A stretch of 64,000 bases of DNA, taken from NCBI RefSeq assembly GCF_037042905.1, contig NC_087251.1, positions 33,172,001 through 33,236,000 of the forward strand, given 5' to 3'. Shown piece by piece: positions 1 to 64,000 of this stretch. The translations under genes were made by a program, and so were the position numbers. How positions within the stretch are numbered: the first letter of the stretch is position 1; each line of letters begins with the position of its first letter. The DNA comes from Lytechinus pictus. Lineage: Eukaryota. Under the pieces are notes generated by a model. That model was given only the letters and a program-made list of their open reading frames with translations. It had not been told where the DNA came from and ran no database searches.

Positions 1-372
1 CCCTTGATCACTGCCTTCATGCCAACATGATGGGACCATCAAACCTTTTATACCCGATCATCTTAATAAACTCTCCGAGCCCCCGGTCTAGTCAATTTGA
101 CTGATTTGTTTTAAGAGAGCACGCATTCTTGGTAACTAGGTATGTACTTGTTTTAAAAAAATGAAAAGCTACCCTATTTCTTTTCGATTTAAAAAATACG
201 TTTAATAATGATCTTCAGTCAAATCCCGCTGCAGATGGGCTAAAATTCCGAATGTGTTTGTTTTCATATTACCTATCATAATGCACTCTCCATGTCATCT
301 CTCTGTTAATCTAACTCTTTTTAAAGAACGGTAATCAAATTGCATGTTTTTTCTATCACCAAAATGTTAATG

Positions 373-552
373 TAGGGGCGGATCCAGGATTTTCCAAAAG
401 GTGGGGACAGTTTCCCCGAGGAAAATTTGACAACCAAAATAAAAAAAAGGTCCTCACTTGTGTCCACAGTTCCATTAAAAATATGTGCTGTGACTTTCAA
501 AGGGGGAGGGGGGCATGGGCCGGATGTGCCCCCCCCCCTGGATCCGCCACTG
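373..552. mobile_element. Short hAT-like MITE (YAGGGGCGGATCC...GGATCCGCCACTG family)
   Basis: Terminal inverted repeats TAGGGGCGGATCCAGG / CCTGGATCCGCCACTG; near-perfect 8-bp TSD TGTTAATG (365-372) / AGTTAATG (553-560); same family at 23728-23963. Confidence 0.75.
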
Positions 553-1557
553 AGTTAATGTTACACAAACACTTACACAAACACAAAGGGACCGTTTCAT
601 AAAGAATTACAAATATGGCAACCAAACTTTTACATTATTTCATTTACCATAATCTATCATAATCTTCGAGTTAATACACATATTTTCAAATCTATTTTCG
701 ATGAAATTAATTATAATGTAAATTATTGAAAAGGGTCTTTTGAAATGGATATTAATGCAACCCTTGTAGGATTACAACATTATTAACATCTGGTTTCATT
801 CATTTCAGTCATGCCTTACTTTGGCGCAAATCACTAAATAGAATACCTTCTGCTCATCCAAGCGTTAACACATACTACATCCGGGAGTCTATATCCTCAG
901 CTCTGCTTTTCCCTTTTTTGTGCTCGATTCGATTCAATTACTACTTTATTTACATTTTAGTGACCATTGTTAAATGTCTTGTATTGTATAATGAGTGCTT
1001 TTATTCTTAAGGTTGCCTCTTATTCTCTTTCCAATTTCCACCTCTTGCTTTTCCTTCTCTTTTGTCTTATCCCTATTTCCCTTTTCTTATCTTTTTCCTC
1101 TCTCTCCTCTTTCTTCCTAATCTTTCACTCCCCCTATTCTTCATTGGTGACACTTTGTAGTAATTATGTTATGGCCTTTGGTATTTCAGGCCTGGGTATT
1201 TACTTATGATATATTTCTTTTTCATCTGTTTTAATCTGTAGTGTATTTAATATTTATTTATAATGTTTACTTTATATTTTGTTATGTTTCTATTTGTACA
1301 TGTAAACATTCACTCATTTCAGTCTTTGACTGCTTGTGATTGTATTTTGATAGTTTTTATTGCAATAAAATCCAACATATATATACATGAATATGGTATC
1401 AATTTTTTTGGCAGAAGATACTCTTTCCAGTCATATATAATGATTATTCGTTCATGTGTCCACGACATATCTTATCCTTAAATTGGGGGTTTGTGAGGTA
1501 TCTTTTTTTTTACTCACATGGTATTGGAAAACCGTACTGAAACAGGTTCCACAAGTG

Positions 1558-3417
1558 CAATGGCGTAGCTATGATTTTTTTTCCTGGGGGGCACTGGGGG
1601 TCTTTGCCTTTTCAGGGGGGGGGGCAACATTTTGTTTCTGTGTGGGTGTATGTGTCACAAGGGCGGATCTGACTTTCGCCAATAGGGGGTGGGGCCCAAA
1701 ATTATCTTCACCTATATTTTCCCCGATCAGTCACTTCTTATCTTTATTCTTATAAAACAACATAATTATAAAATAATCTCATAAGCCCTATATAAAAAAA
1801 GTGCGAGCGCGAAGCGCAAGCAAATCATTTCATCTTTCATGTATTTTGTCCTGAAAATTGAACATTCTGGGCAGAAATTTTTAATAAATGTTCTAGCATG
1901 ATCGGAAAGGGACCTGTTAAGCTGTTTACAGCTACCCACGAATGCGATACATATTTCAATAATGGGAGCGCGAAGCGCGAGCTAAAACTTTTTGATATTC
2001 CGACCTAAAATCTGGAAGTTCTAAGCACTTTTTGTAATCATAATGGGATAGGTATGTAACTAAACGATTGATGCGAGCGCGAAGCGGGAACGAAGAAAAT
2101 TGAGATTTTAGACCTAAAAGCGGGACACTCTATTCATATTCCGTAAATCATGAATAGGATATGGCTAATCGGGTATTATTAATAATGCGAGCGGGAAGCG
2201 CGAACAATTATTGATATTCTGATCTGAAACTGGATAATTCAAGCATATTTGAATAAAGAACATGCAGGCTATCTCAATTAACATGCGTGCGCATGTTTTA
2301 GATTTAGCCCTAGAATCTGGGCATTCTGAATACATTTTTTTAATCATGAAGATCAATAATGCAAGCGCGAGCTGAAAACATTTCAGTGATATTACGATCT
2401 GAAAAAGGTCAATTTAAACACTATTTCAAGTACTGTGATCGAAAATTGTGAAGTGGATGTGGATCACACTTGAATGATGCGAGCGCGAGCTGATATTTTT
2501 TTATTTTAAGGACCGGGACATTTTGTCATCATATGAAAATGATGACTATATCTTCCTATTATTCATAAGCTTGTCGATATTCCATTCTGAAAAGACCTAA
2601 TTTAGTTATTAGGAATTCATTAAAATGTTATTTTCTTATTTGTTAATCTAATATGCGTAATGACAGCAAGGCTTGAAAACTAGAAATTTTAAGCCTTTTG
2701 TTATTATGAATACGCATTACGATGGTTTATACATTTTTAAGAATTAATGCGAGCGCAAATCGCGAGCTGTTTTTTTTAAATAAAATATAATGAAAAGGCC
2801 TGGGTTTTTTTTTGCTTATATAGAATTGATATAGAGTACTCACAAATCAAAATACGAGCGCGCAGCACTAACTTATAGGCCTACGTTTTCACAGTCACAT
2901 CTGAAAATTGATATTTTGAGAACTTTATGGAATACACGAAGACAATATGAACTTGGCAATCAACTAATGCGACCACGCAGCGTAAGCTTAAAATGTTGAT
3001 ATGTAGACCATATCAACGGACATTTTGCAGAGTGCATTAAATTTGTAAATGGAAAAAAATAATGAAAGCTCGATGTCCGAGCTGAAATATGTTTTGTATA
3101 TTGACTTTAAAACTTGATATTTTAAGCTCCATATCAGCCTATTGAGCAAGATATGAATCTCATCGAACAGGCAATTAGAGCGCGAGCGAAAATTTTATTT
3201 AGTAACATGAAATATTTTTTTTTTTTGCAAGTCTCCCCCAACATTATTTTATTCACTCGTCTTCCTTCTCTTATTTTCCTCTCCTTTTTTCCTTCTGTCT
3301 TTTCCCTTCTTTATCTTTTCTTCTTTCTCCCTTTTTTTTGAGGGGGCACACCAAATCTCAGGGCCTTGGGGGGCACGTGCCTCCCTCCCCCCCCCCCCCC
3401 CCGTAGCTACGCCACTG
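1558..3417. mobile_element. Non-autonomous TIR element with internal ~100-bp repeats carrying GCGAGCGCGAAGCGCGAGC
   Basis: TIRs CAATGGCGTAGCTA / TAGCTACGCCACTG; imperfect 8-bp TSD CACAAGTG / CACAAAAG; interior resembles 15638-17600, 21018-21670, 22033-22852 and 29103-29886. Confidence 0.7.
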
Positions 3418-3993
3418 CACAAAAGGTTTCATGAAACTAACTAACCTTCCGGGCAGGGAACCGTGTAAACTGGGGCTAGTATTCACCTCTGTACAGGCCT
3501 ATGTACTGGTATTCAAGTTTATACCGTGCTATAAATAGGCCCTTTCCAGTTGGGTTCACCTTAACAATATAAAACTTCAACACCAAATTCTATTTATTCA
3601 TATTTTGTCCATTATATAGCCTACCATCATCGATTCGGTTCGGATGCTGTATTATATGGTAATTTCTAACGAAAGGTTTTATAAGCAAGAAAATATTGTA
3701 TGCATGACATAGAATCGCACATGTTGTGGTGATCTGAAGTCGGATTACTGTATAGAGAATGATCATTAATCTGGTATTGCCTATGCGGATGATCGGAATG
3801 ATCACTAACAAAGTTCCCGTCGTGAAGCAACAAAGTATCTCGGAGTCAGACTCCTTTTAAGTTTTTGCAAGATTATTTAGACTAGCGATCCTGAAGAACT
3901 CCAGTTCCGAGAACCTCGCAGAAAGATTTTTGGGAGGAATAAAAAACAACGCTGTAAAAAAAGAATCGCACCTTGGAACTTGTCAGAAATGAG

Positions 3994-4189
3994 ATGGAAA
4001 CCTGTTCGATTTTCAGGAATTCAAGCGCCCTTAAAACGATCTTGGCTTTGTTTCTTCAGACGTGTCATTTCTTAGGAACTGTGAAATGCATTGGGGTTTA
4101 TCTACCGGACCTGAAGCGGACATTAGGACTATCGTCAACTGATATTGGTCTTGCTATTGGATTATTCGAAGCACTTTCATTCGTTCCAG
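3994..4189 (+). CDS. MFS transporter, SLC16/monocarboxylate-transporter-like, coding exon 1
   Basis: ATG at 3994; METCSIF...LGTVKCIGVYLPDLKRTLGLSSTDIGLAIGLFEALSFVPG resembles MCT TM1-2; donor CCAG|GTAAAC at 4189/4190, phase 1. Confidence 0.85.
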
Positions 4190-4399
4190 GTAAACGAAAT
4201 ACGAGTTTGGTGTAGATTGAAAAAAAAGGGTATAGGGTGATTCCATAATAGAAAATTCAGCAACTTTCACAACATTTTTCAACCTGCTATCCAAACAAAC
4301 AAGGATTTGCATTTGTATTTATTAAGACATAATTATGAACGGATAAACCAAACAATGTTAACCCGTTCCTACTCCTGAATCCACAGGATTACATTTGCC

Positions 4400-4940
4400 A
4401 ATGTATTTAAAGGTAGACACCATTATTTCTTGCAGGTGGATATTGTATGAATTATGACAATTTTTAAGTGATAGAAGTCATGTAGACGTCACTTTGGAAG
4501 CCATCTTGGTTTTTGTTGTTGGCAAAATCGTTACCAGTCCCAAAATGATTTGACCCTTGAAAACATTGTGTAGACACCACAATAATATCTCCCAGGTGGA
4601 TTTTTAATGAACTACATTTTTCAGTAACAGCAGTCAATTAAGACTCCATTTTTGGAAGCTATATTGTTCTTTTTTTTTGTACATAGGCCTACTGGACCAC
4701 TGACAGTCCTTGTAACTTGTCCCAATGTATTATTTGACTCTTTAAACCATGGTTTAGACACCAAAATCATATCTGTCAGGCAGATATTGAATAAAATATG
4801 TTCATTTATGAGTACCGACGGCCATTTTAGACTCCAATTTTGGAAGCCATCTTGGATTTTAGGCAAAATGGACAACTGCTTATCATAGTTACTTGTCCAA
4901 AAATATTGCTTGACCCTTGAAAACATAGTGTAGACACCAT
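4400..4940. repeat. Degenerate ~160-185-bp tandem repeat in intron 1
   Basis: TAGACACCA recurs near 4413, 4571, 4755 and 4930, with GGAAGCCATCTTGG and TGACCCTTGAAAACAT recurring between them. Confidence 0.55.
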
Positions 4941-5599
4941 ATGGGCAGCCAAAAGGGTCAAAATTAACAATCCCAAAAAAATTAAGAAACTCAGAAATAA
5001 ATACATGTAGTCTTTCAGAAATAAATGCAGTCTCTTAAAAAAAAATTGCCGTTTCTTAGAAATAAATCAACTTCCTCAGAAATAAAAGTAGTGTCTCAGA
5101 AATATTAACATTCAGAAATGACGAATAAGACATTTTAGTTAGAAATAAGTATTCAACCAGAAATTGATATGATTGAGAAATAGAAGACACATCAGAAATA
5201 AACCTTGTCAATCATAGAGAAAAGATTTTAGAAGCATTAGTCTCATTTAGAAAAAAAAATATCGTAAATGAAATAGTAGTGTATTTTACAAACGAATGTC
5301 ATCGTTCAGAAATAGAGAATCTCGCAAATAAAGCAATTTCAAAAAATAAGATATTTACAGAAATAAAAGCAACCACAGCATTAAAGACAACCGCAGAATC
5401 ATAAGTTTATGCGGAACTAAAACAATTCTTGGCAATAAACACATTCACAGATTTGCATGCTTTTGCAGGAATATAATTATGTTATCACAAAAAATAAACG
5501 AAACTACTGAAAATAGAGTCTAAGGCAAATAAATGTTCGTTCTCAAAAATAAAAGTTGGAACTCGCATTTACATTGACAATTCGAATGCGATTAAAAAA

Positions 5600-5954
5600 A
5601 AAGAAATGAATGAAGAGAACAATGATAAGCGCAGCTTAAATGAAGGTTTCCCAGAGCTATCTGCCCTTTGGAAAAATTGGTGTTGCCGAAAATATTTCTC
5701 TGCCGGGAATCAAACCCGGGCCCCCTGCTTTGAACGCCGATGCATTAACCACTAGACCACAGAGACGGGTTATAGGGCGACCCCGATCCTATTCTCTGTG
5801 GTCTTGTGATTAAAGCATCGGCGTTCAAAGCTGGGGGCCCGGGTTCGATTCCCGGCAGAGACATTTCGGCATCACCAATTTTTCCAGAGGGCAGATAGCT
5901 CTGGGAACCTTGATTTAAGCTATGACTACCATTGTTCTCTTCATTCATTTCTTT
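5600..5954. mobile_element. Palindromic element made of two head-to-head tRNA(Glu)-like units with matching tails
   Basis: 5600-5765 is the reverse complement of 5793-5954. Each arm holds a tRNA-like unit with an A box (TGGTCTAGTGG / TGGTCTTGTGA) and a B box (GGTTCGATTCC / GGTTTGATTCC): 5697-5765 on minus, 5793-5861 on plus. Confidence 0.75.
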
Positions 5955-6014
5955 CACAACGCATTTAGATACAAGAGTTGCCAAAGCTGTTGTATATGTA
6001 TAATTTCTCACATT

Positions 6015-6052
<38 letters not shown>

Positions 6053-6088
6053 CTTTATTTATTTTATATATTTTCTCGATTTCTACAG

Positions 6089-6238
6089 GTCCAGTAATTG
6101 CGTACATCTATCGAAGACCCCACGGCGGGTTCCGGCGATGTCTTCTGGTGACAGGTGCAATACTCGCAACAGGAGGACTCCTTCTGGTATCCATTGCAAC
6201 CAATGGTATAGAATTAGCTGTCTTCTTATCAGTTGCTG
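6089..6238 (+). CDS. SLC16-like MFS transporter, coding exon 2
   Basis: Acceptor TTCTACAG|GT at 6088/6089; GPVIAYIYRRPHGGFRRCLLVTGAILATGGLLLVSIATNGIELAVFLSVAG covers the MFS motif-A region; donor GCTG|GTATGT; phase 1/1 fits both neighbours. Confidence 0.88.
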
Positions 6239-6482
6239 GTATGTTAATGAATCTATTGACTATACTACATTCTCCAATTCCCATACAGGGGCAACCCGAT
6301 TCCAGTAAGCAATCGATTAATGTCATGTTGTTGATTCTGCTCAATAGTGAAATACTTTTGTATCGTTGATAGAAAAAGCATTCTAGATATCAGTAATGAC
6401 ACTGACTACTGATGATCATCACAATTATAATAATGATGATGATTATAAATAATGACGAAACACCCTTCTTCTCTCTGCACAG

Positions 6483-7538
6483 GTCTTGGTTCCAGCATCC
6501 TGTCAATTTCATTGGTAATCATTCTGAGCGATCAGTCTGGAGAGGCCTTTGCAGTCTTCTACGGCATTGGTACATCAGGTTTCGCCATCGGAGTGGCTCT
6601 AGTTCCCCCGATCGCAGACTACCTGATGAGGATTTATGGCTGGAGAGGGTCCTTGATGATTATTGGAGGTATCATGGCGCACCTTATACCTTTCGTCTTG
6701 ATGGTTGATCTCGACGTAGAGGGCGTCGTACGGAACGATTTTGGGCCCTTTAACACCGACGATGAAGAAATTGAAGACCAATTTGATAGGTCCGAAATAG
6801 AAGCGCTTATCTCCAGACCAAGTATCCAGGAAGAAACACGCAATGACGGGGATAAATCACACGTTGGCGGTATTTACGCTGAAATAAATCCGGCAAATAA
6901 TGAAATCGGATCAGAAAATGAAAACGCATGGTTAAGTGACATCCAAGAGATAACACCTGAAAAATCAGCTACTGGTAAAAGAATCACGGGCGTGTCTAAC
7001 ATGCATATTATGTTAGAAAAAGGATATATGCGAAAATGTCTGAATGATTGTTCTAATTGTTATCGAATCTTCACAGACTCTATATACAATCAAGATCGCT
7101 GGATGATTCTCCTTATGCTGGTCACACTTGTATTGCATATGGTAGACTCTAGTTGGTATGCATATCTCATCCCATGTGCGATTGCTCTTGATATTCCTAT
7201 ATCCCAGGTACTGTGCCTACCTTACTCTGCGGGGGCTGGAATATTCGTAGCCCGAATTTTAGGCGGATACCTCGAGAAATCAAAGCTTTTATCTGGCCAA
7301 TCCTTGTTTCTTTTCTTTACCTTACTCAACATCTTATCACTTTTGTGGAATATCTTCGCTCCAAGATTTGCTTTCATGATTGTGACTTCATTCATCTCGG
7401 CATTCACGATTGCTCAACGAAACATTTTGTCGTTGGTCATCTGTAAGGACAGGGCGCCTCGGGCACATTTCCCGGTGATTCTGGCTTCTTATGAGATTGT
7501 TTGTGGAATTGGATTCTTCCACGGATCTTTGTTATGTG
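6483..7538 (+). CDS. SLC16-like MFS transporter, coding exon 3
   Basis: Acceptor CTCTCTGCACAG|GT; GIGTSGFAIGVALVPPIADYLMRIYGWRGSLMIIGG contains the MCT YGWRG motif, then a large acidic loop and TM7-11; donor TGTG|GTAAGA at 7538/7539. Confidence 0.92.
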
Positions 7539-8089
7539 GTAAGACCCGTAAAGTCCCTGTTAAGAATATATATTATACCTTAATAATATCTATCCTTTTC
7601 ACCAACACCGAAAATCATCAGAAGGCATATTGCTCTTGTCATAATTGTCATGATCATAGTGAAAATGATAACAAACCTACTATTGATAATCATAATAATA
7701 TTGTTAACGATATTAATGATGTATCGATAATAGCATTATTTTGAAGATAAGAATCATAATAATAATTAATGTTCATAACCATATTCGGCATCAAAATTAT
7801 CATCACTATTAAATTCAGATTTTGTTTAGAACAGCCGAGAAAGCTTAAGTGATATGTGAAACGGCAACAATGCAATGAAGATAATTAACGGAACTTTTCA
7901 TCTAAGTGATTTTAACGTCTGTAGCATAATGATGGATTTCTAGTCACCATCACAGGTGGAACTTACAAGGAGAGTTTTGACGGTCTTCATTTTGGTCTAA
8001 ACCTCAGATAATCCCAACTCATTGTGAAACGTTATCTCAGATTAAAAAAAAATCTTGCACTGAACCTTTGCTTTATTATTTTTTCTTCC

Positions 8090-9590
8090 TTTTTAAAAAG
8101 TTTTTATTGGGTTTTCATGATTTTGTGTAACAAATCACTAAAAAGCAATACAAGTAATTAAAAAAACATAGATAAGAAAAAATAAAAGAGCAGCATTATG
8201 CATACACATTATTAGTTTACATTAAAAAAGTGCAGCATATCAACAAAAAATAAGTGATAAACAAGTGGTAAAAGCAGTCACTTTGTCTCTTCTAAGTATT
8301 CCTCATCCCTTATAGTATAGTACAGGCAATAATGTAATAACAGTGATAACAATCAGCTAATTTACCTATCATTAAAGATTAATTAAACTCCTTCCTCAAA
8401 AGGCAAATTATATTAAATTATCTTACAACTTAAATCTCCATTTCCGAAAATGACTTGTAAGTTTATTATTTTTCTTGGCAATACGATACGATATTCAATA
8501 TCCTTGTTAGGGGTCAAATACGTTTTATAACCTTAAAAGTTGGTGGCTTGTCCTGAATTTACAGATACATATATAATATTTTAGCAAAAGAAACAAATAT
8601 GTAACGAATTTATCATTAATATAACCGAGCATCTTTTCAAATTTTAATACATTCTGTAGAGGTTTTCTTGATAACAGCATTCATAATTTCATCCCAAATG
8701 GGTTTCACAACAGGACATTCAATAAAAAGAAAAAAAAAATAGATTTCCGGGTCACTGTTACAAAATGAACAATTAGGGGAGTCCTTCCTTTTAATTTTAT
8801 ACAAGAAATCATTCAAACCTATTGCTTTATGAAATAACTTGAAATAAAAAGAGCGCATACGTGTCATTATAGTGCACTTAAAGTTATTTACATGAACTTT
8901 CTCCCAATTGACCCCATCAGTGTGTTGGAGAACATTCCAAAAAAGCTATACGTTTTTCTGGAACACAAGTAGAATGATATATGCATATTTTGGGATTTTC
9001 TGAGTTCTCAAGAGTGCGGCTCTGATTTCATCGAGAATTTTATGTGGGGTTAAGTCAGAGGTAACTAAACAATCAGCTGGTATATTTTTTATTAAAAAAT
9101 ATATTTCCTCCTGTCCTGAACATTTATACCAAAGTCTAGAATAAGCTCTTCAAATAATGTACTACCAGGGTGAGGAGGATTATAAATTATACCTTTGTCT
9201 GACCAATGCTGGAATATGAAATATTGTTTGACTTTGAACAAATGTTTCTATTAAGCAAATACACTGGTCCGTATTCTGAAGTCGGGTTTAACTTAAACTC
9301 GGGTTTAAAGTTGTGGTTTAAGTATGGGAAGCCAAAATATTTTTATTAAGTTGTATGTTTCTTATGTTTACTGTGCTCTTTCCTGATTCATCGATGGTGA
9401 AGACAATCATCTATTTATATTTCCTACACAATTATGAATAATTTGAGGGCCGAATGAGCTGAAAGTATATCTCTACTGTTAGTGATTATGTAACAATTGG
9501 CTGTCCATACTTAAACCACAACATTAAACCTGAGTTTAAGTTAAACCCGACTTCAGAATACGGGCCACTGACAAGAACCATTTAAAAAAC
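8090..9590 (-). mobile_element. 5'-truncated L1/Tx1-clade LINE relic (C-terminal zinc-knuckle region, 3' UTR and tail) in intron 3
   Basis: Minus-strand RSFYFKLFHKAIGLNDFLYKIKRKDSPNCSFC...FIECPVVKPIW resembles the zf-RVT C-terminus of the ORF2 at 57705-58163; ends FRKWRFKL* near 8423; AATAAA and A-rich tail near 8090-8110; interrupted by a MITE at 9266-9566. Confidence 0.8.
9266..9566. mobile_element. PIF/Harbinger-like MITE
   Basis: ~60-bp TIRs GGTCCGTATTCTGAAGTCGGGTTTAACTTAAAC / GTTTAAGTTAAACCCGACTTCAGAATACGGGCC; 3-bp TSD ACT on both sides. Confidence 0.85.
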
Positions 9591-9685
9591 CTTTCCTTTA
9601 TTGTTTTATTGTTTATTCCATTCGATAAAGGTGAAGCTCACGGACCCATTTCCCAAAGACTTCCCTTTGCAGTGACTGTGCCATT

Positions 9686-9996
9686 GGGGGGTTTCGCACT
9701 GCGACGCAGAACGATTTCAAGAACATAGCGAATGCATTTTTAAATGCCCTTCATGACAAAAAGCAGCCACGAATTCTTTGTGGAAAGTTGTTGGATCAAA
9801 ACAGCAGCTTCGCCCTGGACTCTGGACGAATGACATTATTTGCAAGTTTTCGTCAGCTCAGAACTTAGGACGTAACTGCTGTTTCGTTTCACCAATTTTC
9901 GACAAAGACCTCCCAGCCGTTCATTGTCATTTAAGGGGCATTTTCAATACATAAGTGTTCTTGAATCATCCGTCCGCCGCGGAGTGAAAACCCCTT
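9686..9996. mobile_element. Old palindromic MITE
   Basis: Diverged inverted arms GGGGGGTTTCGCACTGCG...TTCAAGAACA...AATGCCCTTCATGACAA / TTGTCATTTAAGGGGCATT...TGTTCTTGAA...AGTGAAAACCCCT. Confidence 0.55.
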
Positions 9997-10131
9997 ATTA
10001 AGTAACAGGGCTCAGCAAATCAAGGCTTCCATCATGTTCATGGATCAAAGTTGCCAAATTGTAAGTCTTTACGAAACGGGCAACTGGAAACTTTGGAAAT
10101 TTAATATTAAATTATTGATTGATTTGTGCAG

Positions 10132-10262
10132 GATATTTCGCAGATGTGAGGGGATCTTTCAACGCTTCATATGTGTTCATCGCAGGGGTAGAAATCCTTG
10201 AATTATGTCTCATAATTCCATCAATAATTGCCGAGAAGTTGAAGGAACCCACTGCGAACTAA
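10132..10262 (+). CDS. SLC16-like MFS transporter, terminal coding exon 4 (absent from the ORF track)
   Basis: Acceptor TTTGTGCAG|GA at 10131/10132, phase 1; GYFADVRGSFNASYVFIAGVEILELCLIIPSIIAEKLKEPTAN* matches the MCT G..aD..GSy..sf pattern before TM12; TAA at 10260-10262. The four exons total 1533 nt (510 aa + stop). Confidence 0.88.
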
Positions 10263-11559
10263 ACGAGAACCCCACAGATACTTCACAAAGGTGTATAATG
10301 GGATATACCTTTCAGGGTCAGTAAAAAAAGAAGAGGAAAGCCGGCTGGAAAGTTCACCTGTATATAGCAATTATAATAGCTGTGCTGATGTTGTGACATT
10401 GAAATATCATGTAAAGACAATATTGCACCTTACCTCGTAATTAAGTTATTAAACTGCTATTACATGGTAAAACTTTGCCATCGTCATTGGACGACAGTCA
10501 GGGGTAGATCCACCAGACGATCGTCAGGGGGAGATCCACCAGACGATCGTCGCGTCCAGGGAAGGAAATTAGCGAGTTTTCGCACCGCCAGGCAGAACGA
10601 ATTCTAGAACACAGTATATGTATTGAAAATGCTGGTCACATGACAATGAAAAGCTGTGAGGTCTTTGTCGGAAATTGGCCAACCGGAACCGGAGCTGACA
10701 AAAAAAATGCAAATATATCGTTTGTCAAGAGCCCAGGTGGAAACTACTGTTTTGATTCACCAATTTTCGACAAAAACTGTTTGGTTGGTGTATTTTTTTG
10801 ACAATACATTGTCTATGTTCTTGAAAGCGTTCTGCGTCACGGGCATCGATCGAACACTTTCTGTAAACATCAACACACATGCCAAAGTATAAAACTTTGA
10901 ATAAATTTTGTTCGAGCTAAGTAATGCATTTCCTTGTCAAGATGTAATTTATAAATAAATAAATGAATGTATAAATTTGAAGTAAGTTAAACAATTTCAC
11001 TCTTACTAGTTTCGTTTTAATTCTCCAGTGATAGTGAAATGTGGCGCAATATTCCATGTAATGCTCTCAATAGAGGCCGCTATCATCATTATCAAGACTA
11101 ATTGCCAACGATGTCTCCTGTATATGCTGCATTCTTTTAATTTGTCATTTTCTTTAATACATGTACATTTTCTTGATATCATTTATCCAATTTTAATACT
11201 ACATTACTAATTTGTTGTATATTACATTTGTATATATTACATTGAGAACATATATCTAATGCATGTGAATGAGAAAATAAAAGCAATCAATCAATCAATC
11301 GATAGATGCGTTGCGTAGCAACGGCATTGTGTTATAATCAAAAGACATTTCAGTATTATTCATTCAATTCAATTTGTAATGAAATTATGCAACGTATGCT
11401 TTCATTACCTAAACCAAATTCAAATTATTGTAAAAGAACATTCGTGTACAGAGCTTCCACAGAATATAATAAATAACCCACTAATCTACGACAACTTCCC
11501 ATTCACTCTAACTTTAGAAATCACCTTACACACTATAATTATTATTAAGTTGTACCTCT

Positions 11560-11815
11560 TGTTTATGTTTAAATATATTTACTTTGTTTTGTTTTAGTTT
11601 TGTTTTGTAATTCGTTGTATCATTATCAGTGGATTATATTTCATTTTATGATTTGTCATATTAGTTGTCTTACATTGCACTGGCCCCATGGAAGACCAGC
11701 AGCAACAATTATAGTTGCAGCTGAATATGGGCTACCAGCCGTAATTTTATCTTATTTTCATTTACCGTACATTCTATTTGTAATATTGTATGATATTTTT
11801 AATAAAACTACAAAC
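11560..11815 (+). mobile_element. 3' end of an L2/CR1-group LINE (UTR stem region and tail)
   Basis: T-rich UTR, then CTGGCCCCATGGAAGACCAGC...GCTGAATATGGGCTACCAG and AATAAAA; same architecture as the 3' end at 34118-34218. Confidence 0.5.
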
Positions 11816-14569
11816 AACAGCAATGCCATGGTTGGATTTGAACCCAGGAACGGGGCCTTAAGAACGTTTTTTTTGGCTAGGGTGCTGGTTTTGAAGAACA
11901 ATTTAAAAAGCAAAAAGAAAAAAAGGGGGTGACTCCAAAAAGAAGGTGATTTGGGTCACGAATTATTTCAGAGGCAAAAAAAAAGTTTTCACTAAAAAAT
12001 ATCATGTGATTTTGACCAGGAAAATTCAGTGACAAGCAACAACAAAAAAAAGGGTTCTCACTGAAAATTGAACGTGATTTTGGTTACATAGTGTAAAGTA
12101 TATTATATTTTTTTAGCATATACCTACCTGATTTTCAGGGGGTGTTGTCTATGGTGAATAAAATACGCAGCAACCCCCCCCCCCCCCTCGGCAAAACATA
12201 GGTAGGGCCATGCCCACGACCCTCTGTTTCAGTCCGTACTAATCCACTGGGCCACAACACTCGACAAGGAAGAAGGGAAGGAGATGAATGAATAAACTGG
12301 TATCCAAGGATAATGGCCTCTAGAACTTGATGAGTAGTAGAAGGCAAGAATGAGAAATGAAAAAAAAGACGAGATTCGAAAAATACTGCAATTTTTTTAA
12401 ATTGAATGTGTACTTCGGCATAATATTGGAAACAAAAGGGTTCCTATGAATAATGATAAATTAAGCAACAAATCACCGTGTAACCAAGGGTTTACTGACG
12501 GTTGGTCTAATATCACTTGGTCTAATCTTCAGATGTGCTAAATAGACTAGACCCATTCTGGAAAAAGAGGCCTATATAAACTTTAAGAAGCATGTTGGGG
12601 TAAAAGTTGGAAACCACACTATTTCACACAATTCAAATATGCTGAATCTGATAAGATCGGTTCCCAAGCTAATTTCTCATGTTTTGACCACCTAATTTGC
12701 ATAAACAAAATGGCTGCCAAATTGACAATTCAGAATATTATTTCGACAATGTTCTTTAATTATATTAGCTTTCACAGACATGAATACTGCAAAATCCTGC
12801 ATACATACGTGTACCTTTCGGGAAAACTTGTTATTTTTGTTTGCGGCTAATTAATTATGCAAATTTATGCATATTTTGGATCATTATGCTATAATTTGAT
12901 AATTTCAGCTCAAATGTTTATATTTTTGGTACAAATAGCATTTACATCATTATAAATAATTGTACGGCCCTTAGAATATAATATCACAGTGAATAATAAT
13001 GTATTTTATTGTTTTTGAATTTCTTTGTATTTTGTACCTTTTATTTTGTACATGTTTTGTTATGGGATCTGTCAAATTATTGAATATCAATGGCAGAAAA
13101 TAATTAGCTTCAATGATTTGATTATGTAATCACTTTTTTATTCGCATATATCCATGGGCATAAACAGATGCACGCACTCCCACACCCACATCTGCATACA
13201 AAGGTAAACTCCTGCACGGAGGGCCTTCCCATTCAAAAGCACACTGGTGGAGATCCAACGAATTTCATGAACCTATCTGTATTCAAGCGAATGTCACTAT
13301 TAATTGCTTATATTTTTATTATAAAATGGTATCTTGAATTATGATATCAATCAATTCATTCATATTTACAATTTTAGATGATGAATTATTAAATTTGAAT
13401 CATAACAGTACTGTAATTCTCAACTCCTAATAGTCAATCAGTTGCATTTAATATCCTTTGGAGTAGTTATGTTCCCGACCAGCAGAATCTGATCACACAT
13501 ACATGTATATATATTTAGTGTGTTTTTCTTCAGCAAAATGAAGTGAAAACCGTCTGCTGAAAATGAGATGTCCTGTGTTTTACTCCATTACGCTCGTCAA
13601 ATTGTCCCAATATTGAACAAAAATTATCAGAACTTAACCCACATATAATCCATCTAATTTCTCATTTTGCCTATCAATTAGACCGTTTTCCGTGTTTTAA
13701 AAGCCAGACTGTGATGTTCTAAAGTTCCACAACGAATAAGTCACTGCATATCCTTTTAATAATTTTTTTTTTAATCATTGGACTTCATTAACGGATTACA
13801 TGTGCATCTCCATAATATATCTTTTCCAATGCAGTACTGCACCTGTCCTATCAATGATTGCCGCTTCATCCAACTTACAGGCATCCAGCTTCCCCCAGCT
13901 TGATATACATCTTTAGTTACATTCGGGGTGTTGAATTATCAAAGTCAGTTATCATCGATTTGGTGTTCCATTGGATGGCTTGATCAATAGGGCAGCCTCA
14001 TATTATAAAAGTCATTTTTAATTGTTGAAATCAAACAAATTTAGTACAAGTATTTTGCGGAGGCAGTTTGTATCGAAGTCATCGTGTTTGAGTTCTTGAG
14101 ATATGTCCGATTCTCATGTCACAGATCCATAGAGAAAACCTAAACTTTTGTCTTAAGAGAGAATCTGCTGTCTAACCAGATCTTGTTTCAGGTGTTAAAA
14201 TGCTCGGAGTGCACCTTTTCAATACCGCAGTGAATTGTGTAATGTCTTCTAGGCCATTTATCGAACTTTTAATATTCACACATCTTCATATCTTCATAAG
14301 ATAGACTAATTTCAAATTGATAACGAAGATATCTTTCAGAGGATGGTGGGTTCCTGGCATGTTTGGCGTTCCTGTAGGTGATTATTAATCCACTTGTTTT
14401 GATCGGTATTAAACCCAACAGCATCCAATAGCTTACCCAGCTCTGATAGGCTGCATGCGAGTCTGAGATATCACCATCAAAGTCTAGGTCGAGAATTTCT
14501 TCGATTGTAGAGCCAGGATTTCTCTTTCTATGAGGAAAGCAGTTGCCTAAGTTATGTTTGACTTGTCAA

Positions 14570-15310
14570 CCGGTTTTGATACCAGTGAACATGTCATTAT
14601 TCTTAGGAGACTGACAGTCTGTTTTGGAATTGATGATTCTGCACTCCGATGGCAGGTTTCCTCTTACCTTGCCAACAGAGCTGTATGAAGCTGTATTCAT
14701 TACTGGCATGCAGTCTCCTGTGACTACCATTTGATATGGAGTTCCTTGGGAGTCTGTCCTTGTACCCTGTTCTTCAAATTGTACATCACTCCTCTTGGCT
14801 CTGTAATGTGGCAACATGGTCTTGGTATACACTTCTATGCTGATGACATCCAGCTGTATACCTCACTTTTGATCCAAAAGGTAAATATACAGAGGTTCGT
14901 GCAGCTGCTGTTGTTGGTGCTGAAATTTGAGGATTCGATGTTGGATGAAGGTCAACTTCCTGGAGCCTAACAATAAAAAGCGAAGTATATTGTTCTGTCA
15001 TCTCCATATATATGCGTAATTATTATGACTACAACTCCAGTCTTAATAGGTGAGGAAGCTATATATCTCCAGTATGCAAGGCTAGATCTCTTGGCGTAGT
15101 CTTTGATAGAACAATGAGCATGAAGAAACACACATCACATGTCTGCCAATCTGCATATTACCTGCTCCACAGAATTGCTGAGATCAGACACTGTCTTACA
15201 TGAAGTGGTGCAGAAAATATCATCCATGACCGGATAACCTCTAGACTGCCACTGGACTTCTGCAACTGTCTCCATGCTGGTTTACCTTCAACATGCATCT
15301 CTAGCACTTT
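14570..15310 (+). pseudogene. Degenerate L2-clade reverse transcriptase fragment
   Basis: Frameshifted remnants of YGVP.GSVL, LFKLYITPLG, HFYADDIQLY, ARSLGVVFDRTMSMKKH...VCQSAYY and LDFCN. Confidence 0.8.
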
Positions 15311-15637
15311 TTAACCTTAGGACATACTGTGAAAATTTGTTCTGCATTGGGCAGTGGCTGGGCTGGAAACCTTGTTTTGCCCATGTTTTAACCATGGAGC
15401 TAATCTGTGTTTAGCCCCATGTTTTTATCATTTCCTCTTCTGTATTCAGTATCGTTCGTCAAAGAATCTTCCAAGGCAAGGATTGGATAAAAGATGTGGT
15501 TTTCAGTTAGCACTGTGATGGTTGACTTGGGGAAAATGTACCGTTGCCAAATAAATAAATAAATCGGTAATGACCAAAAAAACTAGTAAGTGATCCAGCA
15601 TGGCCGGAAATCTGTCCCGAAAGGTAGGGGGGGACAA

Positions 15638-17600
15638 CAGGGGCGGATCCAGCCTTCGCCAATGGGGGGGGGGCGAATTTTTTTTCATCCATATGTTAAT
15701 CCCCGATCGGCCGCTCGAAGATGATTTTTGTGTTTCATTGAAGGAGTAGTCCTCAAGGCCACTTTTTAGCTTTATTCTTTGATATAATTCAACATAAATA
15801 TATAATATCATAATCCTTATCTATATAATGCGAGTGCGAAGCGCGAGCAAATTTTTTTTCTTTTTTTTTGGGGGGGAAATTTTGTGTATTTTTTCCTAAA
15901 ATTTGAACATTCTGGGCAATGTTTGTTATCCTGAAAAAGATGTATACTAAATAATTACTTCGAACGCGAATTGCGAGCAGATGTTAACTGATGGAAAAGG
16001 TTAGCCATGAATACGTTACATATTTCAACAATCAAATAATGCGAGCGCGAAGCGCGAGCTTAATTTTTTTTTTTTTTTTGCCTAAAGAATGGAAATTTTA
16101 AGCACTTTTTGTAACTAAAACATATAATAGGTATATAACTAAACAATTGATGCGAACGCGAAGCGCGAGCGGAAAAGTTTGAGATTTAGACCTAAGAACG
16201 AGACACTCTATTCATGTTTTGTAAATCATGAAAAGGATGAGTAATTGGGGGCCTTCCTTACACCCGGTCCTAACATTAATAATGCGATTGCAAAGTGCAG
16301 CCATAAAATGTTTTTTTTTTTTTTTTGAACTGATTGAAAAGGTACTTGTTAAGGACTGCTGGCACTTAGCCATGAAGACGTTACATATTTCAACAATCAA
16401 ATAATGCTAGCGCGAATAGCGAGCTGAAAATTGTTGACATTTCTACAAAAAGAATCGAAAATTTTAATCAATTTTCGTAATCGTGAACAGGGTAGCTATA
16501 TAACTAACCAATTGATGCAAGCGAAGCGCGAGCAGAAAAATTAGAGATTTAGACCTAAAAACGGGACACTCTATTCATGTTTTGTAAATCATGAAAAGGA
16601 TGAGTAATAAGGGATCTTTCTACATTAATAATGCGAGCACAAAGCGCGAGCAGAAAATTGTTGATATTGTGATCTGAAACTGGATAATGATTTAAATAGA
16701 GAACAAGTTGAATATCTAAATAAACATGCGCGTGTTTCAGATTTAGACCTAGAATCTAGGCATTCTACACCTCTTTTATCGTGAAAAAAATGAAAAAGAG
16801 TCCATTTCAGCTATATATTTCAAGCACTTTGTAGGGAAATTGTGAGGTGGATATGGATCTCACTTAATAAAGAGCTGATATTTTTAATTGTTATTTGAGT
16901 TTTGACATAGGACCAGGACATCCTTGGGACATGTCATATGAAAATGATGACTATATTCCTATTCCTCTTGCTAAGCGCGAGATGAAACAAAAGGGACAAT
17001 TTAATCGTTAAATTATTAATATCTTATTTATTAATGCCTAATGAGGGCGAGAAATCTGATATTATGGCCTGAAAACTGGACATTTCAAGCAATTTTGTAA
17101 TTATGAATAGAATGCATCAGTCAAAATATTTTTTAACCATTAATGCGAGCGCAAATCGCGAGCCGAAATCTTTGATAAACTGTCATGAAAATCAATATTG
17201 AGACATACATAAATCGCCAATTAAAATGCGAGCGAGTAGCCAGCGCTATCTGATACGTTTTGACAATCAGACTTGATTTTTTTTCAAACTAAATGAAATA
17301 CAAAAAATAATAGGTACTTAATAAATCGATATTTGCGAGGGCTCAGTGCGAGCAGAAAATGCCAATATTCAGACCATGAAGCTTTCACTTTTACAAAGCA
17401 CTTTTTTAAAAATCAGTTTGTAAATCACACAAAATAATGAAAGTTCGATTTTCGAGGTGAAATGTGTAATGTATATTGACTTCCAAATTTTATATTTAAG
17501 CTCCATATTAAAAAATCACCTGACAGGCAATGCGAGCGCGAAGCGCGAGCGAAAATTTCATATAGTGACATGAAAGATTCTTTTTATTTTCCGAGTCTTC
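15638..17600. mobile_element. Non-autonomous element with GCGCGAAGCGC-bearing internal repeats
   Basis: Begins CAGGGGCGGATCCAGCCTTCGCCAAT; collinear with 1657-3250; internal duplication 16000-16250 / 16365-16610; right end not resolved. Confidence 0.6.
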
Positions 17601-18894
17601 CCCTCATCTTATTTTAGTCACTCTGGAAAATTTGACAAGCCCCCCCCCCAAAAAAAAAAGAGAAGGTTTTCACCCAAAATGTAAGGTCATTTAGTCCAAA
17701 AATTTATGTTTTATTTCGAATGTGAATGACGCATTTTTCTCCATCATAAAAGACCAAAAATAGTAGGGGGGACATTTGATATTGTGTCCCCCCTACTATT
17801 TTTGGTAGGGGGGACACGTCCCCCCTGTCCCCCCTGGGATTTCCGCCCATGTGATCCAGTGATACAGACCCTTTGTATTTATTACAAATTGTTCTTTGGT
17901 TAACTGCCATCATTGCAGTTCTGATGGAGCTGAATGAAAGATATAATTTTGCTACAAGGATAATAACAATGTACTGATACTTATATCCGATTGATAAACT
18001 ACACTGCGTAAATCATACGTTTAATTGATTATTTGATCTGTTATAAAACATTTTGATATATCTATTTCAAGAAATTTAAGTTCAGCATGATTACAGGTTT
18101 TCCAACTTCTAAACTCTTTTTTTCTTACGGGTTCATTGAATGTGGTAATTATCATGATTATAGGATCAGCATCAATGTTTTTATATTGGGCATGTCTACT
18201 ACATATACCTTGCAAGTATATTACGTTCTATATACAGGTGTGGGTGTGTGAGCATGTTTGTGTATTTGTTCCTGAGTACAATTAACAGTTGTGGCAAAAG
18301 AAGTTTATCAAATGATTCAATCATTGAAGCTTAATATTTGTCTGCCATTGATATTAGTTTTTTAAAGATCTCATATCAAACATATACAAAGCAAATGGCA
18401 GAAAATACAAGAACACAAAAGAAATATCAAAGAACAATAAAATACATATAAAAATTTACTTGAATATTATATTTAAGGGCCAAACAATTATCATAATGAT
18501 ACAAATGCTGTTTGTACCAAAAATTATAAACATTTTAGGTGTAATTATCAAATTATAGCATAATATTGCAAAATATGCATAAATTTGCATAATTAATTAG
18601 CCGCAAACAGAAATAACCAATTTTCCCAAATGGTACATGTTAAGTATGCAGGATCTTGCAGTATCCATATCGGTGAAAGCGAATATCATAAAAGAATGTT
18701 GTAGAAATAAGATTATAAATTGTCAATTTGGCAGCCTTTTGTTTATGCAAATTAGGTGGTCAAAACATGAAAAATTGGGTTGGAAACCGGTCTTATCAGA
18801 TTCAGCACATTCAAATTAGGTGAAATAGACCGGTTCCCAACTTTTACCCCAAAATGCTCCTTGAACTCAAGTTCTCCCCATATTGGTCTTGTCT

Positions 18895-19365
18895 AAAACC
18901 CACTTAGTCCAATTCTCATTTGGTCTAATGACCACAAGGTCTAATAGCCAATTAGTCTAATGACCACTTGGTCTAATAGCCAATTGGTCTAATGACCACT
19001 TGGTCTAATAGCCAATTGGTCTAATGACCACTCGGTCTAATAGCCAATTGGGCTAATGACCACTTGGTCTAATAGCTAATTGGTCTAATGACCATTTGGT
19101 GTAATGCCCAGTTAGGCTGATCGTCACTTGGTCCAATTTTCGTTTTGTCTAATTGCCATTTCGTCGAATGTATTTCATTGTCACTTGGTCTTATTGCATT
19201 TGGTCTAATACCAGTTCCTCTAATCCCCACGTGGTCTATATTCATTTTGTCTATATTGCAGTTGGTCTAATGTGAAGTTGGTCTAACTTCTTCGGCTAAT
19301 TTATACTTTGTCTAATTTCCAGACAGTCTAACATTCATTACGTCTACATATTTGTCTAATTTCCA
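18895..19365. repeat. 16-bp-period minisatellite (TTGGTCTAAT core; homogenised 32-bp dimer at 18920-19100)
   Basis: Alternating GGTCTAATGACCACTT and GGTCTAATAGCCAATT units, degenerating rightwards; the same motif occurs at 12500-12530. Confidence 0.9.
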
Positions 19366-19539
19366 TTTTAACGGTTGATTGGGCTATCCCCATTAGGCAT
19401 TCATACATACAGTTTATTCATGTTATTTGTGTTTTTATTTTTGAACCTGAACACTGTAGAAATTTTACATTGCATTGCATGTTGTCCGCTCTATAGGCCT
19501 TAAGTTATATCAGGCCTATCCATTTTCTTAAATGTAAAT

Positions 19540-20085
19540 GAGAAATGATGGGGAAGGAACAATAAAAAAATAAGAACAATCGAAAAATAAATTAAGAGGA
19601 AATGAGAATGATAAATGAAGAAGCCCTACATTAAAAGAAAAGTTGATGAAGAATAAGAAGAAGAAGGAGAAGATCAACAACAAGAAGAAAACGAGGATTA
19701 AGAGAGAGAAAAGGGGAAGAAAACAAGAAAGCAAAAGGGCAGAAAGGGAAGACAAAAAAGGGAAAGGGGAGAGAAAATGAAGGGGAATGAAAAGGGAGAG
19801 GGAAAAGAAAAGGGAAGGGGGAGAGAAAAGGAAGGAAGAGAGAGAGAGAGACAAAGAAGGAATTAAATGGAGAGGGGACAGAAGGGAAGAGAAAAGAAGA
19901 AGGAAAAGAAAGGAGATAGAGGACAGAAAAGGAAGGGGAGAAGTGAGAAAGAAAAAAAGGGAAATAAAGAGAGAGAACATGAAGGAAAGAACAAAAAATG
20001 AACGTCATTTTTTGTTATTTTGAGAGAGGGAAGAGGAAAAAAAAGGAGAAAGAAAACTAAAAAAATAAAGAAGGGTAAAAAGAAA
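19540..20085. repeat. Polypurine (GA-rich) low-complexity tract
   Basis: About 550 bp almost entirely A/G on the plus strand. Confidence 0.9.
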
Positions 20086-22032
20086 CATACGACATCGAAA
20101 AAAAACTTATCTTGCTACCACATACAAAACTGCAATTTCTTCAAATAAAATTATTGTTGGGAACAACATTCATAATCTTAGGAATCGCTTGCCCGTTGGC
20201 CCCTCCCCCCCCCCCAATCCATTTGAAGGCAGAGGAGGCGAAGAAGTAGAACAAAAACACAGAATGAGAAGATAAAGTGAATGACTACTAACAAAATGTT
20301 CAAAACAAAATTATATAAATATATATATTATATTTTCCGTAAAGTTCAAGTATCGTCCGTAAAGGTGAATAACAACTATTATAAAAGAGGTATAGGCCTA
20401 AACATGTTTACCAGATACCTGGCATATTTCGTCTGGGGGGGGGGGGGCAAGCGACAAGGATGAGCAAGGTGGGGGGTAGTAGGCATGGACGTATAGGCAT
20501 ATTTTTTTACAAAATCCTCAAAATTGGTGATAATCATTGCCCAAATATCAACAGTTTTTAATTTGCTTTTAATTTGTTCGCTCGCTTTGCGAGGGAACAT
20601 TTTTTCAATTATTATTTAGCCTTTTTACATGATGTGAAACGTGCAGAAAATATACATTCGGTCATAAAATTTCCAATACACGAGGATATTTGGGCACCTC
20701 GCAGTCCTCGTTGCCCTGCATTTTGCAGCCCATCCCCCCATACATGTTTGGATGTGTAGGTCTAGAAGTGGCACTGAAGTTGGGAAAGGTTACCCAGGGG
20801 GTGCCCAATAAAACAGTTGGGATCTTGCTACTACTGATATTTGCTATCGGATCGGGAACATAGGATAGAAAGGGGGACGGTAATAACCAGAGGAATGTGT
20901 AAGTACGGGTATAGCTAGGCCTTTTCCAGTGGTGGGGGGTGGAGGCCCTTGATTACCGACAGATGTCAGTACCGATTACCGACGTCCGACGACCAATACT
21001 CATCTATATCCAACCCAGGAGCAGATCCAGGATTTTCGAGGGGGACATTTTTGTTTACAAAAAATCTGACAAGCCCCACCCCTAAAAAGTCTTCACTTTC
21101 ACTTGCACGTGCCTAACAATTTACACTAAAATAATATAAAAATAATAATTGCGAGCGCGAAGCGCGAGCTGATTTAAAAAAAAATAGACCTAAAACGATA
21201 CATTTTGTGCACTTAATTATGAATAGGATAGGTATCTTCCTTGATAAATTATGCGAGCGAAAATCGCGAGTTAAAAGATTTGATATTGATATTCCGACCT
21301 AAGAACTTGATAATCCAAGCAATTTTTGTAACCGTGAACAAATTGGTTTCTAATGATATATTTTTGATTTTTTATATTCCGACCTGAAAACCGGACATTC
21401 TAAGCACTTCATTTAACTATGAACAGGATGGATGTATACCTAAACTGTTACATGTGAGCACGAAGCGCCAGCTGAAATTTTTGATATTCCGGCCTAAGAA
21501 CTGGATAATATAAGCACTTTTTTGTAACCGTGAAAAAATTGTTTTTTACTAATCAATTTACGCGAGCGCGAAGTGCGAGCTGAAAATTGTTGATATTTCA
21601 ACCTGAAAACTAGACATTTATCTTAGGTATCCAACTAAAAAAATTGATGCGAGCGCGTAGCGCGAGTGAAATATTTATTGTTAAAATTATGTTTCCTAAA
21701 AGTTGTTCTTTACCTTTTTCCTGTCCCTGGTCAGCCTAGTCCGCCCTCACTATCGGTACAGAGAGCTCTAAAAGTCGCATTGCGTAAAAATCACAATTTA
21801 CCGATAAAAGTGTACAATTTATTGACATTTACCGACAAAGATGGTGGAACTAAAAAACCGAATCAGTTGGAACAGTCCCGTGTGCCTGACAGTTTATATT
21901 TTTTTCCGACAGTCTGCTGTCCAGTTTTTGTTTTCCCCTTTCTTTCTTCTTTTCCCCTTCCCCTTTTTTCTTTTTTTTCGCTTCCTTTTGTTTTGCTCGA
22001 CTCGTCAGGGGGGCAGACTGCCCCCCCTTAGG

Positions 22033-22852
22033 CAGAGGCGTCGATCCTGGGGGGGGGGGGCAGGGGGCGATCGCCCCACCAATGAAAATATTGGGGGGCA
22101 AACATATCGTTTTGCCCCCCCCCAATAATTCCACATGCATGTGCAAAAATAAAATAAGATTGCAGTGTTACACAGAAATCAGCAAGCGAGATTGAGATAC
22201 ACAACTCGTTCTTTATTTAAAATCGTGCTCAAAATGTCCGTTTTTCAGATTGGAATATAAAAAATTTCAGCTCGCGCTTCGCGCTTGCATCATTTATGTA
22301 CCAAAACCCATACTTTTCATGATTAATTAGGTAAACAGAATGTACCGTTCTCAGTTCTAAACCTAAAAAGAAGTCCCGCTCCGATTTGCAATAATCTTTT
22401 GTTGAATATATATCTTGTTCTTTATTAAAAACGTCCATTAACCTGTCAATTTTTTTAGATCGAAATATCAAAATTTTCAGCTCGCGCTTCGCGCTCGCAT
22501 CTATTGTTATTTTAGATACCCATCCTAATCATTAGTACCAAAAATTAATCTTTCAGGTCAGAATATTATCAGTGTAGTGAGATATGTATCCTCCACATAA
22601 GTTACTGCTACAAACAGTCCTAAACAGATACCATTCCTGTTTTCAGGTCAGCATTTTAAAATATTTCAGCTCGCGCTTCGCGCTCGCATTAATTTGTTGG
22701 TGAGATATGTCTCCGAGTCTCTTTCTCATACATATATATATAATTAGGCCTGTGTGTGTGGGTGAGTTTGTTTGGTGTGATCGAGCGCTTTAGAACGATT
22801 CATAATTTTGCCCCCCCCCCCCCCCAATCTGAAAAATGGATCGACGCCCCTG
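22033..22852 (+). mobile_element. hAT-like MITE, 820 bp
   Basis: TIRs CAGAGGCGTCGATCC / GGATCGACGCCCCTG; perfect 8-bp TSD CCCTTAGG; an oppositely oriented sister copy lies at 29103-29886. Confidence 0.9.
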
Positions 22853-23204
22853 CCCTTAGGTACGCTATATAGTGCATTCCACCATTATAAGATACAAGTT
22901 TACCCATTACTTAGGATTTGTAAATGTGCATGCGGTGATGTAATGTTTATGAGTATGTTACAAATTTCAGCGTCATAGATATATCGATATAGGCCTAATT
23001 AAGAATTAAAGTTGATTAGAATAATTCATTCGATGAGCGACTATCTCGTCATCGGTAGTCCTTCACAGAGATGTTTTGCGCCCGCCACCAGCCTACCGGC
23101 TCGGCCCCTCCGGATCCTGCATGGCTTATTTATTTATCCATGACCATATTTGTTCATTTTAGATCTAATAAGTTATAATGAATGATTTTATATTAAGTTG
23201 GCAT

Positions 23205-23525
23205 CTGGGGGAGTTGTCCTCCGGGTGACCTACCGACTGGGGAAGTTCTTGGGACTTGTCCTCCAGGGAGTTACCCACTGAGGAAGTCGGTTATCTGGGG
23301 AGTTGTCCTCCGGTTGAGCTACCCACTGGGGAAGTTCTTGGGACTTGTCCTCCGGGGAGTTACCCACTGAGGAAGTTGTTATCTGGGGAGTTGTCCTCCG
23401 GGTGAGCTTCCCACTGGGGAATTTCTTGGGACTTATCCTCCGGGGAGTTACATCTGAGGGAGTTGTCCTCCTGGTAAGCTATACCCACTGGGGAAGTTGT
23501 CATCTTTGAACTTGTCCTCCGGATG
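23205..23525. repeat. G-rich minisatellite (~88-91-bp higher-order units built from GGGGAGTTGTCCTCC / TACCCACTG subunits)
   Basis: About 3.5 copies of CTGGGGAGTTGTCCTCCGG...CCCACTGGGGAAGTTCTTGGGACTTGTCCTCC...TTACCCACTGAGGAAGT. Confidence 0.85.
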
Positions 23526-23639
23526 AGTTTTTCCCTCATATTTTTCCCCAACGGGCAATTTTATATACAGTAAATGAAAACTTGTACGTTTACAGAAATA
23601 AAATTACATGAATTATACTCACATACTTCAGTAGCCGAA

Positions 23640-24130
23640 AGGATAGGCCTATTTCAAGGGCCTTGTTTTAAGTTGATACTTTCAAGTCTTCCTAGATCTT
23701 GTTTACTAATACCCCCAAGCAAGCACCCAGGGGCGGATCCAGGATTTTTCATAAGGAGGGGGCACATTTTCCCAAGGAAAAAATTGACAAGCAAAAAAAA
23801 GGGGGGGTTTGACAAGCAAAAAAAAAAGGTTTTCACTTTGGAAAGGGGGAGGGGCACACTTCTGTTTTAACGGCATTTTTACATTACAAATTTTAATTGT
23901 GCCTCTCAAAGGGGAGGGGGCACGGGCCGGCTGTGGCCCCCCCCCCCCCTGGATCCGCCAGTGCAACCACCCACCAAAGTCAAGCCTGGAGAGCACAAGT
24001 GCTCTAACAACATGATGACACGTGTCCAAGAAACTTCTGATGCGATTGAGATTGTATATTTGCCAGTTGAGAGTACGACACAGTTACATTCTCCGTCATT
24101 GTAATTTCACTATAAAAAACAACTCTTAAA
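23640..24130 (-). pseudogene. L2-clade RT C-terminal fragment split by a MITE
   Basis: Minus-strand YNLNRIRSFLDTCHHVVRALVLSRLDF matches the L2 post-RT LSRLDY motif; interrupted at 23728-23963. Confidence 0.65.
23728..23963. mobile_element. Short hAT-like MITE
   Basis: TIRs CAGGGGCGGATCCAGG / CCTGGATCCGCCAGTG; TSD CAAGCACC / CAACCACC. Confidence 0.8.
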
Positions 24131-27072
24131 TCTTAATAGTGAGATATTGGAAAATCTATATGAAAGGGTGGCACTTTTAAGCTTCCATACACCACCTATT
24201 CGACGATAATAATATACATGTCCTACATTTAGTAGTTTGGAACATGACTTTACCATAGTTACTTATGATAGAAGTTCTGAGCTTTTCTGTCTGAGAAATA
24301 GTGTGTTGGGGCCGAAGTCGGCCGCAACCATTCACTCATCAAGGACGACAAGAGGACAGATAAGAGCGAATGGACAGGCAGATGTGTTGTGTAGTGTTTA
24401 TTAATCATAAACAGAAGAAAAAACCGGGAAAACGGGAAACCCCCTGCATTGTACAGAAGACAAAAGAAAACATCATGAGTATAAAATGACATAAATTGTT
24501 ACAAGTTGAATCATCAGTTATCAGACTTCTGTACAAAGTAATTAGTTCAATTAAAGTAAATTGATATGGAATATCAATTGTAGTTATTTAACCAAACAAT
24601 GTAGAAATTATTATCATATAATATTATAAATTGTCGTAATACAGTATTCATTATCATATAATATTATAAATTTCATCTTCCGGAAAGGAAAAACACCTGA
24701 ATTTATGACATCAAAGTATTTCTGACTCGGATTGTCATATGTTAGAATTTAGCGTAAATCACTTGGTTAAATAACTCACCCTGGTATAATAAGGTCCCAG
24801 GAATATATGTCTCCTGGTCAGCTGCGCCCATGGTCAGCAGCCATGAACACTCAACAGCCTCTATATCAGCGGCTATAAAAAGGAATAGATCCGTTATCTA
24901 CTATGTATTTCAACATATAAATCGTTACTTCAAAAACCCAACAATTAATTTCGCAAGACCAAAGCGGGTCTGATATTTAAGACTAAGCATCAATCTAAAT
25001 ATTGTAAGCAAAGATCGCAAAGAGTACGCTTACGTACATAATTATACATTCCATCGTTTGGTGAATGAATTTAAACATGTCATATAAAAAATGCAAAGTG
25101 ATTAAATATCATCACTGTCAATCACATAAGCTGCATGAAATATTAAGCAGTTTATTTCGTGGTACATAGTAAATATTAAGGTGTGTTCAAAGATTCAAAA
25201 GTTATAAGCTGGATATACATAATGACACAATTCAAAATGTAAAACAGTGTGTTTTCTAACACTACTTTGTCCGGCTAGAAATGAACAATCCCATAGAAAT
25301 AAGAATATTTTCCGAGTAACGAGATCCTATAAATTCCAGCAAAGTAAAACATACATCAGATAAAATTCAATTAACATACCTGGTAAATAACAACTGCAAA
25401 CCTACAGTCAAAAGCTAATGTGCAGCTTCTAAAAGGGTCAACAAGCCACGACTTCGTTTTGAGTTGTGCGCGGGATAATGTCACTGCCTAGCTACCGGGC
25501 CTTGCCTAATATATCTCCGCATTTAGATATTAATGACGTCACACTCTAATGCATCAAAATATGATATGCTAGTGAATATTAATTTAAATCGACATTAATG
25601 TGTAATATATATATGCATATTTATATTCATGCATCTATGTCCAACAATTGTATCATAATACATGTTTTTAACAAATAATAAAGGGGAGGACTATTTTTCC
25701 TCGGCGGGATGACACTAGACCCACGTGACCCAAAAGTGATTAGGTTTCGCGGTCTGTGATAAAATTTTACCACACCCGAATTGGTCGTAGGGTGGTCAAA
25801 AATAGATAAATCAAACAAAAAAAATTAAGAAATTAGTTTGGTCACTACAAGTGGTAAAACACTTGGTCATTTCTTAAACTAAAAGTTAGCTAGAGAAAAG
25901 ATATTCACGTTTTGATGTGCGTAAGGTTTTCTTGGCTATTAACCGAGTGATAGATGTGTGGAACAGTCTCTCAGACAGGCGCGCCGGAACACTTTCAGTT
26001 TTAGGGGGGCAAAATCCCGAAGGGGGCACAGTATTTTTGACAGCGCGAGATACCGAAGCGATCGAGCGGGAGAGGGTGTGGGACCCCCACGGTAAGGACT
26101 TTGTGTAAAAATGGAGTATAAAAGTTGCGTTTCTAAGAGCATTCAAAAATAAATTTCTTGAGAATTAAACATAGAATTCACTACGAAAGACTATACTCAT
26201 AATTTATGAGAACCTATGAAATCTACGCGCAAAATGATCGATTCGGAATGTGGTTTTCATGTCTGATCAATTAAATTACGTATTACGCTTATATTGACTC
26301 AAAATACCAGAAAGTACATTTTTCATGCAATATCCTTTCAGAAACATTTATTTATGTACATTTACATACACGGACGACGCGAGAGAGCACAATCATCATA
26401 AGTTTCATTCAAGTAATTCCTGTCAGAACAAGGAGTGTAATAAGCAGAAGAAGCGTAACAACAGAAACAAAAGAAACTCTAATGTCTTTTCAAATTCAAA
26501 ATGTCATACCGTTCTGACGTGGCAGACGTCGTTAAGCACTTAAATCCCCATTATATGCAAATTATTTCTGACATCAGCATTGGAGATACTCCTTGATTAT
26601 CCATGCATGGGCAATACGTTTCATATTTTGTAACTGGAGGAAAAAGAAATATGACAAGCTTAATTTTCTTACAATTTAAACTTTTCTGAAAATCATTAGT
26701 TTAAAACATTACTCGATTTAAGTGTTTCCGTTTGCATGTTTTGTATGGCTGGGAAGCACTTTTGGATGACTCCTTCAAAATCTTCTTGTTTCTTTACATA
26801 TTTTCTGGGGGAAATGTGACCATAACTAGGAAATGATGAATATCAAATTCCAGGAAATATTCATTTGTAAATAATCATGAACTGATTAACAAACTTCCGC
26901 AGTTCATAATGTACATTATGTAATATTATTTAGAAGAAAACAATTACATTCCAATAGCGGATGTGGTTGACGGTACACCATGTGGAGTTTTCGAAAAAGT
27001 GGATAGAGGAAGAAGTGAAATTGATAGGGGAGGAAGTGGACAGTCGATAGTCGAGTAATTTTTGTTTAAATG

Positions 27073-27268
27073 AGTGTAGTCCTGGAAAAGACATTAAACC
27101 AGAAAAGGTTGAAGAGTTGAAGAGGCTTGAGTAGTTGATAGATGAGTACTCCTGCTCTGCACTCCATTCGCCGACTCAAGCTAGCATCTTCTCATTTATC
27201 CAATAATCCAACTACTCAAGCCTCTTTAACCTTTTCTGTTTTACAGTCATTTTCAGAACTACACACAC
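27073..27268. mobile_element. Small palindromic MITE-like element
   Basis: GTGTAGTCCTGGAAA...AGAAAAGGTT...AGAGGCTTGAGTAGTTG pairs with CAACTACTCAAGCCTCT...AACCTTTTCT...TTTCAGAACTACAC. Confidence 0.6.
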
Positions 27269-27402
27269 TTTCAAGAAATATTACTCTAGGACCTACTCTC
27301 AATCTTCCTATTTCTCGCCTCGAGATGTTATGGTTTCTGGGCTTGACAGCTATGACATAGATTCCATAATGTTGCTCGAGTAACTCGCGTTCACGCGCGT
27401 TA

Positions 27403-28287
27403 AGGCCACCGCACACCTTACGACTATTCGCGATCCGATTTTGGAACAAATCGCATTTTGCTAATTTTCTGAAAATGTGAATGGAACGTATCATTTTATT
27501 TGAGGTTGAAATTAATTGAAAGAATACTAATATAACCATTTTGAAAGATTGCAAGCCTTTAGGTGTCACGCGCGTAAAACATTCCCCATAGACTTGTGTG
27601 TTAAAATGGCACTAAAGAAAAATTCATAAAAAAATAAATGTGAAATTAGAGGGTCGAATGTCTACTACCTTTGGATAGGATATATATCTGACATTCCATA
27701 TCTGACCAGAGAAGGGTATCGTAGCCAGCTCATTTTAAAAATAAATCGCCATTTATGAAGATAACTATGATGGGATCAAATTCATCAACTGAAACAGTAA
27801 AATAGCCCCAATTCTTCCGCCAGTCAAAAAATAGTTCCAAATCATAGATATTTATCTTCCCAATTTGGGCAAAGGAAGTCAGTAGTTACCATTTCTAGAA
27901 TCAGTGTTAGAGTTTGAATCATATTCATACACTTTTGTCAATGAGCAATATCAAATTGAAAAAAATCGAATGGGTTGGGTCGAACGAATATCTTTAGCCC
28001 TCCTAATGTAATTAGGCTCGTGGCACCTATATTTTGGAGTAAAGGCCATATTAGTTTCAAATCGTAGCCAATCGTACGACTGCTATGACGTCATTACGAC
28101 TAGATATTAAATTTGCTTTTATTTTAAGAAGGATGATAGCATACTCACAGATTTGAACATAGGTATTCGTACGATGATTTAGAACATTACACAGTAAGAT
28201 ATTCCAAGTCTCAATATTAGCATCGAATTCTACTACATTTTATTCTGAAATCGGGTCGCAGACCAATGGTAAGGTGTGCGTTCGCCT
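27403..28287. mobile_element. PIF/Harbinger-type non-autonomous element
   Basis: TIRs AGGCCACCGCACACCTTAC / GTAAGGTGTGCGTTCGCCT; TTA on both sides. Confidence 0.75.
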
Positions 28288-29102
28288 TTAGTGATATCGG
28301 GTCCGGTCTGAGCGTTTCTGGGCGACCGCGCGTTTGTTAGCTGACACAGCCAGCATGCATTGGTGAACCACTTTCAATTTGCCATTCGGTTTTAGTCTGA
28401 AATGTATTCATTAAAATGTTAGCATAGGCGGATCCAGCTTTTGGCGAAAGGGGGGCGCACTGCCGAGCGGCGCACATATTTTTGCACTTCACCGGCGCCA
28501 TAAAAGAAAATGTTGAAAAAGGGGTAAAGTCTGACCCTGTCAAATGCTCTTTTTAAAATGTAGGATTTCCAGTCATGCCATTTTGCATGACCACACGCAG
28601 ATAATATTTCCGGGGGGGGGGGGCAAGACTCGAACAAATTTTTGAAAAAAAAACGATAGAGTAAACGGACCGAGCTGCTCAATGGGGCGATTATTTTTTT
28701 TACAAGTGTAATAAAAGTATTTGGTGCACATTTCAGTCACATTTGCACATTTTTCATAGTTTTCATGAAATGTTAAGGATTTTTTTTTTTCACAACAGCT
28801 GATCGCGAATTTGCCCCCCCCCCTTCCCCCTTGCTGCGTACGACCATTCCCTGAAGTCCACTTAAACATATCTCATTATAACAGAAAATATAGATAAATT
28901 TAAACATATAATCTTTCTAAAACATAAATAGAGAGAGATTGAAAAACTTATTAAAGAAAGAAACAAGCAAAAAGTAACTCAAATTATGCATATTATGTGC
29001 AATTTCAAAATCTCGTGTATTAACCCTTTTATTGCGATGAGGCCAATACTTTTGTATAATGATAGAGATACACGTTTTTTTTACTATATATATATATATA
29101 CA

Positions 29103-29886
29103 CAGGGGCGTCGATCCTAATTTTCAGATTTGGGGGGCAAAATCATGAATCAACTTTCCAAAGGCGCTCGATATCACACAAAACAAAGAAACTCAAACAA
29201 ACACACACATATGCAAATATATATATATATATATTTATATGACTCATGAGATAGAGACTCATATCTCGCCAACAAATTCGCGCGAGCTGAAATTTTTAAG
29301 TATACTGACCTGAAAACAGGAAAAAGGTGCCTGTTTAGGACTGTTTGTAGTAACTCATTAAGAGGATATACATATCTCACTACACAGATAATGCGAGTGC
29401 CAAGGGCGAGCTGAAATTTCTTTATATTCTGACCAGAAAGCTTCATATTCTATGCATTTTTGGTACCAATGATTAAGATGGGTATCTAAAAAAAACAATA
29501 GATGCGAGCGCGAAGCGCGAGCTTTAAATTTTGATATTTCGATCTGAAATAAAATGAGTTTTTTTGACGTTTAGAACTGAAAACGGAACATTCTATTCAC
29601 CTATTTAATCATGAAAAGTATGGGGTTTTGCTACAGACATGATGCGAGCGGGAGCTGAAAATCTTGATATTCCAATCTGAGAAGCGGACAATTTGAGCAC
29701 GATTTTAAATGAAGAATGAGTGGTGTAGCTCAATCTCGCTTGCTGATTTCTGTGTATAATTACCATCTTATTTTATTTGTGCACATGCGGAATTATTGGG
29801 GGGGGGGGGGCAAAACGATATGTTTGCCCCCCAAATATTTTCATTGGTGGGGCTATCGCCCCCCCCCCCCAGGATCGACGCCTCTG
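29103..29886 (-). mobile_element. hAT-like MITE, sister of 22033-22852
   Basis: TIRs CAGGGGCGTCGATCC / GGATCGACGCCTCTG; perfect 8-bp TSD TATATACA. Confidence 0.9.
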
Positions 29887-30694
29887 TATATACAATGATA
29901 CTCCATCATGAATCATTCGGAATACATCACCAATCCAGGTTTATATAATTATCATTCAATTTTCATGTACATGATTTATAGGCCTATATACAGAATTTGG
30001 TATATATTGTGATGCTTTTCACTAAATCTAATGCAATTTGTAATGATGAGTAATTTTTATCTAACTACTTTGATGAAACTGAATATGATGCTTATGACCT
30101 GAATTCAGAGAGAGATCCTTCAAGACAGAGCTTTGGAAATAGTTCTCCAGTTTTACAGGTATCGTTAGCTTTGTTTTTAACTTCTTCCTGAGTGATCAGA
30201 TGAATAATATTTAACTTAATGGAAGATGAAAATAAATCAAATTTTGTGGAGTAAACATTTAAACGTTAAAACAAAGGTACTGACAAACTGTATTCATACA
30301 CTGAAAATGATATTTAGTGGTTTAAGGTCTAACGAATATACGTCTGGTTGCGTAATTATACACTCCCGGTACTAGCAACGGGTTTTAGCAAAGTTTTGGA
30401 CTAAAATATCGAATCATCTTCATAAAACACTATAGTAGCTGTCTTACACTAAATGCCATAGAGGTGGCACAATGTGGAATGTGTAAAGAAGAAAAGTGAC
30501 TGATCTTTTTTTTATCAAAGCATTGGAAAATAAGATCAAAATTAAAGGATTTGCTCTACGCTTTTGTATGATTCTGGGATTTTTTTAATACGTTAAAGAT
30601 TTCATGACATCTGTGGGCAACTGCCCCGCCCCAGTCCACACTGTAAGGGCATGCGATAAGCTTTGTTATGACCATTCAACAATAAAATGTATAA

Positions 30695-31186
30695 CCAGGT
30701 GCCGCTGATCATTCTTGACTGGCGCGCCGATCTAGATTTGGTTGGCAACAGGCCCTTCTTCATTATTCTACCTGCGCCTATTTATTGGAACCAGGGGACG
30801 CAGATTATTCTTGACCGGCGCCGATTTAGAACAAGTAGTGCTGATTAGTTTTACCGACGTCACGTAAGATTCAGGCAGCGGCAATTCACAATCGACTGGC
30901 GCCGATTAAGAACCAGGAGGCGCCGATTTTTAACCAGGTGGTGCTGATTATTCTTGTCCGGCGCCGATTTAGATTTAGGTGGAGCTGATTATTCTTGATC
31001 GGCGCCGGTTAAGACTCAGGCAGCGCCGATTTATAACCAGATGGCGCTGATTATTCTTGACCAGCCCCGATTTAGATATAGGTGGCGCTGATTATCCTTG
31101 ATCGGCGCCGGTTACGAACTCAGGCAGCGCCGATTTTTCTTTACCGGTGCCGATTTGACCAGATGGCGCCGATTATTCTTGCCCGG
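30695..31186. repeat. GGCGCCGATT / GCTGATTATTCTTG minisatellite, left part (resumes at 36183-36450)
   Basis: Interleaved ~20-bp subunits; 30959-31140 is nearly repeated at 36183-36365. Confidence 0.85.
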
Positions 31187-31738
31187 TGTAGCGGCGGATT
31201 CGGTTCCACCGGCGGATACCGTATCCGCCGGCAGATATCGTTCTAAATGGCCGATATCGTTTTTAATCGGAACCATATCCGCCGGGTTTGCGCGGCTTGA
31301 AGTTTGCAGATTTGGTTCCTCGGCGGATTTGGTTCTATTGACTATATACGTGTAATTCAGACAACCTCGGCAGCGCGCGCATGCGCGGCTCTGGCAATGT
31401 CGATCGCAATTGGGGGGGGGGGGGGATTTTCGTCCGCCTTTAGTGAATTTTTATTCAGGGGCGGATCCATACAGCGTTCGACATAGGGCTCGATGGAGGT
31501 GAGGATTGATAGGAGAAATAATGTCTCGATATTTCATGTATTACATAGACCTGGCACATACGCCAAAACTTTGCTATTTATTATTATCAGATTTTGATGA
31601 AATTTTCATCATTTTGTTTTTTTTAATTTGTATACTATTTTCAGTCCGCAGTATGCATCGATCTCTTTAACTGTGCTTTTTCACACCAATGTTAGTGTTA
31701 GTTTGCCAGACTGTTTGGCGAAAATGTGCACCCCCATA

Positions 31739-34700
31739 CAGTGCGTATAAAAAAAAACGGGACAGTTTTGAAAAGTCTATAAAAAAATTGTCTCAAATGA
31801 TGATATCTATATTTTGATGTTAATAGATGCTCTGAAATCTTATCTTTGAAATGCCATTAAAAAAAAATTGTTCATGCTTGAGCGAACACGGGACATTTTG
31901 TCGGGGGTTCAAAGAGAGGCTTGCGCGAAAATGGCAGAAATTAGAAATTTGATGATCAGACTTTTTGCTAATCAGCAGGCTTCCTTTTTACCTTTTCATT
32001 ATTTTCGCCATGATTTTCGAATTATGCTGTCAAATTTTATTTACAAATGAATTTATATACTTGAATTATTTTGTTTTTTCATTAAAACTTCTTTAACCTT
32101 TGAATTTTCCTTCATAAGTAAGAAAAGAAGACTTTTGTCAACCCAATGAAGAAGATTTGCGTTATTAATCATGTTAATTGGGAGAACTTGTAGTTATTCA
32201 AATCGTATTTTATTAGGTGAAAAAATTACGTTATGGTACCTTTATAATAGAAAAACATGAATCCTATTTTCAAGGGGTCATTGATTCCTTGACCAAGTTT
32301 AATTAAGTGCTTGACAGGGCAAACAGGAAAGGATTCATGTCTTTCAATGGCAATGTATTGAGTAAATTAACAATTTACAAACTCTGTTTATTCCAGATTG
32401 TGAATTTAAATTTTATGCAATCAAAAAGGAGTATGTTTTGAAAGAACTATTACATATTGATTGTTCGAAAGCGGTCGGAGTAGATGGCATTCACCCTAAG
32501 TTTCTTAAGCTGGCAGCAGAGAGTATAGCTGGCCCTTTAACCCATTTATTTAATGCAACTTTACAAACTAGTGTTATTCCAGAAGATTTTAAAACAGCAA
32601 GAATTACTCCTGTTACATAAGGGAGGATCATTTGATATTGACAATTATAGACCAATTTCTGTGCTTCCAGTCCTGTCCAAAATACTAGAGAGAGCAATAC
32701 ATGATCAATTGTATAAGTACTTAAATGTAAATGATCTACTTGCTAATTGTCAGTCTGGCTTCAGACCGTCTTATTCTACTGCCACTTGTCTAACTGAGAT
32801 TACAGACTTTTTGTATGATAAAATGGACCGAAAACATGTTACTGGTGGTATTTTCTTGGACTTACGCAAAGCTTTTGATGTTATTCCTCACAATTTTATA
32901 CTTGCAAAACTTAAGTACTATGGTATTACTGGCAATGAATACAACTGGATGGAATCGTATTTAACAGACAGAAGGCAATTTGTAATGATTAACAATTGTC
33001 GCAGTGAATTTTTGAAGATAAAATCAGGTGTCCCACAAGGATCTATACTGGGTCCATTGATATTTTGTATTTTTATTAATGACATGTGTAATTTGAAATT
33101 GCATGTACATTCTAAAATGTCTCTTTATGCTGATGATACCGCCATTTTTAATCACGGTGAATCAATTAAGGAGGTACAAAAGTATTTGCAAGATGATTTT
33201 GATTCAATAAGTAAATGGCTAGACTTAAATAATATGCATTTACACCCGCAAAAAACAAAAGCCATGGTATTTGGTCAAAAGAAAAAGTTGAGGGGTGCTC
33301 ATTTGTCAGTGAAATTCAGGAACATACAATTAGAAAATGTAAAAAAGATTAAATACTTAGGTGTCATGCTCGATCCGGGCTTGACTTGGTGCGAACATAT
33401 TACTAATATCGTTTGTAAAATATCTCGGGCAATATGTTGTGTAAGGCGGATTAAGCACTTACTGTCCTTTGATATTATGAAGAAGCTGTACTTTTCTATG
33501 GTTTTACCTTACATTGATTACTGTATTACATCTTGGGGAAGCAGTGCAAAAATACATTTAGATAAGATACAAAAACTTCAAAATAAATATGCCAGAATGC
33601 TTTTGAAAAAAAATTATAATACATCACAAATTTCTTTGTTGCAGTCACTGAAGTGGCAATCAGTAGATCAGCGTATAAAATATCAGTATTGTGTTCTTGT
33701 ATATAAAATAATGAATGATTTAGTTCCAAATTATTTAAAACCTTTAGTATGTAAACGGCCCGTGAAATACAGGACACGGTATTCTTTACGATGCCCCCTT
33801 CAGCTTCCCAAAGCTAGAATTGAACATAAAAGAAAATCTTTCGCATATGTCGGACCCAAATTATTTAATGCACTTCCTTCAAATTTACAAGTTTGTACCT
33901 CCTTGTTAGTTTTTAAAAAATTATGCAAAGCCTTTCATACGAATTGATAAAAAGCGAAATGATATTCCTTTGATTTACAATGCTATGTATGTTAAAAATT
34001 GTCACTTCCCACTCTATATTTTGGTGTTAATTGTTTCTGATGTTAGATATTTTGTATTTTGTATTTTTGATGTTGTTTGTTGTTGTTGTTCATAGTTATC
34101 TTGACATGTATTTTAAACTGCAGGGCGCCTTTGTAAAGCAGTTTTAAGAACTGAACAGGCCTACCCTGCAGTATAAAATAAATAAAACAAAACAAATAAA
34201 TAAATAAATAAAATAAATTTTGAAGGAGCTAGATATGGCAGATCGGATAAAATGTATATATTTAAATAGTTGTGAGCGAGCAAGCAAAAATTTCCACTTT
34301 TTTTAATATCCAATTCTGTGATAGATTTTGACAAAATATTTAGAAAATAAATCATATTTCACTTTCTATCTTTCCTTGTATTCACTTTCCACTTTTTTAT
34401 TGGGGGGGGGGGGTAACACCCCGAGCCCCCACCCATCTGTATGCCACTGTTTAAAAGCACCATAACCTTTGTAGCACACAATGGAAGGATTAAAAAAATA
34501 CACGCTTTCCCATACTTCGGTTTAAAAATTTTGTTTTTGCTTATAGAATGAATATTGAAAGCTAAAAGAGAACATGTTAAAAAGAAACAACAGAACAATT
34601 CAGGCAAATAAACAGATTCGAAAATGAATTTTAACAGCATAATTCGAAAATTATGTCAAAGATAATTAAAAGGTTAAAAGTCTGCTAAATAGCAAGAAGT

Positions 34701-34928
34701 CTGATCATCATATTTATCATGTTATGCCATTTTGGCGCAAGATTCCTTTTTAACCCCAAACAAAAACATTCCGTGTTCGCTCAAGCATGAACAAAACTAT
34801 TTTTTTAATAACATTTGAAAGATAAGACCTCAGAGCACCTATTAACACCAATATATAGATGTCATAATTTGAAACAAAAATTTTATAGACTTTTCAAATG
34901 TGTCCCATTTTTTTTTCGATACGCGCTG
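31739..34928. mobile_element. Tc1/mariner-type long-TIR MITE with a LINE inside
   Basis: TA|CAGTGCGTAT ... ATACGCGCTG|TA; arms ~31739-32128 and ~34530-34928 are reverse complements. Confidence 0.85.
32398..34218 (+). mobile_element. 5'-truncated CR1/L2-group (Crack/Daphne-like) LINE: RT to C-terminus, one frameshift, 3' UTR and (TAAA)n tail
   Basis: KAVGVDGI...FKTARITPV, frameshift near 32613, then HKGG...NYRPISVLPVLSKILE, QSGFR, FLDLRKAFD, GVPQGSILGP, YADDT, KYLGV; stop at 33947; 3' stem GCAGGGCGCCT...AGGCCTACCCTGC followed by AAAT repeats. Confidence 0.92.
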
Positions 34929-35834
34929 TATAGGCATATTGGTTTTTGAAACTACAAATGTTTAGAAAAATTTCAACAAATTAAAACTTCATATTTCCAA
35001 ATAAATGATGCAAATAAGTGTATGAAAATAAAAAAATTATGTTTTGCTGTTAACTCATATTATTGCTTGTAGAATGCTAATTTTGGGTGAAAACATAAAT
35101 TTGACATTTTTAACAAAAAAAAAAAAAAGAATGTCAAAACATGATTTATTTCTTATGTAGTTTATTGTAGGCCAATTTTTAATTTATCATGTATTTTTTT
35201 TTTCCTTCAATATTTTTGTTAAGGAATCTGAACTTGGGGACCGGAAGTTCACCCTGACAAAAGTTAGATACGCCACGTATCGTATGCTCCTTAATTTACC
35301 TCTCAGTCATCTAATTTTAAGATCAATAAGGGATCTTTAGTGAAATATAATTTCTCCTTTATATCTTTTGTTTCTCTTACTATACCCCCTTCTGGTTTTT
35401 CATCTCTTTATTTTTTGCCTTTCTTTCTGTCCCTGCTCATTTCGCCCCTTTTGCCTCTTCTCCAGTTTCCTAACATTTCTGGCACATTATGAATATATCT
35501 GGGGCGTATACGCGTGGGTGATATAGCACCAAAAAGGGAGAAATAGAAAGAGGAGGGAAGGGGGAAAAAAATATACGAGAAAATGTGGAGGAAATAATAA
35601 TAATACATAGGAATTTCGCAAATCAAGAATTTCATTTGCAGTAATCATTATCTATATAAATACTTCCCTTTAGAAAACTTATTACAAAATCCTGCCATTG
35701 TTTGCCTTAATTAATACTCTGTATCAATCATAATTGATGCATATTGTATCCAATTTATCCCTAAAATTGTGATAAGAAGGATTTAATAGGTATAAAATAA
35801 ATTACATATGCATGTTTTTTATTACAAGACGTAT

Positions 35835-36027
35835 TTTTTTAAACAGTGCACACCTATATAGTTACCACTAATGCATATAGCATTTCCATTTATTTGAAAG
35901 CAAGATAAAAGAGCGTTGCAGATTAAATGCCTCCAGGCTCACGGGCATAGGTGCCGCGGCCGGGGATCGAACCCCGGACTTTCTATGTATAGCCAGGCCG
36001 CCTAGACCACTCGGCCACGGCACCTCC
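35835..36027 (-). mobile_element. tRNA-derived SINE
   Basis: Minus strand: A box TGGCCGAGTGG, B box GGTTCGATCCC, A-tail at 35835; TSD ACGTAT at 35829-35834 and 36028-36033. Confidence 0.8.
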
Positions 36028-36973
36028 ACGTATGTGAGTGAAGGATATCGCGATAGCGCAAGAACGATATCTTCCGAAGAGAGTGGCCTTTTTTGGTACT
36101 GAATCCGCCGGAGTAGAACACGATCCGCCGGCGGATTTGGTGCCTAGAACAGTATCTGCCAGGCGCAGGATCCGCCGGTACACCGGCGCCTATTTAGATT
36201 TAGGTGGAGCTGATTATTCTTGATCGGCGCCGGTTAAGACTCTGGCAGCGCCGATTTATAACCAGATGGCGCTGATTATTCTTGTCCGGCCCCGATTTAG
36301 ATTTAGGTGGCGCTGATTATCCTAAATCGGTGCCGGTTAAGAACTCAGGCAGCGTCGATTTTTCTTGACTGGCGCCGATTTATAACCAAATGGCGCTGGT
36401 TATTCTTGATTGGCGCCAGTTATATGCAGGTGGCAGCGCACTGCTGATTATTTTTAAGAGGCGAAGTTGTTGGGAAAAGGGTAGTTAAAAGAAAAGATAA
36501 GGAAGATGATGTGATTGTGCTTTGCTGGGGGATAGTCTTTCCTTTACTGTTGCTAATATTATATCAGTGTATGATTTTTTTTTAAGCGGCGCCTTTCTTT
36601 TCTTTCCTTTTTCAGTTTTTCAAGCAGCGCCTTTTCTTTCTTTTACTTTTCTTTTATTTTTTTTTGAGATGAGCGGCGCCTTCGGCGCCGCTCAAATATT
36701 AGGGGGGCGCGCGCCCCCTGCGCCACCCCCCTGGATCCGCCACTGGTTAGACGTTATCACACTGTAATAAGATGGAAAAGGGGCTTATCAAAGGTATGTT
36801 TCACAGGAGACATGTTGTTCGTCAAAAGACGCGCGACGCCAAGACAATAATAATGAATTAAAGGCAACAATCAAGCGGAGTACAAGGTTACGTGTGGTTT
36901 ATTGAGATTGTCGCGGCCAAGAGGCCGATCACATTTAAGTATCGATATCACATAATTTACAACACGATTACTA

Positions 36974-37190
36974 TCGCGATAGCTCAGTCGGGAGAGCGGG
37001 GGACTCGTATTCCGGTGACCCGGGTTCGATTCCCACTTGGTGCGCTAGTGCCCTTTGGTAAGGCATTAATCCTCAGTACCAGGTCCTTCGGAGGGGACCT
37101 TAAGCCGTCGGTCCTCTGGTTGCTTGCTTACAAGCATTCATGCTTTCTTAGCAATCAGGTAAAAAAATTAAAAAAAATAAAAATGATAAA
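36974..37190 (+). mobile_element. tRNA-derived SINE inserted into the 3' LTR
   Basis: A box TAGCTCAGTCGG, B box GGTTCGATTCC, central GTGCCCTTTGGTAAGGCATT...GGGGACCTTAAGCCGTCGGTCC, A-rich tail; the LTR sequence resumes after it. Confidence 0.85.
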
Positions 37191-40100
37191 CAACATAACA
37201 CATTGGCGTGACCCATTTTCTTCTTTCCTTCCTAAAACCAAATGCATTGTAAATTATACTTTTCAATTGTATCCTTGAATCAACGTATGGAACATATACT
37301 TTACAACTATATCTTAACATCAACCTATGAAACACTAGCATTTCCAAAACGATGATGTGTAAAGAAAACAAAAATGAAAAAATGCTTATCAACAACTTCA
37401 AACACGGGAAATATGCAAGTGGCATCATTAACATACATGTAGGCTTCATTTAAGACAATCTTATCACTATTTATAAAAAGCATTGCAAAAAACTTAATAA
37501 GCAAACACACCGTATAACATCTCAAGCAATTAGGTGCAACAATGTGTTAGTATACATTGAATACATCATTTGTATCAGTCTTATCATCAATTGGTAAACA
37601 CATAATACTTTAAACCTACATAGATTGTTATCATCACTTCTATCACTCTCATCAGCAATTGGGAGTTACATCACAATATCAAATACACATTACTTTAAAG
37701 GTACATTAATTATATCAACACTATTATCGATCATATAAACTTGCTAAAAAACACACATAAATCACTAACAAAGTCTTCCAGTACCAAAACTTAACAACCA
37801 CATTAAACTCCCCGCATTCGAGTGTCTCAAGTCTGTATAACATGGTATAAAATCAATCATCAGTGAATTGTATATTCCTATGCTCATTCACCCTTTTCTA
37901 TAAAACAACAAAAACAAAAATGCTAAAAAGCAAATATTCTCTCTCAACAAAAACTCCTAGCCCTTCAACAAAACAGGGTAAGCTGAGTATTGTAAACTAA
38001 CATCAAATACAAATGCAGCTCCACTACTTCACTGTAGCATTAAAAAAAGAAAACATGTATACAGTTAGGTAAAATCAGCAGCAAAAATCACTAAACCTCA
38101 CCTGTAAGAAACATCGATATATCCCCCAAAAATTTAACATTAATAAAATGTGTGGTAAGCAGAGTAACAATCACAGGTCATAATTCTCCCTCTGTTTAAA
38201 AAAAACAAGCAAACAGGTAAAATGGCATACAAACAATTATAATATCTTAAAGTTTGTCAACAGTTACATAAACCATACACATATGTAACATTATTTAAAA
38301 GAAATTAGGCATAAAAACATATCCCATAAAAGTAGCTTAGTATAAAAGAAACCATTATCATGTATGAAAATAAACAATCAAATTAAATACACACCACATT
38401 CATCTGATGCAGCCATGTAAGCAATCTTTCACACAATAATCAATATCATAAAAACAAACATCATTCATCATGCAATCTTTCACAACCTTAACAAATACAG
38501 CCTCATTACAATACCCGGGATAAAGCATGTTTCATAAAAACAAACAGTGTATAAAAAAAATCAAATTTCTATGTCCAATGCCTAACCCCGAAACGAGGAA
38601 AATGTCAAGTTAAAAAGAAACATGTGAATAAGTTTATACACAACTAGGTACTGCAAGCAGATAAACCTGTCTTTAAAAACATAAGGTATACATAAAATAC
38701 AATTATATAAAAATAAAACAATCCTGCGACAAGTGGTGCATAAAAAGTCAATACACAAGCAAAGTGGGCTTATGGGCTACAAACTAAAGTGAGGCATGTA
38801 GCATGACGGGGGGGGGGTGCTGAGAGTCAGGTGTATTGTCCAGAGTACTCTCACTAAAAACAAGGTTACATCTGGGGGAAGACTCGTTGCAATGCTAGGG
38901 TGTGTCAAAATCTGGTAGATGTCACTCACAGCCTTGAGAAGGTGTGCAGGCCTGGTTGGGCAAGGGAATGCAGCACGACAATGGGAGTCTAGAAACTGGG
39001 GATAATCAGGGCATGCAAAGGGAGGGGCACTATCATCTCTGTGGAACTGGGAAAAGGGCCTATGATAACTAACATCAATGTCTGGGGGGACGGTTTTACA
39101 GTTAGTCAGAGGGGGGCCAAAACGAGCGGCATGTGGAATGCCATCCTCAGTATAGGGATCAAGTGGGCTGTAGGCTGTCATCAGAGGGGGGTCATTGGAT
39201 CTAGTGGCTGCGATATGGGGGCTAAACTCATGGGCACTGGAAGATGCGTCTGGGGGGCTACTGTGGTCATGGGCACCACGAGCTAAGGCTGTTAGAGGTC
39301 GAAGTCCATGGGCATCAAAATCGATCATCTGGGGATCAATATCATCTTTGGTAGCTGGCCAAGAGATAGGATGGGGATCATCTCAATAGCTAGATGTACC
39401 CGAGACTTAGAGCTGTCAATGGCCTGTGAATGAATGGTGGTGAGTGATGAACTGTCAATGGCCTGTGGATGAATGTTGGTGGGTGATGTGCTGTCAATGG
39501 CTTGAGGATGAGTGTTGGTAGGTGACTGCAATGTAGAGACCTGTGTGGGCATGAGATATTGTTTGGTATTGTTCGGTGTCGTATTTGTATGACACTGGAT
39601 CTGGGTGTGTTGTGTGGAGGTCTCCAACTGACTGAAGCGGTCGTCGATTTTGGGCCTACTACTAAACAACTGTGTATCGTCAAGGAAACTGACTGAGCTC
39701 GACTTTCTGTATGAATTGAGTGAGCTACCCCAGTCACCGATTGGGTAGGGGGATTGATATTGATGGTCGGTTCAGGCATGCGCAGTGTGTCTAGCGAATC
39801 TGACATCGAATCGCGTGTGGAATTGGATACTGAATCGGACACTGAATCAAGCGAGCAACGCTCGTCAGGTGACTCCAGCAACATCAACTGGTCAAAAGGT
39901 TGTTGCATACGCAGTGCGTTATACGAATCGGTCATCGAATGGTATATCGAATCGGACAACGAATCGAGAAAGCAACGTGTGTCAGATGACTCTGACGACA
40001 ACTCTGGCGAGCAACGTTTGACAGACGGCTCGGAAAATAGCAACTTGTCAACCGACAGTTGCACACGCTGTGTATCATGCGACTCGGACGTCAGATCAAG

Positions 40101-40579
40101 GGAGTGAAGATTGTTAAACAACTCAACCGTAAACGATTTGTCCGGCAATTTGGATGTGTGGCGTTTGTCAGAGATATCAAATGAGCGGCATTGGTCAGAA
40201 GAATCTAGTTCTACAACTAAAGACTTGGATGTGTTTTCTTTCGAGCAAAGCACGTTCGCACTATCACTAACAGTGACGCTTGAAGGAGAATTAGACTGCC
40301 AATGCAAGTTGTCATCCCAAGCAGACACATTATCATGGGAAACATCAACATTCAATTCATATTCATTCTTGGAAACACAATCTGGAGAGTACGGCTCACA
40401 CTCTTCAGGACGAGTCAAAGTCCCACAAATGGGTACGCGAGATCGTTGTTCCGTAACAATGGCAATGGGTGTCGGCCTGGACACCACATGCCGTTCAACA
40501 TCACCAGGCCCACCAGCACGGGCTGGCTGAACTGCCAACAAATTTCCCTCACACACCAGTGAACTAGAGTCAACGTTCT

Positions 40580-41000
40580 CAGGGTCATATACAAAGACTG
40601 AATCACCATGGAAGATAACTTCATGTCTGGATGGTCGCACCATTATATCATTACATTCCATATACGGTGCACCAGCAACAACGACATCTTTGTCACTTAC
40701 AACCACTCCGAGAAACTCCATCTAAACACCCTTTTTGGTAAAGAGGCTGACCTCTGTGTAACCAACAACATTGTATTCGAAGGCAGCATCAATACAATAT
40801 TCAATAATCATAAAGATCATATAAAGCATAATCATCCATCACTTTCTCTAGCTCCAAATCATCTGCAACCTGCTCACTGGCCTGGTCATACCTCATATTC
40901 ACCTGATTACCACTCTTCACCTCTACCTTCACTCTTCTTTCATCATGTCTTACATATGCATAAAAATAAGGTACATTCAAACAAGGAATTGACTTCTCTC
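40580..41000 (-). pseudogene. Degenerate retropepsin (Gypsy aspartic protease)-like coding remnant
   Basis: VPYFYAYVRHDERRVKVEVKSGNQVNM ... NVVGYTEVSLFTKKGV*MEFLGVVVSDKDVVVAGAPYMECNDIMVRPSRHEVIF follows the invertebrate Gypsy protease pattern (LDSGA..NM ... VVGET.L ... LVV..LDVD.LAG.PFM..NDI.VRP). It continues into a Ser/Asp/Pro-rich ORF to 39390. Confidence 0.65.
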
Positions 41001-41087
41001 TCGAGTCATGACTACAAGAGCGCTGAAGCGGCTCCGCACTAACCGGGTCCCTTCGCGGGGGGCCGGTGCTCTTGGCTGCGGCCGACA

Positions 41088-41970
41088 TAGCCTCTTGTCG
41101 AGGCCCTGGCAGGTGCTTTTCGAGCGAAGCGAGGGATTTCCTAATTCGCGAAACGAATTAGGCCTGGCGCGAGCCAGGGCCTCTTGACATCTGAGCTGAA
41201 TTATATATTCATCTGGAACGTCTTCCTAGTGAATATACACGAGTTGTAATATCACCGGTCACCTAGTAAACCAATGAAATGTCAAAGCTGTTTCGTCCGG
41301 GGTTTGGAATACTATAGACATAGTAGTCCACTATTCTGCAGGGGATTCAATTAATTGCGGGACACTAAAGTAAAGGGGATATAACCAGCAAAATGCTACA
41401 AGCAGTGGTACTATACTACTACTACTGGCCGTAAAAGACCCATCACCGCCCCTAAACTTACCGGAAGATACTGGTCAGCCGCCGGTCAGACTTGAGTCAA
41501 GGGGAAACAACTCTACTCCAGCATTCCCTCACTGCACCGCGGAGACCTATGGAGAGAACCTATGGAATCGCATGAAAGATAACATTTTTTCCATATCCTG
41601 TGGGTAGATTTACAAAAACATATCGTCCTTTCAGTGCAGATTTTATTTTATCAACTTGCAAATCCTTAAATTGGTCAATATTCAGCATTTTAGAGGCATA
41701 TTCAACGCTCTTTGACATTTCGTCGTCACTCTTCGCCAAGAATCCACGGGTCGCCATTCAATATGTCATAGCAGCCCGCGCTCTCATTGGATGATTTTCA
41801 CCGACCAGTTTGTGGTCGGTATATTGGTAAAAACAATCAAATAACAAAAGAAAGTCGGTGAAATTCGGGTCAGATGTCAAGAGGCCGTCTCGCGGCGCTC
41901 TGCTTCGCTCTCTCCCTTGCTTCGCCATGTTCGCTCGGAAAGCAGCCGACAGGGCCTCGACAAGAGGTTA
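41088..41970 (-). mobile_element. Academ(H)-like internally deleted DNA transposon carrying a RecQ-type helicase N-terminus
   Basis: Imperfect ~110-bp TIRs TAGCCTCTTGTCGAGGCCCTG / CAGGGCCTCGACAAGAGGTTA. ORF 41560-41757 FKDLQ...ALKGRYVFVNLPTGYGKNVIF gives the Q motif and Walker A of RecQ-like SF2 helicases; a VVSP motif-Ia remnant follows. No clear TSD. Confidence 0.7.
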
Positions 41971-42339
41971 CTGTACATAACTTATATACCAATTGATGGG
42001 ACTACAACACACACTATAAATATTAAAGAAACCTAGACCTATCACCGATAGAACACGGAGCGCCTGATCCCTATAGTTGGGGTTAAGTTACCTAGAGTCT
42101 GGAATAGGTTTATAGGACTATTTAAAGGACTGGCTTTGCTCAGACCCAATAGCTGCCACCACGCCAAGACAATAATAATGAATTAAAGGCAACAATCAAG
42201 CGGAGTACAAGGTTACGTGTGGTTTATTGAGATTGTCGCGGCCAAGAGGCCGATCACATTTAAGTATCGATATCACATAATTTACAACACGATTACTAAA
42301 TTAACATAACACATAACACACTTGGGCGTGTCATCGGAA

Positions 42340-43282
42340 ATGAAGTCATATCTAGATGACTATTTTGGGAAAATTAATGAACGGTTGTCATCGTTGGAAC
42401 GCCAAATTACTGTACAGAATACAAGACTTGAACATAGCTAGAATGGAGGAATTGGTTGCATCGCTAAATTTTCAAGCAAAAGAAATGGATGATTTGAAAG
42501 CGAAACTGAGGAAAGTACAAGAGGAAAGTGATATGAAGGGGGAAAAACTTGAAGCTGAAATTGATAGACTTTCCGCTTACATATCGCGAGAGAACCTCGT
42601 CTTTTTGGGAATCCCAGAAAGTGGAGAGGGTGATGAGAATACGAAGGAAACTTTGAATAGATTTCTCGTCGAGAAACTGAAGTTGAGACAAGATTTTGTT
42701 AAACAAATTGAATATCAACGAGTTCATCGGGTGCAAGCTATACACAGACCACGCCCCATCAAAGCACGGTTCCTTAGATTTGCAGACAAGTTGACAATTG
42801 ACAAGAATGCTAAATTGTTGAAGGGGAGTAAGATGTACATTGCACAAGATCTGCCCAAACGAATTCGAGAAGAAAGGAAAGCGCAGGCACCGGCCTTGAA
42901 AGCGGCACGGAACGCAGGGAAGCTTGCTTATTTCTCACGGGCGGAGCCGACTAAACTCTTCGTCGCTGGAAAATGGATCCCACGGGAGGACCAAGTGGAG
43001 CTCATCGGAATATGGGGGAAACAGAGTGGAGCAGGAATGAATAACGCCTCCCTGCAGATACATCGGGATCAGGCAGGAGTTAGGATGGAGCGGAATGGAG
43101 GAATACAACGAGGAAAAGCAGGTGACAGTGCACCGTTTACAGCGAGGAAGATATGGGCAAGGAGTGACGAGGGTCTGACCGAAAACGGCATCGAAGCAAT
43201 GGAAAGCACCGGCGCTGAAGCAACGCAACATGAGGGATATCTCGCAGGAGCAGTAGGAGGAGAAAACGTCAAAGAATCGTAA
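42340..43282 (+). CDS. LINE ORF1p-like protein (coiled coil + RRM + CTD, L1/transposase_22-like), frameshifted near 42430
   Basis: MKSYLDDYFGKINERLSSLERQITVQNTRL from ATG 42340 joins the 42356 frame ...SRENLVFLGIPE...YQRVHRV...RPRPIKARFLRFADK...IAQDLPKRIREERK, typical ORF1p RRM/CTD motifs. Confidence 0.8.
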
Positions 43283-45334
43283 TTCTGTAAATATTTTCAG
43301 TAATAAAGGAAAATTAAAGCCGATAGGATTACTGGATGTGGAAGCTGTACGGAGGAGATAGGCCCTAAGGAATACAAGCAGTTACAGAAGCTAAGAGTAA
43401 GAAGGAGAAAGTGAAAGTTTGAGGAATAAACAGACCTGATGTCAACCATGCCATCGAAAAGTAAGATTTGTCTCATCTCTTGTTTCTTGTTTAATATACC
43501 ATTCTCAGTTGCTGATAAATATATAACGAATTACACGTTTCCGTTTTCTCTATACTAGACGAGGAAGCATTCGTCGCTTTAAATGTTATTTTGATGACTA
43601 TACGTTAAAAAGTCGATGAATTACTCATCTTATAACAATATACCGTCATTTCTCCTAAAGAAGAAGATAAAAGAATTGTAAAGAAGAATTTGAGCTGAGT
43701 ATTTGGAAGATATAGGAAAGCGATCATGAATTCGAAGCCAAAATATTAGTTCACTAACATCGGATGCAAGTATCATCATTTACTGAAGGAAATACGTCAA
43801 CAACAACCAAAAAAAAAATACGAAAAGGAAAGAAGAAGAACACTAAAAAGATAAGACGCTGTGTTGAGCGATGTATGTGATAGTAATTCTTTTAATTTGG
43901 ATACATTGCATCAGATTTATTTGGTATTGAATATAAGGCTTCACAGTATATAATGTATATGTTTTATTCAATGGCAAAAGTAACCATAGTTGTGAAAGGT
44001 TTGAATAGACTCCCCCCAAAAAGGAGTTATATGGACGGTTGAAGGGTCGAAGAATATTGTTCCCCATCTCAAATTAAAAGTAAATCAGAGAGAAGTCCTT
44101 TCTTTGTTGATGTGTTTCACTCTTCTCATCACTTTGAAATATTAAAGACATTAAACTGTGGCTTAAAGCCCATGAAATTACTCGAATCTATGATAACAAT
44201 TGCTCCAATTTTATCTGGATTCAAGGCAATGCCATCTAATTCAAAGCTATAAGAATTAGTCAAACAAAATAATGATTTTTAATTTGTTTAAAAATTTTGG
44301 CGAGGTAGTTATTGATTGAATAAGATAAGTCACTTGTCCATGAGGAAGAACACGATATACTCTCAAGGAATTATGCACACAAAAAAGTAATGATAAAAAA
44401 AAAAACTAAAGGGTGTGAAGAAAGGAAGCACTTTTTTTTTTTTTATTATTATTAATCAGAGTAAAAAAATATATATGAAATACAACAAGAAACGGACTGG
44501 AGTGTAATTTTGACACAATCTTTGGTTCTTGTAAATAAATAAAAATGAGGGGAAAATTGAATGTCATGTCAGTTATAATTGATCATACCACATCGGATGG
44601 AATTTTGCTGTTTGTACGTTATTCGGAAAAATAATAATAATGACGAATGTATTTAGAGGACAAGAATGGACAGAGAAGAAGAATTTGAAGTTTAAATTTC
44701 TTGATCTATATATTGGTCGATGTAGTAACTTTCAAGAAGTTTATTAATTAGCGTGAAAACACATTCCTCTGTGTATAGGCCTATATGTGTGTGTGTGTGG
44801 TGTTTTTTTTTTTTTTTCATCATGTCATGCCTTTAAGAAGAGTTGAAGAAAATATGAAATATATTTTCTTGTTTCATACATAATCATTAATAGATCAGTT
44901 TAGGTCATACATGCATGTAAGGCATGTTATTTAAGCTGGATGAAGCCCTTTTTCTTTATTTAAACCTGCAAACAAACTGAAGCTTAAGCTTATATTTTAA
45001 ACACACACACACACTACATAGGAAAGTTATTGATTCATAACGGGTTTTTTTTTTAAGACGACAGATTGTAACTGATTGGAATTTTGTTGCTGTTTTTTTT
45101 TCAAACTAGGTTAATGTTGAAAAATAATGAATAGAAAACCTTCATCTAAAGTTTATTTGATCATAATACTACGTGTAAAATGGAAATAAAGGATGAGAGG
45201 AATGGAGGAAAAAATGCCATTGATGACTATTTCGATTTTTGATACTTTTATGAAATATTGACTCATGATTTTTAGAAAAAGAAAAAGGTAATAGGAAGTG
45301 CATGTAGAAAATGAAGGAGGGAAATGAAGAAAAA

Positions 45335-48300
45335 CTAGATTTTAATTCGTCATGAGGACGAATTAGGTGGTCTGTCATGATTTTTCATTCATTGTCGGCT
45401 AATGTTGTATAAAATGAATCCCGGGAATGAATCATTCAGATATGATTGATAATCTTGATCATAGACATTAAAGGAATAAATTTTGACCATTGCTAAATGT
45501 GATTATAAATGTAGTGATGACAATCGTGATGATTATAATGATGGTGGTGATAATGCAATATGTTAAATACGAAATAAAGTTAGGAGCACGTAAAATGCCT
45601 TAAAAACTCTCCAAAAATCTCAGACGATTTTACCGAAATTGGCTTTCCAAAATTGCGCAATGAAAGGGGCCTCAATTTTCACAGCAGCTAATTTTTAATC
45701 GACAGTTTGATGTTTTTTATGCAAAATCTTGTTAAAAATTCTTTGTACTTTGAGCATTTTTTTTTTAAATTTCACCCACTGACATTTCACAATGTCAGTG
45801 GGTATTAATTTCACAGAATACTTGAAAATTCATAGGTGATACTTTTTAAAAGCTAAAATATCTTAAATATTTTTGTTCAAATTTTCTGCTACATTTCAAT
45901 AGATTTAAATGAGAAGTTTCATAATGCTATAATTTCACAGCATTCACATCAAAACTCATCAGTGATGTATTTGATAAAAGAACCAGATTTTTTTGTAAAT
46001 GTTTGCCAAATTTCTGAAAATTTTTAAACATTTCAAATAATATTTTCCGTCAAAACTTTTCAATATCCATTTATTAATTGTGTATGACTTTGACATTTAC
46101 TTGAAAATTCTTTCTTGATGATTTTTACTGAATAAAGTCAGGTAAAAGATTCAAATACTGGCAATTTTCCCGCAAAATTTCGGGAACATGTGTAATTAAC
46201 TAAATTGCACAATTTTTTTCATTTCACAGAAGGTACCTGAAAATTTGTTATACGTTATATTAAGTAAAAATGAACAAACAGAAAAAAATCCAGGAATTTC
46301 CGGAAAATGTCCGGAATGAAAATGTTCAACCCAATAGCGTTTAAATATTGCAGCGTTTACTAAAAAATACATAAATGATGTTTTACAATGTTAAAATTGC
46401 CCCTTAAAAAGTTCCGGCAAAATTACAAAAATTGTCCTACATAAAAAAATGCAAGGCAAGTGGGCTTGATATTTTCAGGAAGACTGTACAATTGGTTAAT
46501 AAAACATTTCTCTAAAGAATTTCGCAAAAATTACGTCCAGAAAAAATTTGCAAAAATTTAAACACATCATAACACATTGATGCTGTGGTCAAAAGTCAAA
46601 ATTATTCCACGTTATTTGTAGAGAAATGTCTTCACTATATCATATCAAAATTTGGAAGAAAACTGACCAGTAATAACGAAGATACGGTCAAGTACGTTGA
46701 CGTTTGTTGCGGAAATATGTAATTTTCACTAATAACTTAAAATTGACAAAATCTCCAAATGAGATATTGAATATATAAAAGAGTGAGAAAAAATTTGGGG
46801 TCAACGGACTCCCTGAAGAGCTACAGTGAATTTTATATAGGCATATTTTTGCCCATTTACGCGCGCGTAATGCAAATTTGAATGGACGCGCATTCCCGTA
46901 TTATTGGTCGTAAGAGGCTGAATGAGGTATCAAATTAATCAGAAGATAATGGGCAATGGAAAGACATAAAATAAATGATGACTCAAAGATGCATACCGAT
47001 GGTAGGTGCAAAAACGCGCACGCATACCTGTGCGCGCGCAAATTCTTGACATGCTCAAAATGACCAGAAACGTACCCAAACTTGACCACGGTCCATTTAG
47101 GGAAACTTAAAATTTTGACGCGCGCGTACGTGCGCGTTGTGACCTTTGCATGACCTTTGGTGATATGTCCTGATGACCTTTTCAAAATGGCCGCCAAATT
47201 CCTTCCAAATCAGTGTTTTAACAGGTAAATCCTTAAATATATATACAAATAAGGCCTGCAATGTATCCAACTATATGTTTTCATGTTCATTGAGCACTAA
47301 AATATATGAATCAGATAAGTTGAGCCATTGGAAATGAGGATTTTTGGTAAAAAAACAGCGTTTTGGGGTCATTTTTGTAAAAATTGCTCCCAAATCACAA
47401 TTTATACATAAAACCTCAATAATCTATTCATCTACAGTTTTTCATATGTCTAAATATTTGTTTTCATGGCCACTTATTTCAACAATAGATAAAACAGACA
47501 TGTTTTGTGATTTTGTACTGTCATTTTTAATAGAAAAATAATGTTTTCTGAAATTTTTGGAAAAAATTACTAAATACAGCCTGCAAATATGCAACTACAG
47601 CTTGTAATCTGGCTATAACCTTGTTTTTCTTGCTATTTGTAAGTTACAATCAATTGTATTGTCTGAATTAAAAGAATGTGTATTTTAGTGGATTTTCGTC
47701 AAATATGACCCCCCAAAAAAAAAAAAAAAAAAACATGAATACAATGAAGGATTTCACGCGCATGCATTTAATGCAACTATTGCTGTATATATATATATAT
47801 ATATATATATACTGTATAAGTGGATATTTTCAGTTTTTCGCAGAGTATCTCCCATCAATTATAACTAAATGAAAAAAAATACAAGAGGACAAGTGTACAT
47901 ATTTTATGTTGTCAAACATTTGGGAAAACAAGTTCCCGCTAATTTCACAAAAATAGCATTTTGGCACTATTTTACAATTGAACGGCATAAAATGGGTGTC
48001 CAATCTATCTTGTTAGATATTTTTAAGAGTGCTGAGTTCAAATATTAGCGTAAGTAAAAGATTAGAAGCATCGTCATGGTGTTAATTAAAAAACAAGAAA
48101 AAAAAAAGATTTTGAAAAATATCGGTATACAGAATACATACTTTGAGCCTATAGCATATTGGGGAACATTTCATTACCATTTGCATTCCACAAGAACAAT
48201 TGACCAAAACTCACTTTTACCATGGTAACTGTCAGATAAAACAGCGATTGTTAAACTTCTGACAAGTTTTTTTTTATGAAACCCTGGGTGGCAGAAAATA

Positions 48301-49255
48301 TAATTCAGCACCAACGTTTAAATGGTTCATAGCCAATAGATTCAGTACTTGCTTGGGAGTTTATGTTATGGCATGATATTCAATCAAAATATTTCATCAA
48401 TTAAGTTCATATCAATAAATTCACAGTCTCTATAATTATTCAGAATGAATGTTTCACATGCTGTTTTATACTACATAATATCTACATAATAATGGGTTAT
48501 CTTGCCATATTCCCCATGATAATGATGATGGAACTGCTGGGCATCAATAAAAATGGGTGATAAGGATACTGTAGACAAAACATGAATAAGAATGGAAATT
48601 TCCCTTTATCCTCCAGACATATTCATGTAAGTTGAGTTTAAGAAGATAATGTATACAGGTAATTATATGTAAGACATAGACTTGCTAAGAGTCAGACTCC
48701 CAAAACTGACTACTTCTGAAAATCAGACAATAATCATGATAATAGCAACAATGCCTGTCTGTGTATTATCACTTGGGGGACGATTTGTAATTTTTTTCAA
48801 AAGCTAGACTAACATAGTTATTGATGGAACTAAGTTCCAGGAAGAATATACTTATAAGTGGTTAATTTAAAAAGCAAGGAAATATGCATGGGATCTATGA
48901 AATGCTTGGTAAATTCTTTTCCCTTATGTTTGACAGCTTAAGATATGTACATAAGTCTGGTATTTGATATTATTTTTTTCATTTTGTTATAAATAATGTG
49001 GATATATTCTCAGTAAGACTGAAAACATTCATATATATATATATATATATATTTATTTATTTATTCCATAAAACGATCAACCTTTTTTGTATATCCAACC
49101 CCCATTTTTCTCAAGTCTTACTTCACTTCATAAACTGACCAATTCATGGTCTTTTGAGAACATTACAGACTGTCAAAAGAACCAGAAATCAGAGACAAAA
49201 AAATCATGAAGGTCCCACATATAGGGGTTGGACATACATATTTTACGGAATGCCC

Positions 49256-49286
<31 letters not shown>

Positions 49287-51952
49287 CACACAGCAATAGT
49301 TGCATGACTTGTATGCATCTGATATCCTGCTTTGAAATTATTTATTTTTTGGGAAGGGGGGGGGGGGGTAATATTTGACAAAAATCCACTAAAATACATA
49401 TTCTTTTCATTAAGATGATACAATTGATATTTGTAACTGTCTACCAAATCACAATAAAAAACGAGGTTATACCGTTATAGTCAACTTACAAGTTGTAGTT
49501 AGATGAATATATGCAGTATGTATTCAGTCACTTTTACCCAAAAAATACAGAAAATGTGATTTTTGACTGAAAATGACTGTACAAAAGACCAAAACATGTA
49601 TGTTTTATGTATTGTTGGACTCAGTGGCCATGAAAACATGTATTTACACATATAATAAACTATAGATGAACAGATAATCAAGTTCTATGTACAAAAAATT
49701 GTCATTTGGGAGCAAATTTTACCAAAAATGGCCCCAAAACGCTGTTTTTTACCAAAAATCCTCATTTTAAATGGCTCAACTTATCTGATTCATATATTTT
49801 AGTGCTCAATGACCATGAAAACATATAGTTGGATACATTGCAGGCCTTATTTGTGTATATATTTAAGGATTTACCTGTTAAAACACTGATTTGGAAGGAA
49901 TTTGGCGGCCATTTTGAAAAATCGCTTGGAACCAATATCAAACTACATCTTAGGTCAAAATGGTTGTCAGATTTGGGTTCAGCAGCAAAAATGGCAATAG
50001 AATCCACCCGTTTGAAATTGAATATCCAAAAAAAAGGTTTTATTTGCCCACCCCTATTAAGAGTCAAATGTGGCATGAAATCATATCTCCTATTCATACT
50101 CTATTCGAATATGAAAAGAAAAATTGGGGTCAACGGACTCCCTGAAGAGCTACAGTGAATTTTATATAGGCATATTTTTGCCCATTTACGCGCGCGTAAT
50201 GCAAATTTGAATGGACGCGCATTCCCGTATTATTGGTCGTAAGAGGCTGAATGAGGTATCAAATTAATCAGAAGATAATGGGCAATGAAAAGACATAAAA
50301 TAAATGATGACTCAAAGATGCATACCGATGGTAGGTGCAAAAACGCGCACGCATACCTGTGCGCGCGCAAATTCTTGACATGCTCAAAATGACCAGAAAC
50401 GTACCCAAACTTGACCACGGTCCATTTAGGGAAACTTAAAATTTTGACGCGCGCGTACGTGCGCGTCGTGACCTTTGCATGACCTCTGGTGATATGTCCT
50501 GATGACCTGTCGCCTGAACTTGATATGATGCAAATATGGATGATTTTTTATGATTAGTTGCGATGATATGATCAATCATTTAATTTTACAAAATGGCGCC
50601 TAGATGACGTCATCATGATTTGATAACCTTGAAAAGATTCGATTCCCATGTCCATAATGATGCCCATACATGACATGAAAATCAAGGAAATTGACATGCC
50701 CGATGTTGAGATAGAGGTGGACAAAGATTTGGCAATAAAAATAAAGAAAATTCTGACGAATATAATAGGTGATCTATCATCTTAATGACAGACCACCTAA
50801 AAAGGACAAAAAAAAAAAAAAAAAGGGGGTCCAGCGAGGTTTGAACAACCGAACCCTGGTATACCAGTCAGGTGTGTTATCCAGTCGGCCACAGTGTGTT
50901 TGACAAGCACAGAGAGCAAAATAGGAAACATATTGTCAACTTGACATTGAATGTACATTTTTGCAATTCCAAATTGGCATGATGACGAAACTCTACAAAT
51001 TCTAGTTTTGAGAATAGTACAAGCTTTAAAATGGAAGAGTGGAGATATTGTCTAAAGGATACATTCTAAGCTAAAACATATTGAAAATTTGGCGAGAACA
51101 GACCAAGATTTACGGAATTAAAATCAATTTAAATGACTGTGGTGAAATCATGAAACAGAAAACACTTGTTTTTAGTTCCGACGCCATTTTGATGACGTCA
51201 CGATGTAATTAAGAGTCAAATGTGGCATGAAATCATATCTCCTATTCATACTCTATTCGAATATGAAAAGAAAAATTGGGGTCAACGGACTCCCTGAAGA
51301 GCTACAGTGAATTTTATATAGGCATATTTTTGCCCATTTACGCGCGCGTAATGCAAATTTGAATGGACGCGCATTCCCGTATTATTGGTCGTAAGAGGCT
51401 GAATGTGGTATCAAATTAATCAGAAGATAATGGGCAATGGAAAGACATAAAATAAATGATGACTCAAAGATGCATACCGATGGTAGGTGCAAAAACGCGC
51501 ACGCATACCTGTGCGCGCGCAAATTCTTGACATGCTCAAAATGACCAGAAACGTACCCAAACTTGACCACGGTCCATTTAGGGAAACTTAAAATTTTGAC
51601 GCGCGCGTACGTGCGCGTCGTGACCTTTGCATGACCTCTGGTGATATGTCCTGATGACCTGTCGCCTGAACTTGATATGATGCAAATATGGATGATTTTT
51701 GATGATTAGTTGCGATGATATGATCAATCATTTAATTTTACAAAATGGCGCCTAGATGACGTCATCATGATTTAATAACCTTGAAAAGATTCGATTCCCA
51801 TGTCCATAATGATGCCCATACATGACATGAAAATCAAGGAAATTGACATGCCCGATTTTGAGATAGAGGTGGACAAAGATTTGGCAATAAAAATAAAGAA
51901 AATTCTGACGAATATAATAGGTGATCTGTCATCTTAATGACAGACCACCTAA
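45335..51952 (-). mobile_element. Stacked Helentron/HINE (DINE-1-like) non-autonomous rolling-circle elements
   Basis: Minus-strand 5' ends TTAGGTGGTCTGTCAT-TAAG-ATGAYAGATCACCT (subTIR plus its inverted copy) at 51952 and 50800; one 3' end ATGACAGACCACC + hairpin TAATTCGTC-CTCAT-GACGAATTA + AAATCTAGTT at 45378-45333; shared ~390-bp core at 46790, 50118 and 51270. Confidence 0.8.
47179..50056. mobile_element. Long-TIR (hAT-like, TAGGGGTGGGC terminus) element nested in the Helentron stack, left end truncated
   Basis: 47179-~47930 is the reverse complement of ~48915-49919; the right arm continues to GCCCACCCCTA at 50056; the matching outer ~135 bp is missing on the left. Confidence 0.7.
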
Positions 51953-52101
51953 CTAGTTCCCAAAATTTGTGGGGGTCTTTTCCGCTCATCATGTCACACC
52001 TGAGACGAGAGACGACACTTTCGTGTAAAATATGAAATATATTAATTCTGTTTCACATTATCTAGTTTGATGGAATATAATTTATGTTATTTATGTTGGC
52101 A

Positions 52102-52830
52102 ATCAAACTGCATGTAAATTATCAGCAATTAAAGACAGATTAGTGTAATTCTAATACTACATTCGTTGATAAATAACAAAAGAAACTAGGTCAATTATAG
52201 ATTGTTGTTGATAAGAGGTTGCGGGTGATTTGCATATCTTGTTACTTATTGAAGAAGCGCCTCTGATACAGCAATAACCTATTTGTAGGTTGATGCCATG
52301 TAGTTTGAAATCAATGACCTCATCACATTTACATGTTTCAAATGAAGCGTATATATAGACACACCCAGTTCAAAAGAATGAATTCTATAGGCCATAGGAA
52401 AAAGAGATGATACAACTGAAGAGGAATCTTAATTGCTCTTTTTAATTGCAGCGTATAGTCATTGATATCAAACTGCATGGTATTTATCAGCAATTAAAGA
52501 CAGATTTGTGTAATTCTAATACTACATTCGTTGATAAATAACAAAAGAAACTAGGTCAGTTATAGATTGTAGTTGATAAGAGGTTGCGGCTGATTTGCAT
52601 ATTTTGTTATATATTTGAAGAAGCGCCTCTGATACAGCAATAACCTATTTGTATGTTGATACCATGTAGTTTGAAATCAATGACCTCATCACAGTCATGT
52701 TTCAAATGAAGCGTATATATGGACACACCCAGTTCAAAAGAATGAATTCTATAGGTCATAGGAAAAAGAGATGATACAACTCAAGAGGAATCTTGTTCTT
52801 CTTCTTCTTTTTAATTGCAGTGTATAGGTT
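52102..52830. repeat. 365-bp tandem duplication in the inter-ORF spacer
   Basis: ATCAAACTGCATG...GAGGAATCTT units start at 52102 and 52467. Confidence 0.9.
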
Positions 52831-54397
52831 TGATTATTCTATGTAATCAACGTAATTGGTAGAAAATATTTTGATAGGGTAAGGAGAGGAATGGAAGGAG
52901 GAATCGCTGGAGTATATAATTGTTAATGGCAATTGCTACAGTATGACTCCTTTCTTTCTTCTCTCTCCCCCTCTTTCCCTTTTCTGCAAGATATATTGTG
53001 CGATTGACATGCATATTTTAAAGAAAGATCCAATGGTTAGAGTGGCAATTGGTGTAATGTGTAAATTCCATTCTGTTGATTTGAAAAATTCAACTTGCGC
53101 TTACTTAAAGAGACATTCTTCAGAACTTTAGAATCTAATTTTGAACTGGACGTCTGGAATGAATGTTGATAAGACGCTAATACTTTAAAGGCGTCGTACA
53201 GTAAACAATAGTCCTCTGGTATGTTCTTTTACACGATTGTTTATTCTTGTTAATGTCATTTAAAAACGACTGCAATTTCCTTTATTCCTTGTAAATGTTT
53301 AAGATGAAAGATTCCAAATGATTCAGCATGTTCAATATAATCCGACAGTGTATTATAAGAAATAATGATATATGGTCGAGTGGCCACATTAACTCGATTG
53401 TAATGGCAATCAGTGAATCCACTGGTATTTTAATAGACATTAGAATGAAAAGGAATGAAAAGCAAATATTTCAGAGACAAAACACAATAATTCTTGTAAA
53501 GAGGGTGTGTTATAATACGCCTCACGTGTATTCAATAGATTGTTAAAACATAATGCAAATGATAAGTCTGTATAATGCAAATGAGGTGGGGGAGAATCTC
53601 GTCAAGCATGCGTTTAATTAATTCGAAATAAGTATACGAAGATTCCTTTTCTCTTCCTACACCATTTAGGTGAATGCAATGTCTGCTTAAAGATTCAGTG
53701 GTATATTTGATTAGATAATAGGTAACCATGATTACATAACCTTACTGATCATGGTTTGAAAATCTTAATTGAATCGTTGGTGGGATCTCATATACTCTTT
53801 TAAAATCAAACTGAATTAGAATGAATGTATCTTAGATGCAAATTTCGAAAAGGTTTAAGGTTCCAATAGTGGTCCTTTTGTATTATCCTTTTCGGTCTTA
53901 AAGGAGAAGGTTTTCAAAAGAATGTAGATAGAGAAGTTGCAAATCAATTGGGTAAACATTGAACTTTTAATCCATATCTTAGTATGTGGGTCGCCGGTAT
54001 TTAGGGCATGAATATATAGTCGAGAGGCAATTTCCTCAGGATAATGTTGTAGTCCACAGGTTTTTTTTTTCTCTCTTTATTTTCCTTTGCTCATTATTGA
54101 CTTACCTTCAAAATAAATATCAAGTTAGGGAGAGGGGTTGGCGAGACATCATGAAGATGTCTAAGACATGTAAGAGGGTTTTCGTTTTAGACACTTCCTT
54201 TATAGGAAGATCTCCCTTGATGGTCTTGCTTGTTGATGTTTGTTTTATGTGCACTTTGTTTTTCGTTTCCTATTTTCTTTCAGGGTCAGTTGGCAGTGGC
54301 ATTTTGATCATGATCAGATTTACATGTAGGCCGGGCGGACAGGGTGCGGCGCTCTTCCACTTCTCATCCCACGATTTATTATCTTGTCCATACCCCT

Positions 54398-57300
54398 GTG
54401 TTTAATTCTTTAATCTGCAATTTCATATCTTTAAATGTTAAGGGAATTCGAGAACGTCATAAGAGGCAAAATATATTTAAATGGTGTAAGGATAAAAAAG
54501 GGCATATTATTTTTCTCCAGGAAACTTTTAGCACTCAAGATATTGTTAGTAATTGGAGTTCCATGTGGGATGGCTTTTGTATTTTTAGTTACGGTACAAA
54601 CCACGGTAAAGGCGTTATGATTTTAGTAGATGAAGGGTTTGATATCTCAATAAAACATACAATCATCGATACAGGAGGTAGATACATTTTTATTATTGGA
54701 TCTTTGCAAAATCAGGAAGTAATATTGGGAAATGTTTATTTCCCTGTTAGTAGTAAAGTGCACGAGCAACTTGAGTTTTTGGATTCTATTATTAAGATTT
54801 TAGGAAGAAAGGAGTTCCAAAATAAACCTTTTATTATAGGAGGAGACTTCAATATGGTTAGGGATATTTATTTAGATTATGATGGAAAAAACGTAAACAA
54901 GAAGCAATCTAAACTTAGTTCAATGTTCGAAAATTTTCTTACGGATTATAAGGCCTTAGATATATGGCGTGTTAAAAATGATTCCAAGAAACAATATACC
55001 TATCATCAAGGAAATCCGTATATGCAAAGTCGATTGGATTACTGGGTGGTTTCAGATATTTTAGAAGAGAAAGTGTTGAATTGTAAAATAATACCTTCAT
55101 TATCACCTGATCACTCAGCAATAGAACTCAATATTAATTTTAATCATATGGTCAAACCAACGATTAAGACTGGTTATTGGAAATTTAATAACAGTTTATG
55201 TAAGGACGAAGAATATGTTAAAAGTATGAAGGAGGAAATTATTCGTTTGAAACAGATGTTATCAATAGAGATTATGGACAGCAGAATTTTATGGGATTAT
55301 GTTAAAATGGAAATCCGAAGTTTTACTAGGAAGTACTCAAAGAAAAAGGCAAAAGAAAGAAGAGAAAAGATTACAAAGTTGGAAAAGGAAATTGTAAAAT
55401 TAGAAGAAGAACTGCAACAAAGACCAAGTAATAAAAATAAGGATTCAAATGACATTTTAACCAGGAAAAGAAATGAATTAAAAGCAATTTATACTTATGT
55501 TAATGAAGGTATAAAAATCAGATCTCGAGCGCCGTGGTTTGAAAGTGGGGAAAGGGAAACCGCATATTTTAAACAATTGACAGATTCTAATGGGAAAAAA
55601 TGTGTAATTAAAAAACTTAAGGTGAATGAAAATATAATTAGTGATGAAATTAATATTTTAAATGAAATCCGAAAGTTTTATTCATCATTATACGCTAAAT
55701 CTGAGGCAGGATTATGCGACGATAATACGTTTTTTCCCAATAGCTTACCCAAACTAACAAAAAATCAGAGTAATCACTGTGAAGGAAAAATAAACCAAGG
55801 TGATTGTATTGAAATCTTAAAAGAAATGCAACTTAATAAATCTCCGGGGAATGATGGACTGAGCGTCGAGTTTTACATTACATTTTGGCATGTTGTATAG
55901 GTGATTTAGTTATTAACGGGCTTAATGATAGTTTGATTCATAAAGAATTATCGCCCTCTCAGAAGCAAGCAGTAATTACACTAATACACAAGGGGGATAA
56001 AGACCCTACAGTCATTAGCAATTACAGACCCATTTCACTTCTCAATGTAGATTATAAAATTCTCACTAAGATACTTTCTAAAAGAATAAAAGTGATTCTG
56101 AGTAACATTATTTCAGTTGACCAGGTAGGGTATTTAAATGACAGAAATATTGGTGAAGCAGTAAGATTAATTAATGACATGATATTTCATACCTCACATT
56201 TTAATAAATCGGGTTATTTATTAGCAATCGATTTTGAAAAGGCTTTCGATTCAATTTCACACGCTTTTCTTCAAAAGGCACTTTGTTCATTCGGTTTTGG
56301 AACGATGTTTAGGGATTGGGTCAAAGTAATTTACACTAACACACTATGCTGCGTTTTCAATGGAGGGAGATCAACTGGCTATTTCGATGTTGAGCGGGGG
56401 CTAAGGCAGGGGGACCCCCTGTCCCCATATCTTTTTATATTGTGTATAGAGTGTTTAACTCACTCTATTCGAAACGATAATTCAGTAAGGGGTATTTGCT
56501 TTGGCGATACGGAAATCAAGCAGGTTCTTTATGCTGATGACATGACAATATTTGTGCAAGATTTAGACTCTATAGATAGACTATACATAATCCTTGAGAA
56601 GTTCAAGAAAATATCTGGACTGAAAATTAATAAAAATAAAACTTTCATTTTGCCTCTAGGGCCTCCTGTTCCACCGGGGAACAGCTTTCCATTCGGTAAA
56701 AGAGTTGATATTGTGAAAATACTGGGTATTTACTTTTCACTCAATCCTGATGTCGCTGAAGAAATGAATTTCAAAGAAATTTTGAGCAAAATAAAAAAGT
56801 TATTAAATTGGTGGAAACAACGAGATCTCACTTTGATAGGAAAAATTCATTTGCTTAAAACGTATGCGTTTTCCAAATTGACTTATGTGAGCTCCCTATC
56901 TTCAGTTCCAGACTGGGTTTTCAAAGAAATTGATGATACATGTTTTGACTTTTTATGGCGGGGGAAAGACAAAATAAAAAGAAATACTTTATATCTGGAT
57001 TACCGACAAGGTGGGCTAAAAATGCTCAATTTCAAACTATTTATAATGGTACAAAGAGTGATGTGGATTAAAAGATTAGTTACTGGTGACCAGAGAGCAA
57101 AGTGGAAAAGATATTTTAAATTTCTCCTGAGAACATTTGGTGGTCTTTTAATATTTTACTGCAATTTTTCCCCTGATATGGTCGATGTTAAATTACCAAA
57201 ATATTACCGAGAAATGTTATGTATTTGGTCTGATATGAATATTTTTATTAAAAAAGATACAAATAGTAAAAGAAATGAAATTTTCTTTAATAATAAGTGT

Positions 57301-58163
57301 ATTATGAAGAAAGGAAAAACATTTTTTCATGAAAATCTGTTCCTCAAAAATATTTTTAAATTTCATCACATTACAGATGTTAAGGGGGCACTTAAGCCGG
57401 ATAATTATTTCAGATGTATGGGATTGGATGAGGAGGAAGTATCAGTTATTCAAGAAATATTTGCACATACCCCCAGAGAATGGAAAGACAGATTAAGAAG
57501 GAATACTTCAGTGGACGGCTTGAATATTGAATTTGTCTTTTATGAGAAAAAAATTCAATTCGACTCGGTTACTTCCAAAAATCTATATAGAGGGTGTATA
57601 AAACAAATTGCTGAACAACCAGTTAGTTTTCATAACTTACATTATTATATAATCTGTCAAATAAAGAAATTGAGAAAACATTTTATCGTCCTAGATTTAG
57701 TACGTTGGATAACAAATTGAGAGAATTTCAATTTAAAATGCTATACAATATCATCTTTCTGAATCATCACTTATACAGGTTTCATTTTATAGCAAGTGAT
57801 AAATGTTCCTTCTGTAGAAAATACGAAGAAACATATAAGCATTTATTTTTTGAATGTGAAAAAGTAGGAGATTTGTGGGTACGGAGTAGTAATTTGTTTG
57901 GCCTTCCAATTCTAAAAAAACTAAGCTGGATGGAAATCCATATTGGTCTCGAGGAAACAACCGAAAACATACAATTACTTAATCATATCATTTTGCTAAT
58001 CAAATATTTAATATATCAAGGGAGAGGGAAGGGTAAACCACCAACTCCTGAAGAGATAAAGGAAAAGTTACTTATTAGCAAAGAAGAAGAAAAGAAAATT
58101 GCATTAGAGCGTAATACGTTAACGCGACACTATAAGAAATGGGAATATTTAAAGGTTTTATAA
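54398..58163 (+). CDS. L1/Tx1-clade ORF2p (APE endonuclease + RT + CCHC/zf-RVT), frameshifts near 55890 and 57645
   Basis: EN motifs SLNVKG, IFLQET, GGDFN, SRLDYW, PDHSA; GYWKFNNSL linker; KSPGNDGL; NYRPISLLNVDYKIL, IDFEKAFD, RGLRQGDPLSPYLF, YADDMT, KILGI; C-terminal CSFC...HLFFEC. Confidence 0.95.
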
Positions 58164-58700
58164 ACATTAACCAAAATAAAAAGGATGGGAAAGGGAGGGG
58201 TGCCCCTCGTCTGCCCGTGCATGGAATCGATCGATCACTGTCGCTGTAAACTGACCTCTGTCCTGTCCTGTCCTTTGCTTTTTTTTTTTTTTTTTTTTTT
58301 TCTCTCTCTCTCTCCGTTATGTGGATGGTGTTTTTTTTTCTGTCTATTTCTCCCGTTTCTTGTTGTTGGTGTGTTAGTTTGTTCAGCTTTGGGGTCTGAT
58401 AGGGGGGGGGGGGGGGCTCATGGGACGGGAGAATACATTCATTCTTTAAATTTGCGTAGTTGTTACGTCTTTGTTTTATTATTTGCTTTATAGCTGCATA
58501 CATAAGTTGTTGAAATGTTATTTTTGCATGAGTTGGGATTATGTCTCTTTTCTGATACAATTTGCCTGCTATGTTTATTACACTGTTATTTAATTTGTGT
58601 ATTGCACTGCTGCAATTATAATTTTGTTCTATATTTTCTTGATTATGTATGTATGAAATTTATTTGAATGAATAATAAAGATCACTACAAAACAAAAAAC
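58164..58700 (+). other. 3' UTR and A-rich tail of the L1/Tx1 element
   Basis: Poly(T) and poly(G) tracts, AATAAA near 58674, tail ACTACAAAACAAAAAAC. Confidence 0.75.
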
Positions 58701-60229
58701 ATTGGCGCGAGGCTTACTATGATATGTAATTGCTCCGTCAGGGGCGATTTTTTTTTTCATTTTTGACAATGGAAATGACAATTATTAGGCAGAAAAGTGC
58801 CTTCATCGTTTACTTTTGTCCTTAAATAATTTATCATTTTTCTACTTTTAGGGGGGCACATTGGGGGGGGGGGGGCAAAATCTCGTTTTGCCCCCCAAAA
58901 TTTTTTTTGGGGGGCAAGTGCCCCCCCCCCTCGCTTCCGGCGCCCGTGCTCTCAGAAGATGCAGTTACTATAAATTGTTTAGCCATCATTTAAAAATAGA
59001 CTTGATAAGCATTAATTGGGAGAAGATTGCTTATGATTTTGAGCGATATTTTCGATTTTCGAGTGTTTTCATGGAATTGTTTTTTTTTTTTTGTTTTTCT
59101 TTTTGGCTGTCCACGATACACGTAACACCCCCTCCCTGCGTTGTCAATACTGTACATAGGCAGAAGTCTGTCCCCAAAGGTAGGGGGGACAATTAGGGCC
59201 TGGAAAATTTAACAAGCAAAAAACACTGAAAAAAAGTTATCACCCAAAATGGAAGGTCATTATGTAGGCCTATATTGTTTCGATTGTGAAGTGATGTATT
59301 TTTCTCCATCAAGACCAAAAATAGTAGGGGGACATTTGATATTGTGTCCCCCTACTATTTTTGGTAGGGGGGACACGTCCCCCCTGTCCCCCTGGGATTT
59401 CCGCCCATATGTGCATCTGTTTTTTGTCTGAAGGAGAGCAGCAATGGACATCTCTACTTCGATCGATGAACAGGCTCCTACAACATCGTTACGTTGGAGT
59501 ATTACTACCGGTAGTATAAGTAAAGTATCATGCTACCAAGATTGAAGAGCGCCAACTCCAACTCCACAACGCGAAAGTGACTCTCCATGTACGTCGATGT
59601 CCAGCATCAAGCCTGCTGAGCTAGTAACATACGGTACAGTAATCGGCGCCTGTACTGGTACTGTACCACGGCAGTATTCAGCGTGAACGACATCAAAATT
59701 CTTGAGTCAAATCAACAGACGTAATATCTTGGATAAATCTAGGACGTAAGCTGTACTTAAAGAGGTATGAATAACTGCAGCCGTTGTATTGTCTGTTCTT
59801 CGTTAAATCCCTAAAATGTTTATGAATTAGGTCCTTTTTAGACATGTTAGAAGATATGACCAGTCGTCCAAAGGCAAAGTTTATGATGAATGTGAGAGTG
59901 GGCGTGTTTGCATTGCGCAGGGTACCGGTACCGTACCCGGGGCCGGGTAGACAGCTGGCAGCCGTCTGTTTCGAGGAGTTTTTTTTAACATTTTTAATTT
60001 TTTTCTAAATTTCTCCTCCTACTATCCTAGTCCTACACAGACGGCTCGCGGCCCAATGCAGTTTCGCACCGGCCGATTACCAGCATACCTCATCACCAAT
60101 ATGATGGTGGGCCCCAAAAAAAGGCCCAAGGGCCAAGTCTGCGCACCTAACAATTTGAGTTAAGATTTAACATGAATTTCTTCTTATTTCACAAAATCTT
60201 TTAGTTAATAATGTTCCTTATATTATTAA

Positions 60230-61295
60230 AGGGGAATCCAGCCTTGGCCATAAAATGTTTTGTTGGGAAGGAGAAAAATAAATTAAACAGAATGGCGAAA
60301 GTTTGAAAGAAATCGGACAAGCAATAGCCAATAAGAAAGTTACACTTACAGTAGACCAAAAGCTTCGGTCTCTGTTATGTTGGTTGTTCAGCTGAACTCC
60401 GTTGGCTTCACTCACCAAATACAGAGACCGAAGTTCTAGCGCGATCTGTACAGGGGACTCAATGGCCATATGTTTATGTACTTAAGATCGGATAAAACGG
60501 GGAAGTGTATTTGCGCGACAGCCGAGGTAAGTCACTGTTTTTGTTCCTTTTAACTCGATTTTTCTCCGTTTCTTGGCAATTAATGCCAAGAGGGAATATC
60601 AATTTGCATTTTGGTCGCATTAATTTTCAAAATTTTTATTGATTAAAGACAAAAATTGAAGAGCCCCGACGGGGGGATTTTGCATTGCAAGTCCCCTAAT
60701 GGTGGCTGCACGCTAGCGAGCCGTCTGTGTATGAGGAGAACTTTAAAAAAAAAATGTTAAAAAACTCCTCAAAACAGACGGCTGCCAGCTGTCTACACTT
60801 ACAGCTGCTTTAAAATTGAGATCACTATTATATGTAGATTTCAAATTGGCAACTGGGTAAGTAAATTATGACAAGGGGCAAGGACAACTTTCCCATAGGC
60901 CATGTACTTTATTATCAGGGATTTGTGGTTTTCTCCTAAGTATCCATTCCCCTGGGGCAGTAATCTAAATATAACCCAGGTAGTATATTGCTTAATGTCC
61001 TCATGAAAGAAAAATATAATTTGAAATAAAACTTTTGGGAAAAATTACATTTTAGCCATAATATGTATTGGAGTAGGCCTACATGGAAGAGTAGTCCTTG
61101 CCTTACATCACTATGACATCCCATATGCGGCCAATTTGAAGTCTCCATGAGTATAGTGATTACCAATATTTACAACTTTTAAAAATTCATAACTTTCTTG
61201 TTGTTTGTCCAATATTGTTCAAACTTTCACCTATCAACTTGTCTGATTTTTCTTTTTCTTATAAAAATAAGTTTTTGTTTGGGTTGGATTCCCCT
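60230..61295. mobile_element. Kolobok-type MITE
   Basis: TTAA|AGGGGAATCCA ... TGGATTCCCCT|TTAA, with longer imperfect inverted arms. Confidence 0.8.
60352..60795. mobile_element. Academ-like MITE (TAGAC...GTCTA) with 9-bp TSD
   Basis: TSD CACTTACAG at 60343-60351 and 60796-60804; subterminal hairpins at both ends. Confidence 0.75.
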
Positions 61296-61549
61296 TTAAG
61301 AGTAAGTGTACCAAATTTCTCATTAAAAAATGAAAGAAAATATAAGATTTTCTTGAAAAAACCTTTGGGCAGTCATTTTCAGATTGAAAAAAAAATGGTA
61401 CCCCAAGTCTGCGCACTCATTCACTTTGCGCACGATTCGGGGATTTTGATGAGGAAGGCTGCATTTTGAGGCCGTCACATGAAATGCCCTGAATTCATTA
61501 TTTTTCCACCATTTTGAGTCAGATTTTTTTATGAATGCCTGTCTATGTA

Positions 61550-61690
61550 TAGACCAAAAGCTTCAGTCTCTGTATTTTGGTTGTTCCGCTGAACTACGTT
61601 GGCTCCACTCACCAATACATTAATGGGGATTACAGTAAAATGTCAGAAATTGTTGAATAAATCCCCAGAAACGACGGTTATTCCTGTCTA
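61550..61690. mobile_element. 141-bp Academ-like MITE with 9-bp TSD
   Basis: TAGACCAAAAGCTTC...CCTGTCTA; TSD GTCTATGTA at 61541-61549 and 61691-61699; left end shared with 60352. Confidence 0.8.
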
Positions 61691-63039
61691 GTCTATGTAT
61701 TGCATGTGTAAAGTTCGGGCTCGTTGCGTATCTTCTTTTACTAGAATCGCGAAGATACGCGGGTGCGCAGACTTGGGAGACCGCGCAGACATGGGGGAAC
61801 TGACCATACTTGTTCCCAAATATGTCATGACAAGTCTCTCAGTCACATTTCGAGGTCAGACAATATACCCACCTCTTCCAAATATCGCGATCGGGAACGG
61901 CTGTATTACAGCTTTGATCTTGATGTCGTTGTTCGAATCCTCAGACATCACTTCGCGGATCGCTTGGATTTGCCGTGCGCCGTAATGTTAATATGGACTG
62001 AAGTTCTGCGACCAAAAGACTTGCCTGCAGCATGCTGGCAGTTTGTTCGCCACATGTTCGCATGATTTGGTTGCTAACTTCAGTCCATATCCACATTACG
62101 GCGCATGGCGAATCAAAGTGATCCGCGAAGTGATGTCTGAGGATTCAAACGACATCAAGAACGACAAAGCTGAAATACAGCCGTTCCCGATCGCGATATT
62201 TGGAAAAGAGGTGGGTATATTGACCTGGAAATGTGACTGAGAGACTTGTCATGACATTTTGGGAACAAGTATTGGTGATGAGGTATGCTGGTAATCGGCT
62301 GGTGCGAAACTGCATTAGCGCCCGGCTCGCTATCGTGCAGCCACCATTAACTCTTTAAGAGCCATTGGCAGCTATAGTTGCCCATAGCCCTCTAGTGCCA
62401 CTGGCAGCTATAGTTGCCCAACTAACTTTTTTTTGTTTAACCAATTTTACAGCCAGAAAATCAACACTATATTCTGTGTTTTTTATGTTGTTATATTGGC
62501 AAGGAATTCACAATTGATTTTGTTATATAATGAATAGTGGTTTACATAGACATTTTTTGAGTAAAATGGCATTTTTGCATCATTATTTTGAAGAGTTGAT
62601 TTCGGATATTGCCGCGATCTGAATCAAAATTTCCCCTATAGACACGTGTGATATAAAGATTGTGTGTAGCAATACACGTACTTCTACGGGCAGAGCAAAG
62701 GCGAGTGTGCGAAGGCATTCAGCTCAGAATTGACCAATGACAGAGCGGTACGATGTCTCTCACCCAACGCTACTCGCCCATTCGCTATTGTTTTATGAAT
62801 ATTCATGAGCTATCGATCGGCTCTTCTGCAGGCCGGTATGGTAGTATTCTTGTGTCAAGGCTTTTTTCTGCCTGCAAATGTGCACGGTTTGGGGGAGATT
62901 TTTTGGGGGTGGGGGGGGGGTGGGGGAAAGGTCTTATAGTTTGTTTTTTTAGCATTCTCACAAAATTGTTCTCGTTATAAATATATGAGTAAAGAAGGCG
63001 GTCATTTCCAACTCTCATCGCACTGCAATCATCACACTC

Positions 63040-63215
63040 ATTATTTATTTATTCATTTATTATTATTATTATTATCATTATTAGTATTACTATTATCGTA
63101 ATCATTATTATCATTATTGTTATTGCTATTATTATAATTATTATTCTCCTTTACCTTCTTATTATTAATGTTATTGCCATCAGAATCATCATCATCATCA
63201 TTATGATTATTATTA
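63040..63215. repeat. (ATT)n/(ATC)n degenerate microsatellite
   Basis: Run of TAT/CAT triplets. Confidence 0.85.
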
Positions 63216-64000
63216 AAAAATAATTGTTGTAATCATATCAATTGCATTCCTTCTGCAGCCAAACTCTCTCTTCATAAACTTAAGATCAGGTAAATAACGG
63301 TTCATATTCGTTTGTGTTTTTATAGCCCAAACCATAAAAAAAGAATGATTGACATTGTTATGCTTATCAATATCATATTCAAACTTCTCACAAAAATATG
63401 AATCGTTCAATATTCTCCTCGAATCAAATAGGAAGAAGCAAAACAAATACATTTGATAATTAAAACGGCCGATAATACCGCTTTATTCGTCTCAAGATGT
63501 TTTGAGGAAAAGAAAAAAAGGGATACATTAACAAAACCGATCAGACCGACCTGTTAGTTGCTGCATCATTGACGTCACTATCAAAGGGATTTTAAAACGA
63601 CTTTAGAGAGTAGAAATGAAAATGATAACGATGATAACGGGTTGAATATTACATTTCTTTATACCACGCATATTATTGTACACTATGTTATCTGAACAAA
63701 TAAATTTCTTTTACCACGGATAGTGCTACGAGCTGGGGAGGCCCTGGGCGGATGCAGGATTTTTCTGTAGGGGGGCAAATTGTTTTCTCTTTACCTGGGT
63801 CACCCATAAGAAATCAATACCGGAACCTTTGAAAGTATTAAAATGTCAAATCAAAAGACGCGCGTTTTTGAGCCCCGATTTCTATGAACATCCTGCGCTA
63901 AATTACTCTCCTAGATAATAGGTCAGGAGGGAACGCGGATTAGAGATTCCTCATGAAAGAGAGTCTGGGCATCTATTGTTCATGACTTGGTGGCATGACC

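Follow-up and report, generated by a model that had tools for sequence, protein, structure and literature searches.

Probable degenerate copy of a non-autonomous Troyka-type LTR retrotransposon with a broken pseudo-protease reading frame

The element described here lies on the minus strand of a 64-kb window, the window being the whole stretch of DNA that was analysed. It is framed by two direct repeats, in which 42162-42298 and 36837-36973 are identical (137/137 bp), much as the original prediction had estimated by eye (~135 bp). The right repeat is the 5' LTR (42162..42328, minus strand, 167 bp, CGCCC...TGGCG) and the left repeat is the 3' LTR (36837..37208, minus strand, CGCCA...TGGCG). A length of ~167 bp had been given for both; it holds for the right copy, whereas the left copy spans 372 bp including a SINE of about 212 bp, and about 160 bp without it. 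In the sense direction (minus strand), the LTRs start with CGCCCAAG and CGCCAATG and both end in CTTGGCG, so the CGCC(C)AA and CTTGGCG ends described previously are real. Several indels separate the pair within the first ~30 nt, and the remaining 137 bp are identical.

The signals for reverse transcription are where they had been predicted. The primer binding site (PBS), TGGTGGCAGC (42152..42161, minus strand), adjoins the 5' LTR with zero spacer; this 10-mer occurs once in the 64-kb window when both strands are checked, and it is presumably of the tRNA-Leu type. The polypurine tract (PPT; 37216..37233, minus strand) consists of 18 nt, all purine, 7 nt from the 3' LTR. The internal region measures 4,953 bp, and its 3' part (37234..38776, minus strand) is AT-rich, without any 100-codon open frame inside. 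Rfam gave 0 matches over 36700-42500. A search of the window with 26 Troyka-type query segments found no similarity to reverse transcriptase (RT), RNase H (RH), integrase (IN), or Gag; only protease segments matched. The same search was controlled on locus L002, where RT, RNase H, integrase, and Gag segments gave strong cross-matches. Thus, with LTRs, PBS, and PPT present and Gag, RT, RH, and IN absent, the earlier description of a non-autonomous LTR retroelement without RT or integrase stands.

Two other repeats interrupt the element. A tRNA-headed, A-tailed SINE of very high copy number (36974..37185, plus strand, right boundary approximate) sits in the 3' LTR only; ARAGORN makes a tRNA-like call at 36972-37043. 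For comparison, we used contigs from four public runs (word share 0.11-0.12) of a related organism, in which the bin containing the SINE (36924-37204) reaches a depth of 340,000-600,000. Helenus elements are non-autonomous LTR elements that contain tRNA-derived sequence (PMC12859917), and a tRNA-like sequence in the LTR of a non-autonomous element is what the present case shares with them. The likeness was rejected as an explanation; unlike in Helenus, the tRNA-like part is confined to one LTR and forms part of a repeat with a very high copy number, and it is therefore a later SINE insertion.

The second repeat is a nested high-copy element with terminal inverted repeats (TIRs) at 41088..41970, at the start of the pseudo-protease ORF described below. 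It has a 41-bp TIR (88%), an inner 25-bp inverted repeat (92%), a left end reading TAG, and no target site duplication (TSD). In contigs of all four runs, the 880 bp of 41087-41966 are missing and 29 other letters stand in their place; depth in the related organism's contigs is about 1,800-14,000 over the insert versus about 120-800 in neighbouring bins of the element. It may be AcademH-like. AcademH elements have TSDs of 9-10 bp (PMC10045372). No such duplication is present at the nested element, where the site is altered and 29 letters are replaced. On its minus strand, a stretch of 64 codons (41566..41757) resembles a RecQ/DEAD helicase (PF00270, E=0.014 and 15.6 bits, short of the curated cut-off), and this possible fragment may serve as a lead only.

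In the element, a single broken ORF specifies a protein of the retropepsin fold in which Lys occupies the position of the catalytic Asp. Its N-terminal half (40807..41079, minus strand) is matched in tblastn by the relatives P0023 (E 5e-30) and P0003 (E 1e-26); it has K-S-G at 40917-40909 (minus strand), where active relatives have D-S/T-G, so the catalytic D-(S/T)-G of an active retropepsin is lacking in the window. The C-terminal half (40530..40799, minus strand) is in another frame, owing to a frameshift near 40800-40807, and contains an in-frame stop (40722-40724). A 443-codon open frame (39390..40721, minus strand) comprises the end of the protease domain and a Ser/Asp/Pro-rich tail with tandem units whose periods of 39, 117, and 129 bp are all divisible by 3. 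Two further Pro/Asp/Thr-rich open frames of 148 and 201 codons (38777..39771, minus strand) are probably the frameshifted remainder of the tail. Pfam did not recognise the protease ORF of the window and found nothing above cut-off in the 148- and 201-codon frames. The related organism carries the same element at ~90% identity (over 40197-41086, 89 letters differ and 25 gaps occur), with the nested TIR insert absent. The original prediction had overlooked the pseudo-protease ORF, both inserts (the SINE of the 3' LTR and the TIR element of 880 bp), and the indels where the LTRs start.

The flanks give no sign of a target site duplication. As had been reported, no clean TSD is present: duplications of 2-8 bp are absent at the CG ends (flanks CGA and TGT on the plus strand, ACA and TCG in the sense direction). 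When the ends are shifted by at most 4 bp, 324 combinations yield two 3-mers, each of which encroaches on the CG terminus, and the shifted-boundary duplication GCG was therefore dismissed as chance. To the left, 36745..36829 is part of another high-copy repeat outside the element, with loose ends at 36745 and 36806 and a depth of 1,862-20,372 at 36807-36815. To the right, also outside the element, lies an open frame resembling L1-ORF1p/FP25K (42356..43282, plus strand) with no ORF2 behind it, in which Pfam found nothing above cut-off. In the related organism's contigs, the left-flank repeat is far deeper than the right flank, and none of the 15 joints listed, of 261, skips the whole element. 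The two flanks look like different repeats, and there is no support for the suggestion that the element inserted into a LINE ORF1 in its 5' part.

Troyka elements are defined by CG..CG termini and 3-bp TSDs, the latter confirmed via empty sites in four species groups; their LTRs start with CGCCA in 573 of 603 cases (the CGCCC variant occurs twice) and end with TGGCG in 522 of 603, and LTRs of 100-400 bp enclose internal regions of 1,553-7,691 bp (PMC12440569). The present element has the CGCCA/CGCCC...TGGCG ends, its 5' LTR starting with the rare CGCCC, and both its 167-bp LTR and its internal region fall within these ranges. It is short, and no functional Gag-Pol or Pol is encoded; a Gag-Pol with knuckle, protease (RP), RT, RH, and IN, as in an autonomous Troyka, is absent. 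The Troyka-type knuckle (CX2CX8-10HX4C) and the IADD/VADD/LADD motif occur in its active relatives: P0017 and P0019 have D-S-G and the knuckle as CX2CX9HX4C, locus L001 has IADD in its RT, and L002 has the knuckle, DTG, LADD, and the integrase HHCC. Taken together, the element is probably a non-autonomous LTR retrotransposon of the Troyka type (Kuafuortervirus), present here as a degenerate copy. Because the 3-bp TSD is absent at the single copy examined, formal membership in Troyka is provisional, and we file the element as Troyka-type or Troyka-derived. The earlier lead to Troyka was right about the unusual ends and 3-bp TSDs, which define the group (PMC12440569), but wrong in that Troyka was said to lack integrase; Troyka encodes Gag-RP-RT-RH-IN with a DDD/E integrase (PMC12440569; also PMC11673190).

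Given this family, an autonomous Troyka would most likely have packaged the element's RNA and reverse-transcribed it, with a tRNA at the PBS and the PPT serving as primers. Integration would then have been the work of the ordinary DDD/E integrase of the helper, which joins ends in CG-3' instead of CA-3' and normally leaves a 3-bp TSD. Such a helper is inferred from the family; none sharing the element's LTRs was found among the sequences covered. The original prediction had instead called for a partner that integrates by an unusual mechanism. In this reading, a partner devoid of DDE integrase would use a tyrosine recombinase or a PD-(D/E)XK nuclease, and the non-CA ends and the TSD missing at this copy would both follow. 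We can give it hardly any probability, since Troyka with the same ends has the DDD/E integrase as well as 3-bp TSDs with empty sites in four species groups (PMC12440569), and neither enzyme is therefore needed. The Troyka-type loci that we fetched carry the integrase HHCC motif, and active relatives of the protease remnant reside in RT-RH-IN polyproteins. In DIRS/Ngaro elements, the tyrosine-recombinase class, split direct or inverted terminal repeats take the place of the LTR-PBS-PPT-LTR layout. The present element has the standard layout and no split or inverted terminal repeats, which speaks against that class.

After insertion, this copy would have gained the SINE and the TIR element and acquired the stop and the frameshift, and its TSD was probably lost via deletion in the flanks or recombination with another copy. 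A single insertion does not explain indels within ~30 nt of the LTR start beside 137 identical bp. An assembly artefact, in which two copies were joined or long-read indel errors were introduced, could account for both the missing TSD and the indels at the LTR ends: most of the differences are indels of 1 bp in a stretch of short repeats rich in AT, and the public runs, none with a word share above 0.12, do not represent the locus itself. However, the alignment of a contig from the related organism ends at 42295, leaving 23 letters unaligned, just where the two LTRs diverge, which suggests that the LTR start is naturally variable; an artefact is unlikely.

More can be learned about the protease domain from its relatives. 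Among 22 matched clusters, each counted once, the catalytic column holds K/R in six and D in five, and 11 have no residue there. The six K/R proteins share 38-68% identity in the domain versus 12-29% in the tail, and a branch with 99/99 support separates them, together with P0006 and the C-terminal half from the window, from 11 other rows. That these six lie between LTRs is assumed. Pfam names a protease family in five of the 22 relatives, every one of the Asp type. In the AF2 model of P0023, residues 41-170 contain blocks with pLDDT of 77-96, and the tail is of low confidence. The model resembles Ddi1 and the proteases of retroviruses (Foldseek against 4rgh, E 5e-7; against Ddi1 7d66, Z 14.3, rmsd 2.5, 114 aligned), with the K/R position aligned weakly (E 0.04) to the catalytic Asp of Ddi1. 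Atlas features assign P0003 to RVP_2 at 0.95. The intact relatives P0023 and P0003 are thus predicted to have the retropepsin fold. An intact natural domain of this kind spans about residues 45-175 of XP_041456044.1. Prediction of a homodimer of the dead domain of P0003 gave 0.28 and 0.23, the mark being 0.32, and we count this neither for nor against dimerisation. Word-index protein searches added no further pseudo-proteases (P0003 and P0002 were the only matches), a metagenome scan gave two loci, both of the polyprotein-type Troyka without visible LTRs, and viral contigs had no matching loci.

Retropepsins act as dimers to which each monomer contributes one Asp. A dead domain kept under selection could pair with the protease domain of the helper, which we consider possible yet somewhat short of an even chance; such pairing would dampen particle maturation or set its timing, or it would carry the product of the element, and perhaps its RNA, into particles of the helper. 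The pairing is a guess, and because the ORF in the window is broken, any function would have to be ascribed to the family rather than to the window copy. We propose tentatively that in a lineage of non-autonomous Troykas the protease may have turned into a pseudoenzyme: a basic residue would be fixed where it faces the catalytic Asp of the partner, a disordered tail would be fused to the domain, and the protein would heterodimerise with the helper's Gag-Pol protease to parasitise or throttle helper particles.

Alternatively, internal deletion of an autonomous Troyka left the protease-like ORF behind as a remnant without function, with K/R an accident inherited by descent. The stop, frameshift, and insertion in the window copy agree with this, as does the small number of K/R clusters, to which word-index searches added none. 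On the other hand, the domain is far better conserved than the tails, the listed K/R proteins are 304-745 aa long, all six have K or R at the site and never another residue, and the repeat periods of the tail preserve the frame; the sole large tail indel listed in the related organism is a net 93 bp, a single case that has a one-in-three chance of keeping frame. A functionless remnant thus seems improbable. More improbable still is that the host co-opted the dead protease, still LTR-flanked, as a dominant-negative restriction factor against Troyka. Active-site-defective monomers of HIV protease are reported to act as trans-dominant poisons, and P0003, from Lytechinus variegatus, the source of the only named homolog, is an annotated host gene model in that species. 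Against co-option, the ORF here lies between near-identical LTRs with PBS and PPT intact, and the window copy has decayed. Moreover, single contigs of the element in the related organism have a depth of about 180-370, versus 17-21 in the lowest contigs listed from the same runs; the excess suggests collapsed near-identical copies, the depth itself not being a copy number.

The CG ends and the missing RT and integrase are already explained by the Troyka and Kuafuortervirus papers of 2024-2025 and involve no new integration chemistry. The dead protease is the one notable feature of the window copy, which is decayed and a poor exemplar. A conserved K/R pseudo-protease was not found in the published literature covered, to which the Troyka supplements and Repbase do not belong. 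Non-autonomous LTR elements are usually thought to require cis signals only. If a dead copy of a helper enzyme is kept under selection, it would offer a protein-level route to exploit or regulate the helper, a natural satellite-helper interface in an LTR retrotransposon, and might explain the abundance of non-autonomous Troykas in sea urchins.

Sea urchins account for 62 of the 70 non-autonomous Troykas (Kojima 2025, J Gen Virol, PMC12440569). The present element resembles these in its CG..CG ends with CGCCA/TGGCG, its lengths, the lack of a functional Gag-Pol, and a likely echinoid host, and differs in that this copy has no 3-bp TSD. Kuafuorterviruses, which include Troyka, have the RT motif IADD/LADD (Gong and Han 2024, Virus Evol, PMC11673190). 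In the six records seen in that source, the LTR-PBS junction TGGCG|TGGTG(G/A)CAGC occurs in three, and in the other three, on the PPT side, TGA/TAA and a run of pyrimidines come after TGGCG (PMC11673190). As far as those records go, the TGGCG-PBS junction is shared with our element and the RT motif with its active relatives, but Kuafuorterviruses are autonomous, with PR-RT-RH-IN, whereas the element has a dead, broken protease domain alone. With retropepsins, namely the RVP domain of Ddi1 and retroviral proteases, the likeness lies in the predicted fold of the relative P0023; unlike them, the dead domain has Lys/Arg for the catalytic Asp, is neither preceded by Gag nor followed by RT, and carries a long low-confidence tail.

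The element lies on the minus strand at 36837..42328, between a 5' LTR of 167 bp (42162-42328) and a 3' LTR of 372 bp (37208 to 36837, that is, 36837-37208 on the minus strand). The original prediction had described two direct repeats with non-canonical CGCC...TTGGCG termini, a PBS abutting one and a polypurine tract beside the other, and all of these are present. The repeats are identical at 137/137 bp (42162-42298 and 36837-36973); they start with CGCCCAAG and CGCCAATG and share the end CTTGGCG in the minus-strand sense. The 10-mer TGGTGGCAGC, unique in the window when both strands are searched, lies directly 3' of the 5' LTR with zero spacer and presumably fits tRNA-Leu, and a run of 18 purines (37216-37233, minus strand) occupies the PPT position upstream of the 3' LTR. 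The length of the 3' LTR is accounted for by an internal repeat of ~212 bp, tRNA-headed and A-tailed. The bin holding this repeat reaches a depth of 340,000-600,000 in contigs of a related organism, assembled from four public runs, and it is therefore a SINE-like host repeat. LTR identity stops exactly at the SINE position, and a contig of the related organism ceases aligning at 42295. It is also observed that CA precedes both LTRs in sense, as GACA (42329-42332) and GTCA (37209-37212), so that 3/4 letters are alike between the outer flank and the PPT spacer; this is either chance or an unprocessed cDNA end.

The predicted lack of integrase and RT also stands. Among 26 Troyka-type query segments, those for protease alone matched, and RT, RNase H, integrase, and Gag are absent from the window; at the control locus, the query segments for these four cross-match strongly. 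The protease gene was approached with the first 100 codons of a 443-codon frame (40721-39390), which matched 22 protein clusters at E<=0.001. The sole named protein among 8 looked up is P0003, Lytechinus variegatus XP_041456044.1. The alignments of the intact relatives P0003 (E 1e-26) and P0023 (E 5e-30) cover 41079-40807 in one frame and 40799-40530 in a second. The window gene is therefore broken: its frame shifts near 40800-40807, and it is interrupted by a stop codon at 40722-40724. The start of the ORF is occupied by a nested 880-bp TIR element (41088-41970, 41-bp arms), which contigs of all four runs skip, having 29 other letters there instead. The nested element is repeated in many copies and holds a fragment with weak likeness to a helicase; it may be AcademH-like. 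PMC10045372 gives a TSD of 9-10 bp for AcademH, and none of that length flanks the nested element.

Other repeats are found elsewhere in the window. A 468-codon RT frame (32541-33947, plus strand; RVT_1 E 7e-38), which we assume to be of the non-LTR type, is enclosed by inverted arms of 110-124 nt (31749-31872/34793-34916 and 31984-32093/34571-34680); this is probably a truncated LINE that went into a TIR element. At 12582-18865, arms of 100-129 nt in inverted orientation are separated by about 6 kb, and a tandem array of 16-bp period follows them directly (18859-19178); a TIR transposon next to a minisatellite is the likely reading. At 5694-5864, two 72-nt tRNA-like sequences, both called tRNA-SeC by ARAGORN, oppose each other across 27 nt as an inverted repeat of 92%. 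Two blocks of a repeat with ~41-bp period (30693-31198 and 36160-36463), 5.2 kb apart, are 93% alike over 199 nt, and 46727-51507 holds a 300-nt repeat in three copies and nested inverted arms (47179-47811/49265-49920).

The protease domain belongs to a lineage that lacks the nucleophile. In the window, the catalytic site reads K-S-G (40917-40909), and the catalytic column of the 22 clusters carries Lys/Arg in 6, Asp in 5, and no residue in 11, which are fragments. P0017 and P0019, of the Asp group, carry the Troyka knuckle. The alignment of the dead group recovered two metagenome loci, both polyprotein elements with an IADD or LADD RT and an HHCC integrase (L002: knuckle, DTG, LADD, HHCC; L001: IADD, HHCC); as they stand in their contigs, L002 559-4179 and L001 1-2571 are degenerate polyprotein-type Troyka pieces. 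In a midpoint-rooted tree of 19 rows, from which five near-duplicates and rows with <40 residues before the anchor motif were left out, a 99/99 branch splits eleven rows from a group of eight, which is made up of the six K/R proteins, P0006 (N-truncated), and the C-terminal half of the window gene. Identity among the six K/R proteins is 38-68% in the domain and 12-29% in the tail. The AlphaFold2 model of P0023 is confident at residues 41-170 and low-confidence elsewhere; the predicted fold resembles that of Ddi1 and of retroviral proteases (Foldseek E 5e-7; Z 14.3, 114 residues), and Atlas agrees with a retropepsin likeness for P0003. A folded domain conserved without its nucleophile, beside a fast-evolving tail in which the repeats have a period divisible by three, points indirectly to possible selection on a non-catalytic function. 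The K/R pseudo-protease goes unmentioned in the main text on Troyka (PMC12440569), and we found no paper on it; Data S1 and Repbase may annotate it.

The cis signals are directly established as present and the enzymes as lacking. By analogy with the family, it is very probable that transcription starts from the 5' LTR, that an autonomous Troyka packages the RNA and reverse-transcribes it via the PBS and PPT, and that the DDD/E integrase of this Troyka inserts the element at its CG-3' ends. Retropepsins are obligate dimers to which each monomer contributes one Asp, and for this reason the dead domain of an intact ORF might pair with the helper's protease, and thereby either damp or time maturation or bring the element's product into helper particles. 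This role is a tentative one, somewhat less probable than its contrary. Trans-dominant HIV protease monomers are an active-site-defective analogue. The window element itself is a decayed copy.

How this copy came to its present site is less simple than the proposed insertion into the 5' part of a LINE ORF1. As had been noted, there is no clean TSD: none of 2-8 bp exists at the CG ends, and 324 combinations of shifted ends gave just 2 chance 3-mers. Over their first ~30 nt (42299-42328 in the 5' LTR, about 37183-37208 in the 3' LTR), the LTRs are separated by several indels, the other 137 bp being identical. The flanks are unlike, the left being a repeat with a depth of 1,862-20,372 in the related organism and the first bins of the right having 125-343. 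The right flank is indeed ORF1p/FP25K-like, and no ORF2 lies behind that frame. Together these features disfavour a clean LINE ORF1 insertion and suggest flanking deletion, inter-copy recombination, or misassembly. No joint skipping the element, that is, no empty site, occurs among the 15 of 261 joints listed for the related organism's contigs. Zero differences in 137 bp bound LTR divergence at about 2%, which is hard to square with the two insertions nested in the element and with its disrupted ORF; the age of the element is therefore uncertain.

The flagged combination of CG ends with no RT or integrase is already known. In Kojima 2025 (PMC12440569), Troyka is defined by CG..CG termini and 3-bp TSDs, and among 603 Troyka LTRs, 573 start with CGCCA, 2 with CGCCC, and 522 end with TGGCG. 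Gong and Han 2024 (PMC11673190) name the same lineage Kuafuorterviruses and describe an integrase and an IADD/VADD/LADD RT motif. The earlier statement that Troyka lacks integrase was thus mistaken, and with it falls the supposed partner with an unusual integration mechanism. The Troyka lead itself was correct, the termini being like those in Kojima 2025 and the PBS and PPT junctions like those in Gong and Han 2024. The element is Troyka-type and Troyka-derived; its formal membership is provisional, because the window copy has no 3-bp TSD. Among six example Kuafuorterviruses (PMC11673190, first ~400 letters), three have TGGCG joined straight to TGGTG(G/A)CAGC, and in the other three the PPT side is visible, its spacer resembling that of the window element.

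Follow-up and report, generated by a model that had tools for sequence, protein, structure and literature searches.

The retroelement copy and its family

The window, a 64,000-nt stretch of Lytechinus pictus DNA, contains an interrupted copy of a non-LTR retrotransposon (family 1) with two complementary arms on either side of ORF2 (Table 1). What is left of ORF1 is an open frame at 42356-43282, the C-terminus of which is the same as that of the ORF1 of L063. The part of the spacer that follows the foreign insertion carries two 365-bp tandem units (52102-52827; tandem families D2-D4), and a pyrimidine tract with an AG (about 54240-54282), kept in families 1 and 2, lies directly before the 5' arm. 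ORF2 matches PF03372 (2.6e-13), PF00078 (4.6e-39) and PF13966 (3.6e-8). The arms do bracket ORF2, as the initial annotation had it, but in the window copy this ORF is broken into three frame pieces (54314-55900, 55855-57720 and 57636-58163, with the stop codon at 58161-58163), and there is no ATG at the position of family 2's ORF2 start codon. Of the 30 3' ends that were aligned, L044 and L049 depart from the rest at the outer end of the 3' arm, and L051 has an internal deletion in it. An Rfam E-value scan of 51900-58760 found no ribozyme; its sole hits, two miRNA matches at 52879-52973, were at chance level.

Table 1. Positions of the element's parts in the window.
Feature	Position	Strand	Observation
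5' part of element copy: ORF1 remnant and first 2 kb of ORF-less spacer	42320..45336	+	collinear with four other copies, 97-98% identity
Foreign 6.6-kb insertion splitting this copy's spacer (not element)	45337..51950	.	homology to other copies jumps from 45336 to 51951
Second part of ORF1-ORF2 spacer	51951..54280	+	homology to other copies
5' arm of long-range duplex	54281..54369	+	nearly invariant in 11/11 family-1 copies reaching it
ORF2: endonuclease, reverse transcriptase, zinc-binding tail	54401..58163	+	Pfam and open frames
3' arm of long-range duplex, 19 nt past stop codon	58183..58260	+	complete in 27/30 aligned 3' ends
Poly(T), then CT-repeat tract, directly 3' of 3' arm	58279..58315	+	length varies among copies
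Run of 15 G in 3' UTR	58402..58416	+	G runs also in 3' flanks of families 3, A, B, C, D, G
AATAAA signal and short A-rich tail: element end	58674..58699	+	copies end here, then different flanks

The best solved-structure match of ORF2 is human LINE-1 ORF2p (1.8e-38, versus 7e-15 for R2). An AATAAA signal and a short A-rich tail lead into unrelated flanks at 28 family-1 and eight family-2 ends (24 of the 28 family-1 flanks are unrelated, while four adjoin one same repeat), and the 5' extents differ among copies. The element had first been labelled L1/Tx1. The poly(A) tail and the LINE-1 ORF2p match bear out the L1-like half of this label; the varied insertion sites do not fit the Tx1 clade, with its one specific target. 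Family 1 has dozens of copies of 91-99% identity, and in all 11 of 11 copies there is no ATG at the ORF2 start. Families 1 and 2 have an upstream ORF of about 310-345 aa, for which a Pfam search gave no family above threshold and whose relatives adjoin many ORF2s. While in the usual L1 layout ORF1 is close to ORF2, here 3-5 kb lie between them: the distance is 3.2-4.9 kb in families 1, 2, A, C, D and G, the six of the eight helix-bearing families in which ORF1 was placed (none was located in families 3 and B). In matched ORF1-ORF2 pairs of families 1 and 2 the spacer is always kept, at 4.4-4.8 kb (11 kb where interrupted).

Both arms are internal to the element, which continues 440 nt past the 3' arm and for kilobases before the 5' arm. 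All 22 matches of a 5' probe fall inside family-1 or family-2 element copies, all 30 aligned loci of a 3' probe are element 3' ends, and neither probe found free-standing arm copies. Every family copy that reaches the arms has them at the same places within the element, on different chromosomes and between different flanks.

Pairing of the two arms

Both arm sequences named in the initial annotation are found exactly at the positions of Table 1. When exactly these arms are given to RNAduplex, the sense duplex has an energy of -103.3 kcal/mol compared with -69.1 kcal/mol for the reverse-complement strands, and 73 of the 78 nt of the 3' arm are paired with the 5' arm, the very number that had been estimated by hand. 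Slightly wider arm windows yield 62 Watson-Crick and 11 G:U pairs, close to the ten or so wobbles originally counted, at -105.0 kcal/mol sense versus -72.9 antisense. When the 3' arm was shuffled 150 times, the mean energy was -50.5 (sd 5.3) and the best -71.0, far short of the sense duplex (z = -10.2), as are 399 random pairs of segments 3.9 kb apart in the window, with a mean of -29.1 and a best value of -55.8. Of the spacings first reported, that of the 3' arm (about 20 nt past the stop) agrees with the 19 nt found, while the 5' arm, put at about 28 nt before the endonuclease frame, ends 31 nt before position 54401, which aligns with the family-2 ATG. The supposed lack of A:C pairs stands as a G:U excess, with nine G:U-type transitions versus one A.C-type in a strand-neutral DNA alignment of the window-copy arms, but not as strict absence: there are two C.A juxtapositions, both inside one internal loop of the duplex. 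Most other copies have a C:G pair at one of these two sites, and a G-to-A change shared within the window's subfamily breaks one C:G pair.

The minimum-energy fold of the 4.3-kb family-1 RNA (54150-58420) includes the full duplex, in which 73 of the 89 nt of the 5' arm are paired, all with the 3' arm. In the corresponding whole-RNA fold of family 2 the duplex is absent and both arms are in local hairpins; forcing the 71 duplex pairs costs +24 kcal/mol. Three rRNA-depleted RNA runs with the same species label contain 18, 6 and 8 mostly partial element reads, of which 0 fall on the arms. We infer that the duplex forms in cells.

Divergence and strand asymmetry

Families 1 and 2 share 75% identity over ORF2, and their spacers and the greater part of their 3' UTRs show no similarity to each other by BLAST. 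Sense pairing is stronger than antisense pairing in family 1 (-103 to -109 versus -69 to -81 kcal/mol), family 2 (-90 versus -57) and family 3 (-44 versus -33), with shuffle z-scores of -10.2, -7.8 and -4.8, respectively. A structure-guided comparison of the family-1 and family-2 duplexes finds 40 pairs unchanged, 16 changed on one side via G:U (eight of C/U type and eight of A/G type), three changed on both sides and 14 present in one family only. Column-by-column covariation is thus thin, with only three double changes between the two families, and the centre of the duplex has been rebuilt, not co-varied. Simulated neutral divergence retains the observed pairing in 0 of 300 runs in either direction.

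Transitions in the arms, taken from strand-neutral alignments, are 36 of G:U type versus 6 of A.C type (p = 2.8e-6). The rare private variants of dead family-1 copies divide 13:11 between the same two types, and 38 of 56 break a pair; therefore, mutation bias is not the cause of the asymmetry. Since the G:U excess is absent from these private mutations, a decaying DNA inverted repeat is disfavoured, as had been argued from the window copy. Selection for pairing in the sense RNA, the explanation offered at the outset, gains support from the sense-over-antisense advantage in families 1-3, from the wobble and compensatory changes and from the simulations.

Helices in related families

Complementarity at the same position, sought in related families as originally suggested, is present in seven further L1-like families; all families compared come from one genome. 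In each, a region 9-70 nt before the ORF2 start pairs with a region at or shortly after the stop. The ORF2 N-termini of these seven families are only 39-71% identical and most of the helix sequences are unrelated. Families A, B, C, D and G, with N-termini 39-52% identical to family 2, have perfect runs of 10, 8+9, 16, 14 and 13 bp, respectively, at the same place but of different sequence, and family C has three nested helices in all three copies read. The offsets are not fixed (9-70 nt from the start, -26 to +45 nt from the stop), and in three families the 3' arm overlies the stop codon or the last codons.

In a matrix of 5' arms against 3' arms, the eight cognate pairs have energies of -44 to -109 kcal/mol and the 88 non-cognate pairs a mean of -38.4 (sd 8.4; Mann-Whitney p = 1.7e-5, and p = 5.7e-5 for the longest perfect run), with the caveat that the weak family-3 helix ranks 4th of 15 pairings and those of families 2, B and D each rank 2nd. 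Two L1-like families outside the group (34-35% identity) have no helix, with energies of -37.1 and -36.9 and a longest run of 7; in one of them ORF1 ends a few tens of nt before ORF2. The association of the helix with a long spacer is based on these two control families only.

Discussion

The complementarity between the arms exists, is specific to the sense strand and is conserved. Judging from the sequences, we favour with some confidence the view that the arms are a selected sense-RNA cis-element of an L1-like clade, one that makes a closed loop of ORF2 and most likely serves its translation. A long-range duplex would bring the sequence just ahead of the ORF2 start together with that at or shortly after the stop, closing the 3.8-kb ORF2 into a loop and setting its start beside the 3' UTR. 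The start would thereby be brought near the poly(A)-proximal end of the RNA, or near ribosomes terminating at the ORF2 stop, and this closeness could lead to internal or recycled initiation of ORF2. Translating ribosomes would open the helix, because the 3' arm overlies the stop or the last codons in three families. ORF1 lies 3-5 kb off across an ORF-less spacer, and therefore ordinary reinitiation after ORF1 is implausible. The lack of an ORF2 AUG in the active-looking family 1 was counted further against ordinary reinitiation. As for what the duplex does, the candidates first listed were closed-loop translation, cis-delivery, a switch and back-splicing; service to ORF2 translation is a tentative proposal, albeit the most likely role. 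A bolder version is rather unlikely as a whole: a clade in which a 3-5 kb spacer has come to separate ORF1 from ORF2 might use an RNA clamp between the ORF2 start and stop regions to express or to select ORF2, with initiation from the 3' end or by ribosomes recycled from its own stop, and with the helix doubling as a family barcode.

The duplex could instead have a template or particle function and mark those RNAs in which the family's own ORF2 is complete, whether by binding ORF2p or ORF1p, through dimerisation of two RNAs, or by switching the RNA into a closed form for reverse transcription once ribosomes are gone. We regard this as unlikely, though it has several observations in its favour. 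Each family has helix sequences of its own, with mostly no cross-pairing in the arm matrix; the purine-rich strand changes sides, belonging to the 3' arm in families 1, 2, 3 and C but to the 5' arm in B and G, as would suit a structural mark; and both family-1 arms hold palindromes, GATCATGATC and GATCGATCGATC, of the kind used in Ty1 RNA dimerisation (PMC7969010). Furthermore, short copies often start in the poly(T) just 3' of the 3' arm, as they might if the reverse transcriptase stopped before the duplex. However, these 5' ends gather in the poly(T) and not at the helix base, so microhomology joining explains them equally well, and a helix length that ranges from 13 to 75 bp is odd for a single conserved protein site. 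Pairing within one RNA and between two RNAs is indistinguishable in the present data. RNA processing is a less probable role still: the duplex would juxtapose splice or cleavage sites, with removal of ORF2 or of the spacer, a back-spliced ORF2 circle or an RNase III-type substrate as the outcome. In families 1, 2 and C a pyrimidine tract and AG immediately precede the outermost helix, and in families 1 and 2 the 5' arm starts at a donor-like AG/GTCAGT; both features fit such a role. On the other hand, the AG is missing from two older relatives (L073 and L079), families A and 3 have no comparable tract, back-splicing expects the arms outside the splice sites whereas here they would be inside, no spliced retrocopy is found among the matched ORF1-ORF2 pairs of families 1 and 2, the RNA runs, with their very few element reads, show no splice joints, and the Rfam scan is without a ribozyme.

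Absence of function is disfavoured, and we give it very little credence. The arms would then be an old inherited inverted duplication, with the G:U excess arising from A-to-I editing or strand-biased mutation. Editing is expected to turn A:U into G:U and never to produce A.C, and one datable change agrees with it: the motif GTC[A/G]CTG has A in old family-1 copies and G in young ones. The wobble changes are, however, split evenly between the C/U and A/G types, so A-to-G changes alone are insufficient, and a fossil of A-to-I hyper-editing (A-to-G only) is ruled out by the eight C/U-type changes between families 1 and 2. The unbiased private mutations also speak against absence of function, as does the loss of the duplex in 300/300 simulations of neutral divergence at the observed level; and simple inheritance of a single repeat does not account for families A, B, D and G, whose helix sequences bear no relation to those found in families 1-3. 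Two unrelated MITE or foldback copies on either side of ORF2, a possibility that the initial annotation had itself named, are refuted: the arms have fixed internal positions in all copies reaching them, with varied flanks, and no solo copies or other supporting evidence were found.

In the literature searched we found no such ORF2-bracketing duplex described. In Ty1, short complementary sites near the RNA ends (CYC5 and CYC3) pair over kilobases and are needed for retromobility (PMC7969010). The likeness lies in the pairing of distant complementary sites in a retroelement RNA over kilobases; but Ty1 is an LTR element with short terminal sites and tRNA-primed reverse transcription, whereas here the element is non-LTR and internal arms of 13-75 bp surround ORF2 only. 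Non-standard initiation of ORF2 has precedents among non-LTR elements. For LINE-1 ORF2, termination-reinitiation has been proposed and looping between the ORF1 stop and the ORF2 start raised in a review, which also notes that stop-restart coupling in SART1 requires RNA structure near the restart site and that calicivirus restart can be start-codon-insensitive (PMC5972666); in mouse L1, IRES activity upstream of ORF2 is reported (PMC3592465). The excerpts of these sources that deal with LINE-1 and SART1 describe no pairing between the ORF2 start and stop regions. There the ORFs overlap or have 63 nt between them, whereas here there is a 3-5 kb spacer and the pairing partner is behind ORF2.

In flaviviruses, with their 5'-3' cyclisation sequences, and in plant viruses with 3' cap-independent translation elements, distant pairing sets the start beside a 3' element. 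This serves replication or cap-independent translation there and is our working analogy for the proposed role, although the viral motifs are short kissing or cyclisation motifs at genome ends, while no factor-binding 3' element is evident here. In circular RNA biogenesis, inverted repeats that are intronic, usually repeats such as SINEs, flank back-spliced exons outside the splice sites. There too, complementary arms kilobases apart loop out the intervening sequence, but here the arms belong to the element itself and a conserved splice-site pair was not found. In 'stringent' LINEs, the reverse transcriptase recognises a local stem-loop at the very 3' end. Both cases involve a structured 3' UTR RNA element in a non-LTR element, there for template recognition; here, however, one strand is 3.8 kb away and the 3' arm is about 440 nt from the element end.

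The kept pairing points to an undescribed control step in ORF2 use by these elements. Were the duplex a mark on template RNAs, it would mean family-specific template choice amid many coexisting L1-like families. If the clamp that drives ORF2 does double as a barcode, only RNA with a complete ORF2 of its own family would be used, and cis-preference would have a base-paired physical basis.

Results

A predicted sense-strand duplex brackets ORF2 of an L1-like element

Both arm sequences quoted in the initial annotation, one upstream of ORF2 and the other after its stop codon, are present in the window (see table), and the hand count of about 73 paired nucleotides among the 78 of the 3' arm agrees with the 73/78 obtained by folding the two arms together as RNA (-103.3 kcal/mol). 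The antisense alternative is weaker, with the reverse complements of both arms yielding -69.1 kcal/mol. Shuffled versions of the 3' arm (n = 150) averaged -50.5 kcal/mol (sd 5.3), the best reaching -71.0 kcal/mol, well short of the real duplex, and random window pairs at equal spacing (n = 399) averaged -29.1 kcal/mol with a best of -55.8 kcal/mol. When a few extra flanking bases are included, the duplex comprises 62 Watson-Crick and 11 G:U pairs, four mismatches other than C.A and 13 bulged bases, as well as two C.A juxtapositions in an internal loop; the claim that A:C pairs are absent is therefore nearly, but not strictly, true. The duplex is missing from the list of the repeat finder, which scores Watson-Crick matches only, and an Rfam scan returned nothing relevant.

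The arms have further local features. Owing to a direct repeat (70%; 54109-54138 versus 58172-58201), the start of the 3' arm (AGGGAGAGGGGT) recurs ~150 nt upstream of the 5' arm, and this copy could compete locally for pairing with the latter. Each arm also contains a perfect palindrome (54305-54314, GATCATGATC; 58226-58237, GATCGATCGATC) that could form local hairpins or intermolecular contacts.

The arms are internal parts of a long element

The enclosed ORF2, which is in three frame pieces in the window copy, encodes endonuclease, reverse-transcriptase and zinc-binding domains. Since the reverse transcriptase is closest to human LINE-1 ORF2p (best match, 1.8e-38; R2, 7e-15), we call the element L1-like; its insertion sites are varied. 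In the 812-Mb genome a 5' probe recovered 22 places, namely 12 copies of the window copy's family (family 1; 5' arm present in 11/12) and 10 of a sister family (family 2), and a 3' probe gave 60 matches. The 3' ends of the copies fall at window 58697-58704, past AATAAA and a short A-rich tail, and are followed by differing flanks; the 3' arm thus opens a 535-nt 3' UTR and is not the element terminus. An origin of both arms from an unrelated MITE, which the initial annotation had raised, is excluded because the arms are internal and occur in these elements alone.

Reading the window copy as 5'-truncated at 51951 proved wrong: it is interrupted by an insertion and resumes at 45336, extending back to 42320. 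This insertion holds a single open frame (112 aa, minus strand, 49762-50100). Other family 1 copies have the same layout without the insertion, with an ORF1 of ~345 aa followed by ~4.4 kb devoid of long open frames; the spacer, which in the window copy occupies 43283-45336 and 51951-54280, contains 365-bp tandem units (window 52102-52827), with a pyrimidine tract and then the 5' arm after them. Family 2 is organised in this way too; its spacer (~4.5 kb, tandem units of ~450 bp) is unrelated to that of family 1.

Table. Features of the window copy and helices at the ORF2 borders of further families
Feature	Window position	Size	Placement	Basis or copies
ORF1 remnant and start of spacer	42320-45336 (ORF1 remnant 42356-43282)			homology to other copies
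Insertion interrupting the spacer	45337-51950	6.6 kb		
5' arm	54281-54369		upstream of ORF2	
3' arm	58183-58260		after ORF2 stop	
Family 3 helix		~20 bp	across stop codon	two copies
Family A helix		10 bp, second helix 9-11 bp		one copy
Family B helix		8 + 9 bp	within last 26 nt of ORF2	one copy
Family C helix		16 bp, nested 14 and 7 bp		3/3 copies read
Family D helix		14 bp perfect, 18 bp with two U:G	across stop codon	one copy
Family G helix		13 bp perfect		one copy

Around the 3' end, L026 and most other copies have a further poly(T) run and ~40 nt separating the 3' arm from the CT repeats, both missing from the window copy (58261-58278). Four of 28 family 1 copies (L024, L037, L038, L042) share their 3' flanking sequence, TATCCGCCGGGTTTGACGCGG..., being located at one common position in another repeat family; this may hint at a composite unit or a preferred target. 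At 59314-59365, 600 nt downstream of the element, two 21-nt arms form a perfect inverted repeat around a 10-nt spacer. About 10 of ~20 short family 1 copies begin in the 47 nt that directly follow the 3' arm (58261-58307); four such junctions (L098-L101) fall inside the first poly(T) tract (two), at the second (one) or in a rearranged copy (one). Such starts might arise because reverse transcription halts ahead of the duplex or because ends are joined by microhomology at the T run; the pattern is ambiguous, and we do not count it as evidence.

Pairing is maintained between sister families

Families 1 and 2 are 75% identical from 54260 to 58153, beyond which BLAST aligns only the last 35 nt. 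A duplex is present at the same place in family 2 (57 Watson-Crick and 14 G:U pairs), again stronger in the sense (-90.2 kcal/mol) than in the antisense orientation (-57.2 kcal/mol). Since plain sequence alignment of the arms mis-registers the duplex centre, we compared the two duplexes by structure-guided alignment: 40 pairs are identical, 16 have changed on one side via a wobble, three have changed on both sides, and 14 positions are paired in one family only. We then mutated either family's arms at random positions, using as many transitions and transversions as observed, with 300 trials per direction. The simulated arms averaged -52 or -42 kcal/mol depending on the direction, and none of the 300 in either direction reached the value of the other family. 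The 16 one-sided changes comprise eight C/U and eight A/G substitutions; this equal share argues against the duplex being a pure fossil of A-to-I editing.

Distant families carry unrelated helices at the same borders

Genome searches with the 200 N-terminal and 200 C-terminal residues of family 2 ORF2, followed by pairing of the hits by position and reading of slices at both ORF2 borders, yielded six further family groups (3, A, B, C, D and G), all from this one genome. Complementarity between the region upstream of ORF2 and the stop region, already seen in family 2, is present in 6/6 of these groups (see table); the 5' arms of L073, L075 and L077 were left unscored, as the guessed 3' ends turned out to be non-element sequence. 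Helices of different families are unrelated in sequence, save for a GGGAGAG-like motif common to the 3' arms of families 1, 2, 3 and C. Across families, 9-70 nt separate the inner end of the 5' arm from the ORF2 start; the inner end of the 3' arm reaches up to 26 nt into ORF2 in some families and falls as far as 45 nt past the stop in others. The 3' UTRs of helix-bearing families also contain a long run of 10-28 G (window 58402-58416; 3, A, B, C, D and G in L070, L081, L083, L085, L087 and L089), and in A, D and G, G-rich tracts also precede the 5' arm.

Two control designs gave no information: scoring 300 x 350-nt flanks by their best ungapped Watson-Crick run mainly picked up poly(T):poly(A) matches, and duplex energies on low-complexity-masked flanks suffer from partial masking of the arms and from G-rich 3' flanks that pair with everything. 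Both were replaced by position-restricted windows, in which the 130 nt before each family's start were paired with the 133 nt around each family's stop, the combinations of families 1 and 2 being left out as relatives. The eight cognate pairs, i.e. arms of one family (1, 2, 3, A, B, C, D, G), reached -109, -93.5, -44.4, -60.7, -53.3, -49.8, -55.8 and -57.4 kcal/mol, compared with a mean of -38.4 kcal/mol (sd 8.4, best -59.8) for 88 non-cognate pairs (Mann-Whitney p = 1.7e-5). The longest perfect runs were, in the same order, 8, 9, 9, 10, 8, 16, 14 and 13, versus a non-cognate mean of 7.2 and maximum of 10 (p = 5.7e-5). By energy, the cognate pair ranked 1, 2, 4, 1, 2, 1, 2 and 1 among its 15 pairings, so that families 3, B and D do not stand out singly; the case for the helix rests on the whole set and on the long perfect runs.

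Substitutions in the arms favour G:U over A.C

The initial annotation had noted an excess of G:U over A:C, and this asymmetry extends across families. Aligning each 5' arm to the reverse complement of the 3' arm with strand-neutral scores, we counted 25 transitions leaving G:U in the sense RNA versus five leaving A.C in families 1-3, and 11 versus one in A, B, C, D and G. The combined ratio is 36:6 (p = 2.8e-6), the families being related and the events therefore not fully independent. As a neutral control we used variants at paired positions found in at most two family 1 copies (n = 56), 38 of which break the pair; here, transitions at Watson-Crick pairs are balanced (13 G:U versus 11 A.C), unlike the fixed pattern (Fisher p = 0.008). 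Pairs were kept more often among lineage differences (19 kept, 14 lost) than among private variants (18:38; p = 0.026).

The helix appears to accompany a long inter-ORF spacer

The helix is missing from two L1-like families that share 34-35% identity with family 2 at the ORF2 N-terminus (-37.1 and -36.9 kcal/mol, longest run 7); in S1, one of the two, a few tens of nucleotides separate the end of ORF1 from ORF2. As estimated from hit positions (+/-0.2 kb), ORF1 and ORF2 are ~4.4-4.5 kb apart in families 1 and 2 and roughly 4.0 (A), 3.9 (C), 3.2-4.3 (D) and 4.9 kb (G) apart in the others, and ~0.1 kb apart in several distant families; no ORF1 hits were listed near family 3 or B. As far as tested, with two controls only, the helix thus accompanies the long spacer.

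Family 1 lacks an ATG at the ORF2 start

All 11 family 1 copies inspected lack the ORF2 start ATG and have TTT where family 2 has ATG (window 54398-54416; L001-L011), and the frame contains no ATG further upstream as far as the stop at 54311-54313. Despite the missing ATG, dozens of family 1 copies are 91-99% identical. Open frames traverse the 5' arm in families 1 and 2 and end close to, or exactly at, the ORF2 start. Translating the upstream sequence of families C, D and G revealed no such frame, and frames of this kind are expected by chance in pyrimidine-rich sequence.

Whole-RNA folds differ between the sister families

When window 54150-58420 (4271 nt) is folded to minimum energy, the full duplex is recovered: 73/89 nt of the 5' arm are paired, exclusively with the 3' arm. 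In the corresponding fold of family 2 RNA the duplex is absent and both arms fold locally, with enforcement of the 71 pairs costing +24 kcal/mol. Although predictions are unreliable at such length, this fold counts against a constitutive duplex in family 2 and would be compatible with a switch between local and long-range pairing.

Discussion

As we show here, eight L1-like families of L. pictus carry a conserved, sense-specific complementarity that, judged from sequence, would close ORF2 into a loop. The multi-kilobase spacer is kept in every full copy in which ORF1 could be paired with ORF2, and the copied RNA therefore carries it. Cis-preference, whereby ORF2p acts mainly on its own RNA, is established for mammalian L1; if it holds here, ORF2 would be translated on the long, spacer-bearing RNA. 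Reinitiation after ORF1 across 4 kb seems implausible. PMC5972666 describes a termination-reinitiation mechanism proposed for mammalian LINE-1, raises looping for LINE-1, and reports that caliciviral restart tolerates non-AUG codons. Given the implausible 4-kb reinitiation, the missing ATG of family 1 and these precedents, we favour a role of the duplex in ORF2 initiation. The helix would set the ORF2 start region beside the 3' UTR and poly(A), or beside ribosomes that terminate at the ORF2 stop; in families 3, B and D it would be opened by ribosomes as they translate the final codons.

Alternatively, the duplex might be a mark for template choice or dimerisation, a processing signal, or a structure without function. 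Three raw RNA runs under the same species label contained 18, 6 and 8 mostly partial reads, too few to judge expression, editing or splicing, with none on the arms and no joints; a further run, X1, which is RNA only by guess, covers the stretch evenly, as DNA would.

Long-range RNA cyclisation is already known in retroelements and RNA viruses, and we rate the ORF2-bracketing duplex as a variant of it. Ty1 CYC5/CYC3 cyclisation (PMC7969010) is the closest described retroelement case. Our full-text literature search, with subscription journals largely outside it, turned up no LINE for which an ORF2-bracketing duplex has been described, nor any L1-like elements with a multi-kilobase ORF1-ORF2 spacer. 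The latter is an unusual L1 architecture that we document here: the inter-ORF spacer measures 63 nt in human L1, whereas in the helix-bearing families with an ORF1 hit it spans 3.2-4.9 kb without long open frames.

The finding bears on how non-LTR elements translate ORF2 and on why ORF2p acts on its encoding RNA, two long-standing questions on which, to our knowledge, work has been almost confined to mammalian L1. The eight families form a natural variant series of one long-range helix, from 13 to 75 bp and with the stop codon overlapped or not, and the coexistence of an AUG-less family and helix-less relatives in the same genome makes the question testable by reporters and structure probing. 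More generally, conserved structures with halves kilobases apart escape the annotation of LINE untranslated regions.
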